A DNA stretch of 64,000 bases from Bifidobacteriaceae bacterium (GTDB lineage Bacteria > Actinomycetota > Actinomycetes > Actinomycetales > WQXJ01). The stretch is from contig JAITJZ010000036.1 in the NCBI GenBank assembly GCA_031278655.1, positions 1,614-65,613 on the forward strand, read 5' to 3'. The notes under the pieces are model-generated. The model made no database searches. It had not been told where the DNA came from and saw only the letters and a list, made by a program, of their open reading frames with translations. This document shows positions 1 through 64,000 of the stretch, one piece after another (position 1 is the stretch's first letter; every line of letters begins with the position of its first letter). The translations under genes were made by a program, and so were the position numbers.

Positions 1-947
1 ACAGATTCCTGGGTCGCCAACGATGTGCCGACCAATTCGCAAACCAGTCCGATGACGTCGGGCTGGGTCAGGCCGGCGCGGCCGCTGAGGCCGGTCCCAG
101 GCGGCCCGCCCAGGCTCGGACCAGTCGTGTCGATCATGCCCGCGGCACTGGCGCCGGACGGCTCGATGACGTGCGGTTGGTTCGGGCTCGTGGCGGCACG
201 CCGGATGGCGGGGGCGGCGGACTCGGCTCGCCGGTTGTTCCAGGACGGGGCCAGCAGCCCGCCCAGCCAGTCGATTCGGGCCGACACGTCGGCCGCCGCC
301 AGCCAGTGCCCGCGCACGACCGCCGCCCGGGCGGCGTCACGCGCCGCGCGGGCGGCCGCGACCACGCCGTCGACTCCAGCGCCGTCGACTCCAGCGCTGA
401 CGGCCGCGGCCACGGCCGCCGCCCCCGCCAACGCCACCGAAGTGTTGTGGGTGACCTCGCTGGCCGCCACCACGGCATCGATCAGGCCGGGACCGGGCCG
501 GACCGCCACACCGACCGGCGTCACCCGCATGGCGGCGCCGTTGGTGGCGCCGAGGCGGCCGCTTTGATCCGGCGGCGCGCCGGCCAGCAGTTCCGTCACC
601 GCCCGCCGGGTCGATGGCCCGAGCAGGTCGGACGACCCGCGACGCCGCATCGAGTCCTCCCAGGCCACCAGGCGGCGCGCGAAAGCCGCCGGGTCGATCC
701 GCCCGCCGCCGTCGATCAGCGACTCGGCCAAGATCAGCGCCTGCTCGGTGTCATCTGTCACCGAGCCGGCCGCCAGGCCCGGCGCCAGCGGCTGATCGGG
801 CGGCCCCGGCTCGAACCCGGACAGGACCGACCCGTGGCGGCGCACCACTTCGGCGCGCGGGAAAGATTGCGTCGGCATGCCGAGGGCGTCGCCGATCGCC
901 AAGCCATAGAGCGCCCCCAGCGCCCGGCCCCAGGCCGAAGAACTCAC
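1..947 (-). CDS. ADP-ribosylglycohydrolase (ARH/DraG) family protein, runs off the left edge; absent from the ORF track
   Basis: Manual translation from GTG at 947 (overlaps the TGA of the upstream gene): RALGALYGLAIGDALGMPTQ...VTDDTEQAL...GATNGAAMRVTPVG...EVTHNT...VGTSLATQES, the typical ARH motifs. Confidence 0.9.
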   Translation of the reverse strand, partial: MSSSAWGRALGALYGLAIGDALGMPTQSFPRAEVVRRHGSVLSGFEPGPPDQPLAPGLAAGSVTDDTEQALILAESLIDGGGRIDPAAFARRLVAWEDSMRRRGSSDLLGPSTRRAVTELLAGAPPDQSGRLGATNGAAMRVTPVGVAVRPGPGLIDAVVAASEVTHNTSVALAGAAAVAAAVSAGVDGAGVDGVVAAARAARDAARAAVVRGHWLAAADVSARIDWLGGLLAPSWNNRRAESAAPAIRRAATSPNQPHVIEPSGASAAGMIDTTGPSLGGPPGTGLSGRAGLTQPDVIGLVCELVGTSLATQES

Positions 948-1594
948 TCCGCCGGGCCGGGGGCCATGGCCAGCGCCTCGTCCAAACTGATCACCCGGAT
1001 CAGCGGCCCGTACAAGCCCATCACGTGCAGCGCCTTGGCGTGGGACTCGTCGTCCACGCCGGCGCAGGCCTCGCCCACCACCAGGACCTCGGCGCCGCTG
1101 TCCGCCGCCGCCAGCGCGGTCGACAGGACGCAGCAATCGGTCGAGACCCCGGCCAGCATCAGCCTGCCCTCGCGCCCGACCAGCGCCGCCAATCCCGGCC
1201 CCCACTTGGAGAAAGTCATGCAGTCGATGGTCCCGCCGCGCCCGTCCGCGCCGCCCACCCGCGCCGCCGCGTCAGCCAAGGAGCGGACGATCCGCCAGGC
1301 GTCCGAACCCGGCGGCTGCAGGGCGAACGGCCACTCGTCGTAGTACGCCCGCCAGGCGCCCCAGGGCTCGGCCGGGGCGATGAAACGCGTGAAGACCGCT
1401 CGCGGCGAAAAAGCCTCGGTCAGCTCCCGGACCGGGCCGACGATCTCCTCGAAGCGGGGGCTTTTCCAGGGGCTGACCGGGTCGCCGAAAACCCGCTGCA
1501 TGTCGATGACGGCCAGGACGGGGCTCTCCGCGCGATCCGCTGGCGGCAGCGATGGCGCCAGCGCCAAGTCGGCCTCGGTGGTGATGGTGCTCAC
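944..1594 (-). CDS. Isochorismatase/cysteine hydrolase family protein
   Basis: VIDMQ motif and LAGVSTDCCVLSTALAAAD catalytic-Cys motif; overlaps both neighbours by 4 bp. Confidence 0.88.
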   Translation of the reverse strand: MSTITTEADLALAPSLPPADRAESPVLAVIDMQRVFGDPVSPWKSPRFEEIVGPVRELTEAFSPRAVFTRFIAPAEPWGAWRAYYDEWPFALQPPGSDAWRIVRSLADAAARVGGADGRGGTIDCMTFSKWGPGLAALVGREGRLMLAGVSTDCCVLSTALAAADSGAEVLVVGEACAGVDDESHAKALHVMGLYGPLIRVISLDEALAMAPGPAE

Positions 1595-3171
1595 GGCTGG
1601 TCCTCCCCCCGCGAGGCGGGAGCGGCGGCCGGTGGCACGTCATCGGCGGCGACCTCCACAGCCACGACCTCGACGACGGCTTCCGCGACCGGCGACGGCG
1701 GGGCCGCCTCCTGGGCGCGGACGGCGCCCCGGCGCAGGACCAGCGTGCCGACAAAGCCGAGGGCGAGGGCCACCAACACACCCAGATTGGCGCCGGCCCA
1801 GGCGCCATCCTTGCCGCCGAGCGGCCCCAGCAGGTAGCCCTGCCAGGTCAACCAACTGGCGTAGCCATTGGTCACCAGCCCCCAGCCGAGCACGGAACCG
1901 ACCACGATCAGCGTCAAAGGGACGGCCGGGACGGAGCCGTAACGGCCGCGCGGGTCGAACAGATCAGCCTCGTCGTAGTCGCGCCGACGCATCATCACAT
2001 CGGCCAGCATGATGCCCGCCCAGGCGGCGATCGGCACGCCCAAGGTGATCAGGAAGCCCTGGAAGACATCGAAGAAACTGGACACGCCGAAGACGATGTA
2101 CACGGTGCCGAGGATCATGATGACGCCATCGATCCCGGCCGCGACCGGCCTGGGCACCGGCAAGCCGGCCGAAATCAACGCCAGGCCGGACGAATAGATG
2201 TCCAGCAACGCCCCGCCGACCAGGCCAAGGATCGCCACCAGCCCGAACGGGATGAGGTACCAGACCGGCAAGATGGTGGTCAAAGCCCCGACCGGATTGG
2301 CGCCGATCTCATCAAAGAGATTCTGGTCCGAGGCCGCCAACGCCAGCCCGGCCACGATCAGGACCACAGGCGCGACGGAGGCGCCAAAGGTGGTCCACCA
2401 GATCACGCCGCCGCCGGAGGAGCGGCGCGGCAGGTAGCGCGAGTAGTCGGCCGCCATGTTGATCCAACCAAGCCCGAAACCGGTCATCATGCAGACCAGC
2501 GCGCCGATGAAGTTCTGGGCCGAGCCGTGCGGCCAGGCCGCCACCGCCTCGAAATCGATGTGCCCGAGCGTCAGCGCGATGTACCCGATCGTCAGCACGC
2601 CCGTCACCCAGGTGATGACGGTCTGCATCTTCATGATCAAGTCGAAGCCGATGACGCCGCCGGCCACGATCAGCGCCGCCACCACCACCAGCGCCACCAC
2701 CTGAACGCCAACGCCCTCGCCCCAGCCCAGTTCCTTGAAAATGGTGGCGGTGGCCATGACCGCCAACGCCGTCAGAATGGTCTCCCAGCCGACGGTCAAG
2801 ATCCACGACAGCACCGAGGCGACGCGGTTGCCGCGGACGCCGAGCGCGGCCCGCGACAGCACCATGGTCGGGGCCGAGCCGCGTTTGCCCGCCACGGCCA
2901 CGACGCCGCAGAGGAAGAACGAGAAAACAATGCCGACGATGCCGACCACGGTCGCTTGGGCGAAGGAAATCCCGAAGCCCAAGACCCAGGCGCCATAGCT
3001 GAGGCCGAAGACCGAGACGTTGGCGGCGAACCACGGCCAGAACAGGCTGGAGGGTTTTCCTTTGCGGTCCGCGTCGGCGATGATGTCGACGCCCTGCATC
3101 TCGACCTGGATGGCCGAGACGCCGGCCTTGGCCGAAACCGTGACAATCTCAACTGCTGAGGGGTCGGTCAT
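1591..3171 (-). CDS. Purine-cytosine permease (NCS1 family)
   Basis: LFWPWFAANVS, SRAALGVRGN, ADYSRYLPR motifs; about 12 hydrophobic segments; RBS AGGAG precedes ATG at 3171. Confidence 0.88.
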   Translation of the reverse strand: MTDPSAVEIVTVSAKAGVSAIQVEMQGVDIIADADRKGKPSSLFWPWFAANVSVFGLSYGAWVLGFGISFAQATVVGIVGIVFSFFLCGVVAVAGKRGSAPTMVLSRAALGVRGNRVASVLSWILTVGWETILTALAVMATATIFKELGWGEGVGVQVVALVVVAALIVAGGVIGFDLIMKMQTVITWVTGVLTIGYIALTLGHIDFEAVAAWPHGSAQNFIGALVCMMTGFGLGWINMAADYSRYLPRRSSGGGVIWWTTFGASVAPVVLIVAGLALAASDQNLFDEIGANPVGALTTILPVWYLIPFGLVAILGLVGGALLDIYSSGLALISAGLPVPRPVAAGIDGVIMILGTVYIVFGVSSFFDVFQGFLITLGVPIAAWAGIMLADVMMRRRDYDEADLFDPRGRYGSVPAVPLTLIVVGSVLGWGLVTNGYASWLTWQGYLLGPLGGKDGAWAGANLGVLVALALGFVGTLVLRRGAVRAQEAAPPSPVAEAVVEVVAVEVAADDVPPAAAPASRGEDQP

Positions 3172-3248
3172 AGTTCTCCTTTGCAAGGGCCGAGGGGCTC
3201 GGCGCTGGCGGGCAGGTGGAACGACCCGGTCAGATTATCACTCGGGCC

Positions 3249-3304
3249 CGGTCTGGGGGCGGTCTGAGGGCGGTCTGAGGGCGGTCTGGGCGCGGTCTGG
3301 GCGC
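3249..3304. repeat. 11-bp tandem repeat (CGGTCTGRGSG) x5
   Basis: Seen directly between the gcvP stop and the permease. Confidence 0.8.
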
Positions 3305-3316
3305 GAGGCGCCCGCC

Positions 3317-6247
3317 TCAGGACGCGAGCTTTGTGACCAGGTGGCGGTCGCCATAGGAAGCGTCGACGCGGCCGACCGGCGGCCAATACTTGGTGTCCAG
3401 GCGCCCGCCAGCGGTCGGATCGGCCCCCAGCGCCCGCGAGTATGGCAGCGACCAGTCCTGGGCCAGGAGGGCGGACGCCGTGTGCGGCGCCCGCCTCAGG
3501 GGCGAGTCGGCCAGCGGCCATTCGCCGGCGGCGACGCGTTCGGCCTCGGCCGCGATCGCCTCCATGGCGGCGCTGAAACGGTCCAATTCCTCCAGCGACT
3601 CCGACTCGGTCGGTTCGACCATGAGGCTGCCGGCAACCGGGAAAGACATGGTCGGGGCGTGGAAGCCGCAGTCCATCAGCCGTTTGGCGACATCCTCCAC
3701 GGTCACCCCCGTGCGCTTGGTGAACTCGCGCAGGTCCAGCAGGCACTCATGGGCGACGAAGCCGCCCGGGCCCCGGTAGAGCACCGGGAAGGTGGCGCCG
3801 AGGCGCCGGGCGAGGTAGTTGGCCGCCAGGACGGCGCCCTCGGTCGCCGCCGTCAAACCGCTCGCGCCCATCAGCTTGACGTAGGCCCAAGAGATCGACA
3901 GCACCAGGGCCGAGCCGTGGGGCGCGGCCGAGACCGCGCCGACCTTGGAATCCAAGCCGCCGAAGGGATGGCCCGGCAGGTAGGGGGCCAGATGGCGGCG
4001 GCAGGCCACCGGGCCGACACCGGGTCCGCCACCCCCGTGCGGGATGGCGAAGGTCTTGTGCAAGTTCAGGTGCGAGACGTCGCCGCCGAAGTGCCCGGCC
4101 TTGGCCCAGCCGACCAAGGCGTTGAAATTGGCGCCATCGATGTAGACCTGGGCGCCGGCCTCATGGGCGGCGGCGCAAATCTGGCGCACCGCCGCCTCGT
4201 AGACCCCGTGGGTCGAGGGGTAGGTCAGCATCAGGGCGCCGACCTGGCCCTGGTGCTCGGCCAGTTTGGCCTCGAGGTCCGCCAGCGACACATTCCCGGC
4301 CGGATCGACCGCCACCGGCGCGACCCGGTAGCCCGCCAGCGCCGCCGATGCCGCGTTGGTGCCGTGAGCGCTGGTCGGGATCAGACAAACGGTCCGTTCG
4401 GCTTCGCCGCGCTGGCGGTGATAGCGCCGGATCGCCAGCAGACCGGCCAGTTCGCCCTGGGAACCGGCGTTCGGCTGCAACGAGATGGCGTCGTAGCCGG
4501 TCAGGTCCAGGAGGGCGGCGTTCAATTCGGCCATCAATTGCAATGAGCCGGCGGCGTCCGCGAGCGGCTGGAACGGGTGCAAGTCAGCGAAGGCGGGCCA
4601 AGTCAGGCCGGCCAGCTCGGTGGCGGCGCTCAGTTTCATGGTGCACGAGCCCAGGGGGATCATGCCTCGGTCCATGGCGTAGTCCTTGTCGGCCAGAGAC
4701 TTCAGATAGCGCGTCATCGCCAGTTCGGTGCGGTGGCGGTGGAAGACCGCCTGGGTCATGAACTCCCCGGCGCGGGTCAGGGGGCCGAAGTCAGCCTCGG
4801 GCGCGTCCCAGGGCTCGGGGGCGGCGCCAGCCGCGCTGACCGCCGATTCCGCCGTCACCCCTTCGTCCGGGGCTGGGTCGGGACGCCCGGGCTGGGCGCC
4901 CACCACGGCATCGGGCGCGTCCGGGCGCTCGGCCGCGGCGGAAGGCTGGAAGGCGGCCACGACATCGGCCAAATCTTGGTCGGTGGTGGCCTCGTCGGTG
5001 GACAGGCAGACCGTGTCCCGGTCGCGCGCCCACAGGCGCAGGCCGCCGCGCGCCGCCGCCGCCACCACCGCCCGCGCGCGGCCGGGCGCCCGCACCGTCA
5101 GGGTGTCGAACAAGCGGCCGCCTTGGACCTCCACCCCCTCGACGCGGCTGAGCGCTTGGCGCAGGGATTCGGCGCCGGCGTGGACCCGGCGGGCGATCCG
5201 CGCCAGCCCGTCCGGGCCGTGCCAGACCGCGTACATGGCCGCCATCACGGCCAGCAGCACCTGGGCGGTGCAGACGTTGGAGGTCGCCTTGTCGCGCCGG
5301 ATGTGCTGCTCGCGCGTGACCAGGGCCAGACGCAGCGCCGGGGCGCCGTGGGCGTCCCGGCTCAAGGCGACCAAGCGGCCCGGCAGTTGGCGCACAAGGT
5401 CCTGGCGGACGGCCATGTAGGCGGCGTGGGGGCCGCCGAAACCCATCGGCGTGCCGAAGCGCTGGGTCGAGCCGACCACGAGATCGGCGCCGTCCGCGCC
5501 CGGAGGGCGGACCAACGCCAGCATCAGCGGGTCGGCGCCGACCGCCAGCAGCGCCCCGGCCTGATGGGCCAGTTCGGCCAGCGGGCCCAACTCCACCAGG
5601 CGCCCGGAGGCGCCCTGGTACTGGACATACCGGCCGGCCGCGCCGCGGACGGCCGCCGGGTCCGCCGCCAACGGGTCGAAGTCGACCAATTCGATCCCGA
5701 GCGGCTCCGCCCGAGTCTCAAGAACGGCTCTGACCTGCGGGAACACATCCACATCAACGGCCAGGCGGGGGCGCGAACCGCGACTGACACGGTGGCACAG
5801 GGTCATCGCCTCAGCCGCCGCCGAGGCCTCGTCGAGGAGCGAGGCGTTGGCCACCTCCAGACCGGTCAGCTCGGAGATCATGGTCTGGAAGACGAACAGC
5901 GCCTCCAGCCGGCCCTGCGAGATCTCCGGTTGGTAAGGGGTGTAGGCGGTGTGCCAAGAGGGGTTCTCCAGGACGCCGCGCCGGATGACGGCCGGGGTCA
6001 GGGTGCGGTAGTAACCCAGTCCGATGAGCGAGCGGCCGGGGTTGTTCATCGACGCCAGTTCGGCCAGGCGGCTGAGCGTCTGGTCCTCGGTCAGCGGCGG
6101 CCCCAGCGGCGGCGGGGCCGCCCTGAGGTCGGCCGGCAGCGCCCGTTCCATGATCCGCTCATCCGGGCCGAGCCCCAAGGCCCGGCGCGCCTGGGCGCCC
6201 GAGCGGGCGTCCAGGCCCAGGTGGCGGTCGGCGAAACCGCCCGCCAC
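3317..6247 (-). CDS. gcvP: Glycine dehydrogenase (decarboxylating), P protein
   Basis: YTPYQPEISQGRLE, REQHIRRDKATSNVCTAQ, MIPLGSCTMK, HLNLHKTF PLP-lysine motif. Confidence 0.97.
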   Translation of the reverse strand: MAGGFADRHLGLDARSGAQARRALGLGPDERIMERALPADLRAAPPPLGPPLTEDQTLSRLAELASMNNPGRSLIGLGYYRTLTPAVIRRGVLENPSWHTAYTPYQPEISQGRLEALFVFQTMISELTGLEVANASLLDEASAAAEAMTLCHRVSRGSRPRLAVDVDVFPQVRAVLETRAEPLGIELVDFDPLAADPAAVRGAAGRYVQYQGASGRLVELGPLAELAHQAGALLAVGADPLMLALVRPPGADGADLVVGSTQRFGTPMGFGGPHAAYMAVRQDLVRQLPGRLVALSRDAHGAPALRLALVTREQHIRRDKATSNVCTAQVLLAVMAAMYAVWHGPDGLARIARRVHAGAESLRQALSRVEGVEVQGGRLFDTLTVRAPGRARAVVAAAARGGLRLWARDRDTVCLSTDEATTDQDLADVVAAFQPSAAAERPDAPDAVVGAQPGRPDPAPDEGVTAESAVSAAGAAPEPWDAPEADFGPLTRAGEFMTQAVFHRHRTELAMTRYLKSLADKDYAMDRGMIPLGSCTMKLSAATELAGLTWPAFADLHPFQPLADAAGSLQLMAELNAALLDLTGYDAISLQPNAGSQGELAGLLAIRRYHRQRGEAERTVCLIPTSAHGTNAASAALAGYRVAPVAVDPAGNVSLADLEAKLAEHQGQVGALMLTYPSTHGVYEAAVRQICAAAHEAGAQVYIDGANFNALVGWAKAGHFGGDVSHLNLHKTFAIPHGGGGPGVGPVACRRHLAPYLPGHPFGGLDSKVGAVSAAPHGSALVLSISWAYVKLMGASGLTAATEGAVLAANYLARRLGATFPVLYRGPGGFVAHECLLDLREFTKRTGVTVEDVAKRLMDCGFHAPTMSFPVAGSLMVEPTESESLEELDRFSAAMEAIAAEAERVAAGEWPLADSPLRRAPHTASALLAQDWSLPYSRALGADPTAGGRLDTKYWPPVGRVDASYGDRHLVTKLAS

Positions 6248-6249
6248 CG

Positions 6250-6633
6250 TCAGGCGCCCGCCTCGGTCAGCGCCGCGTAGGCGGCCGCGTCAAGCAGGTC
6301 GGCCGCCGCCGTGGGGGCGACCTCGAACAGCCACCCGGCCCCGAAAGGCTCCTCGTTGACCAGTTCTGGGGCGTTCAGGACGGCCTCGTTGACGGCCGTG
6401 ACCTCGCCCGCGACCGGCGCGTAGAGCGGCGAGACAGACTTGGTCGACTCGATCTCGCCGCATTCGCCGCCGGCGTCGACGTGATCGCCAACCGCCGGCA
6501 GGGACACGAAGACGACATCGCCCAGGGCCTCGGCGGCGAAGGCGGTGACGCCGACACGGGCCCTGGGGCCGCCCGGGTCCGCCACCCATTCGTGGTCGGG
6601 GGTGAAAAAGAGGTCCGCAGGGGTGCTGCTCAT
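6250..6633 (-). CDS. gcvH: Glycine cleavage system H protein
   Basis: [15 protein letters not shown] lipoyl-Lys motif. Confidence 0.97.
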
Positions 6634-7784
6634 AGTTCGTCCTTTTGATTCGGTTTTCTGTAGAAGGGGATCGATGTCACCTGGAAGGGGGTCAACTGGC
6701 CGCGAATGTCGACTTCGACCGGCGTGCCGACGGCCGGCGCCGGGCCGTTGATCGAGGCCAGGGCGATGGGCCGGCCCAGGGTTGGCGACAGCGCCCCGGA
6801 CGTGATCCGGCCCCGGACCTGGCCGTCGATCAGCACCGGGTAGCCGGCGCGGGCGGCGCGCCGGCCATCGCCGATCAACCCGACCAGATGTTTGCTGACA
6901 GCGCGATCAGCCAAAGCGGCCCGGCCGACGAAATCAGTCTCCTTTGGGCGCACAAAGGCCCCCTGGCCGCCCTCGGCTGGAGTTGTCTGGCGGTCCAGCT
7001 CATGCCCGTACAGCGGCATGCCAGCCTCCAGGCGGAGCGTGTCGCGGGCCGCCAAGCCGACGCGGGCCAAGCCGAAGGGGCGGCCGGCCAGGACCAGCCG
7101 GTCCCAGATGGCGCCGGCGGCGGCCTTGGGGCAGGAGACCTCGAAGCCGTCCTCGCCGGTGTAACCGGTGCGGGCCAAGACCACCGGCCAGCCCTCCCAT
7201 TCGGCCTCAGCCGCCCGGTAATAGCCCAGGTCAGCGGCTCGGACCAGGCCCGCGGCGCGCATGATCGCCAGCGCCCTCGGCCCCTGGACGGCGATCAGCG
7301 CCCGCTCCAGCGTCACATCCGCCAAGGTCGCGTCGAAGCCGTCCAGGCGGCGCGCCAGCGCCTCGACCACGACCGCCCGGTTGGCGGCGTTGGCGATGAT
7401 GAAGAAGCGCTCCCTTCCCAGGCGGTAGACGATCAGGTCATCGATGACGCCGCCGTCCTGGGCCAGGATCATCGAGTAGGCGGCCCGGCCCTCGGCCTGG
7501 AGCGAAGGCGCCCCCAGCAGCGCGAAATCAAGGCCGTCCGCCGCGCCCGGCCCGCCGACCTCCAGTTGGGCCATGTGCGAGAGGTCGAACAGCCCGGCGG
7601 CCTGGCGCACCGCCTGGTGCTCGGCCAGTTCCGAGCCGAAGCGCAGCGGCAGGCGCCAGCCGCCGAAGTCCGTGAACTTGGCCCCCGCGGCGCGGTGGCG
7701 CGAGTCGAGGGGTGAGTCCAGAGGCGGGGCCGGCGGGCGGCCCGGCGGGCGGCCCGGGGCCGGCGGCGTCACAGGTTCGGTCAT
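6630..7784 (-). CDS. gcvT: Glycine cleavage aminomethyltransferase
   Basis: [32 protein letters not shown]; start set at ATG 7784, 7 nt after TAATTT. Confidence 0.96.
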
Positions 7785-7805
7785 GGGATACAAATTAGCA
7801 ACACC

Positions 7806-9074
7806 CTACGACGCCCGCTCGACCAGGCCGAGCGTCTTGCGCCCGCGGCGCAACAAGGCGAAGCGGCCGTGCAAGAAATCCTCGGCGCGCAGGACCGCCT
7901 CCGGGTCGGTCACCTTGGCGTTGTTGAGGTAGACGCCGCCGGAGGCCAAGGTCCGCCGCGCCGCGCCCTTCGACTTTTCGAGGCCCGATGCCGTCAAAGC
8001 GTCCACCACCGTCACTTCCGCCGGCCCCGCCGTCGCCTTCGGCAGGTCGGCGACCGCGCTGGCCAACACGGCCGCGTCCAACGACCTCAGCGAGCCGCTC
8101 CCGAAAAGCGCGGCGGCGGCATCGGCGGCCCCCTGAGCGGCCCGTTCGCCGTGCACCAAAGCCGTCACCTGCCAAGCCAAAGCCTTCAGGGCGGGCCGCT
8201 CCTGAGGGCGCTCCAAGGTGGCCGCCTCCAACTCGCCGATCTCCTCCGGGCTGGCGAAGGTGAAGACCTTCAGGTACGGGGCGGCGTCGCGGTCGTCCTG
8301 GTTGAGCCAGAACTGGTAGAAGGCGTAGGGGGTGGTCAACTCCGGGTCGAGCCAGACCGTGCCGGCCTCGGTCTTGCCGAACTTGGTCCCGTCCGCCTTG
8401 GTGATCAACGGCGTGGTGAAGGCGTGGACGGTGGCGGAATCGGCCTTGCGGATCAGTTCGACGCCGCCCAGGAGGTTGCCCCACTGGTCGTTGCCGCCGG
8501 TCTGGAGGGTGCAGCCGTGACGGCGGTGGAGTTCGCGGAAGTCCAGCGCCTGAAGCACCTGGTAGGAGAACTCGGTGAAGGAAATTCCCTGGTCAGAGGC
8601 CAGGCGCCGGGCGACCGTCTCCTTGGCCAACATGGTCGAGAGGCGGAAGTGCTTGCCGACGCCGCGCAGCAGGTCGATGGCGCTGAGGTCCTTGGTCCAA
8701 TCGAGGTTGTTGACCAGGCGGGCGGCGTGTTCGCCCTCGAAGTCCAGCAGCGGCGCGATCTGCTGGCGGATGCGCTCGACCCAGGCGGCCACGGTCTGCG
8801 GGTCGTTGAGGGTCCGCTCGCCGGTCATCTTCGGGTCGCCGATCAGCCCGGTCGCGCCTCCGACCAGCGCCAACGGGTGATGCCCGGCCAGTTGCAGGCG
8901 GCGCAGCGTCAAAATTTGGACCAGGTTGCCGATGTGCAGCGATGGCGCCGTGGGGTCGAAACCGCAGTAATAGGTCACCGATTGGGTTTCGAGATGGCGT
9001 CTCAGGGCCTCGCGGTCGGTGGACTGGGCGACCAGGCCGCGCCAAACCAGGGCATCGAAGATGGATTCAGACAC
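7806..9074 (-). CDS. tyrS: Tyrosine--tRNA ligase
   Basis: YCGFDPTAPSLHIGN (HIGH), KFGKT, C-terminal S4-like domain. Confidence 0.98.
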   Translation of the reverse strand: MSESIFDALVWRGLVAQSTDREALRRHLETQSVTYYCGFDPTAPSLHIGNLVQILTLRRLQLAGHHPLALVGGATGLIGDPKMTGERTLNDPQTVAAWVERIRQQIAPLLDFEGEHAARLVNNLDWTKDLSAIDLLRGVGKHFRLSTMLAKETVARRLASDQGISFTEFSYQVLQALDFRELHRRHGCTLQTGGNDQWGNLLGGVELIRKADSATVHAFTTPLITKADGTKFGKTEAGTVWLDPELTTPYAFYQFWLNQDDRDAAPYLKVFTFASPEEIGELEAATLERPQERPALKALAWQVTALVHGERAAQGAADAAAALFGSGSLRSLDAAVLASAVADLPKATAGPAEVTVVDALTASGLEKSKGAARRTLASGGVYLNNAKVTDPEAVLRAEDFLHGRFALLRRGRKTLGLVERAS

Positions 9075-9079
9075 GGGCT

Positions 9080-9925
9080 CTATTGTCCCCCACCGGCGCG
9101 GTCGCGCTCGCCGCCGGGGCGCGGGCGGCGCCTGGCCGCCCGGCGGGCCAGTTGGACGGCGCTGACCACCAGCAGCGCCGCGAACAAGAGGTTGCCGAGC
9201 CGGGGCGGGATGGCGAAGGCCAGCGCGCTGCCGCCGAGGGACGCGGCCGTGGCGCTGAGCCCGGCGGCCGCCGCCGCGCGCCAGTCGAGCAGCCCGCCGC
9301 GCCGGTTGGTGATCGAGCCGGTGACCGCCGCCGGCGCCATCACCGCCAGCGACGTGCCCCGCGCCAGCAGGTCGCCGAAGCCGAAGACCGCCATCAGCGC
9401 CGGCACCGCGATGACACCGCCGCCGATGCCGAACAGGCCGGCCGCCAGCCCCATCACCACTCCCAGCGCCACCAGCCCGGCCCAGGCCGCGAGACTGGGG
9501 GCGCCAGCTTGGGAGCGCGTCGGCGTGTAGAAGACCATGCCGGCGGCGGTGGCAGCGATCAGGACGACGAAGGCCCAGTTCAGGACGGTCAATTTGAGCG
9601 CCCTGAGGGCGCGGGCGCCGAGCCAGGCGCCGGCTGCGGCGCCCGCCGCCACGGCCACGGCCGGCCCCAGCGCCAGGTGTCCGCGCCAGCCGTAAGCGGC
9701 GGCGCCGACCACCGCCGTCGGCAGGATCGCGGCCAGCGAAGTCGCCGACGCCCGGCGTTGGTCCAGCCGCGCCAACCAGATCAGCAGCGGCACCATGACG
9801 ATCCCGCCGCCGATGCCGAACAGCCCGCTCATGAAGCCGCCGATGGCGCCCGCCGCCACGAAGCGCCAGACCGGCGCCGGGCTGGGGCCCGGCGGGCGTG
9901 GGCCTGGCGGCTGACGGGGAGGCAT
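9080..9925 (-). CDS. Sulfite exporter TauE/SafE family membrane protein
   Basis: Duplicated GLFGIGGG motif followed by ATSLA/GTSLA; about 8 TM segments. Confidence 0.88.
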   Translation of the reverse strand: MPPRQPPGPRPPGPSPAPVWRFVAAGAIGGFMSGLFGIGGGIVMVPLLIWLARLDQRRASATSLAAILPTAVVGAAAYGWRGHLALGPAVAVAAGAAAGAWLGARALRALKLTVLNWAFVVLIAATAAGMVFYTPTRSQAGAPSLAAWAGLVALGVVMGLAAGLFGIGGGVIAVPALMAVFGFGDLLARGTSLAVMAPAAVTGSITNRRGGLLDWRAAAAAGLSATAASLGGSALAFAIPPRLGNLLFAALLVVSAVQLARRAARRRPRPGGERDRAGGGQ

Positions 9926-9944
9926 ACCCACAATGGTGCCAGCA

Positions 9945-10105
9945 GCGGCCGGGCGGGCGCGCGCCGGCCGGGGCTTTGTTCGGGCGCCGGGCCTTTGTTC
10001 GGGCTCAGGCGGGGCCGTTGTTCGGGCGGCCGGGCGGGCGCGCGCCGGGCGGGCCGTTGTCCGGGCGCCGGGCCGTTATCCGGGCGGCCATCCCTTTGTT
10101 GGGGC

Positions 10106-10116
<11 letters not shown>
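9945..10116. repeat. Two degenerate 70-90 bp direct repeat copies; the second overlaps the stop codon of the 10106-10621 gene
   Basis: GCGGCCGGGCGGGCGCGCGCCGG...TTTGTT.GGGCTCAGGCGGGGCC occurs at 9945-10016 and 10026-10116. Confidence 0.8.
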
Positions 10117-13190
<3,074 letters not shown>

Positions 13191-13206
13191 TGGCGGACCC
13201 GCCCGG

Positions 13207-13431
13207 CTACTTCGAGGCTCCGGCCTTCCGCTTGCCGTAACGCGCCTCGAAGCGCGCCACCCGGCCGCCGGTGTCGAGGATCTTCTGCTTGCCGGTGTAG
13301 AAGGGGTGGCAGGCCGAGCAGACGTCGGCGTTGATGACGCCGTTCTTCTTGGTCGAACGGGTCGTGAAAGTGTTGCCGCAGGTGCAGGTCACAGTGGTCT
13401 CAACGTACTGCGGGTGGATATTGCTTTTCAT
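13207..13431 (-). CDS. rpmE: 50S ribosomal protein L31 (Zn-binding type)
   Basis: MKSNIHP, CTC...[10 protein letters not shown]. Confidence 0.98.
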
Positions 13432-13434
13432 CTC

Positions 13435-13500
13435 TCATCTCCTAATCAGCCGCCGGGTCGCGTCCCCAGGTTGGGGGCGCGTGAACCGGCCGCGCCAGTG
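13435..13500 (-). promoter_or_regulatory. Putative L31 ribosomal-protein leader hairpin
   Basis: GCCGGTTCACGCG-CCCCCAACCTGGGGA-CGCGACCCGGC nested stem directly 5' of rpmE; resembles the CCGGTTCAC...CGACCCGG element I recall upstream of actinobacterial rpmE. Confidence 0.55.
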
Positions 13501-13601
13501 AGTATTCTGCCAGAACGAACAGGCGGCCGCGGATATTCCCGCCGCCCCCTGCCCGGTGCCGTCCGGCCGGCCCCGGCGTCCAGGACCGGCCGGGCGTCGG
13601 C

Positions 13602-15563
13602 TCAGTTGATGTCCGGGGTGGTCTTGTTGACCTGGAGCAGGAACTCGGCGTTGGACGAGGTCTTGCGCATCCGTTCCAGCAGCAGTTCGATGCCCTGCTG
13701 CTGGTCGAGGGCGCCCAGCACCCGCCGCAACTTCCAGTTGATCTTCAACTCGTCGGCCCCCATCAGCCATTCCTCGCGGCGGGTGCCGGAGGAATTGGCG
13801 TCGATGGCCGGGAAGATGCGCTTCTCCGAGAGCCCGCGCGACAGCCGCAGCTCCATGTTGCCGGTGCCCTTGAACTCCTCGAAGATGACCTCGTCCATCT
13901 TCGAGCCGGTCTCGACCAGGGCGGTCGCCAAGATGGTCAGCGAGCCGCCGCCCTCGATGTTGCGGGCCGCGCCGAAGAACTTCTTCGGCGGGTAGAGCGC
14001 CGAGGAGTCGACGCCGCCGGACAGGATCCGCCCGGAGGCGGGCGCGGCCAGGTTGTAGGCGCGCCCGAGGCGGGTGATGCCGTCAAGCAAGATGACCACA
14101 TCATGCCCCAGTTCCACCAGGCGCTTGGCGCGCTCGATCGCCAGTTCGGCCACGATCGTGTGGTCGGACGGCGGGCGGTCGAAGGTCGATGAGATGACCT
14201 CGCCCTTGACCGAGCGCTCGAAGTCGGTGACCTCCTCAGGTCGCTCGTCCACCAGCACCACCATCAGGTGCACCTCGGGGTTGTTGATGGCGATGGCGTT
14301 GGCGATGGCCTGCATGATCATGGTCTTGCCGGCCTTCGGCGGGGACACGATCAGGCCGCGCTGGCCCTTGCCGATGGGGCTGATCAGGTCGATCACCCTG
14401 GTGGTCAGGTTCTCCGAAGTGGTCTCCAGCTTCAACCGCTCCTGCGGGTAGAGCGGGGTCAGGGAGGCGAAATCGGGCCGCCTGCGGGCCTCGTCCGGGT
14501 TCATGCCGTTGACCGTGTCGAGCCGGACCAGGGCCTTGAACTTCTGCTGGCGGGCTTGGGCTTCGCCATCGCGGGCCTGACGGACCGCGCCCACGATCGC
14601 GTCGCCCTCGCGCAGGGACGACTTGCGCACCTGGCCCAGGGAGACGTAGACGTCGTTGGAGCCCGGCAGGTAGCCGGAGGTCCGCACGAAGGCGTAGTTG
14701 TCCATCACGTCCAAGATGCCGGCGACGGGGACGAGCACGTCGTCGTCGCGCAGTTCGACTTCTTCCGGGGCGCCGATGTCGCGCCCGCGCTGTTTGCGGT
14801 CGCGGAAGCGGTCGCGCCGGCCACGCCGGCGCCCGGAGCGGTCGTCGTCGTCGTTGAAGCCACGCTGCTGGCCGCCCTGCCCGCCGCCGTGCTGGCCGCC
14901 GTGCTGGCCGCCTTGGCGGTCGTTGTTCTGGCGGTCGGGGCGCCGGGTCGCCTGCTCGCGGGCGGCCTGTTCGCGGGCGGCCTGCTCGCGGGCGGCCTGG
15001 CGCTCGCGCGCCGAGGCGGCGTCAGCGGCGGCTGAGACATCTTGGACCGTCAGGTCCGCGCCGACGCCGCCCTTGGCGCCGGACTCGGTCTGCCCGGAAG
15101 GCGATCCCGCCGGGGCGCCGGCGCGGCGCCGACGGCGCCCAACCGCCTCAAGATCGGCTTTTACCAGGCTGACGGCTTGGGCCGCGCGGGCGGCCCGTTC
15201 CTCGGGCGTGGGCTCGACGTGGCCGCGGCCGGAGGCCGCGGCCGGTGGCGATTTGACCGGGGCGGCCGGCGCTGATTTGGCGGGCGCTGATTTGGTCGGC
15301 GCTGATTTGGCCGGCGCCGACGGCGGCGGCTCGGCCGACGGCGCTGAGGCCGGCGGCGCTGAGGCAGCTGAGGCGGCTGACGCGGCTCGGCGGGTCTTGC
15401 CGGCGGAAGCGGTGGCGGTTGAAGGGGCTTTGTCAGTCCCGATGGCGGCGATCAGATCGGCCTTGCGCATGCGAGAGGTACCTTTGATACCCATCGTCCC
15501 GGCTAACGCCTGCAATTCGGCCAATCGCAGCGCCCCAAGGGGCTTGTCGGTTGTGGTTGTCAC
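13602..15563 (-). CDS. rho: Transcription termination factor Rho with long low-complexity N-terminal insertion
   Basis: PIGKGQRGLIVSPPKAGKT, DERPEEVTD, FEEFKGTGNMEL. Confidence 0.98.
   Translation of the reverse strand: MTTTTDKPLGALRLAELQALAGTMGIKGTSRMRKADLIAAIGTDKAPSTATASAGKTRRAASAASAASAPPASAPSAEPPPSAPAKSAPTKSAPAKSAPAAPVKSPPAAASGRGHVEPTPEERAARAAQAVSLVKADLEAVGRRRRRAGAPAGSPSGQTESGAKGGVGADLTVQDVSAAADAASARERQAAREQAAREQAAREQATRRPDRQNNDRQGGQHGGQHGGGQGGQQRGFNDDDDRSGRRRGRRDRFRDRKQRGRDIGAPEEVELRDDDVLVPVAGILDVMDNYAFVRTSGYLPGSNDVYVSLGQVRKSSLREGDAIVGAVRQARDGEAQARQQKFKALVRLDTVNGMNPDEARRRPDFASLTPLYPQERLKLETTSENLTTRVIDLISPIGKGQRGLIVSPPKAGKTMIMQAIANAIAINNPEVHLMVVLVDERPEEVTDFERSVKGEVISSTFDRPPSDHTIVAELAIERAKRLVELGHDVVILLDGITRLGRAYNLAAPASGRILSGGVDSSALYPPKKFFGAARNIEGGGSLTILATALVETGSKMDEVIFEEFKGTGNMELRLSRGLSEKRIFPAIDANSSGTRREEWLMGADELKINWKLRRVLGALDQQQGIELLLERMRKTSSNAEFLLQVNKTTPDIN
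14868..15320. repeat. In-frame tandem repeats in rho (GGQH, AAREQ, KSAPA units)
   Basis: 12- and 15-bp units repeated 3-4 times each. Confidence 0.8.
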
Positions 15564-15796
15564 TAATGAACCTTTGTTTATTGGCTAGCGGGTCGGCGGG
15601 CACGCACAACTGCGCTGCCAGCTCAAACCCAGGATTAAGCGGCCTGCGCCGTTCACTTCATCGACGGCGGTCTGCGCGCTCGGGGAACATGCTAGCATCC
15701 TTCGCCGCCCAGGTCACGCGCAACCGCCGGACGTGTCCGCGAACCACCCCGGGCGCCCCGGCCCCACGCCGCCCAAGAGGCCGCCGCCCGGGGCGC

Positions 15797-16585
15797 TCAG
15801 GCGGCCAGAAGCTCGGGCAGCTGGTCTATCACCAGGTCCGCCCCGGCGGCCGTCAAGGCCGCCCGGCCAACCCCCCTGTCCAAGCCCACCACCAGGCCGA
15901 AGGCCCCGGCCCGCCCGGCCTCGACGCCGGAGATGGCGTCCTCGACCACGGCGGCCGCGCCGGCCGCGCAACCGAGGCGCCCGGCGGCGTAGAGGTACGT
16001 CTCCGGGGCCGGCTTGCCGGCCAGGTGCTCGTGGGCGGCCAGCACGCCATCGACCACCAACTCGAAGCGGTCGATCAACCCGGCGGCCGCCAGCACCGGC
16101 ACGGCGTTCTTGGAGGACGACACCACCGCCAGGCGTTTGCCGGCCCCGGCCAAGGCGTCCAGGACCGCGACCGTGCCCGGATAGGGCGCCACGCCGCCAT
16201 CGGCCAGCAGGCGGGCGAACTCGGCGTTCTTGCGGTTCCCGAGGGCGCCGATGGAGCCATCCCCGGGCGGGTCGGCGATCGACCCGAAGGGCAGGCGCAG
16301 ACCACGCGACTCGAGCAAGGCCGCCACCCCCTCGAAGCGGGGCTTGCCATCGATGTGGCGGAAATAGTCGTCCTCGCTGTAAGCGGTCGGGGCGGCGCGC
16401 GCCGCCAAGAACGGCGCCATGGTCCCCGCCCAAGCCCGGCGGTGCAATTCGGCGGTCGGCGTCAGCACCCCGTCCAGATCGAACAGGAACGCGCCGATCC
16501 CCGGAAACAACTCGCCCAACCGGTCCCCCTCAACCAATGCCACAGCCAATGCTTCAGTCAACGCCTCAGTCAACGCCTCAGTCAA
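15797..16585 (-). CDS. HAD-family hydrolase (beta-phosphoglucomutase-like); start uncertain
   Basis: FDLDGVLT motif I, VVSSSKN, GKPAP, VVEDAISGV. Confidence 0.88.
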   Translation of the reverse strand: MTEALTEALTEALAVALVEGDRLGELFPGIGAFLFDLDGVLTPTAELHRRAWAGTMAPFLAARAAPTAYSEDDYFRHIDGKPRFEGVAALLESRGLRLPFGSIADPPGDGSIGALGNRKNAEFARLLADGGVAPYPGTVAVLDALAGAGKRLAVVSSSKNAVPVLAAAGLIDRFELVVDGVLAAHEHLAGKPAPETYLYAAGRLGCAAGAAAVVEDAISGVEAGRAGAFGLVVGLDRGVGRAALTAAGADLVIDQLPELLAA

Positions 16586-16588
16586 CGC
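16554..16588. repeat. 12-bp tandem triplication containing the thrB stop codon
   Basis: TCAGTCAACGC at 16554, 16566 and 16578. Confidence 0.9.
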
Positions 16589-17468
16589 GCGCCACCGTCG
16601 CCCCCCGGGCGGCCACGGCCAGGCGCCGAAAACGCCAACCGCTCGGCTCCGGCACCGAGTCCGGGTCGGTGGTCAGCACCAACACGGCCGGGCCCGCCCC
16701 GGACACGACGGCCGCCAGGCCCCCGGCCCTGAGCGCCGCCACCAACTCGGTGGTGGCGGGCATGACCCCGGCCCGGTAGGGCTCGTGCAAGCGGTCCTGG
16801 GTGGCCTCAAACAGCAGCGACGGGTCGAAAGCCAAGGCGTGCACCAGCAGCGCCGCCCGGGCGACGTTGAAAACGGCGTCCACATGCGGCACCCGCACCG
16901 GCAGCGCCTCGCGCGCCACCGCCGTGGCCACGGAGCCGTCCGGTATCAGCGCCACCGCCGAGATACCCGGGTCGACCTGCAATTGCGCCGCCCGGGCCTG
17001 TTCCCCGGCCGTCCAGGCCACGGTCGCGCCGCCAAAGACCACCGGCGCGGCGTTGTCCGGGTGGCCCTCGAAGCCAGCCGTGAATTGGAAGACCCGGCCG
17101 GCGTTCAAGACGGCCGGGTTGGCGATCAGCCCGCGCGCGATCAGCGCCCCGGCCGCCACCGCCGCCGCCGAGGAGCCCAAGCCCTTGCCCTGCGGGATGC
17201 GGTTGAAGCAGTTCAGCTCCAGGTTGACCGGCGGCGCGCCGACCGACTCCAGGGCGCGGTGGGCCGAGCGCAAAACCAGATGCGAGGCGTCCTCCGGCAA
17301 CTCTCCGGCGCCCTCGCCGCGGACCACCACCCGGGACGGCCCGGCCACGGCCTTGGCCTCGACCTGGTCCCAGAGGTCCAGCGCCAATCCCAGCGAGTCG
17401 AAGCCCGGCCCCAGGTTGGCGCTGGTGGCGGGCACCTCCACCACCACGTGATCGGCCGCGAAGCGCAT
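16578..17468 (-). CDS. thrB: Homoserine kinase
   Basis: VPATSANLGPGFD, GLGSSAAA, EGHPDN, SGAGP. Confidence 0.96.
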   Translation of the reverse strand: MRFAADHVVVEVPATSANLGPGFDSLGLALDLWDQVEAKAVAGPSRVVVRGEGAGELPEDASHLVLRSAHRALESVGAPPVNLELNCFNRIPQGKGLGSSAAAVAAGALIARGLIANPAVLNAGRVFQFTAGFEGHPDNAAPVVFGGATVAWTAGEQARAAQLQVDPGISAVALIPDGSVATAVAREALPVRVPHVDAVFNVARAALLVHALAFDPSLLFEATQDRLHEPYRAGVMPATTELVAALRAGGLAAVVSGAGPAVLVLTTDPDSVPEPSGWRFRRLAVAARGATVARVD

Positions 17469-17472
17469 CGGC

Positions 17473-18771
17473 TCAGTCGCCTTCGACCCGCAGCACGCCC
17501 GCCACCTCGGCCACGACATCGAGCCCGGCCACCGCCGCGACGGTCTTCGCCAGCGCGCCCTCGGCCGCCCGGTGGGTCACAACCGTCAAGTCCGCCAGTC
17601 CGGCGCCGTGCGAGCCGGGCGTTTGGCGCACGGCCTCGATCGACACGCCCTCGTCGGCGATCACCCGCGAAACCGCCGCCAGCACGCCCGGCTGATCCTT
17701 GACCACCAGCCGGATCTGGAACCGGGTCAAGGCGGCGGTCACAGGCAGGGCCGGCAGGCTCAGGTAGGTCGACTCGCCCGGCCCCAGGGTGGCGCTGACC
17801 TTGTGGCGGGCGACCGTCACCAGGTCGCCGACCACCGCCGATGCCGTCGGGCGGCCCCCAGCGCCGCGGCCGTAGAACATCAACTCGCCCGCCGCCTCGG
17901 CCTCGACATAGATGGCGTTGAACGCACCGCGCACCGACGCCAACGGGTGCTCAAGAGGCACCAGCGCCGGGTGCACCCGCGCTATCACCCCATCGGCCCG
18001 GCGTTCCACAATCGCCAACAACTTGATGACATGGCCGGTGGCGCTGGCGGCGGCGACATCGGCGCGGCTGACGCCGCTGATGCCCTCACGGTAGACGTCA
18101 TCGGCGGAAATGCGGGTGTGAAAGGCCAAGGAGGCCAAAATGGCGGCCTTGGAGGCGGCGTCGAAACCCTCCACGTCGGCTGTCGGGTCGGCCTCGGCGT
18201 AACCGAGCTCCTGAGCTTGGCGGACGGCATCGTCCAACTCCAAACCCTCCCCGGTCATGCGATCCAAAACATAGTTGGTGGTGCCGTTGACAATCCCGAG
18301 GATGCGGGTGATGGTGTCCCCGGCCAGCGACTCGCGGATGGGACGCAAGATGGGGATGGCGCCGCCGACGGAGGCCTCGAAGTAAAGATCGACACCGGCG
18401 CGCTCGGCCGCGCCGTACAGCTCCGGCCCATGCGACGCCAGCAGCGCCTTGTTGGCCGTGACCACCGAGGCGCCAGACTCGAAGGCGGCCAGGATGGCCG
18501 AGCGGGCCGGCTCGATCCCACCGATCAGTTCGACCACCACATCGGCGCGGCGGGCCAAGCCGACGGCGTCCTCCGTCAACAAAGCCGGGTCCAGCCCCGC
18601 CAACGCCAGCGGCGCGGTCACGTCTTTGACGGCCACGCCGACCAACGCCAGCGGCGCGCCGACCCTTGAACGCAGGTCCGCGGCCGAGGCTTGAACAAGA
18701 CGGACCACTTCGCTGCCGACCGTGCCGCAGCCGAGCACGGCGACATCGATGGGGCGGTGATTCAGGCTCAC
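17473..18771 (-). CDS. hom: Homoserine dehydrogenase with ACT domain
   Basis: LGCGTVG, VVTANKAL, GIVNGTTN, GYAEADPT; RBS GAAGGAG before GTG 18771. Confidence 0.96.
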   Translation of the reverse strand: MSLNHRPIDVAVLGCGTVGSEVVRLVQASAADLRSRVGAPLALVGVAVKDVTAPLALAGLDPALLTEDAVGLARRADVVVELIGGIEPARSAILAAFESGASVVTANKALLASHGPELYGAAERAGVDLYFEASVGGAIPILRPIRESLAGDTITRILGIVNGTTNYVLDRMTGEGLELDDAVRQAQELGYAEADPTADVEGFDAASKAAILASLAFHTRISADDVYREGISGVSRADVAAASATGHVIKLLAIVERRADGVIARVHPALVPLEHPLASVRGAFNAIYVEAEAAGELMFYGRGAGGRPTASAVVGDLVTVARHKVSATLGPGESTYLSLPALPVTAALTRFQIRLVVKDQPGVLAAVSRVIADEGVSIEAVRQTPGSHGAGLADLTVVTHRAAEGALAKTVAAVAGLDVVAEVAGVLRVEGD

Positions 18772-18847
18772 TTGGACTCCTTCACGCTTGTCAGCAACTG
18801 CGCCAGCAACACAGTTCATAAACCACAACTCATCAACAAATCCCCCG

Positions 18848-20263
18848 CTAAGCGTAGAGGTCGCGGGCCAGCAAATCGGACACCGTCTCGCGGCGCACCA
18901 AGACATTGGCCAAGCCGTCGCGGACGGCCACCACCGGCGGGCGGCCAACCGAGTTGTAATTCGAGGACATCGAATGGCAATAGGCGCCTGTGACCGGCAC
19001 CGCCAAAATGTCCCCCGCCGTCACATCCGCCGGCAGATACTCATCCTTGACCACGATGTCCCCCGACTCGCAATGTTTGCCGACCACCCGGGACAGGCGC
19101 GGCGGCGCCTCGGAGCGGCGCGAGGCCAGGGTGGCCGAATAGTCGGCCCCGTACAGGGCCGTGCGGATGTTGTCGCTCATGCCGCCGTCGACCGAGACGT
19201 AAAGACGGTCGAAGCCGCCGCCCAGGCTGACCGATTTGACGGCGCCAACGGTGTAAAGGGTGACGCCGGCCGGCCCGGCGATGGCCCGGCCCGGCTCGAC
19301 CGTGACATGCGGCGCCGTCAGGCCCTCGGCCCGGAACTCCCGCTCGACGTGGGCGGCCATGCGGCCGGCCATGTCGACCGGGTCGAGCGGGTCGTGGCCG
19401 GTGGTGTAGGCGACGCCGAAGCCGCCGCCCAGCCCCAACTCCGTCAGGCGCAGCCCATGCTCGCGGTCCACCTGGGCCGTCAGCTGAGCCATCCGCTGAA
19501 TCGCATGGCCGAAGGCCTGGGCGTCGAAGATCTGCGAGCCGATGTGAGTGTGCAGGCCGCGCAGGCGCAGCCGGGGCCGCGCCAGGACGCGGGCCACGCC
19601 CTCGCGGACCGATCCGTCAGCGGCCGACAGGCCGAACTTCTGATCCTCATGCGAGGTGGCGATGAACTCATGGGTGTGGGCCTCGATGCCGATCGAGCAG
19701 CGCAACATGACCTGCGGCTGATGTCCGCCCGCCGCCGCCAGGCGGTCGAGCTGGTCGATCTCCGGCAGAGAGTCGATGACGATCAGATCGACCCCGGCCG
19801 CCATGGCGGCCACCAGTTCGGCGTCAGACTTGTTGGAGCCGTGGAAGGTGACCCGGCCGGGCGCGATCCCCCCCCGGGTGACGATCTCCAACTCGCCGCC
19901 GGTGCAAACATCGACCGCCAAGCCGTCCTCCGCCAACCAGCGCGCGATCCCAACCGTGATCAGCGCCTTGGCGGCGTAATGGACATGGGCGCCGCCCAGG
20001 CCCGCGAAGGCGTCGCCGAAAGCAGCGGCGAAGGCTGTCGCCCGCGCCCGGAAATCGGCCTCATCGATGACATAAGCGGGAGTGCCCACCTGAGCGGCCA
20101 AATCGGTGACGCTGAGACCCCCAACCTGGAGCACGCCATCGGCGGCCTTGGCGGCGTGCGCCGGCCAAATCGCCGCCAAAAGGGCGTTGACATCCTGCGG
20201 GACCTCCAACCAGGCCGGAGCCCGGCCCTGGGCGTGAAGCGAACCGGCCTCATGCGAAGACAT
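18848..20263 (-). CDS. lysA: Diaminopimelate decarboxylase
   Basis: HYAAKA, HIGSQI, EPGRAI, KHCESGD. Confidence 0.96.
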   Translation of the reverse strand: MSSHEAGSLHAQGRAPAWLEVPQDVNALLAAIWPAHAAKAADGVLQVGGLSVTDLAAQVGTPAYVIDEADFRARATAFAAAFGDAFAGLGGAHVHYAAKALITVGIARWLAEDGLAVDVCTGGELEIVTRGGIAPGRVTFHGSNKSDAELVAAMAAGVDLIVIDSLPEIDQLDRLAAAGGHQPQVMLRCSIGIEAHTHEFIATSHEDQKFGLSAADGSVREGVARVLARPRLRLRGLHTHIGSQIFDAQAFGHAIQRMAQLTAQVDREHGLRLTELGLGGGFGVAYTTGHDPLDPVDMAGRMAAHVEREFRAEGLTAPHVTVEPGRAIAGPAGVTLYTVGAVKSVSLGGGFDRLYVSVDGGMSDNIRTALYGADYSATLASRRSEAPPRLSRVVGKHCESGDIVVKDEYLPADVTAGDILAVPVTGAYCHSMSSNYNSVGRPPVVAVRDGLANVLVRRETVSDLLARDLYA

Positions 20264-20264
20264 G

Positions 20265-21926
20265 TCACATCCTTTCCGGCGCGCTGACGCCGAGCAGCGC
20301 CAAGCCGTTGGCCAGCACCTGGCCGGTGGCGTCATTCAGCCACAAGCGCGTGCGGTGGTTGTCGGCGAGGGGCTCGTCCGCCAGCGGGATGACCCGGCGT
20401 TGGTCGTACCACTTGTGATAAGCGCTGGCCAGAGCCTCCAAATAGCGGGCCACCCGGTGCGGCTCGCGCAGGCGGGCGGCCATCGCCACAACCCCCGGGA
20501 ACTCCGCCAATTGGCCCAGCAGCACCGCCTCCGAGGCGTGGTCAAGGGTCTCGGGCGCGAAACCGTCCGCCCGCGCCACCCCGGCTTTGGCGGCGTTGCG
20601 GTCGACCGCGCGGGTGCGGGCGTGGGCGTATTGGACGTAATAAACCGGGTTCTCGTTCGACTGCGCCGCCCACAGGTCGAGGTCGATCTCCAGCGACGAG
20701 TCGATCGAGGAACGCACCAAGGCGTAACGGGCGGCGTCGCGGCCGATCGCGTCCGTCAGGTCCTCCAGCGTCACCACCGTCCCGGCGCGTTTCGACATCT
20801 TCACCGGCTGATGGTCCTTGACCAGGAAAACCAGTTGCCCGATCAACACTTCGACACGCTCCGGCTGGTCGCCCAAGGCCGCCGCCGCCGCCTTCAGGCG
20901 GCCGATGTAACCGTGGTGGTCCGCGCCCAGCAGGTAGACCGCCAAGTCGGCGCCGCGCCCACGTTTGTTCTGGAAATAGGCGATGTCGCCCGCGATATAG
21001 GCCGCCTGGCCGTCAGACTTGATGACGACGCGGTCTTTGTCGTCGCCGTGGTCGCTGGAGCGCAGCCACCAGGCGCCGTCACGTTGGTAAAGGTGGCCGC
21101 TTTGTTTCAGCCGCCCGATGACGCCGGCCACCTCGCCGCTGTCATAAAGCGAACGCTCGTGGAAGTAAACGTCGAAGTCGACGCCGAAGTCATGGAGGGT
21201 CCGCTTGATCTCAGCGAACATGATCTCCACGCCGGCAGACCGGAAGGCCTCCAGTTGCTCCGGCTCGGCCAGCGCCGTGATGCCTGGGGCGGCGGCGGCG
21301 ATCGAGTTGGCGATGTCCTCGATGTAGCTGCCGCCGTAGCCGTCATCAGGCGTCGGCCAGCCGTGGGCGGCGGCCATCAGCGAAGCCGCGAAACGATCGA
21401 TCTGGGCGCCGTGGTCGTTGAAATAGTATTCGCGCACCACCTCGGCGCCCTCTGCGGCCATGGCCCGGGCGAGCGAGTCGCCGACCGCCGCCCAACGGGC
21501 GCCGGCCAGATGCAGCGGGCCGGTCGGGTTGGCGGAGACGAACTCCAAGTTGATGGTCTGGCCCGCCAGTTCCTCGCCCCGGCCATAGGCCGCCCCGGCG
21601 GCGACGATCTCTTTGGCCAGGACGCCGGCGGCGGCCTTCGCCAACGTCAGGTTCACAAAACCGGGCCCCGCCACCTCGGCCGCGGCGACGGCATCGTGCG
21701 CGGAGATGTACCGCGCCAAAACCTCGGCCAACTGCCGGGGCGGCAAACCCGCCGGCCCCGCCAACCGCAGGGCCACGTTGGTCGACCAGTCGCCGTGCTG
21801 GCGCTGGCGGGGCCGCTCGACATGGACCTGGTCGGGGATGGCGGCGGGGTCCAAAGGCAAGGCCGCGTCCGCCACCGCCCGGCGAAGGGCGGCGCTGAGC
21901 GCTTGCGAAAGCTCGGCTGGAGTCAC
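20265..21926 (-). CDS. argS: Arginine--tRNA ligase
   Basis: [34 protein letters not shown]-terminus. Confidence 0.98.
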
Positions 21927-21976
21927 CGGGCAATGGTACTAACACTGGCGCGGTCTGGTTGTGTTTGGATTGAGGG

Positions 21977-22651
21977 ATGCCAGGCAAGGTCCCGCCCGAG
22001 CGGCGGTTGGGGAAGATCGACCAGGTGGCCGAGGACATGCGCGAACAGATCGTGTCCGGCGCCTGGCCGGTTGGCGCGCGCATCCCGACCGAGCCGGAGT
22101 TGGCGGCCGCGGCCGGCACCGGGCGCAACACCATCCGCGAGGCCGTCCAGTCCCTCGTCCACGCCGGGCTGCTGGAACGGCGCCAGGGTTCGGGCACCTA
22201 TGTGGTGTCGACCTCCGAGTTGCCGACGGTCATGGAGCGGCAGTTCGCCTGCGCCTCGCAGCGCGACGTGCTCGAAGTCCGGCAAGCCTTGGAGATCGTG
22301 GCGGCCTCCCTGGCCGCCCGGCGGCGCACCCCGGAGCAGGTCGAACGCCTGCGCGCGCTGCTGGCGGCGCGGACTCAAGCGGTGGCGGGCGGGTGCCTGG
22401 ACGAGATGGTGGCGACTGACATGCGTCTGCACCGCTTCATCGCCAAGATCGCCGCCAACCCGGTGCTGGCCGAGCTTTACGCCACGGTGCTGGGCGCGGT
22501 GGCGGAGAACATCCGCCACAACTTTCAACGCATGGGCGCGCAGGGCGACGCGCATCTGAACCTGGTGGAGGCGATCGCGCGCGGCGATTCGGGCGGCGCC
22601 GCCCGCGAGATCGAACGCTATCTGCACGAGATGGGCGCCTGGCTGCCTTGA
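21977..22651 (+). CDS. GntR/FadR family transcriptional regulator
   Basis: IPTEPELA...RNTIREAV...RRQGSGTYV wHTH plus FCD domain. Confidence 0.92.
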   Translation: MPGKVPPERRLGKIDQVAEDMREQIVSGAWPVGARIPTEPELAAAAGTGRNTIREAVQSLVHAGLLERRQGSGTYVVSTSELPTVMERQFACASQRDVLEVRQALEIVAASLAARRRTPEQVERLRALLAARTQAVAGGCLDEMVATDMRLHRFIAKIAANPVLAELYATVLGAVAENIRHNFQRMGAQGDAHLNLVEAIARGDSGGAAREIERYLHEMGAWLP

Positions 22652-22717
22652 GCCGAGGCGCCTCGCGCGCTGATACAGTAGATGGCCGGTCGGGGCCGCT
22701 CAGCGGCTGGCCGAGGC

Positions 22718-22790
22718 GCCCTCGTAGCTCAGGGGATAGAGCGTCCGCCTCCGGAGCGGAAGGTCGCAGGTTCGAATCCTGTCGAGGGCA
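22718..22790 (+). tRNA. tRNA-Arg(CCG)
   Basis: GCCCTCG/CGAGGGC acceptor stem, TCCGC-CT-CCG-GA-GCGGA anticodon arm, GGTTCGAATCC T-loop. Confidence 0.96.
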
Positions 22791-22809
22791 CTGAAGCGGA
22801 ACAGTTCAA

Positions 22810-22833
22810 ACCGGACGCGACATCTGCGTCTGG
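22810..22833 (+). terminator. Possible terminator hairpin after tRNA-Arg
   Basis: CCGGACGC-GACATCT-GCGTCTGG stem-loop; no clear U-tract. Confidence 0.4.
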
Positions 22834-23078
22834 GTGGGACGCGGGTTGTTGGGCTGGCCCTTGGCGGCCGACGACGCCCACCTGTACCTCTGGGTTCCCA
22901 GCGCCCTGCTCGTGGAAGGGCTGAAAGTCATGAGGGGGTCTTCGAGGTTGTCCCTGACCATGTGACGGTACGCGCTCCCCGTCGAGCCCGCTAGCTCCCC
23001 GTCTGCGACCTGTGGATAACCTGGCCACAGGTTCGCTCAGCGGCCGCCTCAGTCGGCGCACAGCCAGCCGCGCGCCGA

Positions 23079-23119
23079 CAAGCTAGGTATACAATCGGTA
23101 TATGTCTGATACTAGCTTG
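23079..23119 (+). promoter_or_regulatory. TA promoter/operator: TACAAT -10 inside an 8-bp inverted repeat
   Basis: CAAGCTAG (23079-86) and CTAGCTTG (23112-19) flank TACAAT (23090-95) and the ATG at 23102. Confidence 0.6.
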
Positions 23120-23386
23120 ATACATCTGAGAACCACATCAGCTCAGAAGCGGTGGCTTCAACGAGCCGCCGACAACTTCGGCCTCCCGCTCAGCACTTTC
23201 GTGCTGAAAGCGGCGCAGCAGGTCGCCGATTCCGGCGAGCTGGTCATCAAGGCCGATCTGACGCCGACGCCCTGGCTGGCCGCCCAGATTGAGCAAGCGG
23301 CGGCCGAGGAGCCCGAGGCCGTTTTCGACCTGCCGCGAGACCACGGCGCCATGGACGCTTATCTGAGCGCGCTGGCCGGCGAATGA
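23102..23386 (+). CDS. Type II antitoxin, ribbon-helix-helix (RelB/DinJ- or DUF1778-like)
   Basis: IHLRTT...K...AA..FGLPLSTFVL RHH pattern, acidic C-terminus, 4-bp overlap with the toxin gene. Confidence 0.8.
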   Translation: MSDTSLIHLRTTSAQKRWLQRAADNFGLPLSTFVLKAAQQVADSGELVIKADLTPTPWLAAQIEQAAAEEPEAVFDLPRDHGAMDAYLSALAGE

Positions 23387-23649
23387 TCCGCGTCGCCTAC
23401 ACCGAGACGTTTCACAAGGCTCTGGCGAGACTGGCGCCGAAGCAGCGCCGGGCGGCGGTGGGCGCCATCGAGCTGTGGTTGGACTCCCCGACCGACCCGA
23501 GACTGCGCGTCCACCATTTGAAAGGCGACTGGGCTGGCCATTTCTCCATCAGCGCGGGCGGCGATCTGCGGGTGCATCTGTGGTGGGAGTCCAAAGGCGT
23601 GGCTGTCCGCGCGGTGACGGTGGGCGCCCACAGCCAGCTTTACGGGTGA
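23383..23649 (+). CDS. Type II toxin, RelE/YafQ-family mRNA interferase
   Basis: 88 aa; F.K....L, H.LKGDWAG..SI...GDLR, C-terminal GAHSQLY. Confidence 0.85.
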   Translation: MIRVAYTETFHKALARLAPKQRRAAVGAIELWLDSPTDPRLRVHHLKGDWAGHFSISAGGDLRVHLWWESKGVAVRAVTVGAHSQLYG

Positions 23650-23930
23650 CCGTCTAGCGGCGCGCTCACGGCGACTCGATCACGTTCGTGGCGCAGATGA
23701 TCTTACGGATCCCCCACGTCCCACGCCCAGAACGGCGGTGTGCCCCTCCCAGGCCGCCTCCCACAATTTGACCACCGCCGGGTACTTCTTGCCCCACGCC
23801 TCGCCGAACTCCAGCCACCGATCCGCGAGGCGTAGTCCACGTGGCCGGCCCAAAGAATCGTCGCCCCGGCCACGCACCCCGGCTCGGCGATGGTCTTCAA
23901 GGCCGGCGTGCCATCTGCCTGGGCGTCCCC
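23650..23930 (-). pseudogene. IS256-family transposase relic
   Basis: Across two frameshifts: WLEFGEAWGKKYPAVVKLWEAAWE / PFWAWDV / IRKIICATNVIES, then stops; resembles the IS256 W..KYP....W...IRK.I.TTN.IES segment. Confidence 0.8.
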
Positions 23931-24032
23931 GCCACCTGAATTCGGCGGCGACGCCGCCGGGGAGGTTGTCGCCTGGCCAGGCGGCGCGGCGGCGGGGCCG
24001 AAGGCTCCAGAGCCCGGCGCCCGCGCGCTGGG

Positions 24033-24106
24033 TGGGCCCAGAGGGACTTGAACCCCCGACATCCACGGTGTAAACGTGGCGCTCTGACCAACTGAGCTAT
24101 GGGCCC
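24033..24106 (-). tRNA. tRNA-Val(TAC)
   Basis: GGGCCCA/TGGGCCC acceptor stem, CCACG-TT-TAC-AC-CGTGG anticodon arm, GGTTCAAGTCC T-loop. Confidence 0.96.
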
Positions 24107-24196
24107 GCGATGGCGCCGAGGCCGGCCCGCGGCGGCGCCCAGTTTACCGGAGACCAGGCCACACGGCCGGGGCGGCCAAGACCCGGGGCGGCGGCG

Positions 24197-25294
24197 TCAG
24201 GGGCAATCCCAGGAGTAGAGCACGCGCGAGAAATCGCGCGCCGCCAGGCGTTCCGGTTCGATGAAGAACCCGGCGGCGCCGCCCTCGCCCCAGACGATCC
24301 CGGCGGACTCGTCGGAGTCGAGTTGGAGCAGGAGGGTGGTGAAGCGCGACAGGTGATGGCCGACCCTTGGATCGCTGAGCGGCAGGCGCGGGTAACCGCC
24401 GAGCCGGTGGCCCTTGGAGGCGAAGGCCAGGCGCAGGTCGACCGACCCGCCGCGGCGCAGGCGTTCGGCGACGTCGGCGCCCTCGTCGCTGGCCAGGAAA
24501 CGGGCGAAGGCGGACTCGAAGCGGAAATCGCCCGGCGGCATCGGCTGGCTGGCGGCGCGGCCGGTCAGGCGCACCCCGCCGGCCACGCTGAACGGCACGT
24601 CCATATATTCGACGGCTCGGCTCAAGTCGGGCCGGGCCCCGGACGGGGGCGCCGCCGCCGAGACGGCCCCGGTCGGCAGGTCGGGATGGTATAGCACCAG
24701 GTGGCCGGGCCCGCCGACGGGGTCGCGGTAGTCCATGCCGTGAGTGTCGTCGCCGCTGATGAAGAATTGCAGCAGGCCGCGCGCCGGGAATCCGGCCAGC
24801 GGCGGCAATTGGCCGAAGTTCAGCTGCGCCAACAGGAACAAATCGGGCCCGTTCGCGCCCAGCGTGGGCCAGGCCTGGCCAGGCGGCAGATACGGCTCGC
24901 CGCCGATCTTCGAGTCAAGCGGCCCGGCGGCGCCGCCTTCCGGCCTCAGCTCCACCGACGCCTGACCGCTGGCGGCGGACCAGGCGGAACGCAGGTCGGC
25001 GACGAGGTTCGACCCGGCATTGGCGCGGACGGCGGTGCGGCGCCGGGCGGCGGGCGGGGTGGCGGGCGTGGCGGCGGGCGCTGGGGCAGGCGGGGCCGGC
25101 GGGGCAGGCGGGGCGCCAGGCGAGGAGCCAGACGGCACGGCGGGCGCCGGGAAGGCCGGGGACGCTCCCGGACCGGTTGGGCCGGCCGCGGCCCGCGCGC
25201 CGACGCTCGCCGACGCGCCGCCGGGCGCGCGCGAACCGGTCGCGCCGGCGCCGAACAGCCGACCCAGAAAGCTCACGATGCCGTCTGCCTCCAT
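24197..25294 (-). CDS. YwqG/DUF1963 family protein with Pro/Ala-rich N-terminus
   Basis: SKIGGEPYLP, LLAQLNF..LP, GLLQFFI, HRLGGYP, LLLQLDSD...WG.GG...FFI...DFSRVLYSWDC. Confidence 0.85.
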   Translation of the reverse strand: MEADGIVSFLGRLFGAGATGSRAPGGASASVGARAAAGPTGPGASPAFPAPAVPSGSSPGAPPAPPAPPAPAPAATPATPPAARRRTAVRANAGSNLVADLRSAWSAASGQASVELRPEGGAAGPLDSKIGGEPYLPPGQAWPTLGANGPDLFLLAQLNFGQLPPLAGFPARGLLQFFISGDDTHGMDYRDPVGGPGHLVLYHPDLPTGAVSAAAPPSGARPDLSRAVEYMDVPFSVAGGVRLTGRAASQPMPPGDFRFESAFARFLASDEGADVAERLRRGGSVDLRLAFASKGHRLGGYPRLPLSDPRVGHHLSRFTTLLLQLDSDESAGIVWGEGGAAGFFIEPERLAARDFSRVLYSWDCP

Positions 25295-25390
25295 TTCGTC
25301 TCGGGCGCGGCCGGGCGCAGGGCCAGGTCAGGCCCAGGCCGCCGCCGCTTCAGGCAAGGCTAGTCACCGATTGTGGACTCGGCTAGACGA

Positions 25391-26551
25391 TTACCGACTT
25401 GTTAACGCGCGCACCACGAGGTCCGCCAGCAGCCGCCCACGCCTGGTCAAGACGACGCCGCCGCCCGCGCCGGCCCGGTCCGCGCCCGGGCCGGCGGCGA
25501 CGCGGACCAACCCATCGGCGACCAGCTGCGGCACCGCCGCCAAGCCGTCAGGGCTGAGGGCCGCGAGTTCGAGCCCGGCGGCGGTCCTCAGGCGCAACAT
25601 CACCCGCTCCAACTGGGACGCCGCCGCGTCAAGGGTCTCCCCGCCCGCCCGGGGCAGGCGCCCGGCAGCGATCGTCCGCCCGTACACGGCCGGCGACTTG
25701 ACATTCCAAAACCGCCTGGCGCCGATGCTCGAATGGGCGCCAGGACCGATCCCCAACCAGTCGGCGCCCGTCCAGTAGCCCAGATTGTGCCGCGACTCAT
25801 GCCCGGGACGGGCCCAGTTCGAGATCTCATACCAGCTCAGGCCGCCGCCAGTGAGCAATTCGTCGGCCAACTCGTATTTGTCGGCCTGATCGTCCGGGTC
25901 GATCGGCCCCAACTCCCCCGCCCGGACGCGCCGCGCCATCGGCGTGTGCGGCTCCAGCGTCAAGGCGTAGGCGCTGATGTGGTCCACTCCCAGGGCCAGC
26001 GCCGCCCGCACCGAGGCCTCCCAATCCGCCAGCGACTCCCCCGGCGTCCCATAAATCAGGTCCACCGACGCCTCCAGGCCCGCCCGCCCGGCCGCCGCCA
26101 CCACCAGCGCCACCCGCTCCGGGTCGTGGGTGCGGTCCAGCCGCGCCAGGACCTGCGGCAGCGCCGACTGCATGCCGAAGGAGACGCGGTTGAAGCCCCC
26201 GGCCGCCAACTCGGCCAGGCCCCCCTCGTCGATCGAGTCGGGGTTGGCCTCGGCCGTGACCTCCGCGCCGGGCGCGACGCCGAAAACCCTCCTGACGGCA
26301 TCGTACAATTTCACTAATGTGGCGGGGCCCAACAGCGTGGGCGTCCCTCCCCCGAAGAACACCGACGATGCCGTCCGCCCAGCCTGGCGCGTCCGGTCCA
26401 GTTCCGCCGCGGCCAGTTCCAGCTCTTTGACGGCCTGCCGGGCGAAGGCGGCGCGCGCCTGCGGGCCAGCCACATAGGTGTTGAAGTCGCAATACCCGCA
26501 GCGCCGCGCGCAGAACGGCACATGAACATAGACCGCGAAGGGAACCGGCAC
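25391..26551 (-). CDS. hemW: Radical SAM heme chaperone HemW
   Basis: YVHVPFCARRCGYCDF, FGGGTP, YEISNW, HNLGYW; directly downstream of lepA. Confidence 0.93.
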   Translation of the reverse strand: MPVPFAVYVHVPFCARRCGYCDFNTYVAGPQARAAFARQAVKELELAAAELDRTRQAGRTASSVFFGGGTPTLLGPATLVKLYDAVRRVFGVAPGAEVTAEANPDSIDEGGLAELAAGGFNRVSFGMQSALPQVLARLDRTHDPERVALVVAAAGRAGLEASVDLIYGTPGESLADWEASVRAALALGVDHISAYALTLEPHTPMARRVRAGELGPIDPDDQADKYELADELLTGGGLSWYEISNWARPGHESRHNLGYWTGADWLGIGPGAHSSIGARRFWNVKSPAVYGRTIAAGRLPRAGGETLDAAASQLERVMLRLRTAAGLELAALSPDGLAAVPQLVADGLVRVAAGPGADRAGAGGGVVLTRRGRLLADLVVRALTSR

Positions 26552-26570
26552 CGCCTCAGTCTCCCACGCG

Positions 26571-26608
26571 GCCGCTCACTTCGCGCCGCTCACTTCGCGC
26601 CGCTCACT
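26571..26608. repeat. 14-bp tandem triplication containing the lepA stop codon
   Basis: GCCGCTCACT(TCGC) at 26571, 26585 and 26599. Confidence 0.9.
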
Positions 26609-28418
26609 CGGCGTCCGAAGCCAGGGCGGCGATGAAGGCTTCTTGCGGAATCTCGACCCGGCCGACCATTTTCATCCGCTTCTTGCCCTCTTTCTGCTTC
26701 TCCAGCAGTTTGCGTTTGCGGGTGATATCGCCGCCGTAGCATTTGGCCAGCACGTCTTTGCGCAAAGCGCGGACATTCTCGCGCGCGATCACCCGCGCGC
26801 CTATGGCCGCCTGGATCGGGACCTCGAATTGCTGGCGGGGAATCAGCTTCCGCAATCGGTTAGCCATCATGACGCCGTAGGCGTAAGCCTTGTCTTTGTG
26901 CACAATGGCGGAGAAAGCGTCGACCGGCTCGCCTTGGAGCAGAATGTCGACTTTCACCAGATCGGCCTCGGCCGAGCCGTCCGGCTCATAATCCAGCGAG
27001 GCATAACCCTTGGTCCGCGATTTCAATTGGTCGAAAAAGTCAAACACGATTTCCGCCAACGGCAGGATGTAACGCAATTCGAGGCGGTCCTCAGACAGGT
27101 AATCCATGCCCAGCATGGTTCCGCGCCGCGACTGGCACAGGTCCATGATCGCGCCGGTGAACTGGCTCGGGGACAAGATGGTGGCCCGCACAACCGGTTC
27201 GCGCACCGATGCGACCTTGCCGGAGGGGAATTCCGAGGGGTTGGTCACCTGATGGCGCGAGCCGTCGTCCAGACTGACCTCATAAACCACGTTCGGCGCG
27301 GTCGAAATCAGGTCCAGCCCGAACTCCCTTTCCAAGCGCTCGCGAATGATCTCAAGGTGCAGCAGCCCCAAGAAACCGCAACGAAAACCAAACCCGAGCG
27401 CGGCGGAGGTCTCCGGCTCGTAGGTCAGCGCGGCATCGTTCAGCTTTAGTTTGTCCAAAGCGTCCCGCAAAGCCGTGTAATCCGACCCGTCGATCGGATA
27501 AAGCCCCGAAAAGACCATCGGTTTGGGGTCGCGGTAACCGGCCAGCGGCTGCGAGGCCGGGTGGGCCGCGCCTGTGATGGTGTCCCCGACCCGCGACTGG
27601 CGCACGTCCTTGACGCCGGTGATCAGGTAACCGACCTCGCCCACGCCCAGCCCCGGACGCGGACTCGGCTCGGGCGAGATGACGCCGATCTCCAGCAGTT
27701 CGTGGCTGGCCTTGGTCGACATCATGGCGATGCGCTCGCGGGCGCCGAGGTGGCCGTCCACCACCCGCACATAGGTGACCACGCCCCGGTAGGTGTCGTA
27801 AACGGAGTCGAAGATGAGGGCGCGGGCAGGCGCTTCCGGGTCGCCGGCCGGGGGCGTCACCCGGCGCACGATGCCGTCTAGCAGCTCCTCGACGCCTTCC
27901 CCGGTTTTGCCGGAGACGCGCAGGCAGTCGCTGGGGTCGCCGCCGATCAGCCGCGCCAGCTCTTCGGCGTACTTGTCGGGCTGGGCGGCGGGCAGGTCGA
28001 TCTTGTTCAGGACCGGGATGATGTCGAGGTCGCCCTCCAAGGCCATGTACAGATTGGCGAGCGTTTGCGCCTCGATCCCCTGGGCGGCGTCGACCAAGAG
28101 CACGGCGCCCTCGCAGGCCGCCAAGGAGCGCGAGACCTCGTAGGAGAAGTCGACGTGGCCGGGGGTGTCGATCATGTTGAGGGTGTGTTCGCGGCCGCCC
28201 ACCGTCCACGGCAGGCGCACCGCCTGAGACTTGATGGTGATGCCGCGCTCGCGCTCGATGTCCATGCGGTCGAGGTACTGATCCCGCATGGCGCGCTGGT
28301 CCACCACCCCTGTTTTCAGGAGCATGCGGTCGGCCAGGGTCGACTTGCCGTGGTCGATGTGCGCAATGATGCAGAAGTTGCGGATCAACTCCGGATCAGT
28401 GCTATCGGTGCTCGGCAC
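26604..28418 (-). CDS. lepA: Elongation factor 4
   Basis: [35 protein letters not shown]. Confidence 0.98.
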
Positions 28419-28456
28419 AAGGCGCAATCATACTGGGCCGCCCGGGCGGGCGCGGA

Positions 28457-29044
28457 TCAGCTAGCCGCCATCGAGCCGAGCGTCTCACCGATCGGCCGCG
28501 ACCCGTCCCATTGGAAGGCGCGCTGGTGGCGTCCGCCCAACAGGACCGTGGGCGTGCCCTGGAGTCCGAGGTCGATGGCCGCCTGGGTGTTGCCGGTGGC
28601 GCTGGCCAGGAAGGCGTCATCGGCGAAGGTCCGGGTGACGGCCGGCTCGATGCCGATCGAATGGCCCAGGTTCTCCAACTCCGCTTCGGAGAGGCCAGGG
28701 CTGCCCTCGGCGGGTTGGTGGGCGAACAACGCGTTGTTGAAATCCCCGAATTTGTCCGGCGCGCCGGCTGCGACCGCATAGGCGGCGGCGGCGGATCGCG
28801 TCGAATAGAGCGTGCCCCTCGACAGCCGGTCGAGGATCGCCACCGGATGCATCACCAAGGCGGTGACGCCGCGGTCGACCAGTTGTTGAATCTCGGCCGC
28901 GTTGTCTTTCTCAAAACGCCGGCAATATGGGCACATGTAGTCCACAAAGATGTCGATCTGGGTGGGCGGACGCAAAGCTTCGTCGTCGATGCTGGCGACA
29001 GCTTTGCCGCCGGGACCAACCACGATCCCCGGGATGTTGATCAA
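28457..29044 (-). CDS. DsbA-like thioredoxin-fold protein
   Basis: DYMCPYC active site, GTPT cis-Pro loop; AGGAGGA 7 nt before the TTG start. Confidence 0.88.
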   Translation of the reverse strand: MINIPGIVVGPGGKAVASIDDEALRPPTQIDIFVDYMCPYCRRFEKDNAAEIQQLVDRGVTALVMHPVAILDRLSRGTLYSTRSAAAAYAVAAGAPDKFGDFNNALFAHQPAEGSPGLSEAELENLGHSIGIEPAVTRTFADDAFLASATGNTQAAIDLGLQGTPTVLLGGRHQRAFQWDGSRPIGETLGSMAAS

Positions 29045-29248
29045 GCTTCATTCCTCCTGTCGGGCGTTGAGCCCGCCGGCCGGCGGGCCTCAATCCAGAC
29101 TAGGCCAAGCCGGCGCCACCCGGGCGCCGGGCGCCGATTGGGTCCCAACATCTGAGAGCCTGATAAACTGTGCGGTCGGCCCTGCCCAGACATCTGTCAA
29201 GGCGCGCCGCCAGGCGCGAGACCATAGACCATAAGGAAGACATCAGAC

Positions 29249-29512
29249 GTGGCAAATATCAAGTCGCAGATCAAGCGCAACCGCCAGAACGAGAAGCGCC
29301 GCCTGCGCAACAAGGCGGTCAAGTCCGAACTCAAGACCTACGTCCGGCGCACCCGCGAGGCGATCGCCGCCGGCGACAAGGACGCGGCCGCCGAGGCGTT
29401 GCGCACCGCCACGCGCAAATTGGACAAGGCGGCGGCCAAAGGTGTGATCCACAAGAACCAGGCCGCCAACCGCAAGTCGGCCCTGGCCACGCGGGTCGCC
29501 GCCCTCAACTGA
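29249..29512 (+). CDS. rpsT: 30S ribosomal protein S20
   Basis: [23 protein letters not shown]. Confidence 0.98.
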
Positions 29513-29570
29513 TCAGAGCGGTCCCGGCGGGTCGGCCGAAGATTCTGGGGGGCCGATTGAGTGTTTTCCG

Positions 29571-30581
29571 TCAGGTCTTGGAGGCCCGCGCCACAGCGAT
29601 GATGGCCCGTTCCACGGCATAATGCCGGGCGGTCTTGGAGCTGGCCCCGCCTAGCCCCTTGACTTGGGCGTCAGCTTGGGCCACAGCCAGGATGGCGCGG
29701 CCAAGGCCGGCGCCGTCCCAGTTCCGCAGCGCCCGCCGCGCCTGATCGACCTGCCAACTGGCCATGCCCAGGTCCTTGGCCGGGTTTAGACCCGCCGCCA
29801 GCGCCCCGCCCACCTTGGCCAACGTCCGCAAGCGACCCGCCAGGGCGCCGATCATAGGCACCGGATCAATCCCGGCGCCCAAGGCGTGCCGAGCCAAACG
29901 CAAGGCTTGCCCGGCCTGCCCGGACACGGCGGCATCGGCCACCTTGAAGGAGGTCGTCTCCAAACGTCCGCCGTAGTAGCGGTCCACCACCTCGGCCGTC
30001 ACCGGGCCGGTCGTGTCAGCCATCAGCTGATGGGCCGCCGAGGCCAGTTCCCGCAGGTCAGAACCGACCGCCTCGACCAAGCCGCGGATCGCCCGCTCGT
30101 CAACGCCGCGCGCCTCACGCCTGAACTCGGCCTTGGCGAAGGCCTCCTTGTCGCGGTCCGAACGGATGACGCTGGCGTCCGCCTCGGCGGCCCGGGCAGC
30201 GCGCAAGGCGTCCAAGAGCTTCTTGGCGCCGCGACCGCCGGCGTGGCGGAACACCACCATGGCGTCAGGGCTGGGCGCGGCGACGTAGGCCAGGGCGCCA
30301 TCCAAGAAGTCGGCGTTGGCCTTCTCGGCTTGGGCCACCACCACCACGGTGTAATCGGCGAACAGCGAGCCGCTGGCGGCGTTGGCGATGGCGTCACGGT
30401 CCGCCTCGGCGGCGTCGAGTCGCGCGAAGTCAAGGTCGGGGTGTTCCTCGCGGGCGAGGCGCCCCAGGCGCTCAACAGCCCGGTCGGCCAGCAAATCCTC
30501 GCCGCCAAGGACCAAGACCAAGCGGTCCGGCTCGATCCGGTTCCACGGCATCGCAGCCGCGGGCCGCCTCGTCTCTGCCAT
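29571..30581 (-). CDS. holA: DNA polymerase III delta subunit
   Basis: SLF clamp-binding motif, AVGSDLRELA, ADAQVKG; convergent with rpsT as is usual. Confidence 0.92.
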   Translation of the reverse strand: MAETRRPAAAMPWNRIEPDRLVLVLGGEDLLADRAVERLGRLAREEHPDLDFARLDAAEADRDAIANAASGSLFADYTVVVVAQAEKANADFLDGALAYVAAPSPDAMVVFRHAGGRGAKKLLDALRAARAAEADASVIRSDRDKEAFAKAEFRREARGVDERAIRGLVEAVGSDLRELASAAHQLMADTTGPVTAEVVDRYYGGRLETTSFKVADAAVSGQAGQALRLARHALGAGIDPVPMIGALAGRLRTLAKVGGALAAGLNPAKDLGMASWQVDQARRALRNWDGAGLGRAILAVAQADAQVKGLGGASSKTARHYAVERAIIAVARASKT

Positions 30582-30649
30582 GTGTCAAGTTTGCCACGCC
30601 CCACCGACAGCCCGGCCGCCGCGGCGGCAAGGCGGCAAGGCGGCAAGGG

Positions 30650-31813
30650 TCAGGCGGCGGGCGGGCGGCGCGAGCGGGCCTGGGTCGCCAACTCGTCGCG
30701 GTGGACGGCCGGCTGAACCCGGTCCTCGCCCAACAGGGCGCCGATCTGGGCTTGGCTCAGCCCCTTGACCCGGTCCAGGTCGCGGGCCGAGAAGCGGGCC
30801 AAGCCCCTGGCCAAGACCAGCCCCTCGCCGGAGCGGATCTCAACCGGCTCCCCGGCTTCGAAGTCCCCTGACACCGCCGTCACCCCGACCGCCAAGAGCG
30901 ACTTCTGCCGGTCGCTGATGGCTCGGGCGGCGCCATCGTCCACCGTCAGGACGCCAGCCATCGACGCGGCGTAACCCAGCCACATCCTCCGGGCGGTCAG
31001 GCGCCGCCCGGTGGCGTGGAAGAACGTGCCGACGCCCGGGTCGCCGCGCAGGGCCGCCCGGGCCTGGGCCGCGCCCGCCAACAGCACCGGAATCCCCGAC
31101 GATGACGCCATCGCCGCCGCCTGCACCTTGGTCAGCATCCCGCCGGTGCCGATCATCGAGCCGCGCCCGGTCACCTCCAGGCCGTCCAACTGCCCCGAGC
31201 CCGTCACCTCGCGGATCGGCGCGGCGCCGGGGCGGGACGGCGGCGCGTCGTACAAGGCGTCCACGTCGGTCAGCATGACCAGGCCGTCGGCCCGCACCAA
31301 GTGCGCCACCAGGGCGGCCAGGCGGTCGTTGTCGCCGAAGCGGAGTTCGTCGGTGGCGACCGCGTCGTTCTCGTTGACGATCGGCACGATGCCGCGGTGC
31401 AGCAATTCGCCCAGCACCCGCAGGGCGTTGCGGTAGTGGGAGCGGCGGATGGTGTCCTCGGCCGTCAACAAGACCTGGCCGACGGTCAGACGATGCGCGG
31501 CGAAGGCCTCGGTGTAGGCCGCCATCAGGCGGCCTTGGCCAACGCTGGCCGCCGCCTGGCCCTGGGCCAGGCCGCTGGGGCGGCGACGCAGCCCCAAGGC
31601 CGCCAGGCCGGCCGCTTGCGCCCCGGAGGAGACCAGCACCACTTCGTGACCGCCGCCGATGTGCTCGGCGACGGCGTCGACCACCTCGCCGAGGCGCGCC
31701 GGGCTGAACCGCCCCGCCTGGTCGACCAGCGACGAGGAACCGACCTTGACCACGATCCGGCGCCGAGCCACCAACTCGGCCCGGCTGGCGGCGGCGGCTG
31801 GCACGGACGTCAT
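30650..31813 (-). CDS. proB: Glutamate 5-kinase
   Basis: [32 protein letters not shown] domain. Confidence 0.97.
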
Positions 31814-33342
31814 CGGTCATCCGCCGGGTCGGTCCAACGGCCCTGCTGGCGCTCGGTCCACAGTTCCGCGCGGGCCTGGGCCTTGGCGTCCATCAACTCG
31901 CGGTACTCGCGGCGGCGCTGCTGATTCGAGCGGCGCCGGTTCGGGTTGACCCGCGCGTCGGTGCCGCGCGGACCGGCCAACAGTTCGGCGCCGGTGGCCA
32001 GCGTTGGCTCCCAGTCGAAGACCACCCCGCCGTCGCCAGGCCCGATCACCACCTCATCGCCAGCCTTGGCGCCCTGTTTGACCAGCGCGTCTTCGACCCC
32101 GGCCCGCGCCAGCCGGTCGGCCAGGTAACCGACCGCCTCGTCGTTGGCGAAATCGGTTTGGGCGACCCAACGCTCCACCTTGGGGCCGCGCACCAGAAAA
32201 CACGGCCCGGCGGGGCCCTCGCGGCGTTCCACGCTGAAGCCCGGATCCCCGGCCGCCTTTGGCCGCAGGACCACCCTCGGCCTGTCGGCCGCCTCGCTCA
32301 GGGCCGCCCGGGAACGGCCTTCGACCACCTGGCGCCCCAACTCGAAGCCGAGGGCGGCCAGCCCCCGCCGCGACACGGCGCTGACCTCCAGCACCGGCCA
32401 GCCGGTCGCCTCCAAGTCGGGGCGGACCAGCGCCGCCAATTCCTCGGCCTCGGGCACGTCGACCTTGTTCAGGGCGATCACGCGCGGGCGTTCCATCAAA
32501 GGCTGGGAGGCGCCGGTGATGCCCAGGTCCTCGGAGTACTGGGACAGTTCGCCTTCAATCGCCCGCAGGTCGCTGAGCGGGTCGCGTCCCGGCTCAAGGG
32601 TGGCCGCGTCGAGCACGTGGCAGATGACGGCCGTGCGCTCGATGTGGCGCAGGAACTCCAAGCCCAGGCCTTTGCCCTGGCCGGCGCCGGGGATCAGCCC
32701 CGGGACATCGGCGACGGTGAAGCGGATGTCGCCGGCCTCGACCACGCCGAGGTTCGGCACCAGGGTGGTGAAGGGGTAGTCGGCGATCTTTGGGCGGGCC
32801 GCCGACATGGCGGCGATCAGCGAAGACTTGCCGGCCGAGGGGAAGCCGACCAAAGCGACATCGGCGATGGTCTTGAGTTCCAGAATGACGTCGAGTTCCT
32901 CGCCGGGCACGCCCAACAGGGCGAAGCCCGGGGCCTTGCGCTTGGCGGAGGCGAGGGAGGCGTTGCCGAGGCCGCCCTTGCCGCCGGCCGCCGCCACGAA
33001 GCGGCTGCCGGCCCCGACCAGATCGGCCAGGACGCTCCCGTCCGCGGCCTTGACGACAGTCCCGTCTGGGACTTTCAGGACGCGGTCTTCGCCGCCGGCC
33101 CCGAGCCGATTGGAGCCTTCGCCGGGACGGCCGTTGTCAGCCTTTTGATGAGGCCCGCGGTGGTACCCGAGCAACGTTGTGACCTGCGGATCGACCTCGA
33201 AAATAATGCTGGCGCCGTCGCCGCCGTCACCGCCGTCCGGCCCGGCCAGGGGCTTGAACTTCTCGCGCCGGATCGACACGCAGCCGTTGCCGCCCCTCCC
33301 GGCCGTCAGATGGAGGCGGACTTGATCGACAAACTCGGCCAT
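31810..33342 (-). CDS. obgE: GTPase ObgE
   Basis: Gly-rich Obg fold, [23 protein letters not shown]. Confidence 0.98.
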
Positions 33343-33417
33343 GGCGATTCCTCCACGGTTCCCACATGCCGAAAAGCTCGGCTCAACTGGCGAGCTTCAG
33401 GCCCTCGCCGCCTGCGG

Positions 33418-33669
33418 TCAGGCTTCGACCACATCGACGACGCGCCGGCCGCCCCGCGCGCCGAACTTGACATGGCCGTCCGTCAACGCGAACAGGGTGT
33501 CGTCGCCGCCCCGGCCAACCCCGTTGCCGGGGTGGAAATGCGTGCCGCGCTGGCGGACAATGATCTGCCCGGCCTTCGCCCGCTGGCCGCCGAACAGTTT
33601 CACGCCCAGCCGCTGAGCGTTCGAGTCACGGCCGTTCCTGGAGGAAGACGCGCCCTTCTTGTGTGCCAT
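33418..33669 (-). CDS. rpmA: 50S ribosomal protein L27
   Basis: [16 protein letters not shown]. Confidence 0.98.
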
Positions 33670-33690
33670 TTCGTTTCCCTTTGCTCGCCG

Positions 33691-33999
33691 CTAAGACTTG
33701 ATGCCGGTGACTTTGACCCGAGTCAGATCTTGCCGGTGGCCCTGGCGCCGGTGCTGACCGCTCTTGTTCTTATACGTGAAGATATTGATCTTCTTGCCGC
33801 GCTCGTTGCCGAGGACTTCGGCGGTGACCTTGATCTTCTTCAGCGCCTGCGGCGAACTGGTCACTTTGTCGCCGTCCACCAGCAGCACCGCCGGCAGCTC
33901 GACGGTCGCTCCGGGCGCCTCGGGGCGGCGGTCCAAGACCACCTCGTCGCCAACGCTCACCTTCTCTTGGCGCCCTGAGGCCCTGACTATCGCGTACAC
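33691..33999 (-). CDS. rplU: 50S ribosomal protein L21
   Basis: YAIVRASGRQEKV, RQGHRQDLT. Confidence 0.97.
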   Translation of the reverse strand: MYAIVRASGRQEKVSVGDEVVLDRRPEAPGATVELPAVLLVDGDKVTSSPQALKKIKVTAEVLGNERGKKINIFTYKNKSGQHRRQGHRQDLTRVKVTGIKS

Positions 34000-34118
34000 C
34001 ACGAGCTTCTCCATCCGTTGCGGCGCGGCCCAAGCCCGCCGAGGTCTCTACGAAAGATCGGCGCGCCGCCGCGTTGGTCCCGGACATCGGCCGGGCGCGG
34101 GCGCACCGACCTAATAGA

Positions 34119-35375
34119 TTACGGGGCGGGCGGCGCCTCGGTCAAACCGGTCTTCCCGCCATCCGCCGATGCCGCGCGCCGGGCCCGGCGAACAGGCAGC
34201 CAGACAGCGCCGGACAGCGCGACCAGGGCCAATCCCAGCCACAGCCAGGGCACGGTCCAGACGGTCGCCGCCCGCTCGGCCGAAGCGGGCGCCCCCTCGG
34301 CGCCGAGGCCGACGGCGACGGCATCGGCCATGACGGTGGCGGTGGTGCGGAAAAGCGGGAACACCCCCGCGACCGTGACCTGGCGCGAAAGGAAAGAGCC
34401 GGGCAGGATCTCCGGCAGGACCTCGCCGGCGCCGCCGTCGCGCCCGCCCCAGCCGAACGGCCCGGCCACGGCGATGCGCTCGGTCGCCACCAGGCGGGCC
34501 GAGCCGGTGTTGGTCAGGCGGTAGGAGACGGTGATGGTCCCCGAGGCGAACGGGTTGGCCGAGGGCTCGGCCTCGACCCGCAGGTCGGAGATGGTCAGCC
34601 CCGGAGTCAGCTCGCCGGAGACGTTGACGTAGGCGCGCAGCGCCAAGCGCCGGTCCACCTGGACGGCGCCGGCCGAGGCGTCCTCGATCAGCGAGGTCAC
34701 AATCCCGGCGGCGTGGTCGCCGGGGGCGGCGTCGGCCGGGACGGCCCAACGCAGCGGCACCGTCACGGCTCCGGACGGCTCAATGGTGACTTCGACGCTG
34801 GCCTGGCCCGGCCAGGCCTCCGCGCCGGTCGCGGTTTCGCCGCCGCCGGCGGCGCTTGACGCCTCCGGCGCCCATTCGGCCCCGGCCACAGGCGCGCCGA
34901 AGCTGATCCAGGCCCCGGCGTCACTGGGCGGCTCGGCGGCGGGCGCCAGGTCGAGCAGGCCGTCCGGGGTGGTGTAGGCGTCGGCGGCGTACACCTTCAG
35001 GCGCAGCGTCGCGGCCGACCGCGACTCGATCACAATCCCGTCCTCGATCACGCCGCCGGCGGCGGACAGGTAGGAGTAGTTCGGGCGGTTGTTGCCCAGT
35101 GGGCCGTTGGCCGGGCTCAAGGCCCAGCCAACGGCGCCTACTGAATCCCCGGCGCCAACCGTGTCACCGGCTTCGTTCCCGGCGTCAGGGGATGGGGCCG
35201 CTTCGGCCCCTGCCAATCCCTGCGAGCCTTCTGAGAAGGCTGGACCGGCTGTCCCGAGCCGGTCGGAATTGGCGGTTGCGGCCGAGGCGCCACAGGGCAG
35301 TCCGGAATTGGCGGAACCGATCACTGCCGCCAGCGCCACTGCGGTTAGCGCCAAACGGGCGCCTCGGCCACGCAT
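34119..35375 (-). CDS. DUF916-like WxL-interacting protein (signal peptide, C-terminal TM)
   Basis: RPNYSY...G..IED, LKVYAADAYTT.DG..DL, GAWI, VPADAAPGDHAAGIV, VDRRLALR.Y, Y.LTNTG. Confidence 0.78.
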   Translation of the reverse strand: MRGRGARLALTAVALAAVIGSANSGLPCGASAATANSDRLGTAGPAFSEGSQGLAGAEAAPSPDAGNEAGDTVGAGDSVGAVGWALSPANGPLGNNRPNYSYLSAAGGVIEDGIVIESRSAATLRLKVYAADAYTTPDGLLDLAPAAEPPSDAGAWISFGAPVAGAEWAPEASSAAGGGETATGAEAWPGQASVEVTIEPSGAVTVPLRWAVPADAAPGDHAAGIVTSLIEDASAGAVQVDRRLALRAYVNVSGELTPGLTISDLRVEAEPSANPFASGTITVSYRLTNTGSARLVATERIAVAGPFGWGGRDGGAGEVLPEILPGSFLSRQVTVAGVFPLFRTTATVMADAVAVGLGAEGAPASAERAATVWTVPWLWLGLALVALSGAVWLPVRRARRAASADGGKTGLTEAPPAP

Positions 35376-35378
35376 TGA

Positions 35379-37181
35379 TCAGCCCACTCCCGTGATGGTC
35401 AGCAGACCGGTGTAGTTGCCCGCCGCGGTCGAGGCGGGAACCTTCAACTCCAGCGCCGCGGCCACGGTCGCGGCGCCAGTGGTGTGCCCGGCGGCGGCGA
35501 AGGCCAAGGTCCGGGCCGAGCCCAGACCGCCGTCGGCGCCAGCCGTCACAGCCGCTCCGGCCTGCGCCCCGGCCCCGGCGTTGGCCACCACCGGCGTCCA
35601 GCCGAGGTATTGCCCGCCAAAGGCGCCGGCCTCGCCGGAGAAGTCAGACACTTGGCCGCTCAGCGACCATTCCGTCCCAGTTGGACGGGTGTCTGTGACC
35701 TCGATGTTCGGCAGCGCGCCGGTGGCGGCGAAGCCGTCCGAGACCTCGGTGGCGGTGCCCAGCGACACCGCCGCGTTGCCGGTGATCCGCCACGAGAACT
35801 CGCCCGGCTCGGGCTCGTCCGCGCCCTCGGGAATCTCGACATCGACCGGCAGCCCGGGCACAAAGGTCAGCGGCGTGTAGGTCTCGAAGGTCGCTTCGAC
35901 GGCCCCGCCACCCGGATAGGTGTAGATCCCGTAGTTGCCTCCGACCAGGCCTTTCGCCTCAGCGGCGGCATCGGCCGCAGCCTTGGAGACCTCAAATGTG
36001 GCCGTGAACGAGCCGTCTGGCGCCAAGACGATGGCGCCGGCCCCGGCGCCGCCAACGGTCTCGACGAATTCCGACAGCAAAGCCCAGCGGACGGCGGCGG
36101 TGGGACGGGACGCGCTCGTCGCGCCCTCGGACGGGCGCCAGACTTCGGCGAAACGCCCAAAGCCCACGTACACCCCGGAGGACTTGCCCGCCACCGGTCC
36201 GTAGAGGCCGGTGACGGCGCTGGGGTCGAAGCCGGCCCCTTCGACGGTGACGGTGGTGACGCCATCGGCGGACAACTCCACCCGCGAAACCGTCACTGTC
36301 GGCGCCGGCGCGGCCGTCACCTCCCAAGCCACGGCCACCGGATTGGCGATCTTCTTCGGGTCCGCGCCCCCTCCCGACGAGTACCAGTACGAACTCTGGC
36401 CGGTCAACTGCTGGAACTCCACGAACGACTGCGGGAACGAGCCCCAGTTCGCCCCGGTGGTCGACTGACTGACGCCGCTGACCGCGACGCCCAGATACTC
36501 AGGCGCCAACTCGAAGCCGCTGTCCGTCAGGACAATCTCCTCGAAGTCAGCCAGGACGATCGTCTGCGGGGTCACAACCTCCCAGAGGCTCGGGTCATCC
36601 ATGGAGGCGCCATAGCCGGAGCCGGTGGCGGTCAGTTGGCCGGTCCCGTCCGCGTTCACGGTCAGCACCGGGTCCGATGCCGTCCAGTACGTCAGGCCGC
36701 CGTAGTAGACCACGGTGAAGGCGCCCTCCCAGGCGATTTCAGCCGTGCCCGCGTCCAAATCGACGCTGCCCTCGCCGCCGGACAGTTTGACGGCGTTGCC
36801 GGTGGTGGACCCGGCCACCGTGGAGACGGCCGTCCCGGCGGCGTTCAGGCACTTGGTCGCCCAAGTGGGCGCCTCCCAGCCGCCGTCGGCCGTGGGTTTG
36901 ACGATCGACACGTTCCCGGATTGGGCGCTGTAGAAGCCGTCGGCCTCGGTCCACACCCGCGACGAGCCGGTGTTCCCGGCGGCGCCGGCGCTGAGGAAGT
37001 TGCAGCCGCCGAAGTAGGCGCCGCCGCCCGACTCGTCGTTGATCGACCAAGTCAGGGTGACGCCGGCGACGTCAGCCGGCGCGGCCGAGGCGGCGCCGGC
37101 AAAGACCAGGCCGCCGCCAACGGCCAGGGCGCCGGCCGCCAAGAAGGCGGCCCAACGTCCGGGGGTGCGAGCGATTTTCAT
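35379..37181 (-). CDS. Secreted protein: divergent HtaA-like domain + Ig-like domain + C-terminal WxL-like domain
   Basis: RBS GAAAGGA before ATG 37181; signal peptide ending ASA; LTWSIN..SGGGAYFGGCNF...FTVVYYGG...FPQSFVEF..TG..SYWYSSG; C-terminal VTDTR...WSLSGQVSDF...YTGLLTIT. Confidence 0.75.
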   Translation of the reverse strand: MKIARTPGRWAAFLAAGALAVGGGLVFAGAASAAPADVAGVTLTWSINDESGGGAYFGGCNFLSAGAAGNTGSSRVWTEADGFYSAQSGNVSIVKPTADGGWEAPTWATKCLNAAGTAVSTVAGSTTGNAVKLSGGEGSVDLDAGTAEIAWEGAFTVVYYGGLTYWTASDPVLTVNADGTGQLTATGSGYGASMDDPSLWEVVTPQTIVLADFEEIVLTDSGFELAPEYLGVAVSGVSQSTTGANWGSFPQSFVEFQQLTGQSSYWYSSGGGADPKKIANPVAVAWEVTAAPAPTVTVSRVELSADGVTTVTVEGAGFDPSAVTGLYGPVAGKSSGVYVGFGRFAEVWRPSEGATSASRPTAAVRWALLSEFVETVGGAGAGAIVLAPDGSFTATFEVSKAAADAAAEAKGLVGGNYGIYTYPGGGAVEATFETYTPLTFVPGLPVDVEIPEGADEPEPGEFSWRITGNAAVSLGTATEVSDGFAATGALPNIEVTDTRPTGTEWSLSGQVSDFSGEAGAFGGQYLGWTPVVANAGAGAQAGAAVTAGADGGLGSARTLAFAAAGHTTGAATVAAALELKVPASTAAGNYTGLLTITGVG

Positions 37182-39619
37182 GAGACAATTCCTTTCGGTT
37201 GAAGCCGGAACCAGCCGCGACGCCAAGCGATCAAGGCGATGGAGGCTGATACCAGCAGGGTGAGAATCGCGGCGTCTGCCGCGATCCAGGTGCCGGCGGC
37301 CGTACCCCGCACAGGCACCAAGTCTTTGGTGGCGCCGGACAAGACAACGGGCTCGAGGCCGGACCCCCAAGGGTTGGACGCGCCCGTGCCGGCGTCCGCC
37401 CCGCCCTGCGCCCTGGCTTGGATCGCCGCCGCCTTGGCCGCCGCCACACCGCCCAGCCAGCCGCTTGAGGCGCCGCCGGCGCCCGCATTGGTGGTTGTGA
37501 CCGGCGCGTCGATCGCCTTGGCGGCGTCCCAGCTGACATAAACCGGGTCCGGCGGTTTGCGGTGGTCGATCGCCGCCCCCGACGAATACCAATACGAGTG
37601 CAGCCCGGTGCGCCCGTGGAAGTCCACAAACGACTGCGGCCAGGCGCCGGGCGCGCTCGATTCGCCGCCAAGTCTTTGGGTCGGGGCGCCGGCCGGGACC
37701 GCGACCGCCAGGTCGGCGTAGGCGTGGCGCACAACCACGCCGTCGCCGCCAGCGTTCGCCGCCGTGCCCGATGCCGTCGTCCCGTTCGCCAGCACCACGG
37801 CCGTGTCGGGGTGGCGCCCCCAGGCGCCGCCTTCGCGTGGCATGCCGAAGCCGCCGGCGGTGGCGGTCAGTTCGACTTGGCCGCTGGCGCTGATCGTGAT
37901 GACAGGGTCTTCCAGCCAGAAGTAGGTCAGGCCGTCGTAGTAGACCACGGTGAAGGTGGCGTCCCAGGTGATCTGGGCGGCGCCGGTGGCCGTGTCGCGC
38001 CAACCGGTCCCGCCGGTCAGTTTGACCTGGGTGTCGGTGTAGGTCGAAGCCGATTGTTGGGAGGCGTTGTAGCTGACCGGCTGGCCGGCCGGATCCAGGC
38101 AGCGCCGCTCGAATGGGACGCTCTGCCCTTGGGCGTTGACCACTTGGGCGTTGCCGGACTGGGCGTGGTAGAGGTCGCCGCCCCAGTTTCCGGGGTCCCA
38201 TTCGCGCGCCGCGCCGGTGTCGCCGTCCGTCCCCGGACGCCCGGCCATCAGGAAGTTGCAGGCGCCGTAGTAGCTCTTGCCCCTTGTTTCGAGGTTGAAT
38301 CCCCAGGTCAGCTGCGCGTTGACAATGGTCTGGCGGGCGCCATCGCCCGTGTCATTGCCGGAGCCGTCGCCGGAGCCGTTGCCGGAGTCGTCGCGCTGGC
38401 TGGCGCCCGGGATGGTGACGCTGACGGCGATGTCGCCGCCCTCGTCGGGATCGGACCCCCAGGCCGCGCCCGGTCCGCCCGCCCCGACGGCCAGCGTCGC
38501 CAGCGCCAGGCTCAACGCCAGGCGCCGGGCGCGGCGAGTGGCGGCCGCGCCCGCCAGCGAACCGACCAGAACCAGCACAAAGACGATTGCCGCCACCACC
38601 ACGGCGATCTGCCAGGGACCCAGTTGGCGGCCCTCGCCGACGGCGGCGGATTGGCTGGCCTGCTCCGAGGCTTCGACCAGGGACGGGTCACGCCGCACCG
38701 TGAAGGTGGCCTCGGCCGAGGCCCCGGAGGCGGCGCCGGTCAACGTCAGGCTGTGCGTGCCCACCCTCAGGTCCGCCGCCAGCGGGATCGCCGCCGCCAC
38801 CTCCCCGAACTGTCCGGCCGTCAGCGGGCCGACGGCCGCCACGCCATCGTCCAAGACGGCTGTGACCTGCTCGCCGGGCGCGAAACCGCGTCCCGTGAAC
38901 GCCAAAGCGTGCCCGGCCACGGCGGTGGTGGCGTCCACCCCCAGCGTCGCCACCCCGGTGGCCGGGACCACCCCGGCGCCGGCGCCATCGGCGGCCGTCT
39001 CGCCGTCGGCCCCGGCACCGGCCGTGGCGGCGGCGGTGGCGGCGGTCGCGCCGTCGAAGCTGACCGGCGTGAAGGTCTCATTGTTGGCGTTGACAACGCC
39101 ATGCGCCCCAATGGTGATGACGCCGCACTGGGTCTGGCGGCAATCAACCCGCTGGGCCTGGCCGGCGGCGTCCTCGACATCGAAGACCGCCCCCGGAACC
39201 ACCAGGGTGGTCGCCCAGGAGCCGTCAGCGGCGATGACGCCGCCGTTGGCGGAGCTGGCCGTCTCCGAGCCGATGAAGGCGACGAACTTCTCCCGCCCGG
39301 CGTTGTCCTTGGTCTGGGCGTCCGGCACATACAGGAAATCGCGCCCGCCAACGCCCCCGGCCGAGGGCCGCCAGTCGCCCGAGACGGCGCCGAACAGCAC
39401 GTAGATGCCGCCGAAGCCGCCCTCGATGGCCTGGAAGCCGCTGCCTGTCAGCGTCAAAGTGGTGGCGGCCTCGGCGTTGGCCCGGGCCTCGCCGCCCACA
39501 CCGGCCACCGCCACGGACGCGCCCGCCGCCCGCGCCGGGCCGCCAACCCCGCCCACGGCCAGGCCCGCCAGGGCCCCCGCCGCCAGCCCGGCCACCAGCA
39601 GTTGTCTCAAGCGACGCAT
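37178..39619 (-). CDS. Membrane-anchored surface protein: Ig-like domains + internal TM pair + HtaA-like domain + C-terminal TM
   Basis: Signal peptide from ATG 39619; LTGSGF...GIYVLFG...WRPS..DCRQTQCGV; second copy of the LTW.FN...CNFL.AG...YYDG...PQSFVDF...SYWYSSG domain. Confidence 0.72.
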   Translation of the reverse strand: MRRLRQLLVAGLAAGALAGLAVGGVGGPARAAGASVAVAGVGGEARANAEAATTLTLTGSGFQAIEGGFGGIYVLFGAVSGDWRPSAGGVGGRDFLYVPDAQTKDNAGREKFVAFIGSETASSANGGVIAADGSWATTLVVPGAVFDVEDAAGQAQRVDCRQTQCGVITIGAHGVVNANNETFTPVSFDGATAATAAATAGAGADGETAADGAGAGVVPATGVATLGVDATTAVAGHALAFTGRGFAPGEQVTAVLDDGVAAVGPLTAGQFGEVAAAIPLAADLRVGTHSLTLTGAASGASAEATFTVRRDPSLVEASEQASQSAAVGEGRQLGPWQIAVVVAAIVFVLVLVGSLAGAAATRRARRLALSLALATLAVGAGGPGAAWGSDPDEGGDIAVSVTIPGASQRDDSGNGSGDGSGNDTGDGARQTIVNAQLTWGFNLETRGKSYYGACNFLMAGRPGTDGDTGAAREWDPGNWGGDLYHAQSGNAQVVNAQGQSVPFERRCLDPAGQPVSYNASQQSASTYTDTQVKLTGGTGWRDTATGAAQITWDATFTVVYYDGLTYFWLEDPVITISASGQVELTATAGGFGMPREGGAWGRHPDTAVVLANGTTASGTAANAGGDGVVVRHAYADLAVAVPAGAPTQRLGGESSAPGAWPQSFVDFHGRTGLHSYWYSSGAAIDHRKPPDPVYVSWDAAKAIDAPVTTTNAGAGGASSGWLGGVAAAKAAAIQARAQGGADAGTGASNPWGSGLEPVVLSGATKDLVPVRGTAAGTWIAADAAILTLLVSASIALIAWRRGWFRLQPKGIVS

Positions 39620-40404
39620 GGCGTCACCGGCCTTCGGCCGCGGATCGGCGCCACCACCGGCAGCCCGGTGGCCGGGTCCGGCCAAACCCCGATCGGGTGG
39701 CGGTAGAGGTCGCTCAGCCGGTCGGGGGTGGCGATCTCCGCCACCGGGCCGGCGCCGACCAGCCGCCCGTCGCCGATCAGCGCCAGCTGATCGGCCCAGG
39801 CCGCCGCCAACGACAAATCGTGCAGCACCGCCAGCACCGCCCGGCCGCGTCCGGCCTCGCGCCGCGCCAACGACATGACCAACTCCTGATGGCGGATGTC
39901 GAGCGCCGCCGTCGGCTCGTCCAACAGCAGCACATCGGCCTGCTGCGCCAGCGCCCGGGCGAAGGCGACCCTGGCTTTCTCCCCGCTGGACAGGGTTTGG
40001 AAGATCCGCCTGGCCAGGTCGAGCGTGTCGGTGGCGGCGAGCGCGGCGGCGACGGCGGCATCGTCGGCTTCCTCCTGCCCGCCCCGCCACGGCGCCCGCC
40101 CCATCCGGACCACGTCCGCGACCGAGAACGGGAACGACACCTGGGCCTCGGCCAGCATGACGGCCCGGCGGCGGGCCAAAGCCTTGACGCCAATCCCGTG
40201 CAGCGCCCGCCCGTCCAACGTCACCTGGCCGTCGGTGGGCCTGATGTCGCCCGCCAGGACGGCCAGCAGCGTCGACTTGCCGGCGCCGTTCGGCCCGGCC
40301 AGGACCAAGACTTCGCCCGGCCTCACGGCCAGGTCGATCCCGCGCAGAATCTGGGCCTGCCCCACCTGGTAATGGACGCCGTGCGCCGCCAACAGGGCCG
40401 CCAT
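39607..40404 (-). CDS. hmuV: Heme ABC transporter ATP-binding protein
   Basis: GPNGAGKST, LSSGEKARV, LLLDEPTAALD.RHQE, VLHDL. Confidence 0.9.
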   Translation of the reverse strand: MAALLAAHGVHYQVGQAQILRGIDLAVRPGEVLVLAGPNGAGKSTLLAVLAGDIRPTDGQVTLDGRALHGIGVKALARRRAVMLAEAQVSFPFSVADVVRMGRAPWRGGQEEADDAAVAAALAATDTLDLARRIFQTLSSGEKARVAFARALAQQADVLLLDEPTAALDIRHQELVMSLARREAGRGRAVLAVLHDLSLAAAWADQLALIGDGRLVGAGPVAEIATPDRLSDLYRHPIGVWPDPATGLPVVAPIRGRRPVTPCVA

Positions 40405-41615
40405 CAGCCCCACCCCCCGGCCTGGCGGCGCGCCCGGCGCAGCAGGTAGAAGAAGAACGGGCCGCCGACCAGCGAGGTCAGCATGCCGATCGGCAGGTCG
40501 GCGTAGTTGACAGCCGTGCGCGCCACCAGATCGGCGGCCATCAGCAGGACCGCGCCGCCGAGCGCGCTGGCCGGGAGCAGCAGGCCGTGCCCCGGTCCCA
40601 GCGCCATCCGCATCAGGTGGGGCGCCACCAGGCCGACAAAGGCGATGATGCCGCTGAAGGCGACCGCCGCCGCGGTCAGGAAGGCCACCAGGACGATGAC
40701 GCCGATCCGCAACCGCTCAACGTCGACGCCCAGGTGGCGGGCGGAGCGCTCGCCCAAGCTGAGCAGGTCGAGCGGGCGCGCCAGGGTCATGGCCGCGGTC
40801 ACGGCCACGACCACGACCGGCGCCGCCACGGCCACATATTGCCAGCGCGTGCCGTTGAGCGAGCCGAGTTGCCAGAAGATGATCTCCTCGCGGGCGGAGC
40901 TGTCCGCCAGGAAGACGAACAGGGCGATGGCGGCCCCGGCCACGGCGTTGACGGCCACGCCGGTCAGCACCAAGGTCACCACTTCGGTGCGGCCCCCGGC
41001 CCGGCTGAGCCCGTAGACCAGCAGGGTGGAGCCGAGCCCGCCGGCGAAGGCGAGCCCGGCCGTGGACCACGGCCCCAGCGCTCCGGCGCCCAGGGCGATG
41101 CCGCCGCAGGCCGCCGCCGCCGCTCCAGCGCTGACACCGATCACTCCCGGCTCCGCCAATGGGTTGCGGAAGACCCCTTGCATCAACGCCCCGGCCGTCG
41201 CCAGGGCGGCCCCGGCCAGGGCCGCCAGGGCCAGGCGCGGCAGCCGGACCGACATCAGCACGGCCTCCGCGTTGGTCGCCTCCGGCGCCGTCCCCAGCTC
41301 GAGGCCCAATTTGCCGGCCAGCAGGTGAATCACCTGATCCGGCGGGATGTCCATTTGGCCGATCCCAGCCGAAGCGATCACCAGGGCCACGGCGGCCAGC
41401 CCCAGGCCGGTCAGGACGGCGGCGGCGCGTCCCGGGCGGGCGGGCGGCAAGGCCGCCACCGGAGCGCGCCCGGTCGGCCCGGTCGGCCCGGCCGGGCCGG
41501 CCACGTCCGGCGGCGGGGCCACGCCGGGCGCCAGGTCCACGTCCGGCGCCAGGTCCACGCCCGGCGCCAGGTCCACGCCCGGGGTCGCGGCCGCCGGGCG
41601 CGCGGCGGCGGTCAC
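40404..41615 (-). CDS. hmuU: Heme ABC transporter permease (FecCD family)
   Basis: RLPR, FRNPLAEPG, FWQLGSL, A.HLGVD, GGPFF; N-terminal PGVDLA-type repeat x3 at 41522-41582. Confidence 0.9.
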   Translation of the reverse strand: MTAAARPAAATPGVDLAPGVDLAPDVDLAPGVAPPPDVAGPAGPTGPTGRAPVAALPPARPGRAAAVLTGLGLAAVALVIASAGIGQMDIPPDQVIHLLAGKLGLELGTAPEATNAEAVLMSVRLPRLALAALAGAALATAGALMQGVFRNPLAEPGVIGVSAGAAAAACGGIALGAGALGPWSTAGLAFAGGLGSTLLVYGLSRAGGRTEVVTLVLTGVAVNAVAGAAIALFVFLADSSAREEIIFWQLGSLNGTRWQYVAVAAPVVVVAVTAAMTLARPLDLLSLGERSARHLGVDVERLRIGVIVLVAFLTAAAVAFSGIIAFVGLVAPHLMRMALGPGHGLLLPASALGGAVLLMAADLVARTAVNYADLPIGMLTSLVGGPFFFYLLRRARRQAGGWG

Positions 41616-42751
41616 TGGGCCGCCTCCGGCGTGTAGATGGCCGTCGCCAGGGCGTCCAGGACGTCGGCGCTGTTCGGGCCGAAGGCCAAAATCTGGGCGT
41701 CGTCCATGTCGACGAAGCGCCGCTTGGTTCCCGCCGGCGTCGCCGCCACGGCGGGCAGTCTCTCCAGCAGGCCGTCTACCCCGCCCACGGATTCCAGGCC
41801 GCGGGTCATCACCAGGATCAGGTCGGGGCTCATCGCCACCAGCCCCTCATCGGTGACCGGCTGCATCCCATCCCAGCCCACCTCGCTGGCGACATCGATC
41901 CCGCCCAGGGCCGTGATCAGCGAGTCTGTCCCCGATCCGCTCCCGAACAGGTAATAGACGCCGGCGCTGCCCCGCAAGTAGAGGAAGGCCATGCGCAGCC
42001 TGTCCTGGTCTGCGGCCGGAACGGCCTTGGCGATCGCTTCCTTGGCGGCAGCTATCTGGCGCTCGGTCCGCTGGGCCAACTCGGCCCCCTCGTCCGGCAG
42101 GCCGAGCGCCGCCGCCACCTGGCCGATCAGTTCGGCGGCGGTGTCGAGCGAGCGGTGCGAATCGACCACCACCACCGGGATGCCGGCCTCGCGCATCTGC
42201 AGCAGCACATCCCACGGTCCCAGCGACGTGTCGGTGATGATGACCGAGGGCGCCAGTTCCAGGATCGCCTCGGCGCTGAGCGTGTTGCCCGATGGCGTCA
42301 CCCGGGGCAGGTCTTGGATTTCGGCGAAGCCCGATGACGTGTCGCGCCCGATGACGTTGGCGCCCAGTCCCAGCGAGAAGACGATCCGGCTGGTGGTGCC
42401 GTAGATGTCGAGGGCCAGGAGCCGGCTGACGTCGGTGACGGTGACCAGGGTTCCTTGGGCGTCGGTGACCGTGGCCGGCAGGGCCGGCCGCGGGTTGGTG
42501 GCGATGGGCTCGATGGCTGCTTCCGCGACCACCGCCGTCGAGGGGCCGGTGTGGGATTTCGGGTCGGCCAGGGCCGCGGCCGGATCGAACGAGCGGGCGC
42601 CGGCCCCCGGGCCGGCGCCGGGCGTGGCGGCGCCGCAGCCGCCCGTCAGCACCGCCGCCGCGGCCGCCCGGGGCGCCCAGGCCGCGCTGGCCGCCCTTCG
42701 CCCAACCGATCCCAATCGAATCTCCTTCGACGCTCGCCGCACAAGCTCCAT
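41612..42751 (-). CDS. hmuT: Heme ABC transporter substrate-binding lipoprotein
   Basis: Lipobox-like LTGGC; LALDIYGT, FLYLRG.AGVYY, VMTRGLES as in corynebacterial HmuT. Confidence 0.85.
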   Translation of the reverse strand: MELVRRASKEIRLGSVGRRAASAAWAPRAAAAAVLTGGCGAATPGAGPGAGARSFDPAAALADPKSHTGPSTAVVAEAAIEPIATNPRPALPATVTDAQGTLVTVTDVSRLLALDIYGTTSRIVFSLGLGANVIGRDTSSGFAEIQDLPRVTPSGNTLSAEAILELAPSVIITDTSLGPWDVLLQMREAGIPVVVVDSHRSLDTAAELIGQVAAALGLPDEGAELAQRTERQIAAAKEAIAKAVPAADQDRLRMAFLYLRGSAGVYYLFGSGSGTDSLITALGGIDVASEVGWDGMQPVTDEGLVAMSPDLILVMTRGLESVGGVDGLLERLPAVAATPAGTKRRFVDMDDAQILAFGPNSADVLDALATAIYTPEAAQ

Positions 42752-42767
42752 CGGAGAAGAGTGTAAT

Positions 42768-42786
42768 TAAGGCTAGGCTTACCTCG
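42768..42786. promoter_or_regulatory. DtxR/IdeR-like iron box at the hmuT promoter
   Basis: TAAGGCTAGGCTTACCTCG matches TWAGGTWAGSCTWACCTWA at 16 of 19 positions; lies next to a minus-strand TACACT -10 element 8 nt before the ATG. Confidence 0.85.
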
Positions 42787-42913
42787 CAGATCCGTCCGCT
42801 ATTTGGACACATCCTTGTGTCGAAAATGGTGACACGGGGCGAGCCCCGGCCGTTGCCGTGACTCGTCGAGGCTCTGAAGTGCTTGAACGCTTCAATTTCT
42901 GGGGTTCTGGGGC

Positions 42914-42953
42914 AAACGAAAGGCGGCCCCGGCGCCGAAGCGCCGGGGCCGCC
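42914..42953 (-). terminator. Intrinsic terminator of cydAB
   Basis: GGCGGCCCCGGCGC-TTCG-GCGCCGGGGCCGCC 14-bp stem followed by TTTCGTTT on the minus strand. Confidence 0.9.
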
Positions 42954-42956
42954 CGA

Positions 42957-43010
42957 TGGCTAAATCTTGGCCGAGTGGCCAGATCTTCGCCGTTGGCTAG
43001 ATCTTGGCCG
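42957..43010. repeat. Three near-palindromic 17-bp copies; the last contains the cydB stop
   Basis: TGGCTAAATCTTGGCCG / TGGCCAGATCTTCGCCG / TGGCTAGATCTTGGCCG. Confidence 0.85.
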
Positions 43011-45330
43011 GATCCAGACCCGACTCAGCCGGAATCCGCTCAGCGCTGATGCGCCTGCGGAAGACCCAAATCGACCAAGCCTGGTAGGCCAACACGATCG
43101 GCACCAAGCAGATGGCCACAATGGTCATCAACTGCAGTGTCTTCTCGCTGGAAGCCGCCGCGTGGATCGGCTGACCGGTGATGACAGCACTGCCATCGTC
43201 CGCCCACTCCTCCAGCGGGACGAACGCGGCCAACGGCACCACGGCATCGTCCTTGTCTGTGACCATGCCGAGCGCGTGCAAAGCCGCCAACGCGCCGTTC
43301 GCGTTCTGGACCCGGCCGTTCAGGTTCGCCAAGCCAGAATCGTTGGGCCATGCCTCGCCGTTGGCGATCTTTGTCAGATCCATGCCGTCGACGAACTTCG
43401 GCGTCTTGGGATCATCGGCCACGGATTGCAGAACCACGACCACATCCCCCAAGACCGCCTGAACCGAACCGGCCACCGCGCCCAGCACGCCCTCGACCGT
43501 GGTCGGGAGCTGATCGATCGCCGCTTGGACGGTCTTTTCGACTTCCGCCACAACCGTCGCCGCCGGCAACCCACCGATGGTGGAACTGCCGGAGACGATG
43601 TCTGCGACCACGGCGCCAACAGTGGCGTCATCGGCGGGCAAGCCATTGCGGGCCAAGGTGATCTTGACAGTGGTGATGACGTCGCCGGCGGGAATGACCC
43701 CAGCCGCCACCGTCAACGAGCCATTGGCGATCCCCGGCACGTCCGCCAGCACCGCCGCCGTCAAGGCCTTGGCTTCCTCGCCGGCCTCGGCCTGGACATC
43801 GGCGTAGGTCAGCGCGCCGCTCTGGAGCGCCGCGCCCACCCGGGCGAAGGCCGCGGTGACCACCAACTGAACCTGCTCTTGGTCAATGGCGCCAGCGGCC
43901 GGGAACGTGCCGGCCAAGGAGTCGGCCAAGACCTTGGCGGTCAAGGCGGTGGCCGCCTCGCCCGGCGCGCCTTGGACGTCGGCCGGGTTCAGGCTGCCGT
44001 CGCCAACGGCGCCGGCCACCCGCTCGAACGTCTTGTCGACCACGAGTTTGACATCAGCCACGGGCAGCAACCCGGCTGGCCAGTACTCACTCGTGACGAT
44101 GGCCGTCCGGGCGCCGCTCTGAACATCTTCCGAAAGCAGATCGGTGACGATCAGCGGTGTCAGCGTCTCAGCCGTGTACGGGCTGGGATCGGCTTGCAAA
44201 TCCGCCGCCGCGGTCTTCTCCACTTCGGCGAAGGTCAGCGCCACCACGTCGTTGACATTCAGGCCAGCGCCGTCGTTGTCGGTTCCCAGGACGATCCGTC
44301 CAACGATCGGATCGGAAATCGCGTCGCCCTTCAGCGCCACATTCGACCCGTTGATGACGTTCGGGAACAGCGTGGCGAAGATGGTCACGACGGCCGCCAG
44401 CAGCGCCACCGTCATCGAGGTGAAGGCGAGGCCGAACTTCCTGGCCAGAGTCGTCAGGACGACCACGATCAAGCCCAGCGCCGCCACCGCGATGGCGATC
44501 CAGACCAAAGCCGTCGGGTGGTTGCCGCCCGCGAACTTCAGGCCCAGCCACACCACCCAGACGGCGGCGATGACCGTGGCCACGATCGACAGCTTGGGCG
44601 CCAGCGACTCGGAGCGCTGGCGGACCTCGCCGTCAGTCTTGAGCGACAAGAAGATGGCGCCGTGGGCCATGAACAAGGCCGCCGTGGTCAAACCGCCCAG
44701 GAGCAGGAAGCCCTGGTGGGCGAAGACCAGATCGAAGAAGGTGCCGTTGTAGACAATCTTCGACGGCCCGAGCTGCGTCGGGTCGACGGCCGCTTTGACG
44801 CCGGCGACCAGGTTGGCGAAGGCCACGCCCCACAGGATCGCGGGAATCCACGAACCCAGGATGATGCACCAATCCCAGAGCTTGCGCCAGCCGTCACCGT
44901 TGATCTTGCCGCGGTACTCGAAGGCCACGGCGCGGATGATCAGACCGACCAGAATCAGGAACAGCGGCAGATAAGCCGCGCTGAACAGGGTCGCATACCA
45001 TTCGGGGAAGGCCGCGAAGGTGGCGCCACCAGCTGTCAGCACCCAGACCTCGTTGCCGTCCCAGAGCGGGCCGATGGTCGAGAGCATCGCCCGGCGTTCG
45101 CTGTCCTTCTTGCCGATGATCGGCAACAACATGCCAACGCCGAAGTCGAAGCCTTCGAGCACCAGATAACCGGTCCACAGGACCGCGATCAAAGAGAACC
45201 ACAACAACTCCAGCCCGGTCGGCGCGGTCACCAGACGGTGCAGCAGCGAAACCAAGGCATTGGCGGTGGCTTCGGTCCCTGCCGGGTCGACCTCGGCTGC
45301 CGGAGCGAGAGCGAGAATGCTAGTCAACAT
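42997..45330 (-). CDS. cydB: Cytochrome bd oxidase subunit II with an insertion of about 390 aa
   Basis: LEGFDFGVG, IGPLWDGNEVW, AFPEWYA, final PIVLAYQAWSIWVFRRRI helix; RBS AAGGAG. Confidence 0.95.
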   Translation of the reverse strand: MLTSILALAPAAEVDPAGTEATANALVSLLHRLVTAPTGLELLWFSLIAVLWTGYLVLEGFDFGVGMLLPIIGKKDSERRAMLSTIGPLWDGNEVWVLTAGGATFAAFPEWYATLFSAAYLPLFLILVGLIIRAVAFEYRGKINGDGWRKLWDWCIILGSWIPAILWGVAFANLVAGVKAAVDPTQLGPSKIVYNGTFFDLVFAHQGFLLLGGLTTAALFMAHGAIFLSLKTDGEVRQRSESLAPKLSIVATVIAAVWVVWLGLKFAGGNHPTALVWIAIAVAALGLIVVVLTTLARKFGLAFTSMTVALLAAVVTIFATLFPNVINGSNVALKGDAISDPIVGRIVLGTDNDGAGLNVNDVVALTFAEVEKTAAADLQADPSPYTAETLTPLIVTDLLSEDVQSGARTAIVTSEYWPAGLLPVADVKLVVDKTFERVAGAVGDGSLNPADVQGAPGEAATALTAKVLADSLAGTFPAAGAIDQEQVQLVVTAAFARVGAALQSGALTYADVQAEAGEEAKALTAAVLADVPGIANGSLTVAAGVIPAGDVITTVKITLARNGLPADDATVGAVVADIVSGSSTIGGLPAATVVAEVEKTVQAAIDQLPTTVEGVLGAVAGSVQAVLGDVVVVLQSVADDPKTPKFVDGMDLTKIANGEAWPNDSGLANLNGRVQNANGALAALHALGMVTDKDDAVVPLAAFVPLEEWADDGSAVITGQPIHAAASSEKTLQLMTIVAICLVPIVLAYQAWSIWVFRRRISAERIPAESGLDPAKI

Positions 45331-45353
45331 CAGATTTTCTCCTTAGCTCCGAC

Positions 45354-46898
45354 TCAGTAAGAGAAGGTCAGCGGCTTGGACTCGTCCAAGTCGGCCTTCA
45401 CTTCGGGGATGGCTTCGTCGTAGTTGAGGCCCTTGGACGTGTACCGCTTCATCAGGTAGAACCAAGCGATCGCCAGGACCAAATAGATCAGCGTGAAAGA
45501 GATCACCGTCAGCCAGATCGAGCCCGCGCTCACCACCGGCGAGACCGCGTCGACGGTCTGCAGCGACAGATCCGTCCCAACGCCGCTGAGCACATGCTCG
45601 GGCGTCAGCGTGGCGACCGGGTAGACGATGAACGGCTGGCGACCGATCTCGGTGAAGATCCAGCCGAAGCTGCCCGCCAGGAACGGCATCGGCAGGGACA
45701 GCAGCGCCCAGAACTTCAGGAAGCCGCTGCCGGTGGTCCGCCGCCCGCGCAAGGCCCACAGGCCGACCAGCGCCAACACCGCCGAGAACGCGCCCAGCGC
45801 GATCATCAGGCGGAAGGACCAGAACGTGACCCCCTGCGGCGGAATCCAGTCGATGCCCGCGGCTTCTTCTGGCGTCAGGTAGGCGTCGTCCAAGACCTGC
45901 TCGGCCGTGTTCATGCCGGTCACCTTGGCGCTGCCATCGCTCCAAGCCAGCCACGAGAGCAGCTTCGGGATTTCGATGAGGCGGTTGACGCCATCGTTTG
46001 CCTTGGGGTCATTCAGGTCGGGATTCTCGATCGCCTCCTGGGTGCATTCGCCGAAGGCGATGACGGTGAAGCCGGCGCCCTCGCCTTCGTCAGGCGTGAC
46101 GCAGAGCAACTCGGCGGCCGCCATCTTGGTCGGCTGCAATTCGGTGATGACCTGGGCCTGATGATGGCCGGAGAAGATCAGGGAAATGCCTGCGATCAGC
46201 ACGGCCCAGCAGCCCACGGCCCCGCCGAGGCGGTAAACCTGGGCCGATTCCTCGTTGCCGGCCCGCACCGCCCGCACGACCCACCAGATCGCGATGCCGG
46301 CCATGAAGGTGCCGGCCACCACGAAGGAGGTCGAGATGGTGTGCCAGAAGGTCGACAGCGACAGCTTCGAGAACAGCACCTCACCCAGGTTGTCCATCTG
46401 GGCGCGCTGGAGATCGGAGTTGAAACTGGAGCCGGCCGGATACTGCATGAACGAGTTGGCGGCCAGGATGAAGAAGGCCGAGAGATTGACGGCGAAGGCC
46501 ACCAGCCAGATCGTCAGCAGGTGGACGCCGCGCGAGAGCCGGCCCCAGCCGAAGATCCAGATGCCGAGGAAGGTCGACTCGATGAAGAACGCTGCCAGCG
46601 CCTCCATGGCCAGGGGTGCGCCGAAGATGTCGCCCACCATGCGCGAGTATTCGGACCAGTTCAAACCGAACTGGAACTCTTGGACGATGCCGGTGACAAT
46701 ACCCAGCGCGAAGTTAATCAGTAAGAGCTTGCCGAAGAATCGTGTCAGGCGGTACCACTCGTCTCTGCCGGTCTTGAACCAGAAGGTCTGGAGCAAGGCC
46801 ACCAAGGGCGTCAAGCCGATGGTTAGCGGCACAAAGATGAAGTGGTACACAGTGGTGATGCCGAACTGCCATCTAGCTAGATCAAGCGCGTCTTGCAT
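45354..46898 (-). CDS. cydA: Cytochrome bd oxidase subunit I
   Basis: LARWQFGITTVYHFIF, QEFQFG.NW, QPTKMAAAE, FRLM, TEIGRQP. Confidence 0.97.
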   Translation of the reverse strand: MQDALDLARWQFGITTVYHFIFVPLTIGLTPLVALLQTFWFKTGRDEWYRLTRFFGKLLLINFALGIVTGIVQEFQFGLNWSEYSRMVGDIFGAPLAMEALAAFFIESTFLGIWIFGWGRLSRGVHLLTIWLVAFAVNLSAFFILAANSFMQYPAGSSFNSDLQRAQMDNLGEVLFSKLSLSTFWHTISTSFVVAGTFMAGIAIWWVVRAVRAGNEESAQVYRLGGAVGCWAVLIAGISLIFSGHHQAQVITELQPTKMAAAELLCVTPDEGEGAGFTVIAFGECTQEAIENPDLNDPKANDGVNRLIEIPKLLSWLAWSDGSAKVTGMNTAEQVLDDAYLTPEEAAGIDWIPPQGVTFWSFRLMIALGAFSAVLALVGLWALRGRRTTGSGFLKFWALLSLPMPFLAGSFGWIFTEIGRQPFIVYPVATLTPEHVLSGVGTDLSLQTVDAVSPVVSAGSIWLTVISFTLIYLVLAIAWFYLMKRYTSKGLNYDEAIPEVKADLDESKPLTFSY

Positions 46899-47120
46899 GT
46901 GCACCTCCGCAGTGAGGTTAGGGAACGAAAGGGACAGATTTTAAGTTGTTAGCCGGGCAGGGGCGAACGCGCCCGAAGCCATGTTTCACGCTATGTTGAA
47001 CCGGCTCAGGTTCATGGGCCTTAGGTCCCAAAGTCTTCACAGTTTCTGCCAACTTCTTCACGATTGAACCCACTTTGACGACGACTTCGGTAGGAGTACT
47101 CCCTTTGACAGGACATTTAG

Positions 47121-47360
47121 CCGCAGCGCCGACACGCCTGCGACCGGCCCGGTCAGCCATGTGTCATACTGGACGTGGTTTTGCGGCCCGCCACGCCGGT
47201 CGCCGGACCAGATGATGTCATCGCCGCCCTTGTGGTTTCCGGCCTCGGAATTAGGCTGGCCCAAGGCGAGTACTCGGTCGAGGCAGAGGTCGTTCAGGGC
47301 CTTTTCTCCCGGCTGGCACAGGCATCAGACAGCAGAGGCTTACACGGCCCACTCGCCTGA
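47121..47360 (+). pseudogene. Relic 3' end of a TIGR03936-type radical-SAM-associated gene
   Basis: GQPCVILDVVLRPATPVAGPDDVIAAL...RLAQG...GPLA* resembles the CAILRLVVRH.TPAVRPDDVL...RLAQG...DPL C-terminus I recall for this family; in-frame TAG at 47118. Confidence 0.65.
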
Positions 47361-47435
47361 AATCGGGCGGGGGCCGTGCGTAACTGGCAGCCGCCGGTCT
47401 TGGCGTGGCGTCACGGTGGCGCCTTGGAGTAATTC

Positions 47436-50321
47436 GTGACCGAAGAACAACCGCAACTCGAAATTGAGTTGCCCAAAGCCCGTCAACGCGCGCCTCGGCG
47501 CGCCACCGCCAGCCAGGCGTCTCCCGACATCAAGGCCCTCGACCAGTTGGTCGACCTGAGCGACGCCATTTCCCGGCGCTCGGAACGGCAGTCGGCCGAG
47601 TCTGGCGCCCAGCCCGCCCAGCCGGACGCGGCGCCGCGCCGGGCCCGGTCCGCCAGGTCCGCGGCCAGGTCCGCCACCGGGTCGAAGACAGCGCCCGATG
47701 CCGCCAAGGGGCCATTGGACGAAGCCCCGGCCGGGGCGCAGTCCGGGACCGGCGGCGCGGACGCACGCCCGGCCAGGAGGCGCGCGACCGCCAAGCGCGC
47801 CGGCGGCCGCCAAGCGGCGCCCGGCGCCGAGGCCGCGCCGGACGCCGCCCCGACCGAGTCCCAGCCGCAGGCCGCGTCAGCGAAGGCCCAGCCGCAAGCC
47901 GCGCCCGATGGCGTCCAGCCGCAAGCCGCGTCAGCCAAGGGCCAGCCGCAGGCCGCGCCAGATGGGGCCGCGTCAGATGGGGCCGCGCCAGATGGGGCCG
48001 CGCCCAAGGCCACCGCCAAGACCAAGAGCACCAGCCGGCGCGCCAGCGCCAAGGCCACCCAGACGGCCACCCAGACGGCGGCCCAGACGGCGGCGGGCGA
48101 GGCGCCAGCGCCGGTCGGCGGACGCTTGCCCATGACGGCGCTCCTTTTCCAGGCCCCGGTCCTGGCGCCGCCGCGCCGGCGCGCCGGCGCCTCAGCCGCG
48201 CCGGAAGACCCGGACGACGACCTCGAACCCGGGCTGGGCGCCGGCCCTGACCAAGACGGCGGCCCGGCCGACCAAGCGTCGCAGCCCTCGGCCCAAACGG
48301 GCGGGCAAGCAGGCGCCCAATCCGCCAGCCGCTCCCGGCGGCGGCGGGCCACCGCCAAGGCGAGCCCCGACCAAGGCGACGGCGCGGCGGCGGGCGATGG
48401 CACGGCATCGGGCAACGGCGGCGAAACCGGCGGCAAAGACGACCAACGCGGCCCCGCCGACGAGGACGGCCAAACCGCGCCGGCCGAGGCCCCAGAAGCA
48501 GAGGAATCGGGCTCGCGCCGCCGGCGGCGCCGCAGCCGCGAAGGGCGCAAAACCGAAGGCGGCGCCCAGGTTGTCGCGTCCGTGTCCGGATCGACGCGCC
48601 TGGAGGCCAAACGCCAACGCCGCAAGGAGGGACGCGAGACCGGGCGGCGGCGCATGCAGATCACCGAGGCGGAGTTCCTGGCCCGCCGTGAATCGGTCGA
48701 ACGGCGGATGGTGGTGCGCGAACGCGACGGGCGCACACAGATCGCCGTGCTCGAAGACGGCGTGCTGGTGGAGCATTACGTGGCCCAGCGCACCCAGCAT
48801 TCAATGGTCGGCAACGTCTACCTGGGGCGCGTCCAAAATGTGCTGCCGTCGATGGAGGCCGCCTTCGTTGACGTGGGACGCGGGCGCAACGCCGTCCTCT
48901 ACGCCGGCGAGGTCAACTGGGACGCCGCCGGCCTGGAGGGCCAACCGCGCCGGATCGAACTGGCGCTGGCGAGCGGCGACGCGGTCATGGTGCAGGTCAC
49001 CAAGGACCCGATCGGGCACAAGGGCTCGCGCCTGACCTCGCAGATCACCCTGGCGGGGCGGTATCTGGTGCTGGTGCCGGACGGCTCGATGACCGGCATC
49101 TCGCGCAAACTGCCGGAGACCGAGCGCCAGCGGTTGAAGAAGCTGCTGAAAGAGATCGTGCCGCAAGGCTCGGGGGTGATTGTGCGCACGGCGGCCGAGG
49201 GCGCCTCCGACGCGGAGCTGAAAGCCGACGTCGAACGCCTCGTCGCCGCTTGGGCCAAGATTCAACAGAAGGCGACCACGGCCCAGGCCCCGGCGCTGCT
49301 CAAGGGCGAGCCGGACCTGGCCATCCGGGTGGTGCGGGACATTTTCAACGCCGACTTCACGTCGCTGACCGTCTCCGGCGCCAGCGCCTGGGACGACATC
49401 AGCGGCTACCTCACGGAGATCGCCCCCGAACTGTGCGACCGCGTCCAACGTTGGACCTTAGACCAGGACGTTTTCCAGGCCGACCGGATCGACGAGCAGT
49501 TGTCCAAGGGCATGGACCGCAAGGTCTGGCTGCCGTCCGGCGGCTCGCTGGTGATCGACCGGACCGAGGCCATGACCGTGATCGACGTCAACACCGGCAA
49601 GTTCACCGGGTCCGGCGGCTCCCTGGAGGAGACCGTCACCCGCAACAACCTGGAGGCGGCCGAAGAGATTGTGCGCCAGCTGCGGCTGCGGGACATCGGC
49701 GGGATCATCGTCATCGACTTCATCGACATGGTCCTGGAGTCGAACCGCGACCTGGTGCTGCGCCGTCTGGTCGAGGCGTTGGCCCGCGACCGCACCCGTC
49801 ACCAGGTGGCCGAGGTCACCTCGTTGGGGCTGGTCCAGATGACCCGCAAACGGGTCGGTCAGGGGTTGGTCGAGGCCTTCTCCGAGACCTGCGAGGCTTG
49901 CGGCGGGCGCGGTTTCATTGTCCACGCCGATCCGGTCGAGCGCGACACGTCGCGCTCCGACGGGGCTGGTGGCGGCCGGGGTTCGGGCGGTTCCGGCGGT
50001 TCCGGGGGTTCCGGGGGCGCGGAGGGCGGCTCGAAACGCAAGAAGCGCGGCGGCAAGAAGCACCGCCGCAAGGCCGCCGATGCCGCCGGGCCGGATTCCA
50101 GCGCCGCCCCCGGGAACGCTGGCAACGGCTCGGGCGGCGGACGCGCGGGCGGCGCCCCGGTCCTGGCCGAAACCCCGCCCGAGGCCAAGGCGACCCTGGC
50201 CTCAATCGCCGCCGCGGCCGCCGCCTCACGCGAGACCGCCGAAACCAAAGCCGCGCCGGGCGCCGCCAGCCACAGCCCGGCGACGCCGGACACGCCCGCC
50301 TCAAACACCACAGCAACCTAA
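47436..50321 (+). CDS. rne: Ribonuclease E/G family, actinobacterial type with disordered flanks
   Basis: GSTRLEAKRQRR, VGNVYLGRVQNVLPSMEAAFVD, IDVNTG, IDFIDM, CEACGGRG. Confidence 0.97.
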   Translation: MTEEQPQLEIELPKARQRAPRRATASQASPDIKALDQLVDLSDAISRRSERQSAESGAQPAQPDAAPRRARSARSAARSATGSKTAPDAAKGPLDEAPAGAQSGTGGADARPARRRATAKRAGGRQAAPGAEAAPDAAPTESQPQAASAKAQPQAAPDGVQPQAASAKGQPQAAPDGAASDGAAPDGAAPKATAKTKSTSRRASAKATQTATQTAAQTAAGEAPAPVGGRLPMTALLFQAPVLAPPRRRAGASAAPEDPDDDLEPGLGAGPDQDGGPADQASQPSAQTGGQAGAQSASRSRRRRATAKASPDQGDGAAAGDGTASGNGGETGGKDDQRGPADEDGQTAPAEAPEAEESGSRRRRRRSREGRKTEGGAQVVASVSGSTRLEAKRQRRKEGRETGRRRMQITEAEFLARRESVERRMVVRERDGRTQIAVLEDGVLVEHYVAQRTQHSMVGNVYLGRVQNVLPSMEAAFVDVGRGRNAVLYAGEVNWDAAGLEGQPRRIELALASGDAVMVQVTKDPIGHKGSRLTSQITLAGRYLVLVPDGSMTGISRKLPETERQRLKKLLKEIVPQGSGVIVRTAAEGASDAELKADVERLVAAWAKIQQKATTAQAPALLKGEPDLAIRVVRDIFNADFTSLTVSGASAWDDISGYLTEIAPELCDRVQRWTLDQDVFQADRIDEQLSKGMDRKVWLPSGGSLVIDRTEAMTVIDVNTGKFTGSGGSLEETVTRNNLEAAEEIVRQLRLRDIGGIIVIDFIDMVLESNRDLVLRRLVEALARDRTRHQVAEVTSLGLVQMTRKRVGQGLVEAFSETCEACGGRGFIVHADPVERDTSRSDGAGGGRGSGGSGGSGGSGGAEGGSKRKKRGGKKHRRKAADAAGPDSSAAPGNAGNGSGGGRAGGAPVLAETPPEAKATLASIAAAAAASRETAETKAAPGAASHSPATPDTPASNTTAT
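47862..48095. repeat. In-frame tandem repeats in the rne N-terminus (QPQAA x4, DGAA x3, ATQT units)
   Basis: 27-, 15- and 12-bp units seen directly. Confidence 0.8.
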
Positions 50322-50362
50322 CGGCACATTCCCACAGCCGACCAATGTAGGATCAGCGGTTG

Positions 50363-52174
50363 ATGAAGCCCCTCGATCCGCGACTGATCAGGCATGCGCG
50401 CGCCGCTCGCAGCTACATGGTTCTGACGGCCATGCTCGGTGTGGTGATGTCGGTGGCGGTGGTCTGCCAAGCCATCTTGGTGGCGCGGGGCGTGGGCGGA
50501 TTGGCCTCAGGCGTCGGGTTCGGGCCGGAGGAATGGACGCGCCTGCTGGGGGCCGTCGGGCTGATCGTGGTCATCCGCGTGGCCGTGGCCTGGACGCAGG
50601 AGCGCTTCGCGCACCGGGCGGCGGCTGAGACCATCGCCGAATTGCGGGGCTCGGTGCTGAAACACGTGGTGGCGCTGGGGCCGCGCTTCGAGGCCGAGGG
50701 CGGCGCCGCCAAGGCGGCGCAGCTGGTGACACGCGGGCTGGACGCCCTCGACGCCTATTTCACGCGCTACCTGCCGCAACTGTTGATGGTGGTGACGGTG
50801 ACGCCGATCCTCCTGGTGGTGGCCGGATTCGTGGACTGGATCTCAGCCATCATCATGTTTGTGACGGTCCCCCTGATCCCGGTCTTCATGGTGCTGATCG
50901 GGCGGCTGACAGAGGCCTATTCCGCCCGCCGCCTCGCCACCATGACGAACCTGGGCGCTCAGGTCATGGACCTCATCACCGGGCTGCCAACGCTCAAGGC
51001 CCTTGGCCGTGAGAAGGGGCCGGCGGCGCGCGTGCGCAAATTGTCTGTGGCCCACCAGAAGGCCACCTTCGCCACCGTCCGGGTGGCCTTCTTGTCCGGG
51101 GCCGCCCTGGAATTGATCGCCACCTTGTCGGTGGCGCTGGTGGCGGTGGCGGTCGGCTTGCGCCTGCAAGCCGGGCGCATGGACCTGATTGACGGCTTGG
51201 CCATCATCATGATCGCGCCGGAGATCTATCTGCCGCTGCGCAACGTCGGCGCGCACTTCCACGCCTCCGCCAACGGCGTGGCCGCCTCCAACCGCGCCTT
51301 CGACCTGCTGGCGGTGCCGGCGCCGCCGGCCGGGCGCCTCCCGGCCCCAGATTTGGCCGCCGCCACGATCATCTTTGAGCAGGTCTGCGTCGACGCGCCC
51401 GGGCGCGGCTACCAAGCCCCGGCCGACCTCTCCTTCACCTTGCCGCCGGGCGCCCTGACCGCGCTGACCGGCCCCAACGGGGCCGGCAAATCGACCGCCG
51501 TGGCGGTGCTGCTGGGTCTGACGCGGCCGACATCGGGCCGGGTGATGGTCCAACCCGGCGACGGCTCGGCGGCGCTCGACCTCAGCCAGATCGACCCGCC
51601 AAGCTGGTGGGCGCAGATCGCCTGGGCGCCGCAGCGCCCCGCGCTCGCGCCCGGGACCGTGCTCCAAAACCTGCTCGAGGTCTACGACTCGGACCCGGCG
51701 GCGACCGCCGCCGTCGAACGGGCGGCGCGCGCCGCCGGTTTCGACTCCGTTGTCAGGTCGCTGCCCTCCGGTTGGCAAACGAGGATCGGCCACGGCGGCC
51801 TGGGATTGTCGGTCGGCCAGCGTCAACGCCTGGCCCTGGCCCGGGTCTTCCTCCAAGACAAGCCGCTCGTCATCTTGGACGAGCCGACCGCCCACCTCGA
51901 CGCCGCCACCGAGGAACAGGTGCTGGCGTCCATCCGGTCGCTCGGGCGCCAGGGCCGCACGGTGCTGCTGGTGGCGCATCGCCAGACGCTGCGCGCCCAA
52001 GCCCAAAGTTCGGTGGCGGTCCGCTCGACCGCTGTGGACGGGGCGGAACTGGTGGCCGCGGGCGGGCCGACGGCGGGGGGCGCTGGGTCCGCCGCGACGG
52101 CATCGGGAACGGGCGATGCCGACGCGACCGGCGCCGGCCCGACGGGCGCCCACACGAACGGGGACGCGCCATGA
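50363..52174 (+). CDS. cydD: Thiol/heme ABC exporter subunit CydD
   Basis: MKPLDPRL, YFTRYLPQL, APEIYLPLR..GAHFHASA, GPNGAGKST, LSVGQRQR. Confidence 0.93.
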   Translation: MKPLDPRLIRHARAARSYMVLTAMLGVVMSVAVVCQAILVARGVGGLASGVGFGPEEWTRLLGAVGLIVVIRVAVAWTQERFAHRAAAETIAELRGSVLKHVVALGPRFEAEGGAAKAAQLVTRGLDALDAYFTRYLPQLLMVVTVTPILLVVAGFVDWISAIIMFVTVPLIPVFMVLIGRLTEAYSARRLATMTNLGAQVMDLITGLPTLKALGREKGPAARVRKLSVAHQKATFATVRVAFLSGAALELIATLSVALVAVAVGLRLQAGRMDLIDGLAIIMIAPEIYLPLRNVGAHFHASANGVAASNRAFDLLAVPAPPAGRLPAPDLAAATIIFEQVCVDAPGRGYQAPADLSFTLPPGALTALTGPNGAGKSTAVAVLLGLTRPTSGRVMVQPGDGSAALDLSQIDPPSWWAQIAWAPQRPALAPGTVLQNLLEVYDSDPAATAAVERAARAAGFDSVVRSLPSGWQTRIGHGGLGLSVGQRQRLALARVFLQDKPLVILDEPTAHLDAATEEQVLASIRSLGRQGRTVLLVAHRQTLRAQAQSSVAVRSTAVDGAELVAAGGPTAGGAGSAATASGTGDADATGAGPTGAHTNGDAP

Positions 52175-53937
52175 GCCGCCGCGCCGAATCCGAGGCATCG
52201 CCAGTCGCGGCCGCGCCGCCGGTGCGCCGGCCGCTGCGGCGGGCGGTGGCGCTGACGGGGTTGAAACTGGGTCAACTGCTGGCGGCGGTCTTCTTCGGCG
52301 CCCTGACACAGGCGGCATCGGTGGCTTTGGCCGGGACCTCGGCCTGGCTGATCGTGCGCGCGTCGCAAATGCCGCCGGTGCTGTCGCTGCAGGTGGCGGT
52401 GGTCGGGGTGCGGGCTTTCGGCATCACCCGGGGCGTCTCCCGCTACATCGAGCGGTTGACGGCGCACCGGGTGGCGCTCAGCGGCATGACCAACCTGCGG
52501 GTCCGTCTGTACGAACGGATGGCGTCCGGCAGCGGCGCCGGGGCCGCCGCCTTCAAACGCGGCGACGTGCTGGCGAGGGTCGGGGCGGACATCGACGACG
52601 TCGGCGATCTGGTGGTGCGCGGAATCATCCCAGCGCTGGTGGCGGCCGTCCTGATGGTCGGGTCGAGCGTGGCCGTGGGGGCCTTCCTGCCGACCGCCGG
52701 GATCGCCGTCTTCGCCTGTTTGGCGCTGGTCGCCATCGGCGGGCCGCTGGCGACCTTCCGGGCGGCGCGACTGGCCGAGACCGCCGCCACCCAGGCGCGA
52801 GCCGATGTTTCCGCCTCGGCCCTCGGCATCATTGAGAACGCCTCCGAATTGCGGGTCGGCGGGCAGTTGGATCACGCCCTGGCAGACCTCGCCGGCCACG
52901 AGAAACGCCTGGTCGCGGCCACGGACGCGGTGGCCAAGCCGTCCGCGCTGGCGGCCTGCCTGACGGAGGTCGGCACCGGCCTGGCGTTGATCGTGAACCT
53001 GATTCTGACCGCCGTCGCCTGGCAGGCCGGCGCCATCTCCGCGACCGAGCTCGCGGTCATCGTGCTGATGCCGCTGGCCGCCTTCGAGTCGGTGGCCGGG
53101 TTGTCGACGGCCGCCGCGCAGGTCTACAAGTCCCGCGCCGCCGCCGCCCGGATTGTCGCCTTGGCCGAGGCGGGGCACGCCGCCGATGCCGCCGTCCCGG
53201 CCGCCGCTGAGCCGTCCGGCGCCGCTGAGCCGTCCGGCGCCGCCCCGACCGGGACGCTGCGGGCCGCCGGCCTGAGCGCGGGCTGGCAAGCCGGGCGACC
53301 GGTGGTTCTGGGAGTGGACTTAGAACTGGCGCCGGGGCACGGCATCGGACTGGTGGGACGTTCCGGCGCGGGCAAAACCACCCTGTTGGCGACCCTGGCC
53401 GGGCTGATCCCGCCCCTGGCCGGGGATGTGGCCGTGGGCGGCGCGCCCTTGGCCGGTCTCAGCCCCAAGGCGCGCGCGGCTGGCGTCGCCTTCATCGCCG
53501 AGGACGCGCACATCTTCGCCACCACCGTCCTGGAGAACCTGCGTGTGGCGAACGGCCGGCTGGAGGCCGCCGATGCCGCCGCCGTGCTCGAGCGGGTCGG
53601 CCTCGGACGCTGGCTGGCGGGGCTGCCGCAGGGCCTCGACACGCTGCTGACGGCCGGGTCCGACTCGATCTCCGGCGGCGAGCGCCGCCGCCTGCTGCTG
53701 GCGCGGGCGCTGGTCTCGCCCGCGCAACACATCCTCCTGGACGAACCGGCCGAGCATCTCGACCCGGAGGCCGGGCGGCGCCTGACCGCCGAGTTGCTGG
53801 CGGCGGCTCGCGCCGCCGGGCGCGGCCTGCTGGTGGTGTCGCACCAAGAGGAGGCGCTGGCCGGGGCCGACCGCGTCTACCGCCTGGTTGATGGCCGCCT
53901 GGTTGATGGCGGGCTGACTGACGGCGCGGGACAATGA
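52171..53937 (+). CDS. cydC: Thiol/heme ABC exporter subunit CydC
   Basis: SAWLIVRASQMPPVL, VRAFGITRGVSRYIERL..H, GRSGAGKTT, ISGGERRR. Confidence 0.93.
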   Translation: MSRRAESEASPVAAAPPVRRPLRRAVALTGLKLGQLLAAVFFGALTQAASVALAGTSAWLIVRASQMPPVLSLQVAVVGVRAFGITRGVSRYIERLTAHRVALSGMTNLRVRLYERMASGSGAGAAAFKRGDVLARVGADIDDVGDLVVRGIIPALVAAVLMVGSSVAVGAFLPTAGIAVFACLALVAIGGPLATFRAARLAETAATQARADVSASALGIIENASELRVGGQLDHALADLAGHEKRLVAATDAVAKPSALAACLTEVGTGLALIVNLILTAVAWQAGAISATELAVIVLMPLAAFESVAGLSTAAAQVYKSRAAAARIVALAEAGHAADAAVPAAAEPSGAAEPSGAAPTGTLRAAGLSAGWQAGRPVVLGVDLELAPGHGIGLVGRSGAGKTTLLATLAGLIPPLAGDVAVGGAPLAGLSPKARAAGVAFIAEDAHIFATTVLENLRVANGRLEAADAAAVLERVGLGRWLAGLPQGLDTLLTAGSDSISGGERRRLLLARALVSPAQHILLDEPAEHLDPEAGRRLTAELLAAARAAGRGLLVVSHQEEALAGADRVYRLVDGRLVDGGLTDGAGQ

Positions 53938-55625
53938 CCGAGCCAACGCCGCCGCCCGCGCCCCCGTTTGAGGCCGATCTGCTGGACGCCGTGCTGTCCC
54001 TGTCGCGCCGCCTCGACCTGGCCGAGGTCCTGGCCGAACTGGTGGCGGCGGCGCCGCGCCTGACCGGCGCGGGAGCGGCGGCGGTCAGCGTCCTCGACGG
54101 GCGCGGGATTGACGAGCGCTTTTACACCCACGGCGCCGATCACGCCCTGGCCGCCCAACTGGGCCGCTTCCGGCGGGCGATGACGCTGATGGCGCGGATT
54201 CCGACGCATGAGCCGCTGATGCTCGAGGAACTGCCCGCCGCCCTGGTGGGGCTGCCGCCGGACGCGGAGATGCTGGTCGGGAACTTCCTGGCGGTGCCGG
54301 TCCGGGTGCGCCACACCGTCTTCGCCCACGTCTACCTGGTCAACAAACCGGGCGGGTTCACCCAGGCCGACGCCGACATGGTGGCAGCGCTGGCGGCGGC
54401 GGCCGGCGTGATGGTTGAGAACGCCCAGCTTTATCAGGCGTCGCAGCGGCGCGAGAGTTGGCTGGCGGCGGGCCAGGGCATCACCACCATGCTGCTGTCC
54501 GGGGTCGAGGAGGAGGAGGCGCTGACGGTCATCGCCTCGCAGGCCAAAGACGTCGCCGGGGCGGCCACGGCCGCCCTCATCTTGCCTTCCGTCGGCGACC
54601 AACTGATCATCGAGATCGCCGAAGGCGTTGGGGCCGCCTCCTTGGTCGGCACCCGCATGCCGCCGGACGGGCGCTCGCACACAGTCCTGACAGAAGGCAT
54701 CGGCATGATTGTCGATTCGCTGGCCAGCGCCTACACCCTGCGAGTGAAACAGTTGCGCGAGCACGGCCCGGCGCTTTACGCGCCGATGCGGACCTCTGGA
54801 CGCTCCGTCGGGGTGATGCTGCTGCTGCGCGAGCGCGGCGCCGCCTCCTTCGACCAGGCCGACCTGACCACCGCCGAATCCTTCGCCTCGCAGGCGGCCC
54901 TGGCCCTGGTCCTGGCCGAGGCCCGCCACACCTCCGACTTGTCGGCTTTGGTCTCTGAGCGCGAGCGGATCGCCCGCGACCTCCATGACCTCGCCATCCA
55001 GCAATTGTTCGCCACCGGCATGCGCCTGGAGTCGGCCCGCCAGGCGGCCGCCGCCGGGGTCGAACCCGAAGGCTTGGTCAAGATTCTGACCAGCGCTCTC
55101 GACTCGATCGACTCGACGGTCCGGGAGATTCGCTCGATCGTCTCGCACCTGCGCGGCCCCGCCACCGACGAGCCGGTGGCCGAGCGCCTCCGCCACGAGG
55201 CCTCCGCCGCCCGCGCCCTGCTCGGGTTCGCGCCGTCGTTGGTGCTGTTGCTCGACGGGCGGGCTTTGGCGTCATCGCCCGATGACGACGACTCGGCCGC
55301 CGCTGACAGCCTGGTTCCGCCCGCCTTGGCCGATGACCTGGTGGCCGTGGTCCGCGAGGGCATGTCCAACGCCGGGCGCCACGCCAAGGCCGCATCTGTC
55401 ACCGTCACCGTCGCCCTGACCTCGCCGGGTTCGCCGGACGGGCGTCCCGGCCAGGTCACAGTCGTGGTCGAGGACGATGGCGTCGGCTTGCCCGCCGTTC
55501 TCAGCCGCCAGTCCGGCTTGGCCAATCTGGCCGACCGCGCGTCAGCCAGGGGAGGCCACTTCTCGGCCGGCGCTGGCCGCGCCGGCCGCGGCGCCCGCCT
55601 GGAGTGGATCGCCCCGCTCGGCTGA
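53934..55625 (+). CDS. Dual-GAF sensor histidine kinase (DosS/DevS-like)
   Basis: Two GAF-like domains, ERERIARDLHDLAIQQLFATG HisKA_3 box, EGMSNAGRHA, DDGVG. Confidence 0.92.
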   Translation: MTEPTPPPAPPFEADLLDAVLSLSRRLDLAEVLAELVAAAPRLTGAGAAAVSVLDGRGIDERFYTHGADHALAAQLGRFRRAMTLMARIPTHEPLMLEELPAALVGLPPDAEMLVGNFLAVPVRVRHTVFAHVYLVNKPGGFTQADADMVAALAAAAGVMVENAQLYQASQRRESWLAAGQGITTMLLSGVEEEEALTVIASQAKDVAGAATAALILPSVGDQLIIEIAEGVGAASLVGTRMPPDGRSHTVLTEGIGMIVDSLASAYTLRVKQLREHGPALYAPMRTSGRSVGVMLLLRERGAASFDQADLTTAESFASQAALALVLAEARHTSDLSALVSERERIARDLHDLAIQQLFATGMRLESARQAAAAGVEPEGLVKILTSALDSIDSTVREIRSIVSHLRGPATDEPVAERLRHEASAARALLGFAPSLVLLLDGRALASSPDDDDSAAADSLVPPALADDLVAVVREGMSNAGRHAKAASVTVTVALTSPGSPDGRPGQVTVVVEDDGVGLPAVLSRQSGLANLADRASARGGHFSAGAGRAGRGARLEWIAPLG

Positions 55626-55657
55626 CACCCCTCGGCCGACACCCCTCGGCCGGCACC
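55617..55657. repeat. 14-bp tandem triplication containing the kinase stop codon
   Basis: CTCGGCTGACACCC / CTCGGCCGACACCC / CTCGGCCGGCACC. Confidence 0.85.
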
Positions 55658-55661
55658 AGCG

Positions 55662-56324
55662 TCAGGCGCGCCAGGAACTCGATTCCTTGGCCGCCACCCA
55701 GGCGGCCACCTGGGTGCGGCGCTGCAAGCCCATCTTCGACAACAAAGATGTGATGTGGTTCTTGACCGTCTTCTCGGCCACGCCGAGGCGTTCGGCGATC
55801 TCGCGGTTCGACAGCCCCTCGCCGATCAACGCCAGCACCTTGTGCTCCGACGGCGTCAAGTCGGCGGTCGGGTCCTCGTGGTCGGCCCGGCGGCGGGTCA
55901 GGGTGCGCTCGTCAAGCAGCGTCCGCCCCTGGGCGACGGCGCGGATCACATCAGCGATCTCCGCGCCCCGGACCGACTTGATGAGGAAAGCGGCGGCCCC
56001 GACTTCGAGCGCGGCGGCCAGCGCGTCATCGTCGTCAAACGACGTCAACACCACCGGGCGGGCCGTCGGCGCCGACGACTGCAGCTGTTTCATCAGGTCA
56101 ATGCCGGTGCCGTCGGGCAGACGCAGGTCCACCAGGATGACGTGAGGGTTGACGAGCACCGCCCGGCGGAGAGCTTCGGCCACGGAGCCGGCCTCCGCCA
56201 CGACGCGCATTCCGTCTGAACGTTCCACCACTTCAGCGATGCCGCGGCGGACCACTTCGTGATCGTCCACGATCATGACATTGATTTGGCTCAGGGGTCT
56301 GGGTTCGAGGTCACTTCCTTGCAC
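55662..56324 (-). CDS. NarL/LuxR-family response regulator (DosR/DevR-like)
   Basis: VDDHEVVRRG, DLRLPDG, LTSFDDD, GLSNREIA..L..AEKTVKN, RRTQ. Confidence 0.93.
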   Translation of the reverse strand: MQGSDLEPRPLSQINVMIVDDHEVVRRGIAEVVERSDGMRVVAEAGSVAEALRRAVLVNPHVILVDLRLPDGTGIDLMKQLQSSAPTARPVVLTSFDDDDALAAALEVGAAAFLIKSVRGAEIADVIRAVAQGRTLLDERTLTRRRADHEDPTADLTPSEHKVLALIGEGLSNREIAERLGVAEKTVKNHITSLLSKMGLQRRTQVAAWVAAKESSSWRA

Positions 56325-56389
56325 GCCGCTAACCCTAGCGTGACCGGCGAAGTCACACCAAGCGCGAAAGGCGCTTCAAGGGGCGAAAC

Positions 56390-57112
56390 TCATTCATCGA
56401 GGGCTTCGGCGGCCTCCAAAAGCCTCTGATAGGCGTCCTCGGCCGCCCGCTGCTCGGCCTGTTTCTTCGACGTGCCCTGGCCCTGGCCCCAGTCTTGGCC
56501 GTCGATCAGCGCTGTCGCCTCGAACACCCGCGCGTGGTCGGGGCCGTCGCCTTCGGCTTGGTACTCGACCGGGCCGAGCCCCCGCGCCGCGGCCAATTCC
56601 TGCAACGACGTCTTCCAGTCCAAGGCGGCGCCCAGGCTCGCGGCCTGGCGCAGAGTCGGCCCGATCAGCTTCAACACCACCTCGCGCGTGGTCTCCAAAC
56701 CGTGACTCAGGTAAACCGCGCCCAACAGGGCCTCAAGGGTGTCGGACAGAATCGAGTCTTTGTCGGCCCCACCGGTTGTGGTCTCGCCCCGGCCGAGCAG
56801 GATATACGGCCCGATGTTGATCTGGCGGGCGACCTTCGCCAGCGCCCGCTGTGAGACCGAGGCGGCCCGCATCTTCGCCAGCTCGCCTTCCGGCAGATCG
56901 GGATGGGCTCGGTAAAGGTGCTCGGTGACGGCCAGGCCCAGGATCGAGTCGCCCAGGAACTCAAGCCGCTCGTTGGTGGGGATGCCACCCGCCTCATGGG
57001 CGAACGAGCGGTGGGTCAAAGCCAGCACCAGCAATTCCGGGTCCAGCGCCGCGCCGAGTCCGGCCAGCAGCCGTTTGGCCGCTTGCGGCCCGATCACCGC
57101 CGGTCCCGTCAT
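56390..57112 (-). CDS. rnc: Ribonuclease III
   Basis: ALTHRS, NERLEFLGD, dsRBD DWKTSLQE. Confidence 0.98.
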   Translation of the reverse strand: MTGPAVIGPQAAKRLLAGLGAALDPELLVLALTHRSFAHEAGGIPTNERLEFLGDSILGLAVTEHLYRAHPDLPEGELAKMRAASVSQRALAKVARQINIGPYILLGRGETTTGGADKDSILSDTLEALLGAVYLSHGLETTREVVLKLIGPTLRQAASLGAALDWKTSLQELAAARGLGPVEYQAEGDGPDHARVFEATALIDGQDWGQGQGTSKKQAEQRAAEDAYQRLLEAAEALDE

Positions 57113-57125
57113 GGTGCTCGACCTC

Positions 57126-57320
57126 TCAGTCTTGGTACTCGCTCCGCTCGGCCGCCTCGTAATAGCGGCCCTTATAGGTCCCGCAGGTGGGGCAAGCCAT
57201 GTGCGGGCGGCAAGCCGCGCCGCAGTTCGGGCACTTGGTCAGCGCCACGGGGCTGGCCTTCCACTGGGCTCGGCGCGAACGCGTGTTGGCCCGCGAGGTC
57301 TTTCGCTTTGGTACAGCCAC
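57126..57320 (-). CDS. rpmF: 50S ribosomal protein L32
   Basis: AVPKRKTSR, CPNC...CPTC. Confidence 0.97.
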   Translation of the reverse strand: MAVPKRKTSRANTRSRRAQWKASPVALTKCPNCGAACRPHMACPTCGTYKGRYYEAAERSEYQD

Positions 57321-57322
57321 GG

Positions 57323-57949
57323 CTAAATCTCTTTCCTGTCGTCTTCCAATTGGTCTTCAGCGTCTTCCGCGTCTTCAGCGCCTTCGGCGAAGTCATCCTC
57401 CAGCAGTCCGGCCAGGCCCGCCCAGCGCGGATCGACCGCGCTGTGGCCGTGACCCGGCTCGTCCGCCAGGCGGACGCCGCACTCGGGGCAAAGCCCCTCG
57501 CAATCGTCGCGGCACAGCACCTGGAACGGCAGGGACAGCACAATCGCGTCCCTGACCGGGCCGGTCAGGTCGATCATGTCATCCACCACCGAGGGGTTGC
57601 CATCGTCTTCAGTTGTGGCCGGACCGGCGGCGCCCTGAGCCCGCTCCGGGTACTCGAACAGCTCCTGAAAGGTCGCCTCCACCGGCACGGCGACCTCGTC
57701 CAGACAGCGCCCGCATTCGCCCAGCGCCTGCGCGCGCACCGTCCCGGTCACGAGCACGCCCTCAAGCACCGATTCTTCCAGCAGGTCCAGGCTCACCAGG
57801 CCGCCCTCCGGAACACCGATGACGCCGGCGCCGAGCCCTTCCGGGGCCTCGAAGCTGATGGCGCGCCGCCTGGACGTTCCCGGCTGACGGCTCAACTGTC
57901 TGACCGAGAAAGTCAATTCAGTCAACGGCGCGGCGTCTGATTCAGGCAT
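57323..57949 (-). CDS. YceD/DUF177 family protein
   Basis: ECGRCL, LCRDDCEGLCPECG, DPRWAGL; upstream of rpmF. Confidence 0.92.
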   Translation of the reverse strand: MPESDAAPLTELTFSVRQLSRQPGTSRRRAISFEAPEGLGAGVIGVPEGGLVSLDLLEESVLEGVLVTGTVRAQALGECGRCLDEVAVPVEATFQELFEYPERAQGAAGPATTEDDGNPSVVDDMIDLTGPVRDAIVLSLPFQVLCRDDCEGLCPECGVRLADEPGHGHSAVDPRWAGLAGLLEDDFAEGAEDAEDAEDQLEDDRKEI

Positions 57950-58030
57950 GGGTCAAAGTGGTGTTCGAGGTCGCTAAAGGTCTTGGCTCCGCCGAACCGG
58001 CCGAACCGACCTGCCAGTCTACTGCACGTC

Positions 58031-58516
58031 TCACCCCCTCCCAAACGCCCCGGCCAAGGCGCGCGCCACGGCCGGCGTGACATAGGCGGAAACGTCGCCG
58101 CCATGGCGCGCCACGTCTTTGACCAGCGAACTTGAGATGTGGCCCCAGTCCGGCGCGGCCATCAGGAAGACGCTCTCAATCCCGGTCAGGTCGCGGTTGA
58201 CCAGCGCCATCGGTTCCTCGTGGGCCAGGTCGTGACCGCCGCGCAGCCCCTTGACGATGGCCGTCGCGCCCAATTCGCGGCAGAAGTCCGCCAGCAGGCC
58301 GGGCACCAGGCCGACGCTCACCGTGGGCCAGGACGCCACCGCGTCCTCGATCAGCGCCACCCGCTCAGCGGCGCTGAACAGGGCGCCTTTGGCGGCGTTG
58401 GCCCCAACCCCGACCACCACCCTGTCGAACAGGCCGGCCGCCCGCCCGATGACGTCCAAATGCCCCAGCGTCACCGGGTCGAACGATCCCGGCGCCACCG
58501 CCAACCGCTCAGCCAC
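58031..58516 (-). CDS. coaD: Pantetheine-phosphate adenylyltransferase
   Basis: PGSFDPVTLGH, IVKGLR, ISSSLVK. Confidence 0.96.
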   Translation of the reverse strand: MAERLAVAPGSFDPVTLGHLDVIGRAAGLFDRVVVGVGANAAKGALFSAAERVALIEDAVASWPTVSVGLVPGLLADFCRELGATAIVKGLRGGHDLAHEEPMALVNRDLTGIESVFLMAAPDWGHISSSLVKDVARHGGDVSAYVTPAVARALAGAFGRG

Positions 58517-59231
58517 GACCCCTCCGTCCGCCCGCCGCCGCGCCGCCATCCGGCCGCCGGCCGGCCCCGTCCCCAAGCCCGCCTTCCGCCCGGGTCGGCC
58601 CGCCGCCAGCCCGGGCCAGATAAACCGCGGTCTCGCCGTATTTGCGCACCCCAATATCATCCCAGCCGGCGGGCCAAGTCGGCGCGGCGGTTCTGGCCGA
58701 CCGCTCCAAGACCACCAGCGCGGCATCGGCCAGCCACGCCCGCGCCCCGGCGGACCCAAGGCGAGGCCGGGCCAAAGCCGCCAAGACGGCATCGGGCGCG
58801 GAAGTGGGCGCGTCGTACGGCGGGTCAAGAAAGGCCACGTCGAAGGGGGGACCGCCAACCTGCCCGATGCCGTCTCGCCCGGCCAGCGCCGCCCCGTCCA
58901 CCACCAGCGCCTCGGCCCGGGCGACGCGGACGGTCAGGCGCGCCGCCAGGCCGAGGGCGGCGGCGTTGGCCTTGATGGCGCGAGCGGCGGCGGGCGCCGA
59001 ATCGACCGCCACGGCGCTGGCCGCCCCCCGGCTGAGCGCCTCCAACGCCAACGCCCCCGAACCCGCGTAGAGGTCCAGCACGGCGCGCCCGGCCCAGCCG
59101 CCAGGGCCGCCCATGCGCGCTTCGAGCAGCGAGAAGATGGCTTCGCGGACGCGCTCGGTGGTGGGGCGGGCGCCACCGGCCGGAACTTTGATGGTCCGCC
59201 CGCCGGCGCTGCCGGCCACGATCCGGGTCAT
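58509..59231 (-). CDS. rsmD: 16S rRNA m2G966 methyltransferase
   Basis: MTRIVAG, RPTTERVREAIF, LDLYAGSGAL, FLDPPY, YGET. Confidence 0.94.
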   Translation of the reverse strand: MTRIVAGSAGGRTIKVPAGGARPTTERVREAIFSLLEARMGGPGGWAGRAVLDLYAGSGALALEALSRGAASAVAVDSAPAAARAIKANAAALGLAARLTVRVARAEALVVDGAALAGRDGIGQVGGPPFDVAFLDPPYDAPTSAPDAVLAALARPRLGSAGARAWLADAALVVLERSARTAAPTWPAGWDDIGVRKYGETAVYLARAGGGPTRAEGGLGDGAGRRPDGGAAAGGRRGRG

Positions 59232-59232
59232 G

Positions 59233-61698
59233 TCAACCTCGCTCCAGGTAGTCGTCGCGGCCCGCCAGCAGGGCGTCGACCGCTTGGCGCAGGGCCGGGC
59301 GGCGGGCCAGGCCGGGGTCCTCGGCGATGACGGCTGCGGCCGCCTCGCGCGCGGCCTCGATCAATTCGGCGTCGCTGGTCAGGCGGACCAGCCGGAGCGA
59401 CGAGCGGCCCGACTGGCTGTCGCCGAGGATTTCGCCTTCGCGCCGGGTCTCCAAGTCGACCTCGGCCAGGGCGAAGCCGTCACGGGTCTCTTCCAGCGCC
59501 CGCAGGCGGCGGGCCGCCAGCGAGTCCGTCTCCGCCTCCGAGACGAGCAGGCAGACGCCGGGGTCTTGGCCCCGGCCGACGCGCCCGCGCAGTTGGTGAA
59601 GCTGGGACAGGCCGAATCGGTCCGCGTCCAAGACCACCAGGGCGGTGGCCTGGGGCACGTCGATGCCGACTTCGACCACGGTGGTGGCGACCAGCACATC
59701 GATGTCGCCGCGCCCGAAGGCGGCCATGGTCTGATCCTTCTCCTGGCTGGTCATGCGCCCGTGCAGGGGCGCCAGTCTGACCCCGACCAGGGCCGGGTGC
59801 TCGCGCAGCCGCGCCAGCGTCTGACTGACCGAGGCCAGCGGGCGGCGCGGCTCGGGCGCGGTGGTCGGGGCGGGCGGGCCGAAGGCGAGCTGGCCCCGCT
59901 GGGCCGCGGGCGGGCCGAAGGCGAGCTGACCCTGCGGGGCCGCGGGCGGGCCGAAGGCGAGTTGTCCCCGCGGGGCCGCGGGCGGGCCGAAGGCGAGTTG
60001 ACCCTGCTCGGCGCCGCCTTCGCGGTCCCGGTCCGGGTCGGGTTCGCCGCCCGGCTCGAACTCCCCCGGCTCGAACTCGCCCGGCTCGAACTCGCCCGGC
60101 TCGATCGCCGGGCAGACCACCAGTCCGCGCCGTCCGGCCCTGGCCTCCTCGGCCAGGCGCGTCCAGACACGGTCCAACCAGGTCGGGTGCTGACGCGGGT
60201 TGACCCAGGTGGTCGCGATGGCGGGACGGCCGGGCGGGGATTGACCGAGCACGCTCAGGCCGAGGTCCCCGAACACCGTCATGGCGACGGTGCGCGGGAT
60301 CGGGGTGGCGGTCATGACCAGCAGATGCGGCCTCAGGCCCGCCTTGGCGCGCAGCGCCTCGCGCTGTTCGACGCCGAAACGGTGCTGCTCGTCCACCACC
60401 ACCAGCCCAAGATCACGGAATTTGACGCTCTCCTCCAGCAGGGCGTGGGTGCCGATGACGATCTGGGCTTGGCCCTGGGCGATCTCGTCCAACAGGTTCG
60501 CGCGGCTCTTGGCGCCGACCGCGCCCGTCAGCAACCGGACGGCGGGCGCGAACTGGCCGGGCGCGGCATCGTCCGCCTGCCCTGGCCGGGCCAACCCCAG
60601 CGGGCGCAACAGGTCCTCGATCGTGCGCCGGTGCTGAGCCGCCAGGACCTCGGTCGGGGCCAGCATGGCGGCTTGGCCGCCGGCGGCGACCACCTGAAGC
60701 ATCGCCCTGAGCGCGACCACCGTCTTGCCGGAGCCGACGTCGCCCTGGAGCAGCTGGTTCATGGGCCGGTCCGCGGCCAGCAACCGGCTGAGCTTGGCGC
60801 CAACCTGGCGCTGGGCCTGGGTCAACTCGAAGGGCAGGGCCGCGTCCAGCCGCGCCACCAGGCTGTCCGGGCCCTCCCGGACCGGCCAAGCCTTAGCCGA
60901 TGCCGCCGTCTCAAGCTGGTGGCGGCGGCGGGCCAGGCCCGTTTGCAGCACGAACGCCTCCTCGAAGCGGAAACGCCGCCGGGCGGCCTGCCATTGATGC
61001 GGCCCGGCCGGATTGTGAATGTCCCAGAACGCCTGGCCCAGCGGCGGCAGGCGCCTGTCGGCCAGCGCCGACTCCGGCAGCGGATCAGTTGGCGGCTCGT
61101 CGCCGAGGGCCTTGAGCGCGGTCCGGATCGCGTTTTGCAACTGCGGCGATTGGATTCCGGCCACCGCCGGATAAATCGGGATCAGCTTGTCGGCGAAGCG
61201 GGGGTCTTGGTCCCGGAGGGCGTCCTCCCAGACCACCTCCGGATGGACCAACTGCTGCTGGCCGCGATAGAGGCTGACCTTGCCGGTGAACAGCCCCATC
61301 CGGCCGACCCGGTATTGGCTGGTGTAGAAGTCGACCAGGTGGAAGCGTTTGAGGAAGAAGGTCAGCGCCAGGCGGTGCGCGCCATCGGTGATCTGCACCG
61401 ACACCAGCCACTGTGTGCGTTGTTTGATGTCCCGCACCGACACCGCCGCCACCCGCGCGTTGATGGAGACGACTTCCTCCAGTTTCAGCCCCGCCATGTC
61501 GGTCGGCACGCGCGGGTCGTCGTAGCGCTTCGGATAATGCCGCAGCAGGTCCCCAACTGTGCGCACGCCGGCGGCGGCCAGCTTCTTGCCGCCCCGGCCG
61601 ATGGCCCGCTCGACGCGCTGCCCCAGGTAGGCGTCGGCGTGGTTGGGCGCGGCCGCCTCGCTGGCGCCGCGCCATGCCGCCCTGGCTGTGACATCCAC
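59233..61698 (-). CDS. recG: ATP-dependent DNA helicase RecG
   Basis: LLQGDVGSGKT, DEQHRFG, MTATPIPRT, QLRGRVGRG; start set at GTG 61698. Confidence 0.96.
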   Translation of the reverse strand: MDVTARAAWRGASEAAAPNHADAYLGQRVERAIGRGGKKLAAAGVRTVGDLLRHYPKRYDDPRVPTDMAGLKLEEVVSINARVAAVSVRDIKQRTQWLVSVQITDGAHRLALTFFLKRFHLVDFYTSQYRVGRMGLFTGKVSLYRGQQQLVHPEVVWEDALRDQDPRFADKLIPIYPAVAGIQSPQLQNAIRTALKALGDEPPTDPLPESALADRRLPPLGQAFWDIHNPAGPHQWQAARRRFRFEEAFVLQTGLARRRHQLETAASAKAWPVREGPDSLVARLDAALPFELTQAQRQVGAKLSRLLAADRPMNQLLQGDVGSGKTVVALRAMLQVVAAGGQAAMLAPTEVLAAQHRRTIEDLLRPLGLARPGQADDAAPGQFAPAVRLLTGAVGAKSRANLLDEIAQGQAQIVIGTHALLEESVKFRDLGLVVVDEQHRFGVEQREALRAKAGLRPHLLVMTATPIPRTVAMTVFGDLGLSVLGQSPPGRPAIATTWVNPRQHPTWLDRVWTRLAEEARAGRRGLVVCPAIEPGEFEPGEFEPGEFEPGGEPDPDRDREGGAEQGQLAFGPPAAPRGQLAFGPPAAPQGQLAFGPPAAQRGQLAFGPPAPTTAPEPRRPLASVSQTLARLREHPALVGVRLAPLHGRMTSQEKDQTMAAFGRGDIDVLVATTVVEVGIDVPQATALVVLDADRFGLSQLHQLRGRVGRGQDPGVCLLVSEAETDSLAARRLRALEETRDGFALAEVDLETRREGEILGDSQSGRSSLRLVRLTSDAELIEAAREAAAAVIAEDPGLARRPALRQAVDALLAGRDDYLERG
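59870..60103. repeat. In-frame repeats in recG: 36 bp x4 (GQLAFGPPAA..) and 15 bp x3-4 (EPGEF)
   Basis: GCGGGCGGGCCGAAGGCGAG-containing unit with a 36-bp period; CCGGCTCGAACTC.C unit. Confidence 0.92.
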
Positions 61699-62043
61699 GC
61701 CTGCCAGGCTATAACGCCGCTCTGACACCGACCCAGCCCGCGCGGCCGCCGCCGTCCACCAGATGTCGCGCGCCGGTCTGAGAATCTTCGACGACGCCGT
61801 GTTTGGGGCTAACTCGAACCCAAGACCGCAGTCGGTGGCGGCCACGCAGCCGAGCTGAGTTGGCGGCGCTTGGGCTGACCAGGCAGCGCGGCTGGCCGGC
61901 CACGCGGCTCGACGCCTGCCATCTTCGGTGCGGCGGCGGGCGGAGAGGCGGGGCACGGCATCGGGCAAGTTCGGCGGCGGCGGGCGCTGAGCGAATCATG
62001 CGCATTCTTTTCCACAGGCCGCGTGATCATTCTGGCCGGCAGA

Positions 62044-63072
62044 TCACCAGATCACCGGGCTGGCGCTGGCGGTCCGCAGAACCTCGTCCAAGCGCAGGCA
62101 GGCGGCGCTGCGGCCGGGACCGACCCCTACCAGGCGCACATCACCGGAGGTGGTGCAAGCCGGGCGGGCGAAGGGGCAGCGCGGAGCGAAGGGACAACCG
62201 TCTTGGACGTCCCCCGCCACGACGGATGGCTTCGCGGCCAAAGACCGCGCGGTCCGCCGTTGCTCCTGGACCGCTACGTTCGGCACCGGCACAGCCGCGA
62301 TGAGTGACCGGGTATAAGGATGGGCCGGCTGGTCGCACACATCCGCCGCCGGACCTTGTTCCATGATCCGGCCCTTATAGAGCACAATCACGCGGTCGGA
62401 GATGTGACGGACCACGGCCATGTTGTGGGAAATGAACAGGTACGACGTTCCCGAATCCGCCTTCAGGTCCGCCAGCAGGTTGATGACTTGGGCTTGCACC
62501 GAGACATCGAGCGCGCTGACCGCCTCGTCACAGACGATCAGCTCCGGCGTCCGAATGATCGAGCGCGCGATTGAGACACGTTGACGTTGCCCGCCGGAGA
62601 ACTCGGCTGGGAAGCGCCTGAGCGCATCGGCGCCGATCCCCACCCGCCCGAGGGTCTCGGTCACCGACCGCAGCGTCTCATCCCTTCGCGGTCTGGCGCC
62701 GATTGTCAACGGCTCGGCCACGGACTCGCCAATCGTGAGCTTCGGGTCGAGCGAGCTGAAAGGATCTTGGAATACTGCCTGGATGTGGCGCGCGATGGCG
62801 CGTCGCCTCTTGATGCCCGCGTTCGTGATGTCCTCGCCCTGAAGCCTGATCGAGCCGGATTCGATCGCGCGCAATCCCAGGATCGCGCCGCCAATGGTGG
62901 ACTTGCCCGAGCCAGATTCGCCAACAATCGACACCGTCTCGCCCCGGGCCACTTTGAAGGTGATGTCGCGGACGGCCCGGAACGGCGGCCTGCGCATTCC
63001 CATGTGATACGAAACGGTCAGATCATCGACTTCAAGCAAGATGTCGGCATCGGACCCGTCCAAGGCGGTCAT
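62044..63072 (-). CDS. Oligopeptide/dipeptide ABC transporter ATP-binding protein (OppF/DppF-like)
   Basis: GESGSGKST, FQDPFSSL, FSGGQRQR, HPYT, GCPFAPRCP. Confidence 0.92.
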   Translation of the reverse strand: MTALDGSDADILLEVDDLTVSYHMGMRRPPFRAVRDITFKVARGETVSIVGESGSGKSTIGGAILGLRAIESGSIRLQGEDITNAGIKRRRAIARHIQAVFQDPFSSLDPKLTIGESVAEPLTIGARPRRDETLRSVTETLGRVGIGADALRRFPAEFSGGQRQRVSIARSIIRTPELIVCDEAVSALDVSVQAQVINLLADLKADSGTSYLFISHNMAVVRHISDRVIVLYKGRIMEQGPAADVCDQPAHPYTRSLIAAVPVPNVAVQEQRRTARSLAAKPSVVAGDVQDGCPFAPRCPFARPACTTSGDVRLVGVGPGRSAACLRLDEVLRTASASPVIW

Positions 63073-64000
63073 GGTCCCTCCTTCGCGGGCCGTTCGAGGC
63101 CAACGGGGAAAGCCTCGGCACCTGCGTTGAGCAGCACGCAACGAGCAGTCTGGCCCGGCCCTGCGGCCTGCGACATTGCGACTGGGCCAGACCGGCAGAC
63201 AGGCTCCACGCGCAGGCAGCGGTCGGCGAAGTGGCAGCTTGCCGGCCACTGAGCAGGAGGCGGCACCGAGCCCGGGATCGAGGCCAACGGGCGGCCGCGT
63301 TCGGCCACAATCGGGTTGGCGGCTATTAGAGCTTGGGTGTACGGGTGGGCCGGAGCCAAGAAGACGGTTGCGGCTGCGGCAGTCTCGACCACTTGGCCCG
63401 CGTACATCACGGCGGCCCGGTCGCAAATGTCCGCGACGACGCCTAAGTCGTGGGTTATCAGGATCATCGCCATGCCGGTTTCATCGCGCAGCGAACGCAG
63501 CAAGTCGAGGATCTCGGCCTGAATAGTGACGTCGAGGGCGGTCGTGATTTCATCGGCGATGAGCAGTTTTGGCCGGCCGGCCAGCGCCAGCGCGATCAAT
63601 ACTCTTTGGGCCATGCCGCCGGACAGTTCGTGGGGGAACTTCTTCGCCACATCGTCCGGGTTGGGCAAACCGACCATGGTCAGCAACTCGGAAACGCGCG
63701 CCCGGCGCGCGCCCGCCCGCAGGCCATCGTGGCGGCCGACAACCTCACCCAGGTGGCTGCCCACGCTGAAGCAGGGATCCAGGGCGACCATCGGGTCCTG
63801 TGAGACATAGGCGATACCTTTCCCGCGGACTTGGGCGCGGGCTTTGCGGCCGACGCCCAGCAAGTTTTGCCCCAAGAAGCTGACATCGCCACTGACCCGG
63901 GCCGTCCGGCCCAGTGAGCCCAGGATGGCTGAAGCGGTGACCGTCTTGCCGCAGCCCGACTCGCCTACAATCCCAAGCGTCTCGCCCGTGTCAACGGTCA
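63069..64000 (-). CDS. Oligopeptide/dipeptide ABC transporter ATP-binding protein (OppD/DppD-like), 5' end beyond the window
   Basis: GIVGESGCGKTVT near the right edge, QDPM.ALDP, LSGGMAQR, HPYT. Confidence 0.92.
   Translation of the reverse strand, partial: TVDTGETLGIVGESGCGKTVTASAILGSLGRTARVSGDVSFLGQNLLGVGRKARAQVRGKGIAYVSQDPMVALDPCFSVGSHLGEVVGRHDGLRAGARRARVSELLTMVGLPNPDDVAKKFPHELSGGMAQRVLIALALAGRPKLLIADEITTALDVTIQAEILDLLRSLRDETGMAMILITHDLGVVADICDRAAVMYAGQVVETAAAATVFLAPAHPYTQALIAANPIVAERGRPLASIPGSVPPPAQWPASCHFADRCLRVEPVCRSGPVAMSQAAGPGQTARCVLLNAGAEAFPVGLERPAKEGP

Follow-up and report, generated by a model that had tools for sequence, protein, structure and literature searches.

On the minus strand of the window (the whole 64-kb stretch of DNA analyzed here, from a high-GC Gram-positive bacterium), the open reading frame list places six co-oriented genes behind an iron box: hmuT (41612..42751), hmuU (40404..41615), hmuV (39607..40413), and genes 4 (37178..39619, 813 aa), 5 (35379..37181, 600 aa), and 6 (34119..35375, 418 aa). 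From hmuT to gene 5, neighbors overlap by 4, 10, 13, and 4 nt, and a gap of 3 nt separates gene 5 from gene 6; the run of overlapping or abutting genes reported in the preliminary description is present in full. This spacing, the sole basis for the reading, suggests that the six genes are co-transcribed. A terminator-like hairpin (42921..42954, minus strand)—a 15-pair stem with 14 G-C pairs, then a T-rich tail—separates the cydB stop codon from the iron box and forms the putative upstream boundary of the unit, and cydAB adjoins the operon within the window.

The iron box and the HmuTUV importer

The DtxR/IdeR-type iron box (42768..42786) sits 16 nt upstream of the hmuT ATG. It agrees at 16 of 19 positions with TWAGGTWAGSCTWACCTWA, which we take to be the DtxR/IdeR consensus and used for scoring. 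No other site in the window scores at least 15/19, and the 2.73-Mb genome holds four sites at 16/19, this one included, compared with zero in a shuffled genome. Of 56 related loci, 45 have a box scoring at least 15/19 upstream of hmuT, versus 26 of 710 random windows; the iron box proposed earlier for this cluster is borne out here and in its relatives. The genome itself encodes two DtxR-family repressors. Iron repression of the operon, with a role in heme uptake, is part of the explanation that we favor and consider probable.

HmuT, a heme-type substrate-binding protein (PF01497), is a probable lipoprotein, its LTGGC being presumably a lipobox. It matches C. glutamicum HmuT (CgHmuT; PDB 5az3) at E 1.1e-66. 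HmuU is a FecCD-type permease (PF01032, E 1.4e-91), and HmuV is an ABC ATPase that passes the NCBIfam equivalog NF010068 (heme ABC transporter ATP-binding protein) with a score of 284.8 bits, the cut-off being 261. By homology, the three proteins constitute a heme-type importer, and the CgHmuT match and the HmuV score uphold the original assignment. The axial ligands of HmuT are reported to be a Tyr, hydrogen bonded to an Arg, and a His (PMC4926363). Tyr258-x-Arg260 of the window protein aligns to Tyr240/Arg242 of CgHmuT, and across the cluster HmuTs this Tyr-x-Arg heme-ligand motif is present in 57/57 and the His ligand in 55/57. The window HmuT departs from most of its relatives at the latter position, with Asn156 where CgHmuT has His141.

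Gene 4, gX, and the shared HtaA/CR-like domain

In gene 4, two genes, gX and gY, are fused in frame, a feature specific to this lineage. Of 56 related loci, 55 have the two as separate genes, and the usual cluster is therefore one of seven genes: the cluster is conserved, with seven members in place of the six first counted. An independent contig of run X1 crosses the gX/gY junction with zero gaps. The junction (38456..38614, minus strand) comprises a TM helix, TRRARR, and a signal-peptide-like hydrophobic segment and, from its sequence and from comparison with loci L007, L008, L009, and L013, is predicted to form a TM hairpin. The gX part consists of an unnamed conserved domain, an Ig-like domain, and a TM segment; the gY part, of a signal-like segment, an HtaA/CR-like domain, and a C-terminal TM anchor (37223..37288, minus strand) in which a hydrophobic segment is followed by RRGW. 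A C-terminal TM-like segment also occurs in 44 of 56 gY orthologues.

The unnamed domain of gX, here g4N (residues 52–188; 39056..39466, minus strand), is extracellular and very conserved. It has no match in Pfam or NCBIfam, and none of the 120 matches listed among its 615 relatives at E ≤ 1e-10 carries a Pfam domain. In 60 sequences, 48 of its positions are at least 95% conserved (including Y73, W83, Y97, C160, C165, and H173), and the domain is present in 59 of 72 related loci. A degenerate paralogue of g4N forms the Ig-like middle domain of gene 5 (residues 296–440; 35862..36296, minus strand), as judged from alignment A1 and a BLASTP match to gene 4 residues 45–188 (E 5e-4). This middle domain gives weak TIG/neocarzinostatin-like signals and is missing from gene 5 orthologues of ~465 aa. 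The remainder of gene 5 is made up of a signal peptide, an HtaA/CR-like domain, and a WxL-like C-terminal domain.

The HtaA/CR-like domain of ~260 aa is common to both surface proteins, as had been claimed: copy 1 in gene 4 (residues 435–698; 37526..38317, minus strand), of a membrane-anchored type whose nearest relatives are gY-type copies of related MAGs, and copy 2 in gene 5 (residues 41–287; 36321..37061, minus strand) are 37% identical over 283 columns (BLASTP, E 1e-38), and the motifs quoted in the preliminary description lie inside this domain. Copy 2 aligns with 27 canonical PF04213 domains in hhalign (96.3%, E 1.6e-9), the match being limited to the core sandwich (domain residues 97–191), which is not the hemin-holding part of CR domains. 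Within the shared domain, PF04213 is found in 5 of 10 homologues in a first set and in 17 of 54 gene 5 orthologues at E ≤ 0.01; five homologues shown individually score 27.1–33.1 bits, the Pfam gathering cut-off being 24 bits. Genes 4 and 5 have no PF04213 match at E ≤ 0.1, and their genome has no canonical one at E ≤ 10. A predicted ESM Atlas model of the domain gives TM scores of 0.52–0.66 to HtaA clusters. By homology, the shared domain is a divergent HtaA/CR-like domain, probably a beta-sandwich. The HtaA-like label thus survives as a family relation, carried by the hhalign match and the orthologues, while the window proteins themselves fall below the Pfam threshold.

Could this domain hold hemin? 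In CR domains, the iron-coordinating Tyr lies on helix alpha-1 (Y49/Y361/Y129; PMC12494546). A low-confidence alignment to CR domains points to gene 5 Y56 as the candidate for this axial position; among 81 domains, 33 have Tyr there and 41 have Phe, and the residue varies in every context class. By comparison, Tyr160 and Tyr265 are invariant in 166/166 domain copies, and Tyr160 aligns to the helper His of the canonical G-H motif (beta6–beta7 loop), a ChtA-like Tyr variant. In each context class, the two members of a Cys pair, C60 and C111, are conserved in the same number of copies. Of the conserved Tyr/His residues cited at the outset for heme binding by HtaA/HtaB, the helper position has a counterpart here, and the axial one is not conserved. 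The domain may bind hemin, although the axial Tyr is variable and the best solved relative, HbpA, does not bind hemin.

The WxL-like domain and its DUF916-family partner

The C-terminal domain of gene 5 (residues 460–600; 35382..35804, minus strand) reaches 16.6 bits against PF13731, under the Pfam cut-off of 25. At E ≤ 0.01, PF13731 is matched by 3 of 54 orthologues and by 11 of 75 wider relatives scanned, each of the 11 below 25 bits. A family profile (A4) retrieves 2272 representatives; in all 150 matches listed of these, the match is C-terminal, in proteins of 124–1500 aa. Eleven actinobacterial WxL ORFs pass the Pfam cut-off, and the same profile recovers all of them, 10 at E ≤ 1.9e-8 and the other at E 0.008. 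WxL domains are defined by two Trp-x-Leu motifs, the distal one being YXXX(L/I/V)TWXLXXXP (PMC5817068). In gene 5, the proximal motif reads L-G-W-T-P (with L, G, W, and P invariant across the family), and the distal motif reads Y-T-G-L-L-T-I-T-G-V-G, which keeps Y-xxx-L-T and has no Trp; both are degenerate, and neither fits a strict Trp-x-Leu. The domain sits C-terminal behind a variable N-terminal part, in agreement with the position (last 120–190 residues of a secreted protein) asked of WxL domains. By homology, it is a divergent member of the WxL family: membership in the family, as first proposed, is supported by the reach of A4 to Pfam-passing WxL ORFs, and the Pfam cut-off and the Trp-x-Leu motifs are both missed. 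Directly before the domain lies a beta-strand-like segment, LPVDVEIPE (35826..35852, minus strand), with alternating I/V and with V448 and P451 in 54/54 orthologues. The segment recurs as the mature N-terminus of a small WxL-like paralogue, P0272, and LPVDVEIPE is a candidate donor strand.

Gene 6 encodes a DUF916 (WxLIP_PGBD)-family protein with a signal peptide, an insertion of ~35 aa, and a C-terminal TM helix, WLWLGLALVALSGAVWL, followed by RRARR—a feature repeated across alignment A5. The protein itself has no Pfam match, PF06030 included, and is placed in the family by its relatives: own-genome paralogues that pass PF06030 match it at E 1.2e-33 and 8.9e-27 (phmmer), 45 of 46 members of its family match PF06030 at E ≤ 0.01, and its orthologues are named DUF916 domain-containing protein by NCBI. 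The original reading of the last gene as DUF916-like is supported. The second WxLIP domain, PF11797 (DUF3324/HBD), was detected in 0 of 46 family members and in none of the 151 genomes searched within the class. All four WxL-like genes of the genome adjoin a DUF916-like gene, three of them as small WxL-like + DUF916-like pairs outside the operon. These pairings suggest that the WxL-like domain of gene 5 contacts gene 6.

Conservation, known systems, and a putative heme relay

How widely is this arrangement shared? Among 72 related loci in four named orders of Actinomycetota, hmuTUV is found in 55, the fusion of the divergent domain to WxL in 47, and all parts in 38; the WxL-like gene is followed by a DUF916-like gene in 45 of the 47 loci with the fusion. 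Canonical PF04213 occurs in 11 of the 72 loci and is absent from the other 61. Because the genome of the window also has none, the divergent domain is the sole CR-type candidate in most clusters. Four loci (L119, L120, L121, and L122) carry a canonical HtaA domain on the same WxL-like anchor within the same gene skeleton, and in L071, L120, and L122 a single DUF916-like gene is preceded by two WxL-like genes. In the 75 proteins scanned among the 150 matches listed, PF04213 is carried by 14, and other payloads include Big_3_5, PBP_like_2, alkaline phosphatase, GDPD, and glycosidases. Payloads on the WxL-like anchor are thus interchangeable, the divergent domain or canonical HtaA filling the same place. 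A literature search found no paper linking WxL with HtaA, consistent with the initial view that no characterized system joins these parts.

The closest known counterparts each share part of this arrangement. With the Corynebacterium HtaA/HtaB/ChtA–HmuTUV system (PDB 8SMU, 6JSA), the locus has in common DtxR-type iron regulation (here by its box), an HmuTUV importer whose HmuT site has Tyr/Arg and, in most cases, His, and surface proteins with a CR-type beta-sandwich (predicted here), some with a C-terminal TM helix; ChtA also has Tyr at the helper position. However, the domain here is ~100 aa longer, has a conserved Cys pair and no conserved axial Tyr on helix alpha-1, and falls under the Pfam cut-off in the window proteins; one receptor would be tethered by its WxL-like domain and a DUF916-family partner; and there is an extra, unnamed conserved protein, gX. 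The WxL/WxLIP clusters of Lactobacillales and Bacillales, including E. faecalis elr, likewise bear variable N-terminal payloads on a C-terminal WxL-type domain beside a DUF916-family protein with a C-terminal TM helix, in strict genomic pairing. Here, by contrast, the host phylum is Actinomycetota, strict Trp-x-Leu motifs are absent, DUF3324/HBD is undetected, and the payload is a heme-system domain, not an adhesin. [quoted passage not shown] The Isd/NEAT relay of Staphylococcus and Bacillus is similar in working only, in that surface receptors at several depths supply heme to a lipoprotein and, with it, an ABC permease; the NEAT fold is unrelated, and Isd receptors are covalently attached to the wall by sortase.

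What the shared domain binds can be read in another way, which we regard as rather unlikely: it could be an HbpA-like receptor whose ligand is a heme-carrying protein or something else of large size, and not a hemin binder, with released hemin taken by another component (e.g., the gX domain, with its invariant Tyr, His, and Cys, or HmuT). The top PDB profile match is C. diphtheriae HbpA (PDB 9BCH/9BCJ; 9bch_A, E 8.8e-4, 22.1 bits, three collinear segments), ahead of the CgHtaA CR domain (6jsa, E 0.027). HbpA is described as CR-like but larger, TM-anchored, without an axial Tyr, with a disulfide and extra insertions, and as binding hemoglobin, not hemin (PMC11725911); similarly, the domain here spans ~260 aa versus ~165 aa for CR, with a variable axial-Tyr site and a conserved Cys pair. 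Yet the E-value of the profile match is modest, a canonical CR domain to accept the hemin is missing from 61 of the 72 clusters as well as from the genome itself, canonical HtaA and the divergent domain fill the same WxL-anchored slot, and the invariance of Tyr160 and Tyr265 is expected of a Tyr-based heme site. In the sources consulted, HbpA is reported from C. diphtheriae strains only; members of the present family come from Actinomycetota of soil and gut, where theirs is often the sole CR-type domain beside hmuTUV.

The attachment module, too, has a different possible reading, one we hold doubtful to a like degree. A 2026 preprint on Elr presents WxL/DUF916 as a donor-strand chaperone–pilin system, not a simple wall-binding complex, and finds such operons in Bacillota only, by Pfam cut-offs that the proteins here miss; it describes donor-strand-exchanged WxL pilins and a membrane-anchored DUF916/DUF3324 chaperone. 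By analogy, gene 6 would be no static tether: it would prime gene 5, the strand before the WxL-like domain would be the donor strand, and gene 5 would polymerize, or join small WxL-like fibers encoded elsewhere, to give a heme-receptor surface fiber. The conserved I/V strand, its recurrence at the mature N-terminus of P0272 beside that paralogue's own DUF916-like gene, the three small pairs elsewhere in the genome, and the doubled WxL-like genes of L071, L120, and L122 all accord with this. The operon of the window, however, has no small WxL-like gene or pilin and no LPxTG anchor, unlike elr; the strand may be simply the first of its domain; and the literature on Elr, as consulted, offers no precedent for an internal donor strand behind an N-terminal payload. 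It is very improbable that the three distal genes have no part in heme uptake and form, next to hmuTUV, a module for adhesion or general surface functions. Although WxL-like domains do bear many unrelated payloads, the linkage to hmuTUV spans four orders, the genes overlap tightly behind a single iron box, and the shared domain has its homologues in CR/HbpA domains, which are not known outside heme systems.

The best explanation, which we consider likely if far from certain, is an iron-repressed heme-uptake operon that joins HmuTUV to a short relay of surface proteins. Gene 6 would grip the WxL-like domain of gene 5 noncovalently—probably, by analogy with enterococcal ElrE/WxLIP, through a beta-strand inserted into an incomplete Ig-like fold—and so position the receptor encoded by gene 5 at the membrane or above it. 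This receptor would take hemin or a heme-carrying protein and pass heme to the membrane-anchored copy in gene 4 and/or the gX domain, from which it would reach HmuT and then HmuUV. In the window's genome (92.65% complete), hemB, hemC, hemE, chdC, and an HmuO-type heme oxygenase were undetected, which at this completeness is no proof of auxotrophy. With these genes undetected and cydAB next to the operon, the main use of imported heme may be as the cytochrome bd cofactor, besides its use as an iron source. The receptor itself is apparently held at the surface by an attachment module that has so far been investigated in lactic-acid bacteria and related groups only.

An iron box and a heme-type importer

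What kind of transport system does the cluster encode? Six tightly packed minus-strand ORFs, in a region of about 72% G+C, run from hmuT (41612-42751) through hmuU (40404-41615), hmuV (39607-40413), gene 4 (37178-39619; 813 aa), and gene 5 (35379-37181; 600 aa) to gene 6 (34119-35375; 418 aa). From hmuT to gene 5, the successive overlaps measure 4, 10, 13, and 4 nt, and a gap of 3 nt separates gene 5 from gene 6, which confirms the preliminary description of six co-oriented genes that overlap or abut. The cydAB genes lie upstream of hmuT and are closed by a strong terminator-like hairpin (42954-42921); rplU, rpmA, obg, and proB lie downstream of the operon. A sigma-70 pattern scan, uninformative at such a GC content, found no promoter at the operon. 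CydB (cydB, 42997-45330) carries an insert of ~400 residues (43111-44337, minus strand) between Pfam profile positions 265 and 266; it belongs to no Pfam family, is lower in G+C (0.65-0.67), and recurs in shorter form in a related MAG locus (L008).

The importer genes are recognizable one by one. HmuT belongs to PF01497 and matches the structure of the heme-binding Corynebacterium glutamicum HmuT (5az3) with an E value of 1.1e-66, HmuU is a FecCD permease, and HmuV passes the NCBI equivalog model for heme ABC ATPases (284.8 bits against a cut-off of 261). By these homologies, hmuTUV is a heme-type importer. The heme ligands of C. glutamicum HmuT are Tyr240/Arg242 and the axial His141 (PMC4926363). 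The first pair aligns with Tyr258-x-Arg260 of the window's HmuT, and the position of His141 is taken by Asn156 (42275-42292). All 57 HmuT proteins of the related clusters, the window's copy counted, keep Tyr and Arg, and 55 of them keep His. As a family, the HmuT proteins of these clusters appear to be genuine heme binders; the copy in the window is, as judged from the alignment, without the second heme ligand.

The iron box that had been placed ahead of the cluster is also there: a 19-bp site (42768-42786), 16 nt before the hmuT ATG, agrees at 16 of 19 positions with the DtxR/IdeR consensus and is the only site in the window reaching at least 15/19. The 2.73-Mb genome from which the window comes contains four 16/19 sites, this one among them, and a shuffled copy contains none; two DtxR-family repressors are encoded. 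Among related loci, 45 of 56 have a site of at least 15/19 within 500 nt upstream of hmuT, compared with 26 of 710 random 530-nt windows from the same loci, a control that possibly includes true sites. Elsewhere in the genome (G000), iron-box-like sites precede an ECF-type transporter (C86:4655), a Peripla_BP_2/FecCD transporter (C39:28503; 15/19), and a 425-aa ORF of no recognized identity (C38:181), and another has a LacI regulator on one side and a sugar-binding protein on the other (C101:14617).

A divergent HtaA/CR-like domain and the gene 4 fusion

Genes 4 and 5 have ~260 residues in common (37% identity, E = 1e-38), so the shared domain that had been proposed is real. Is it related to HtaA? 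The Pfam model for HtaA (PF04213) is not reached by either protein of the window, single-sequence searches of both against the PDB returned no match at E ≤ 1, NCBIfam matched none of genes 4 to 6, and a search with a full-length gene 5-type profile gave no match at E ≤ 10. Within the divergent domain of homologues, PF04213 matches 5 of the 10 scanned at 27-33 bits, and it is found at E ≤ 0.01 in 17 of 54 orthologues. An hhalign comparison of an 81-sequence profile of the divergent domain with one of 27 canonical HtaA domains from other actinomycete genomes gave 96.3% probability (E = 1.6e-9), pairing domain positions 97-191 with HtaA positions 33-127 (i.e., the core sandwich). Among solved structures, the divergent-domain profile matches HbpA best (9bch_A; E = 8.8e-4 over three collinear segments) and the C. 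glutamicum CR domain 6jsa_A less well (E = 0.027), and the predicted ESM Atlas model of gene 5 (pLDDT 0.82) superposes on HtaA clusters over residues 35-297 with TM scores of 0.52-0.66. Because PF04213 in relatives, hhalign, the Atlas model, and the solved-structure profile matches all point the same way, the CR/HtaA-like character put forward in the preliminary description is probable for the fold; the support does not extend to the ligand.

Several residues of the divergent domain stand out. Tyr160 and Tyr265 are invariant in all 166 copies; in the alignment, the former takes the place of His in the canonical G-H "helper" motif, and Tyr is known as a helper residue from ChtA (PMC12494546). 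At the position that could match the iron-binding Tyr of helix alpha-1, only 33 of 81 copies have Tyr and 41 have Phe; extending the hhalign alignment toward both ends with a low mact added nothing but columns of low confidence, and these were not used for placing the axial Tyr. A Cys60-Cys111 disulfide is suggested, because the two cysteines are retained in equal numbers in every context class. HbpA, the best solved-structure match, is described as a CR-like receptor that binds holo-hemoglobin and not hemin (PMC11725911). In a tree of the 166 copies, WxL-linked and TM-anchored types cluster (12 changes, a value as low as this in 0 of 500 shuffles) and do not form two clean clades.

Gene 4 is an in-frame fusion of two proteins, here called gX and gY, that are separate ORFs in 55 of 56 loci. 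The usual gX consists of a signal peptide, an N-terminal domain (g4N), an Ig-like domain, a TM helix, and a cytoplasmic tail, and the usual gY of a signal peptide, the shared domain, and a C-terminal TM helix; by a simple hydropathy scan, all 59 proteins with g4N have a TM segment following it, and 44 of 56 gY proteins have one near the C terminus. The gX tail and the gY start are absent from the fusion. Comparison with the split loci places the junction at residues 336-388 (38456-38614), where TRRARR joins the gX TM helix directly to the hydrophobic signal-peptide core of gY; this should form a predicted TM hairpin that leaves both domains outside. That the fusion is an assembly slip was rejected, as an independent contig of a public run (X1), which may be the same sample as the window's, spans 34277-40063 without a gap.

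The gX half has no name of its own. Its g4N domain (39056-39466) matches no Pfam or NCBIfam model, and its relatives bear only "hypothetical" names; gX has 615 relatives at E ≤ 1e-10, with no Pfam domain in the 120 listed. In 60 sequences, 48 positions are at least 95% conserved, including Y73, W83, Y97, C160, C165, and H173, and a gX-type domain follows hmuV in 59 of 72 loci. We regard gX as a candidate heme-handling protein.

The WxL-like domain and its DUF916-like partner

How would the gene 5 receptor be held at the cell surface? Its last ~155 residues score 16.6 bits against the WxL model PF13731, under the cut-off of 25, and both of its Trp-x-Leu motifs (as defined in PMC5817068) are degenerate (LGWTP and YTGLLTITGVG). 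In 11 of 151 sampled genomes of the class, an ORF exceeds the PF13731 cut-off; a 50-sequence profile built from the gene 5 region matches 10 of these 11 ORFs at E values between 1.6e-40 and 1.9e-8 and one at 0.008, values computed for a small ORF set. Because the profile reaches Pfam-passing WxL ORFs, the gene 5 C terminus is a divergent member of the WxL family, as had been supposed from the sequence.

The same profile retrieves 2272 cluster representatives at E ≤ 1e-3, and among the 150 matches listed it always lies at the C-terminal end of proteins of 124-1500 aa. We scanned the lower-ranked 75 of these (P0196-P0270) for payloads. PF13731 appears at E ≤ 0.01 in 11, every one slightly under the cut-off. 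HtaA domains, several of them canonical, are carried by 14, and other payloads include Big_3_5, PBP_like_2, alkaline phosphatase, GDPD, glycosidase, and propeller domains, together with arabinofuranosidase, CBM96, and alpha/beta hydrolase. This range suggests that the actinobacterial WxL-like domain is a general display module with many nutrient-scavenging payloads.

Gene 6, with a signal peptide and a C-terminal TM helix, does not match the DUF916 model PF06030 itself. It is assigned to the DUF916 family through its relatives: it is related to two paralogues in its own genome that pass PF06030 (E = 1.2e-33 and 8.9e-27), and 45 of 46 members of its family alignment match the model, the exception being the window's copy, which bears a ~35-residue insertion. 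Orthologues are named "DUF916 domain-containing protein" or "WxL protein peptidoglycan domain-containing protein" at NCBI. None of the 46 family members and none of the 151 genomes gave a match to PF11797, the second WxLIP domain. All four WxL-like genes of the genome adjoin a DUF916-like gene. Besides the operon, the pairs, each of a small WxL-like protein and a DUF916-like protein, lie at L001 (G000:C140), L002 (C161), and L003 (C164). In five Pseudoclavibacter loci (L047, L050, L056, L057, and L060), the gene 6 orthologue has a long C-terminal extension ending in L-x-S-T-G, a hydrophobic stretch, and RRRGR, an ending that resembles a sortase sorting signal.

Candidate donor strands can be read from the sequence. 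All 54 orthologues have, ahead of the WxL-like domain, an LPVDVEIPE-type segment in which I/V alternate and V448 and P451 are invariant. Such a segment also forms the mature N terminus of P0272, a small paralogue in the same genome beside its own DUF916-like gene; this fits a candidate donor strand. P0272, the small protein of L001, starts after its signal peptide with GDVDVTVEI, a strand that resembles a pilin donor strand. In gene 6, residues 238-254 (34614-34664), VQVDRRLALRAYVNVSG, are the most conserved stretch of the family; R243 is invariant, L244, R247, V252, and G254 are conserved in at least 90%, and hydrophobic residues alternate. We consider this segment a candidate chaperone-type donor strand.

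Distribution and possible function of the cluster

How conserved is this arrangement? A scan of one genome per species, annotated by phmmer with the window proteins, gave 72 loci, many of those lacking a part being short contigs. hmuTUV is present in 55, and the fusion of the divergent domain to a WxL-like domain in 47, followed directly by a gene 6 homologue in 45 (one exception runs off its contig). All parts are present in 38; these belong to Micrococcales (29), Kitasatosporales (4), Propionibacteriales (2), and genomes labeled Bifidobacteriales (2), with one unplaced. No fewer than 15 named genera are represented, among them Streptomyces, Microbacterium, Cellulomonas, and Arthrobacter. Just 11 of the 72 loci have a canonical CR domain, and none was found anywhere in the window's own genome. 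Four further genomes have a canonical HtaA domain on a WxL-like anchor in the same cluster skeleton, and L120 and L122 read hmuTUV-gX-[HtaA-WxL][divergent domain-WxL]-DUF916. Among the 151 sampled genomes of the class, the divergent domain is found in 10 (E ≤ 1e-10), the WxL-like domain in 34 (E ≤ 1e-6), and PF06030 above its cut-off in 29.

To our knowledge, Corynebacterium is nearly the only member of Actinomycetota in which heme uptake has been elucidated; the present cluster differs in its receptor domain, in how the receptor is held, and in the unnamed conserved family gX. Streptomyces htaA-hmuTUV homologues are mentioned as DmdR1 targets (PMC12161575). In the literature searched, we found no publication joining WxL and HtaA, which is in line with the view that the combination is uncharacterized, and among the publications listed none treats WxL and heme together (they are separate topics in PMC5341603). 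In the literature on WxL domains in Actinobacteria and on DUF916 in Streptomyces, heme uptake is not treated in PMC5817068, PMC12537917, or, by titles and abstract openings, the others. A recent preprint reports WxL operons in Bacillota only, by Pfam cut-offs for PGBD, HBD, and WxL, and mentions "a small Actinomycetota satellite" among chaperones; the proteins of the window's cluster fall below these cut-offs. The supplements of this preprint and of PMC10599100 (e.g., Table S5) may contain actinobacterial WxL/WxLIP entries. Read as a conserved, uncharacterized combination of HtaA-like, WxL-like, and DUF916-like proteins behind an iron box, the cluster was interpreted correctly in outline, and the heme capture and surface tethering proposed for it are putative.

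What might the organism use heme for? In its genome (92.65% complete), we found no hemB, hemC, hemE, chdC, HmuO-type heme oxygenase, or catalase; a ferrochelatase homologue, two ABM proteins, and cydAB are present. Given that cydAB adjoins the operon, imported heme may serve chiefly as a cofactor. The gene content suggests heme auxotrophy with heme-dependent respiration, within the limits of that completeness.

By homology, the cluster comprises a heme-type importer, two CR-like receptors that differ in their anchors, and a WxL-family/DUF916-family pair. Enterococcal DUF916/DUF3324 proteins are reported to bind WxL domains via strand insertion (PMC10599100). Working analogously, gene 6 would complement the WxL-like domain of gene 5 and keep it in place; the gene 5 receptor, on an Ig-like stalk, would then stand above the TM-anchored copy and HmuT. 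It is possible, though we think it rather unlikely, that Actinomycetota have their own branch of WxL/DUF916 donor-strand display, missed by threshold surveys and used for nutrient capture, not adhesion. Gene 6 would then prime gene 5, the bearer of both the acceptor (WxL-like) domain and a donor strand, and heme receptors would string into or onto a surface fiber feeding HmuTUV. Since cultivable carriers of the cluster exist, these ideas are directly testable.

These findings set the stated confinement of WxL/DUF916 to Bacillota against tightly paired domains in actinomycete genomes, where the predicted WxL-like payloads point to the scavenging of heme, phosphate, and glycans. If donor-strand display is indeed at work, chaperone-guided assembly of this kind would reach beyond Bacillota and would provide a new way to position heme receptors in Gram-positive envelopes.

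Follow-up and report, generated by a model that had tools for sequence, protein, structure and literature searches.

The window, that is, the whole 64,000-nucleotide stretch of DNA that was analyzed, encodes a 777-amino-acid (aa) cytochrome bd subunit II (CydB). As judged from its sequence, this protein is part of a known enzyme and carries a large insertion, previously undescribed in the literature that we searched, that is conserved in a small uncultured clade of actinobacteria. A reading of the sequence alone had proposed a new architecture for a bd oxidase, in which a large domain occupies the outside loop that precedes the last transmembrane (TM) helix, and that domain proves to be genuine, conserved, and without a match in the libraries searched. 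As a result of this insertion, CydB of the one terminal oxidase that the genome yielded is doubled in size by an ectodomain whose model gave no clear match among the solved structures searched.

The accessible text of a 2022 review (PMC8951039) puts the mass of CydB at about 40 kDa and calls its fold invariant, and bd oxidases have long been classified by the length of the Q-loop (PMC8951039). Where solved enzymes are described, at least in the available parts of PMC9846854 and PMC8951039, the discussion of extramembrane elements centers on the CydA Q-loop, and CydB figures as a compact scaffold that holds no cofactor. No description of a large insertion in CydB was found in a full-text literature search or in the accessible portions of bd papers, these two included; the supplements of 10.1101/2021.01.16.426971 may list CydB variants.

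An oversized CydB with an intact core

The cydB gene (positions 42997 to 45330, minus strand) comprises 777 codons and a stop codon, as the sequence-only reading had stated. It directly follows cydA (45354 to 46904, minus strand), which encodes a 516-aa cytochrome bd subunit I (PF01654, E = 7.8e-142), on the same strand and after a gap of 23 nt. Membership of the CydB family is clear, since the scores for PF02322 (309.2 bits; cut-off, 35.6) and TIGR00203 (282.3 bits; cut-off, 117.3) are far above the curated thresholds. The PF02322 match falls into two stretches, the better of which covers residues 40 to 331 (E = 4.2e-92). When aligned with Mycobacterium smegmatis CydB (7d5i_B), residues 39 to 327 correspond to residues 2 to 284 of the chain and residues 722 to 773 to residues 295 to 346. 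The extra sequence therefore consists of an N-terminal extension of 38 aa, the length that had been estimated, and an insert of 393 aa. Canonical actinobacterial CydB chains (7NKZ/9FKA, 7D5I, and 8B4O chain B, from Mycobacterium tuberculosis, M. smegmatis, and Corynebacterium glutamicum) are 333 to 360 aa long, and about 10 residues separate TM8 from TM9 in them, as in the solved mycobacterial proteins. A size of 777 aa departs from the 333 to 379 aa of solved CydB chains, and the short TM8-TM9 loop is also missing. Both are variant features that do not rule out membership of the CydB family.

In the structural model, the CydB core is intact around the insert. The full-length model has a pLDDT of 83.2, and its nine-helix fold (range, 38 to 777) is complete when compared with M. 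tuberculosis 9fka_B (Z = 43.9, rmsd of 1.7, 339 residues aligned, chain length of 346). The canonical actinobacterial chains as a group share the same PF02322 fold (Z of 42 to 44, rmsd of 1.6 to 2.0, 328 to 341 residues aligned), are 42 to 47% identical over the aligned core, and are likewise encoded in the order cydA and then cydB. In an alignment of 14 proteins, the core comprising TM1 to TM8 (residues 39 to 328; 44347 to 45216, minus strand; delimited by the Pfam match and structure alignments) displays a mean pairwise identity of 0.80 and 151 invariant columns. The corresponding identity is 0.77 for TM9 and its basic cytoplasmic tail (residues 722 to 777 and the stop codon; 42997 to 43167, minus strand), which align to 7d5i_B residues 295 to 346. 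The N-terminal extension (residues 1 to 38; 45217 to 45330, minus strand) ends where residue 39 aligns to 7d5i_B residue 2. It is common to the whole family, members with short loops included (alignment A1 and the frames of L021 to L024), and contains a predicted helix at residues 16 to 33 (pLDDT of 82 to 90).

Residues H21, E101, H188, K260, and E265 of CydA, which by E. coli numbering would be heme ligands and Q-loop residues, are invariant in alignment A4. With 7d5i_A as the reference (E = 1e-142), CydA is longer by 13 residues behind the second Cys of the Q-loop, where a slight extension had been suspected, and by about 9 in its TM8-TM9 loop (PL8). The genome, which is 92.65% complete, yielded one CydA and one CydB, and neither a heme-copper oxidase nor any terminal oxidase other than bd was found in it. 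Judging from this gene content, the insert-bearing enzyme would have to work, as the only terminal oxidase found; together with the invariant CydA residues, this is indirect evidence that the two subunits may form an active quinol oxidase.

Anatomy and authenticity of the insert

The insert spans residues 329 to 721 (43168 to 44346, minus strand), between TM8 and TM9. The sequence-only reading had located it between LFPNVING and IHAAASSEKTL at 43175 to 44340, essentially the interval that we measured, and had described it as acidic, rich in Ala and Val, and devoid of Cys. Its composition bears this out, with 72 Ala, 54 Val, 38 Gly, 37 Leu, 33 Asp, 1 His, 2 Met, and 0 Cys residues, a net charge of -32, and a pI of 4.05. 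Modeled by itself, the insert is predicted to be all-helical (pLDDT of 77, pTM of 0.77, from only 12 sequences). In all likelihood it is built from a conserved base, a stack of tandem 60-aa helix-loop-helix units that numbers three full units in this protein and two to five in relatives, and a C-terminal module that is likewise conserved.

The base (residues 329 to 389; 44164 to 44346, minus strand) contains a strand leaving TM8 (324 to 333 in the model) and an invariant DPIVG motif. Its invariant columns in A1 are D340 to G344, V347, and L348, and its mean pairwise identity is 0.47. Units 1 (residues 390 to 461; 43948 to 44163, minus strand; jackhmmer domain E = 8e-16), 2 (residues 462 to 521; 43768 to 43947, minus strand; E = 1e-25), and 3 (residues 522 to 585; 43576 to 43767, minus strand; E = 4e-17) follow in tandem. 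Diverged repeats had been noticed by eye, and the two stretches quoted at that time begin at insert positions 99 and 159, at a spacing of 60 residues. Units 1 and 2 are identical at 23 of 47 positions (z = 13.2), a score reached by 0 of 500 shuffles, and the helices of unit 2 are modeled at 458 to 472 and 484 to 504. The third unit is more diverged, with a z value of 3.6 against unit 2 and 0.9 against unit 1. Unit 1 is missing from the 13 database relatives in A1, and columns 425 to 497 of that alignment are occupied only in the 777-aa protein. The motif AEVEKT does occur twice as claimed, at residues 368 and 595, and no tandem repeat was detected within the insert at the DNA level. In the C-terminal module (residues 586 to 721; 43168 to 43575, minus strand; defined by model secondary structure and invariant columns), the model places a helix of about 50 residues (590 to 639), a second helix with a GLANLN motif (663 to 686), and a return strand into TM9. 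Of its 21 invariant columns, among them a series of Asn and Trp positions of polar character, 15 lie within residues 641 to 700.

An insertion that splits a conserved gene and keeps its reading frame exactly could in principle be an artifact or a selfish element, namely, a chimera created during assembly, an intein, or mobile DNA that is excised or left untranslated. A single weak joint among contigs of one sequencing run, which skips 620 nt of the gene (43771 to 44392) and whose shorter side is 23 letters, could be taken in the same sense, but 620 is not divisible by three. A second assembly, made from a run that may be the source of this DNA, crosses both junctions with 0 differences, and a 1,561-nt contig covers 42862 to 44422, again with 0 differences. 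The same architecture recurs in 23 complete proteins, each assembled separately; together with the matched junctions, this rules out a chimera. No Pfam family was found in the insert at E ≤ 0.01, so there is no Hint or homing endonuclease domain, and the insert ends in Gly-Gln-Pro rather than His-Asn, followed by Ile, which rules out an intein. Same-site conservation, the lack of a Pfam family, and a host-like base composition by codon position (GC3 of 0.83 in the insert versus 0.88 in the core) likewise exclude a mobile element. With the protein also under purifying selection (see below), we regard this explanation as extremely improbable. The insert is genuine and, to judge from its codon composition and selection, translated and under constraint.

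Distribution, relatives, and origin

The insert is limited to two genera of one family, being present in 12 of the 401 genomes of the order and in 12 of the 19 genomes of the family, always within cydB. A length survey of CydB homologs showed that it is common to a small clade: among the 102 long CydB-like proteins listed, 23 complete CydB proteins and one partial protein harbor an insert of 290 to 466 aa at the same HMM position. This survey used an actinobacterial query and the 8,000 candidates sharing most words with it, and long CydB proteins of distant phyla may be missed.

Beyond CydB, searches with the insert alone revealed no relative. A profile matched only 2 of 1.84 billion representative sequences, and both are CydB, so no free-standing form was found in that set. 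There was no paralog in the genome itself at E ≤ 1, and among 12 members examined against Pfam, no family was common to any two at E ≤ 1, with four single weak matches. The ESM Atlas provided no usable match. The best hit of the insert model in the PDB had an E value of 0.2 with Foldseek, and VIA-align against 48,161 chains gave a best Z of 3.9, with none at 5 or above and with residues of the insert past approximately 316 barely covered.

In 10 of 10 CydB proteins of other families, the TM8-TM9 loop measures 15 to 16 aa. Its lengths inside the family form classes of 41 to 64 aa (3 genomes), 159 aa (1 genome), and 297 to 473 aa (12 loci), a count from which the motif filter missed L016 and L018. 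These classes are nested on a tree of the core (supports of 100/99, 97/95, and 95/91), which was rooted only at its midpoint and does not include the over-extended or partial L010, L014, L028, and L029; that the loop grew rather than shrank is read from comparison with the outgroup. HMMs of the repeat unit and C-terminal module found nothing significant in the 41- to 159-aa loops of the sister genera (best whole-sequence E = 0.025; 6 sequences), and the likeness between the short loops and the large insert is at the level of short motifs only. The domain very probably arose inside a single actinobacterial family, in which the loop became longer step by step and the unit was duplicated later, with no detectable donor. 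Regardless of what the domain does, this nested series of lengths would make it a rare and datable case of a new domain growing out of a loop by accretion and tandem duplication.

Location and possible role of the ectodomain

CydA and CydB have a common nine-helix fold related by pseudo-twofold symmetry, with TMH2, TMH3, and TMH9 at their interface, and the TMH8-TMH9 loop of CydA is periplasmic and is called periplasmic loop 8 (accessible parts of PMC9846854 and PMC8951039). We infer from this symmetry, from the CydA-like loop position, and from the contrast between a basic tail after TM9 and an insert of strongly negative charge that the insert lies outside the membrane. The loop would have grown into a folded, strongly acidic, and all-helical ectodomain. 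As TM9 of CydB is located at the CydA-CydB interface, the domain would be anchored there. Tentatively, and with somewhat less than even confidence, we consider that the ectodomain most likely has a structural role and covers the outer side of CydAB like a cap or stands on it like a tower, where it may stabilize or shield the enzyme and may touch the lengthened Q-loop and PL8 of CydA. A catalytic or cofactor-binding role is unlikely; besides the absence of Cys, no His, Tyr, or Met column of the insert is invariant among the 14 proteins. A cap over O2 entry is also unlikely, because the O2 channel inside CydB leads to CydA (PMC8951039, in the part available) and the domain is outside the membrane. 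In the 10 genomes whose CydB loop is at least 159 aa, the CydA Q-loop measures 96 to 107 residues and PL8 29 to 32, versus 89 to 90 and 23 to 25 residues in the 3 genomes with short CydB loops. This co-lengthening, which is confounded by phylogeny in that one clade is compared with its sisters, is consistent with contact with CydA. A complex prediction from CydA alignment A4 and insert alignment A2 (score of 0.00, mark of 0.32) speaks neither for nor against binding.

A structural role has to be weighed against the possibility that a permissive outside loop simply gained sequence and duplicated a 60-aa unit, to be kept with little or no function as long as it folds and does not disturb the enzyme. 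Insert length (297 to 473 aa) and unit number (two to five) vary within one genus, only 8 of 196 repeat columns are invariant, the mean pairwise identity of the repeats is 0.48 versus 0.80 for the core, and dN/dS of the insert exceeds that of the core in 11 of 11 pairs. The faster evolution, changing copy number, and few invariant columns would fit weak constraint, and the lack of relatives elsewhere and of conserved ligand-type residues points the same way. However, dN/dS is still 0.11 to 0.39 in 10 of the 11 pairs (core, 0.09 to 0.24); dS is 0.4 to 1.6, so that some ratios are near saturation. The remaining value (0.69, L001 versus L026) was set aside, because at 39% insert identity and with differing unit content, the columns of these two proteins may not be orthologous. 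The domain is also retained in 23 of 23 complete CydB proteins of the clade among those listed, and the invariant columns of the C-terminal module, the confident fold predicted from 12 sequences, and the longer outer loops of CydA in the same lineages all argue against mere tolerance, which we consider possible but rather unlikely. The alternative that the ectodomain is a docking platform, tying the oxidase to an envelope component (for example, the cell wall, a partner enzyme, or proteins for heme uptake), appears quite unlikely. An importer composed of Peripla_BP_2, FecCD, and ABC ATPase proteins is located directly downstream of cydB, the domain is large, acidic, and built of repeats like many binding scaffolds, and in the 92.65%-complete genome ferrochelatase was found and ALAD (PF00490) was not, which hints at heme scavenging. 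On the other hand, of the 6 related loci in which 1.2 kb or more of sequence is available downstream of cydB, only 3 have the gene for the importer binding protein after it, and the data examined contain no candidate partner that accompanies the insert. With no invariant His, Tyr, Met, or Cys available for heme binding, the earlier suggestion that the insert docks the neighboring heme delivery proteins is weakened.

A more specific form of the cap reading can be envisaged, although we consider it unlikely as a whole. The domain would have been born de novo in a 16-residue loop, with intermediates (41 to 64 and 159 aa) surviving in sister genera, and would now be an outer cap, anchored at the subunit interface and contacting the CydA Q-loop and PL8, that tunes or protects quinol oxidation. 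If this is true, the supposedly passive, cofactor-less CydB would have gained an outward-facing role, and a domain touching the quinol site would be a natural experiment on modulating the outer face of bd oxidases, which are drug targets in pathogens. If the domain is dispensable, it is a curiosity of one uncultured clade.

The functional analogy on which we lean is the long Q-loop of the L subfamily in proteobacterial CydA, a known gain of extramembrane mass in an outside loop. The analogy is limited, as that insertion is located between TM6 and TM7 of CydA and the insert described here between TM8 and TM9 of the other subunit, so the insert is not an L-type insertion. At about 60 aa, the L-type insertion is also far shorter, and it lacks both a repeat structure and any sequence relation to the CydB insert. 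According to titles in the reference list of PMC8951039, assembly, structural integrity, and function all depend on it. CydX/CydS and CydH/CydY are, as far as the sources available to us describe them, likewise lineage-specific additions to CydAB thought to stabilize the core, but they are separate single-helix membrane proteins, whereas the CydB insert would be a soluble domain within a subunit. The mycobacterial and C. glutamicum enzymes have neither kind of subunit, according to the available text of PMC9846854 and PMC8951039. Other long CydB-like proteins are end-to-end fusions with CydA, CydD-type ABC proteins, or NDH-2-type flavoproteins, and many of the other 78 of the 102 proteins listed have extra Pfam domains. 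In the fusions among those listed, CydB is matched in one unbroken stretch and the additional sequence is at one end; an internal TM8-TM9 insertion is present in none of them. The insert-bearing proteins, which are not unique to the genome encoding the 777-aa CydB, are annotated in databases simply as CydB.

Structure and authenticity of the CydB insert

The cydA gene (45354-46904, minus strand; 516 aa) is followed, 23 nt downstream, by cydB (42997-45330, minus strand), a 777-aa ORF that both Pfam (two stretches matching PF02322, 309 bits) and NCBIfam (TIGR00203, 282 bits) assign to CydB. Aligned with the M. smegmatis structure of CydB (7d5i_B), the protein pairs its residues 39-327 with positions 2-284 of that chain and its residues 722-773 with positions 295-346, so that the 393 residues of the insert (residues 329-721; nt 43168-44346, minus strand) take the place of about 10 residues in mycobacterial CydB. 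The AlphaFold model of full-length CydB (pLDDT 83.2, pTM 0.69; input of 31 sequences) superimposes on M. tuberculosis CydB (9fka_B) with a Z score of 43.9 and an rmsd of 1.7 Å; the 339 aligned residues, for a chain length of 346, cover model residues 38-777. All nine helices of the core are therefore present, with the insert external to them, which confirms the large CydB insertion claimed by the sequence-only reading and places it between TM8 and TM9. Besides the insert, the protein has an N-terminal extension of 38 aa. An 18-nt tandem repeat (42953-43010; 3.2 copies, 80% match) overlies the last codons and the stop of cydB.

The sequence-only reading had proposed searching with the insert alone, surveying CydB lengths and checking the junctions. 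The insert region, used as query against 5.8 billion clustered proteins, recovered 13 besides the one studied here; each is a CydB (673-743 aa), and the sources call them proteins of metagenome-assembled genomes of "Bifidobacteriaceae bacterium" or "Micrococcales bacterium" or leave them unnamed. When a normal 348-aa CydB was searched against proteins of 610-2000 aa, 102 proteins were listed, and in 23 of these the match to the HMM of normal CydB breaks at one and the same place in the profile (about 275 to 285), where 290-466 extra residues intervene; one further listed protein is partial and ends inside the insert. In the remaining 78, the CydB match is contiguous or partial with no insertion at the TM8-TM9 site, and many are extended at one end by domains of CydA, ABC transporters or NDH-2-type proteins. 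Eight listed CydB-like proteins of 759-809 aa (P0021, P0022, P0023, P0026, P0028, P0048, P0075, and P0091), some with the source name Streptomyces, carry NDH-2-type flavoprotein domains (PF07992, PF00070); those checked have an uninterrupted CydB part at one end. They may be oxidase subunits fused to a quinone reductase, or gene-calling artefacts.

Both junctions of the insert are bridged by a 1561-nt contig that spans 42862-44422 with no differences. This contig comes from a differently assembled public run labelled termite gut metagenome, which contains 0.98 of the sampled words and is not independent, because it is possibly the source of this DNA. We regard it as very improbable that the insert is an artefact. 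A contig of run X1 joins 43771 to 44392, skipping 620 nt within the repeat region. This joint is weak, with 23 letters on its shorter side and loose ends at 43746 and 44414, and joints with fewer than 30 letters on the shorter side often stem from other organisms or repeats; it could reflect a related strain whose repeats differ in content, or an effect of assembly across the repeats.

GC content by codon position is 0.70/0.47/0.83 in the insert and 0.58/0.46/0.88 in the CydB core. For the insert, 10 of 11 pairs have a dN/dS (Nei-Gojobori) of 0.11-0.39, and the eleventh, which is poorly alignable, has 0.69; the core has 0.09-0.24. The dS values are 0.4-1.6, which brings some estimates close to saturation. 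Hence the insert is translated, and purifying selection acts on it, though less strongly than on the core.

Anatomy of the insert

Folded alone (12 sequences), the insert gives an almost entirely helical model (pLDDT 77, pTM 0.77). The diverged repeats and the motif AEVEKT occurring twice, both features of the sequence-only reading, were recovered: the repeats are identical at 23 of 47 positions (z 13.2; score reached by 0 of 500 shuffles), and the motif lies at residues 368 and 595. An iterative HMM grown from one seed finds a 60-residue unit, modelled as helix, loop, helix, in all 23 proteins, each with 2-5 copies. The units of the protein studied here occupy residues 390-461, 462-521, and 522-585; residues 356-386 match in part. 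Unit 1 looks like a lineage-specific duplication, since its columns in the alignment of 14 insert-bearing CydB are gaps in all 13 database relatives; two other proteins of this alignment bear a different extra unit.

The C-terminal module (residues 586-721) contains an approximately 50-residue helix and a second helix with the majority of the insert's invariant positions. Invariant columns number 21 in the module (15 of these within residues 641-700), as against 8 in 196 for the repeat region. The insert is thus built of a conserved base beside both membrane anchors and a more variable, repeat-built middle.

Distribution and origin of the insert

No Pfam family matches the insert, and an Atlas search gave no usable match. 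Its profile found two proteins, both CydB, among all 1.84 billion representative proteins, and no second copy was found in its own genome at an E value of ≤1. A Foldseek search of the PDB with the insert model gave nothing below an E value of 0.2. Exhaustive alignment against 48,161 chains reached a top Z score of 3.9, which is below the usual level for unrelated helical models according to the notes of the tool, and barely covered the last ~75 residues. No donor is detectable, nor any known fold with the whole-insert model; we do not claim that the fold is new. The insert is a domain without detectable relatives in a variant of a known enzyme, confined to a small uncultured clade. Full-text literature searches, and passages of a 2022 structural review, a bd-superfamily preprint and the paper on the C. 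glutamicum structure, gave no mention of a large CydB insertion.

Within the order, the insert profile matches 12 of 401 genomes, with 12 of 19 in the family and none of 382 outside it. Matches were obtained in 9 of 10 other genomes of the genus to which the window belongs and in both genomes of a second genus; the unmatched genome is 73% complete and has no detected CydB either. In our own CydB alignment, the TM8-TM9 loop measures 15-16 aa in 10 of 10 CydB from the order outside the family, 41, 56, and 64 aa in three sister genera of the family (loci L022-L024; genomes G011, G012, and G015), 159 aa in a fourth genus (L021; G013), and 297-473 aa at 12 loci of the two insert-bearing genera. L021-L024 also have an N-terminal extension, of ~35 aa.

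In a maximum-likelihood tree of the loop-free CydB core (23 rows), these length classes are nested: the family as a whole is supported (100/99), and the 159-aa form is sister (97/95) to a single clade of at least 297 aa (95/91). Since the loop is short in the outgroups and in all solved structures, the data are most simply read as growth of the loop in steps, followed by duplication and loss of units within the genus, and the loops of 41, 56, 64, and 159 aa look like intermediate stages. The short and intermediate loops do not resemble the large insert at a statistically significant level, so this continuity is drawn from position and the tree. At locus L001, core identity with L026 and L002 is equal (92%) and dS is similar; identity in the insert is 39% with L026 and 71% with L002. 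This reflects either very fast evolution of the insert in one lineage or a swap of different sets of units.

Possible role and genomic neighborhood

According to passages of two structural papers (PMC9846854, PMC8951039), CydA and CydB share a nine-helix fold with a pseudo-twofold axis between them, TMH2, 3, and 9 of both form the subunit interface, and the TMH8-TMH9 loop of CydA (PL8) is periplasmic and packed on helix Qh3 of the Q-loop. Beyond TM9, CydB ends in a basic tail, and the insert is very acidic (net charge -32, pI 4.05), in agreement with the composition first noticed. Together, these points suggest by homology that the insert lies outside the membrane, anchored at the CydA-CydB interface.

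The genome (G000, 92.65% complete) contains one CydA, one CydB and no match to heme-copper oxidase (PF00115), so the enzyme with the insert-bearing CydB is the only terminal oxidase found. Across 13 CydA there is no variation at the positions that we take, by E. coli numbering, to be the heme ligands and Q-loop residues. Cys is absent from the insert, as had been stated, and no His, Tyr, or Met in it is invariant; judged from these residues, a redox or heme-binding role seems unlikely. The slight extension of the CydA Q-loop suspected earlier is real, amounting to 13 residues relative to M. smegmatis CydA after the second Cys. Where the CydB loop is at least 159 aa, the Q-loop has 96-107 residues and PL8 29-32, as against 89-90 and 23-25 in the other genomes; this fits a co-evolving outer surface, in a comparison of one clade with its sisters.

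Capping, oligomerization and docking of heme-delivery proteins had all been suggested for the insert. An importer (Peripla_BP_2, FecCD, and ABC ATPase; 39607-42751, minus strand) lies directly downstream of cydB, as a docking platform might lead one to expect; such a heme-type importer adjoins cydB in only three of six related loci with enough flank, and we consider docking improbable. That the insert is a tolerated expansion is less doubtful and still unlikely in our judgment. Given the sole oxidase, the lack of ligand residues, the CydA loops and the importer, we tentatively favor a structural ectodomain that would cap or shield CydAB on its outer face, an analogy being the long Q-loop insert found in CydA of proteobacteria.

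Ferrochelatase (PF00762) is present in the same 92.65%-complete genome and ALAD/HemB (PF00490) was not found; the control genome of Lactococcus lactis gave the same pattern, which may point to heme scavenging. Three large ORFs at 34119-40090 (minus strand), rich in Ala, Gly, and Thr with hydrophobic stretches near their ends, have no Pfam match at an E value of ≤0.01 apart from a sub-threshold WxL (E value 0.0069), and look like surface proteins of no recognized family. The cydD- and cydC-like ABC genes (50360-52174 and about 52171-53937, plus strand; PF00664 and PF00005) lie on the strand opposite cydAB, with a 961-aa ORF (47436-50321) between.
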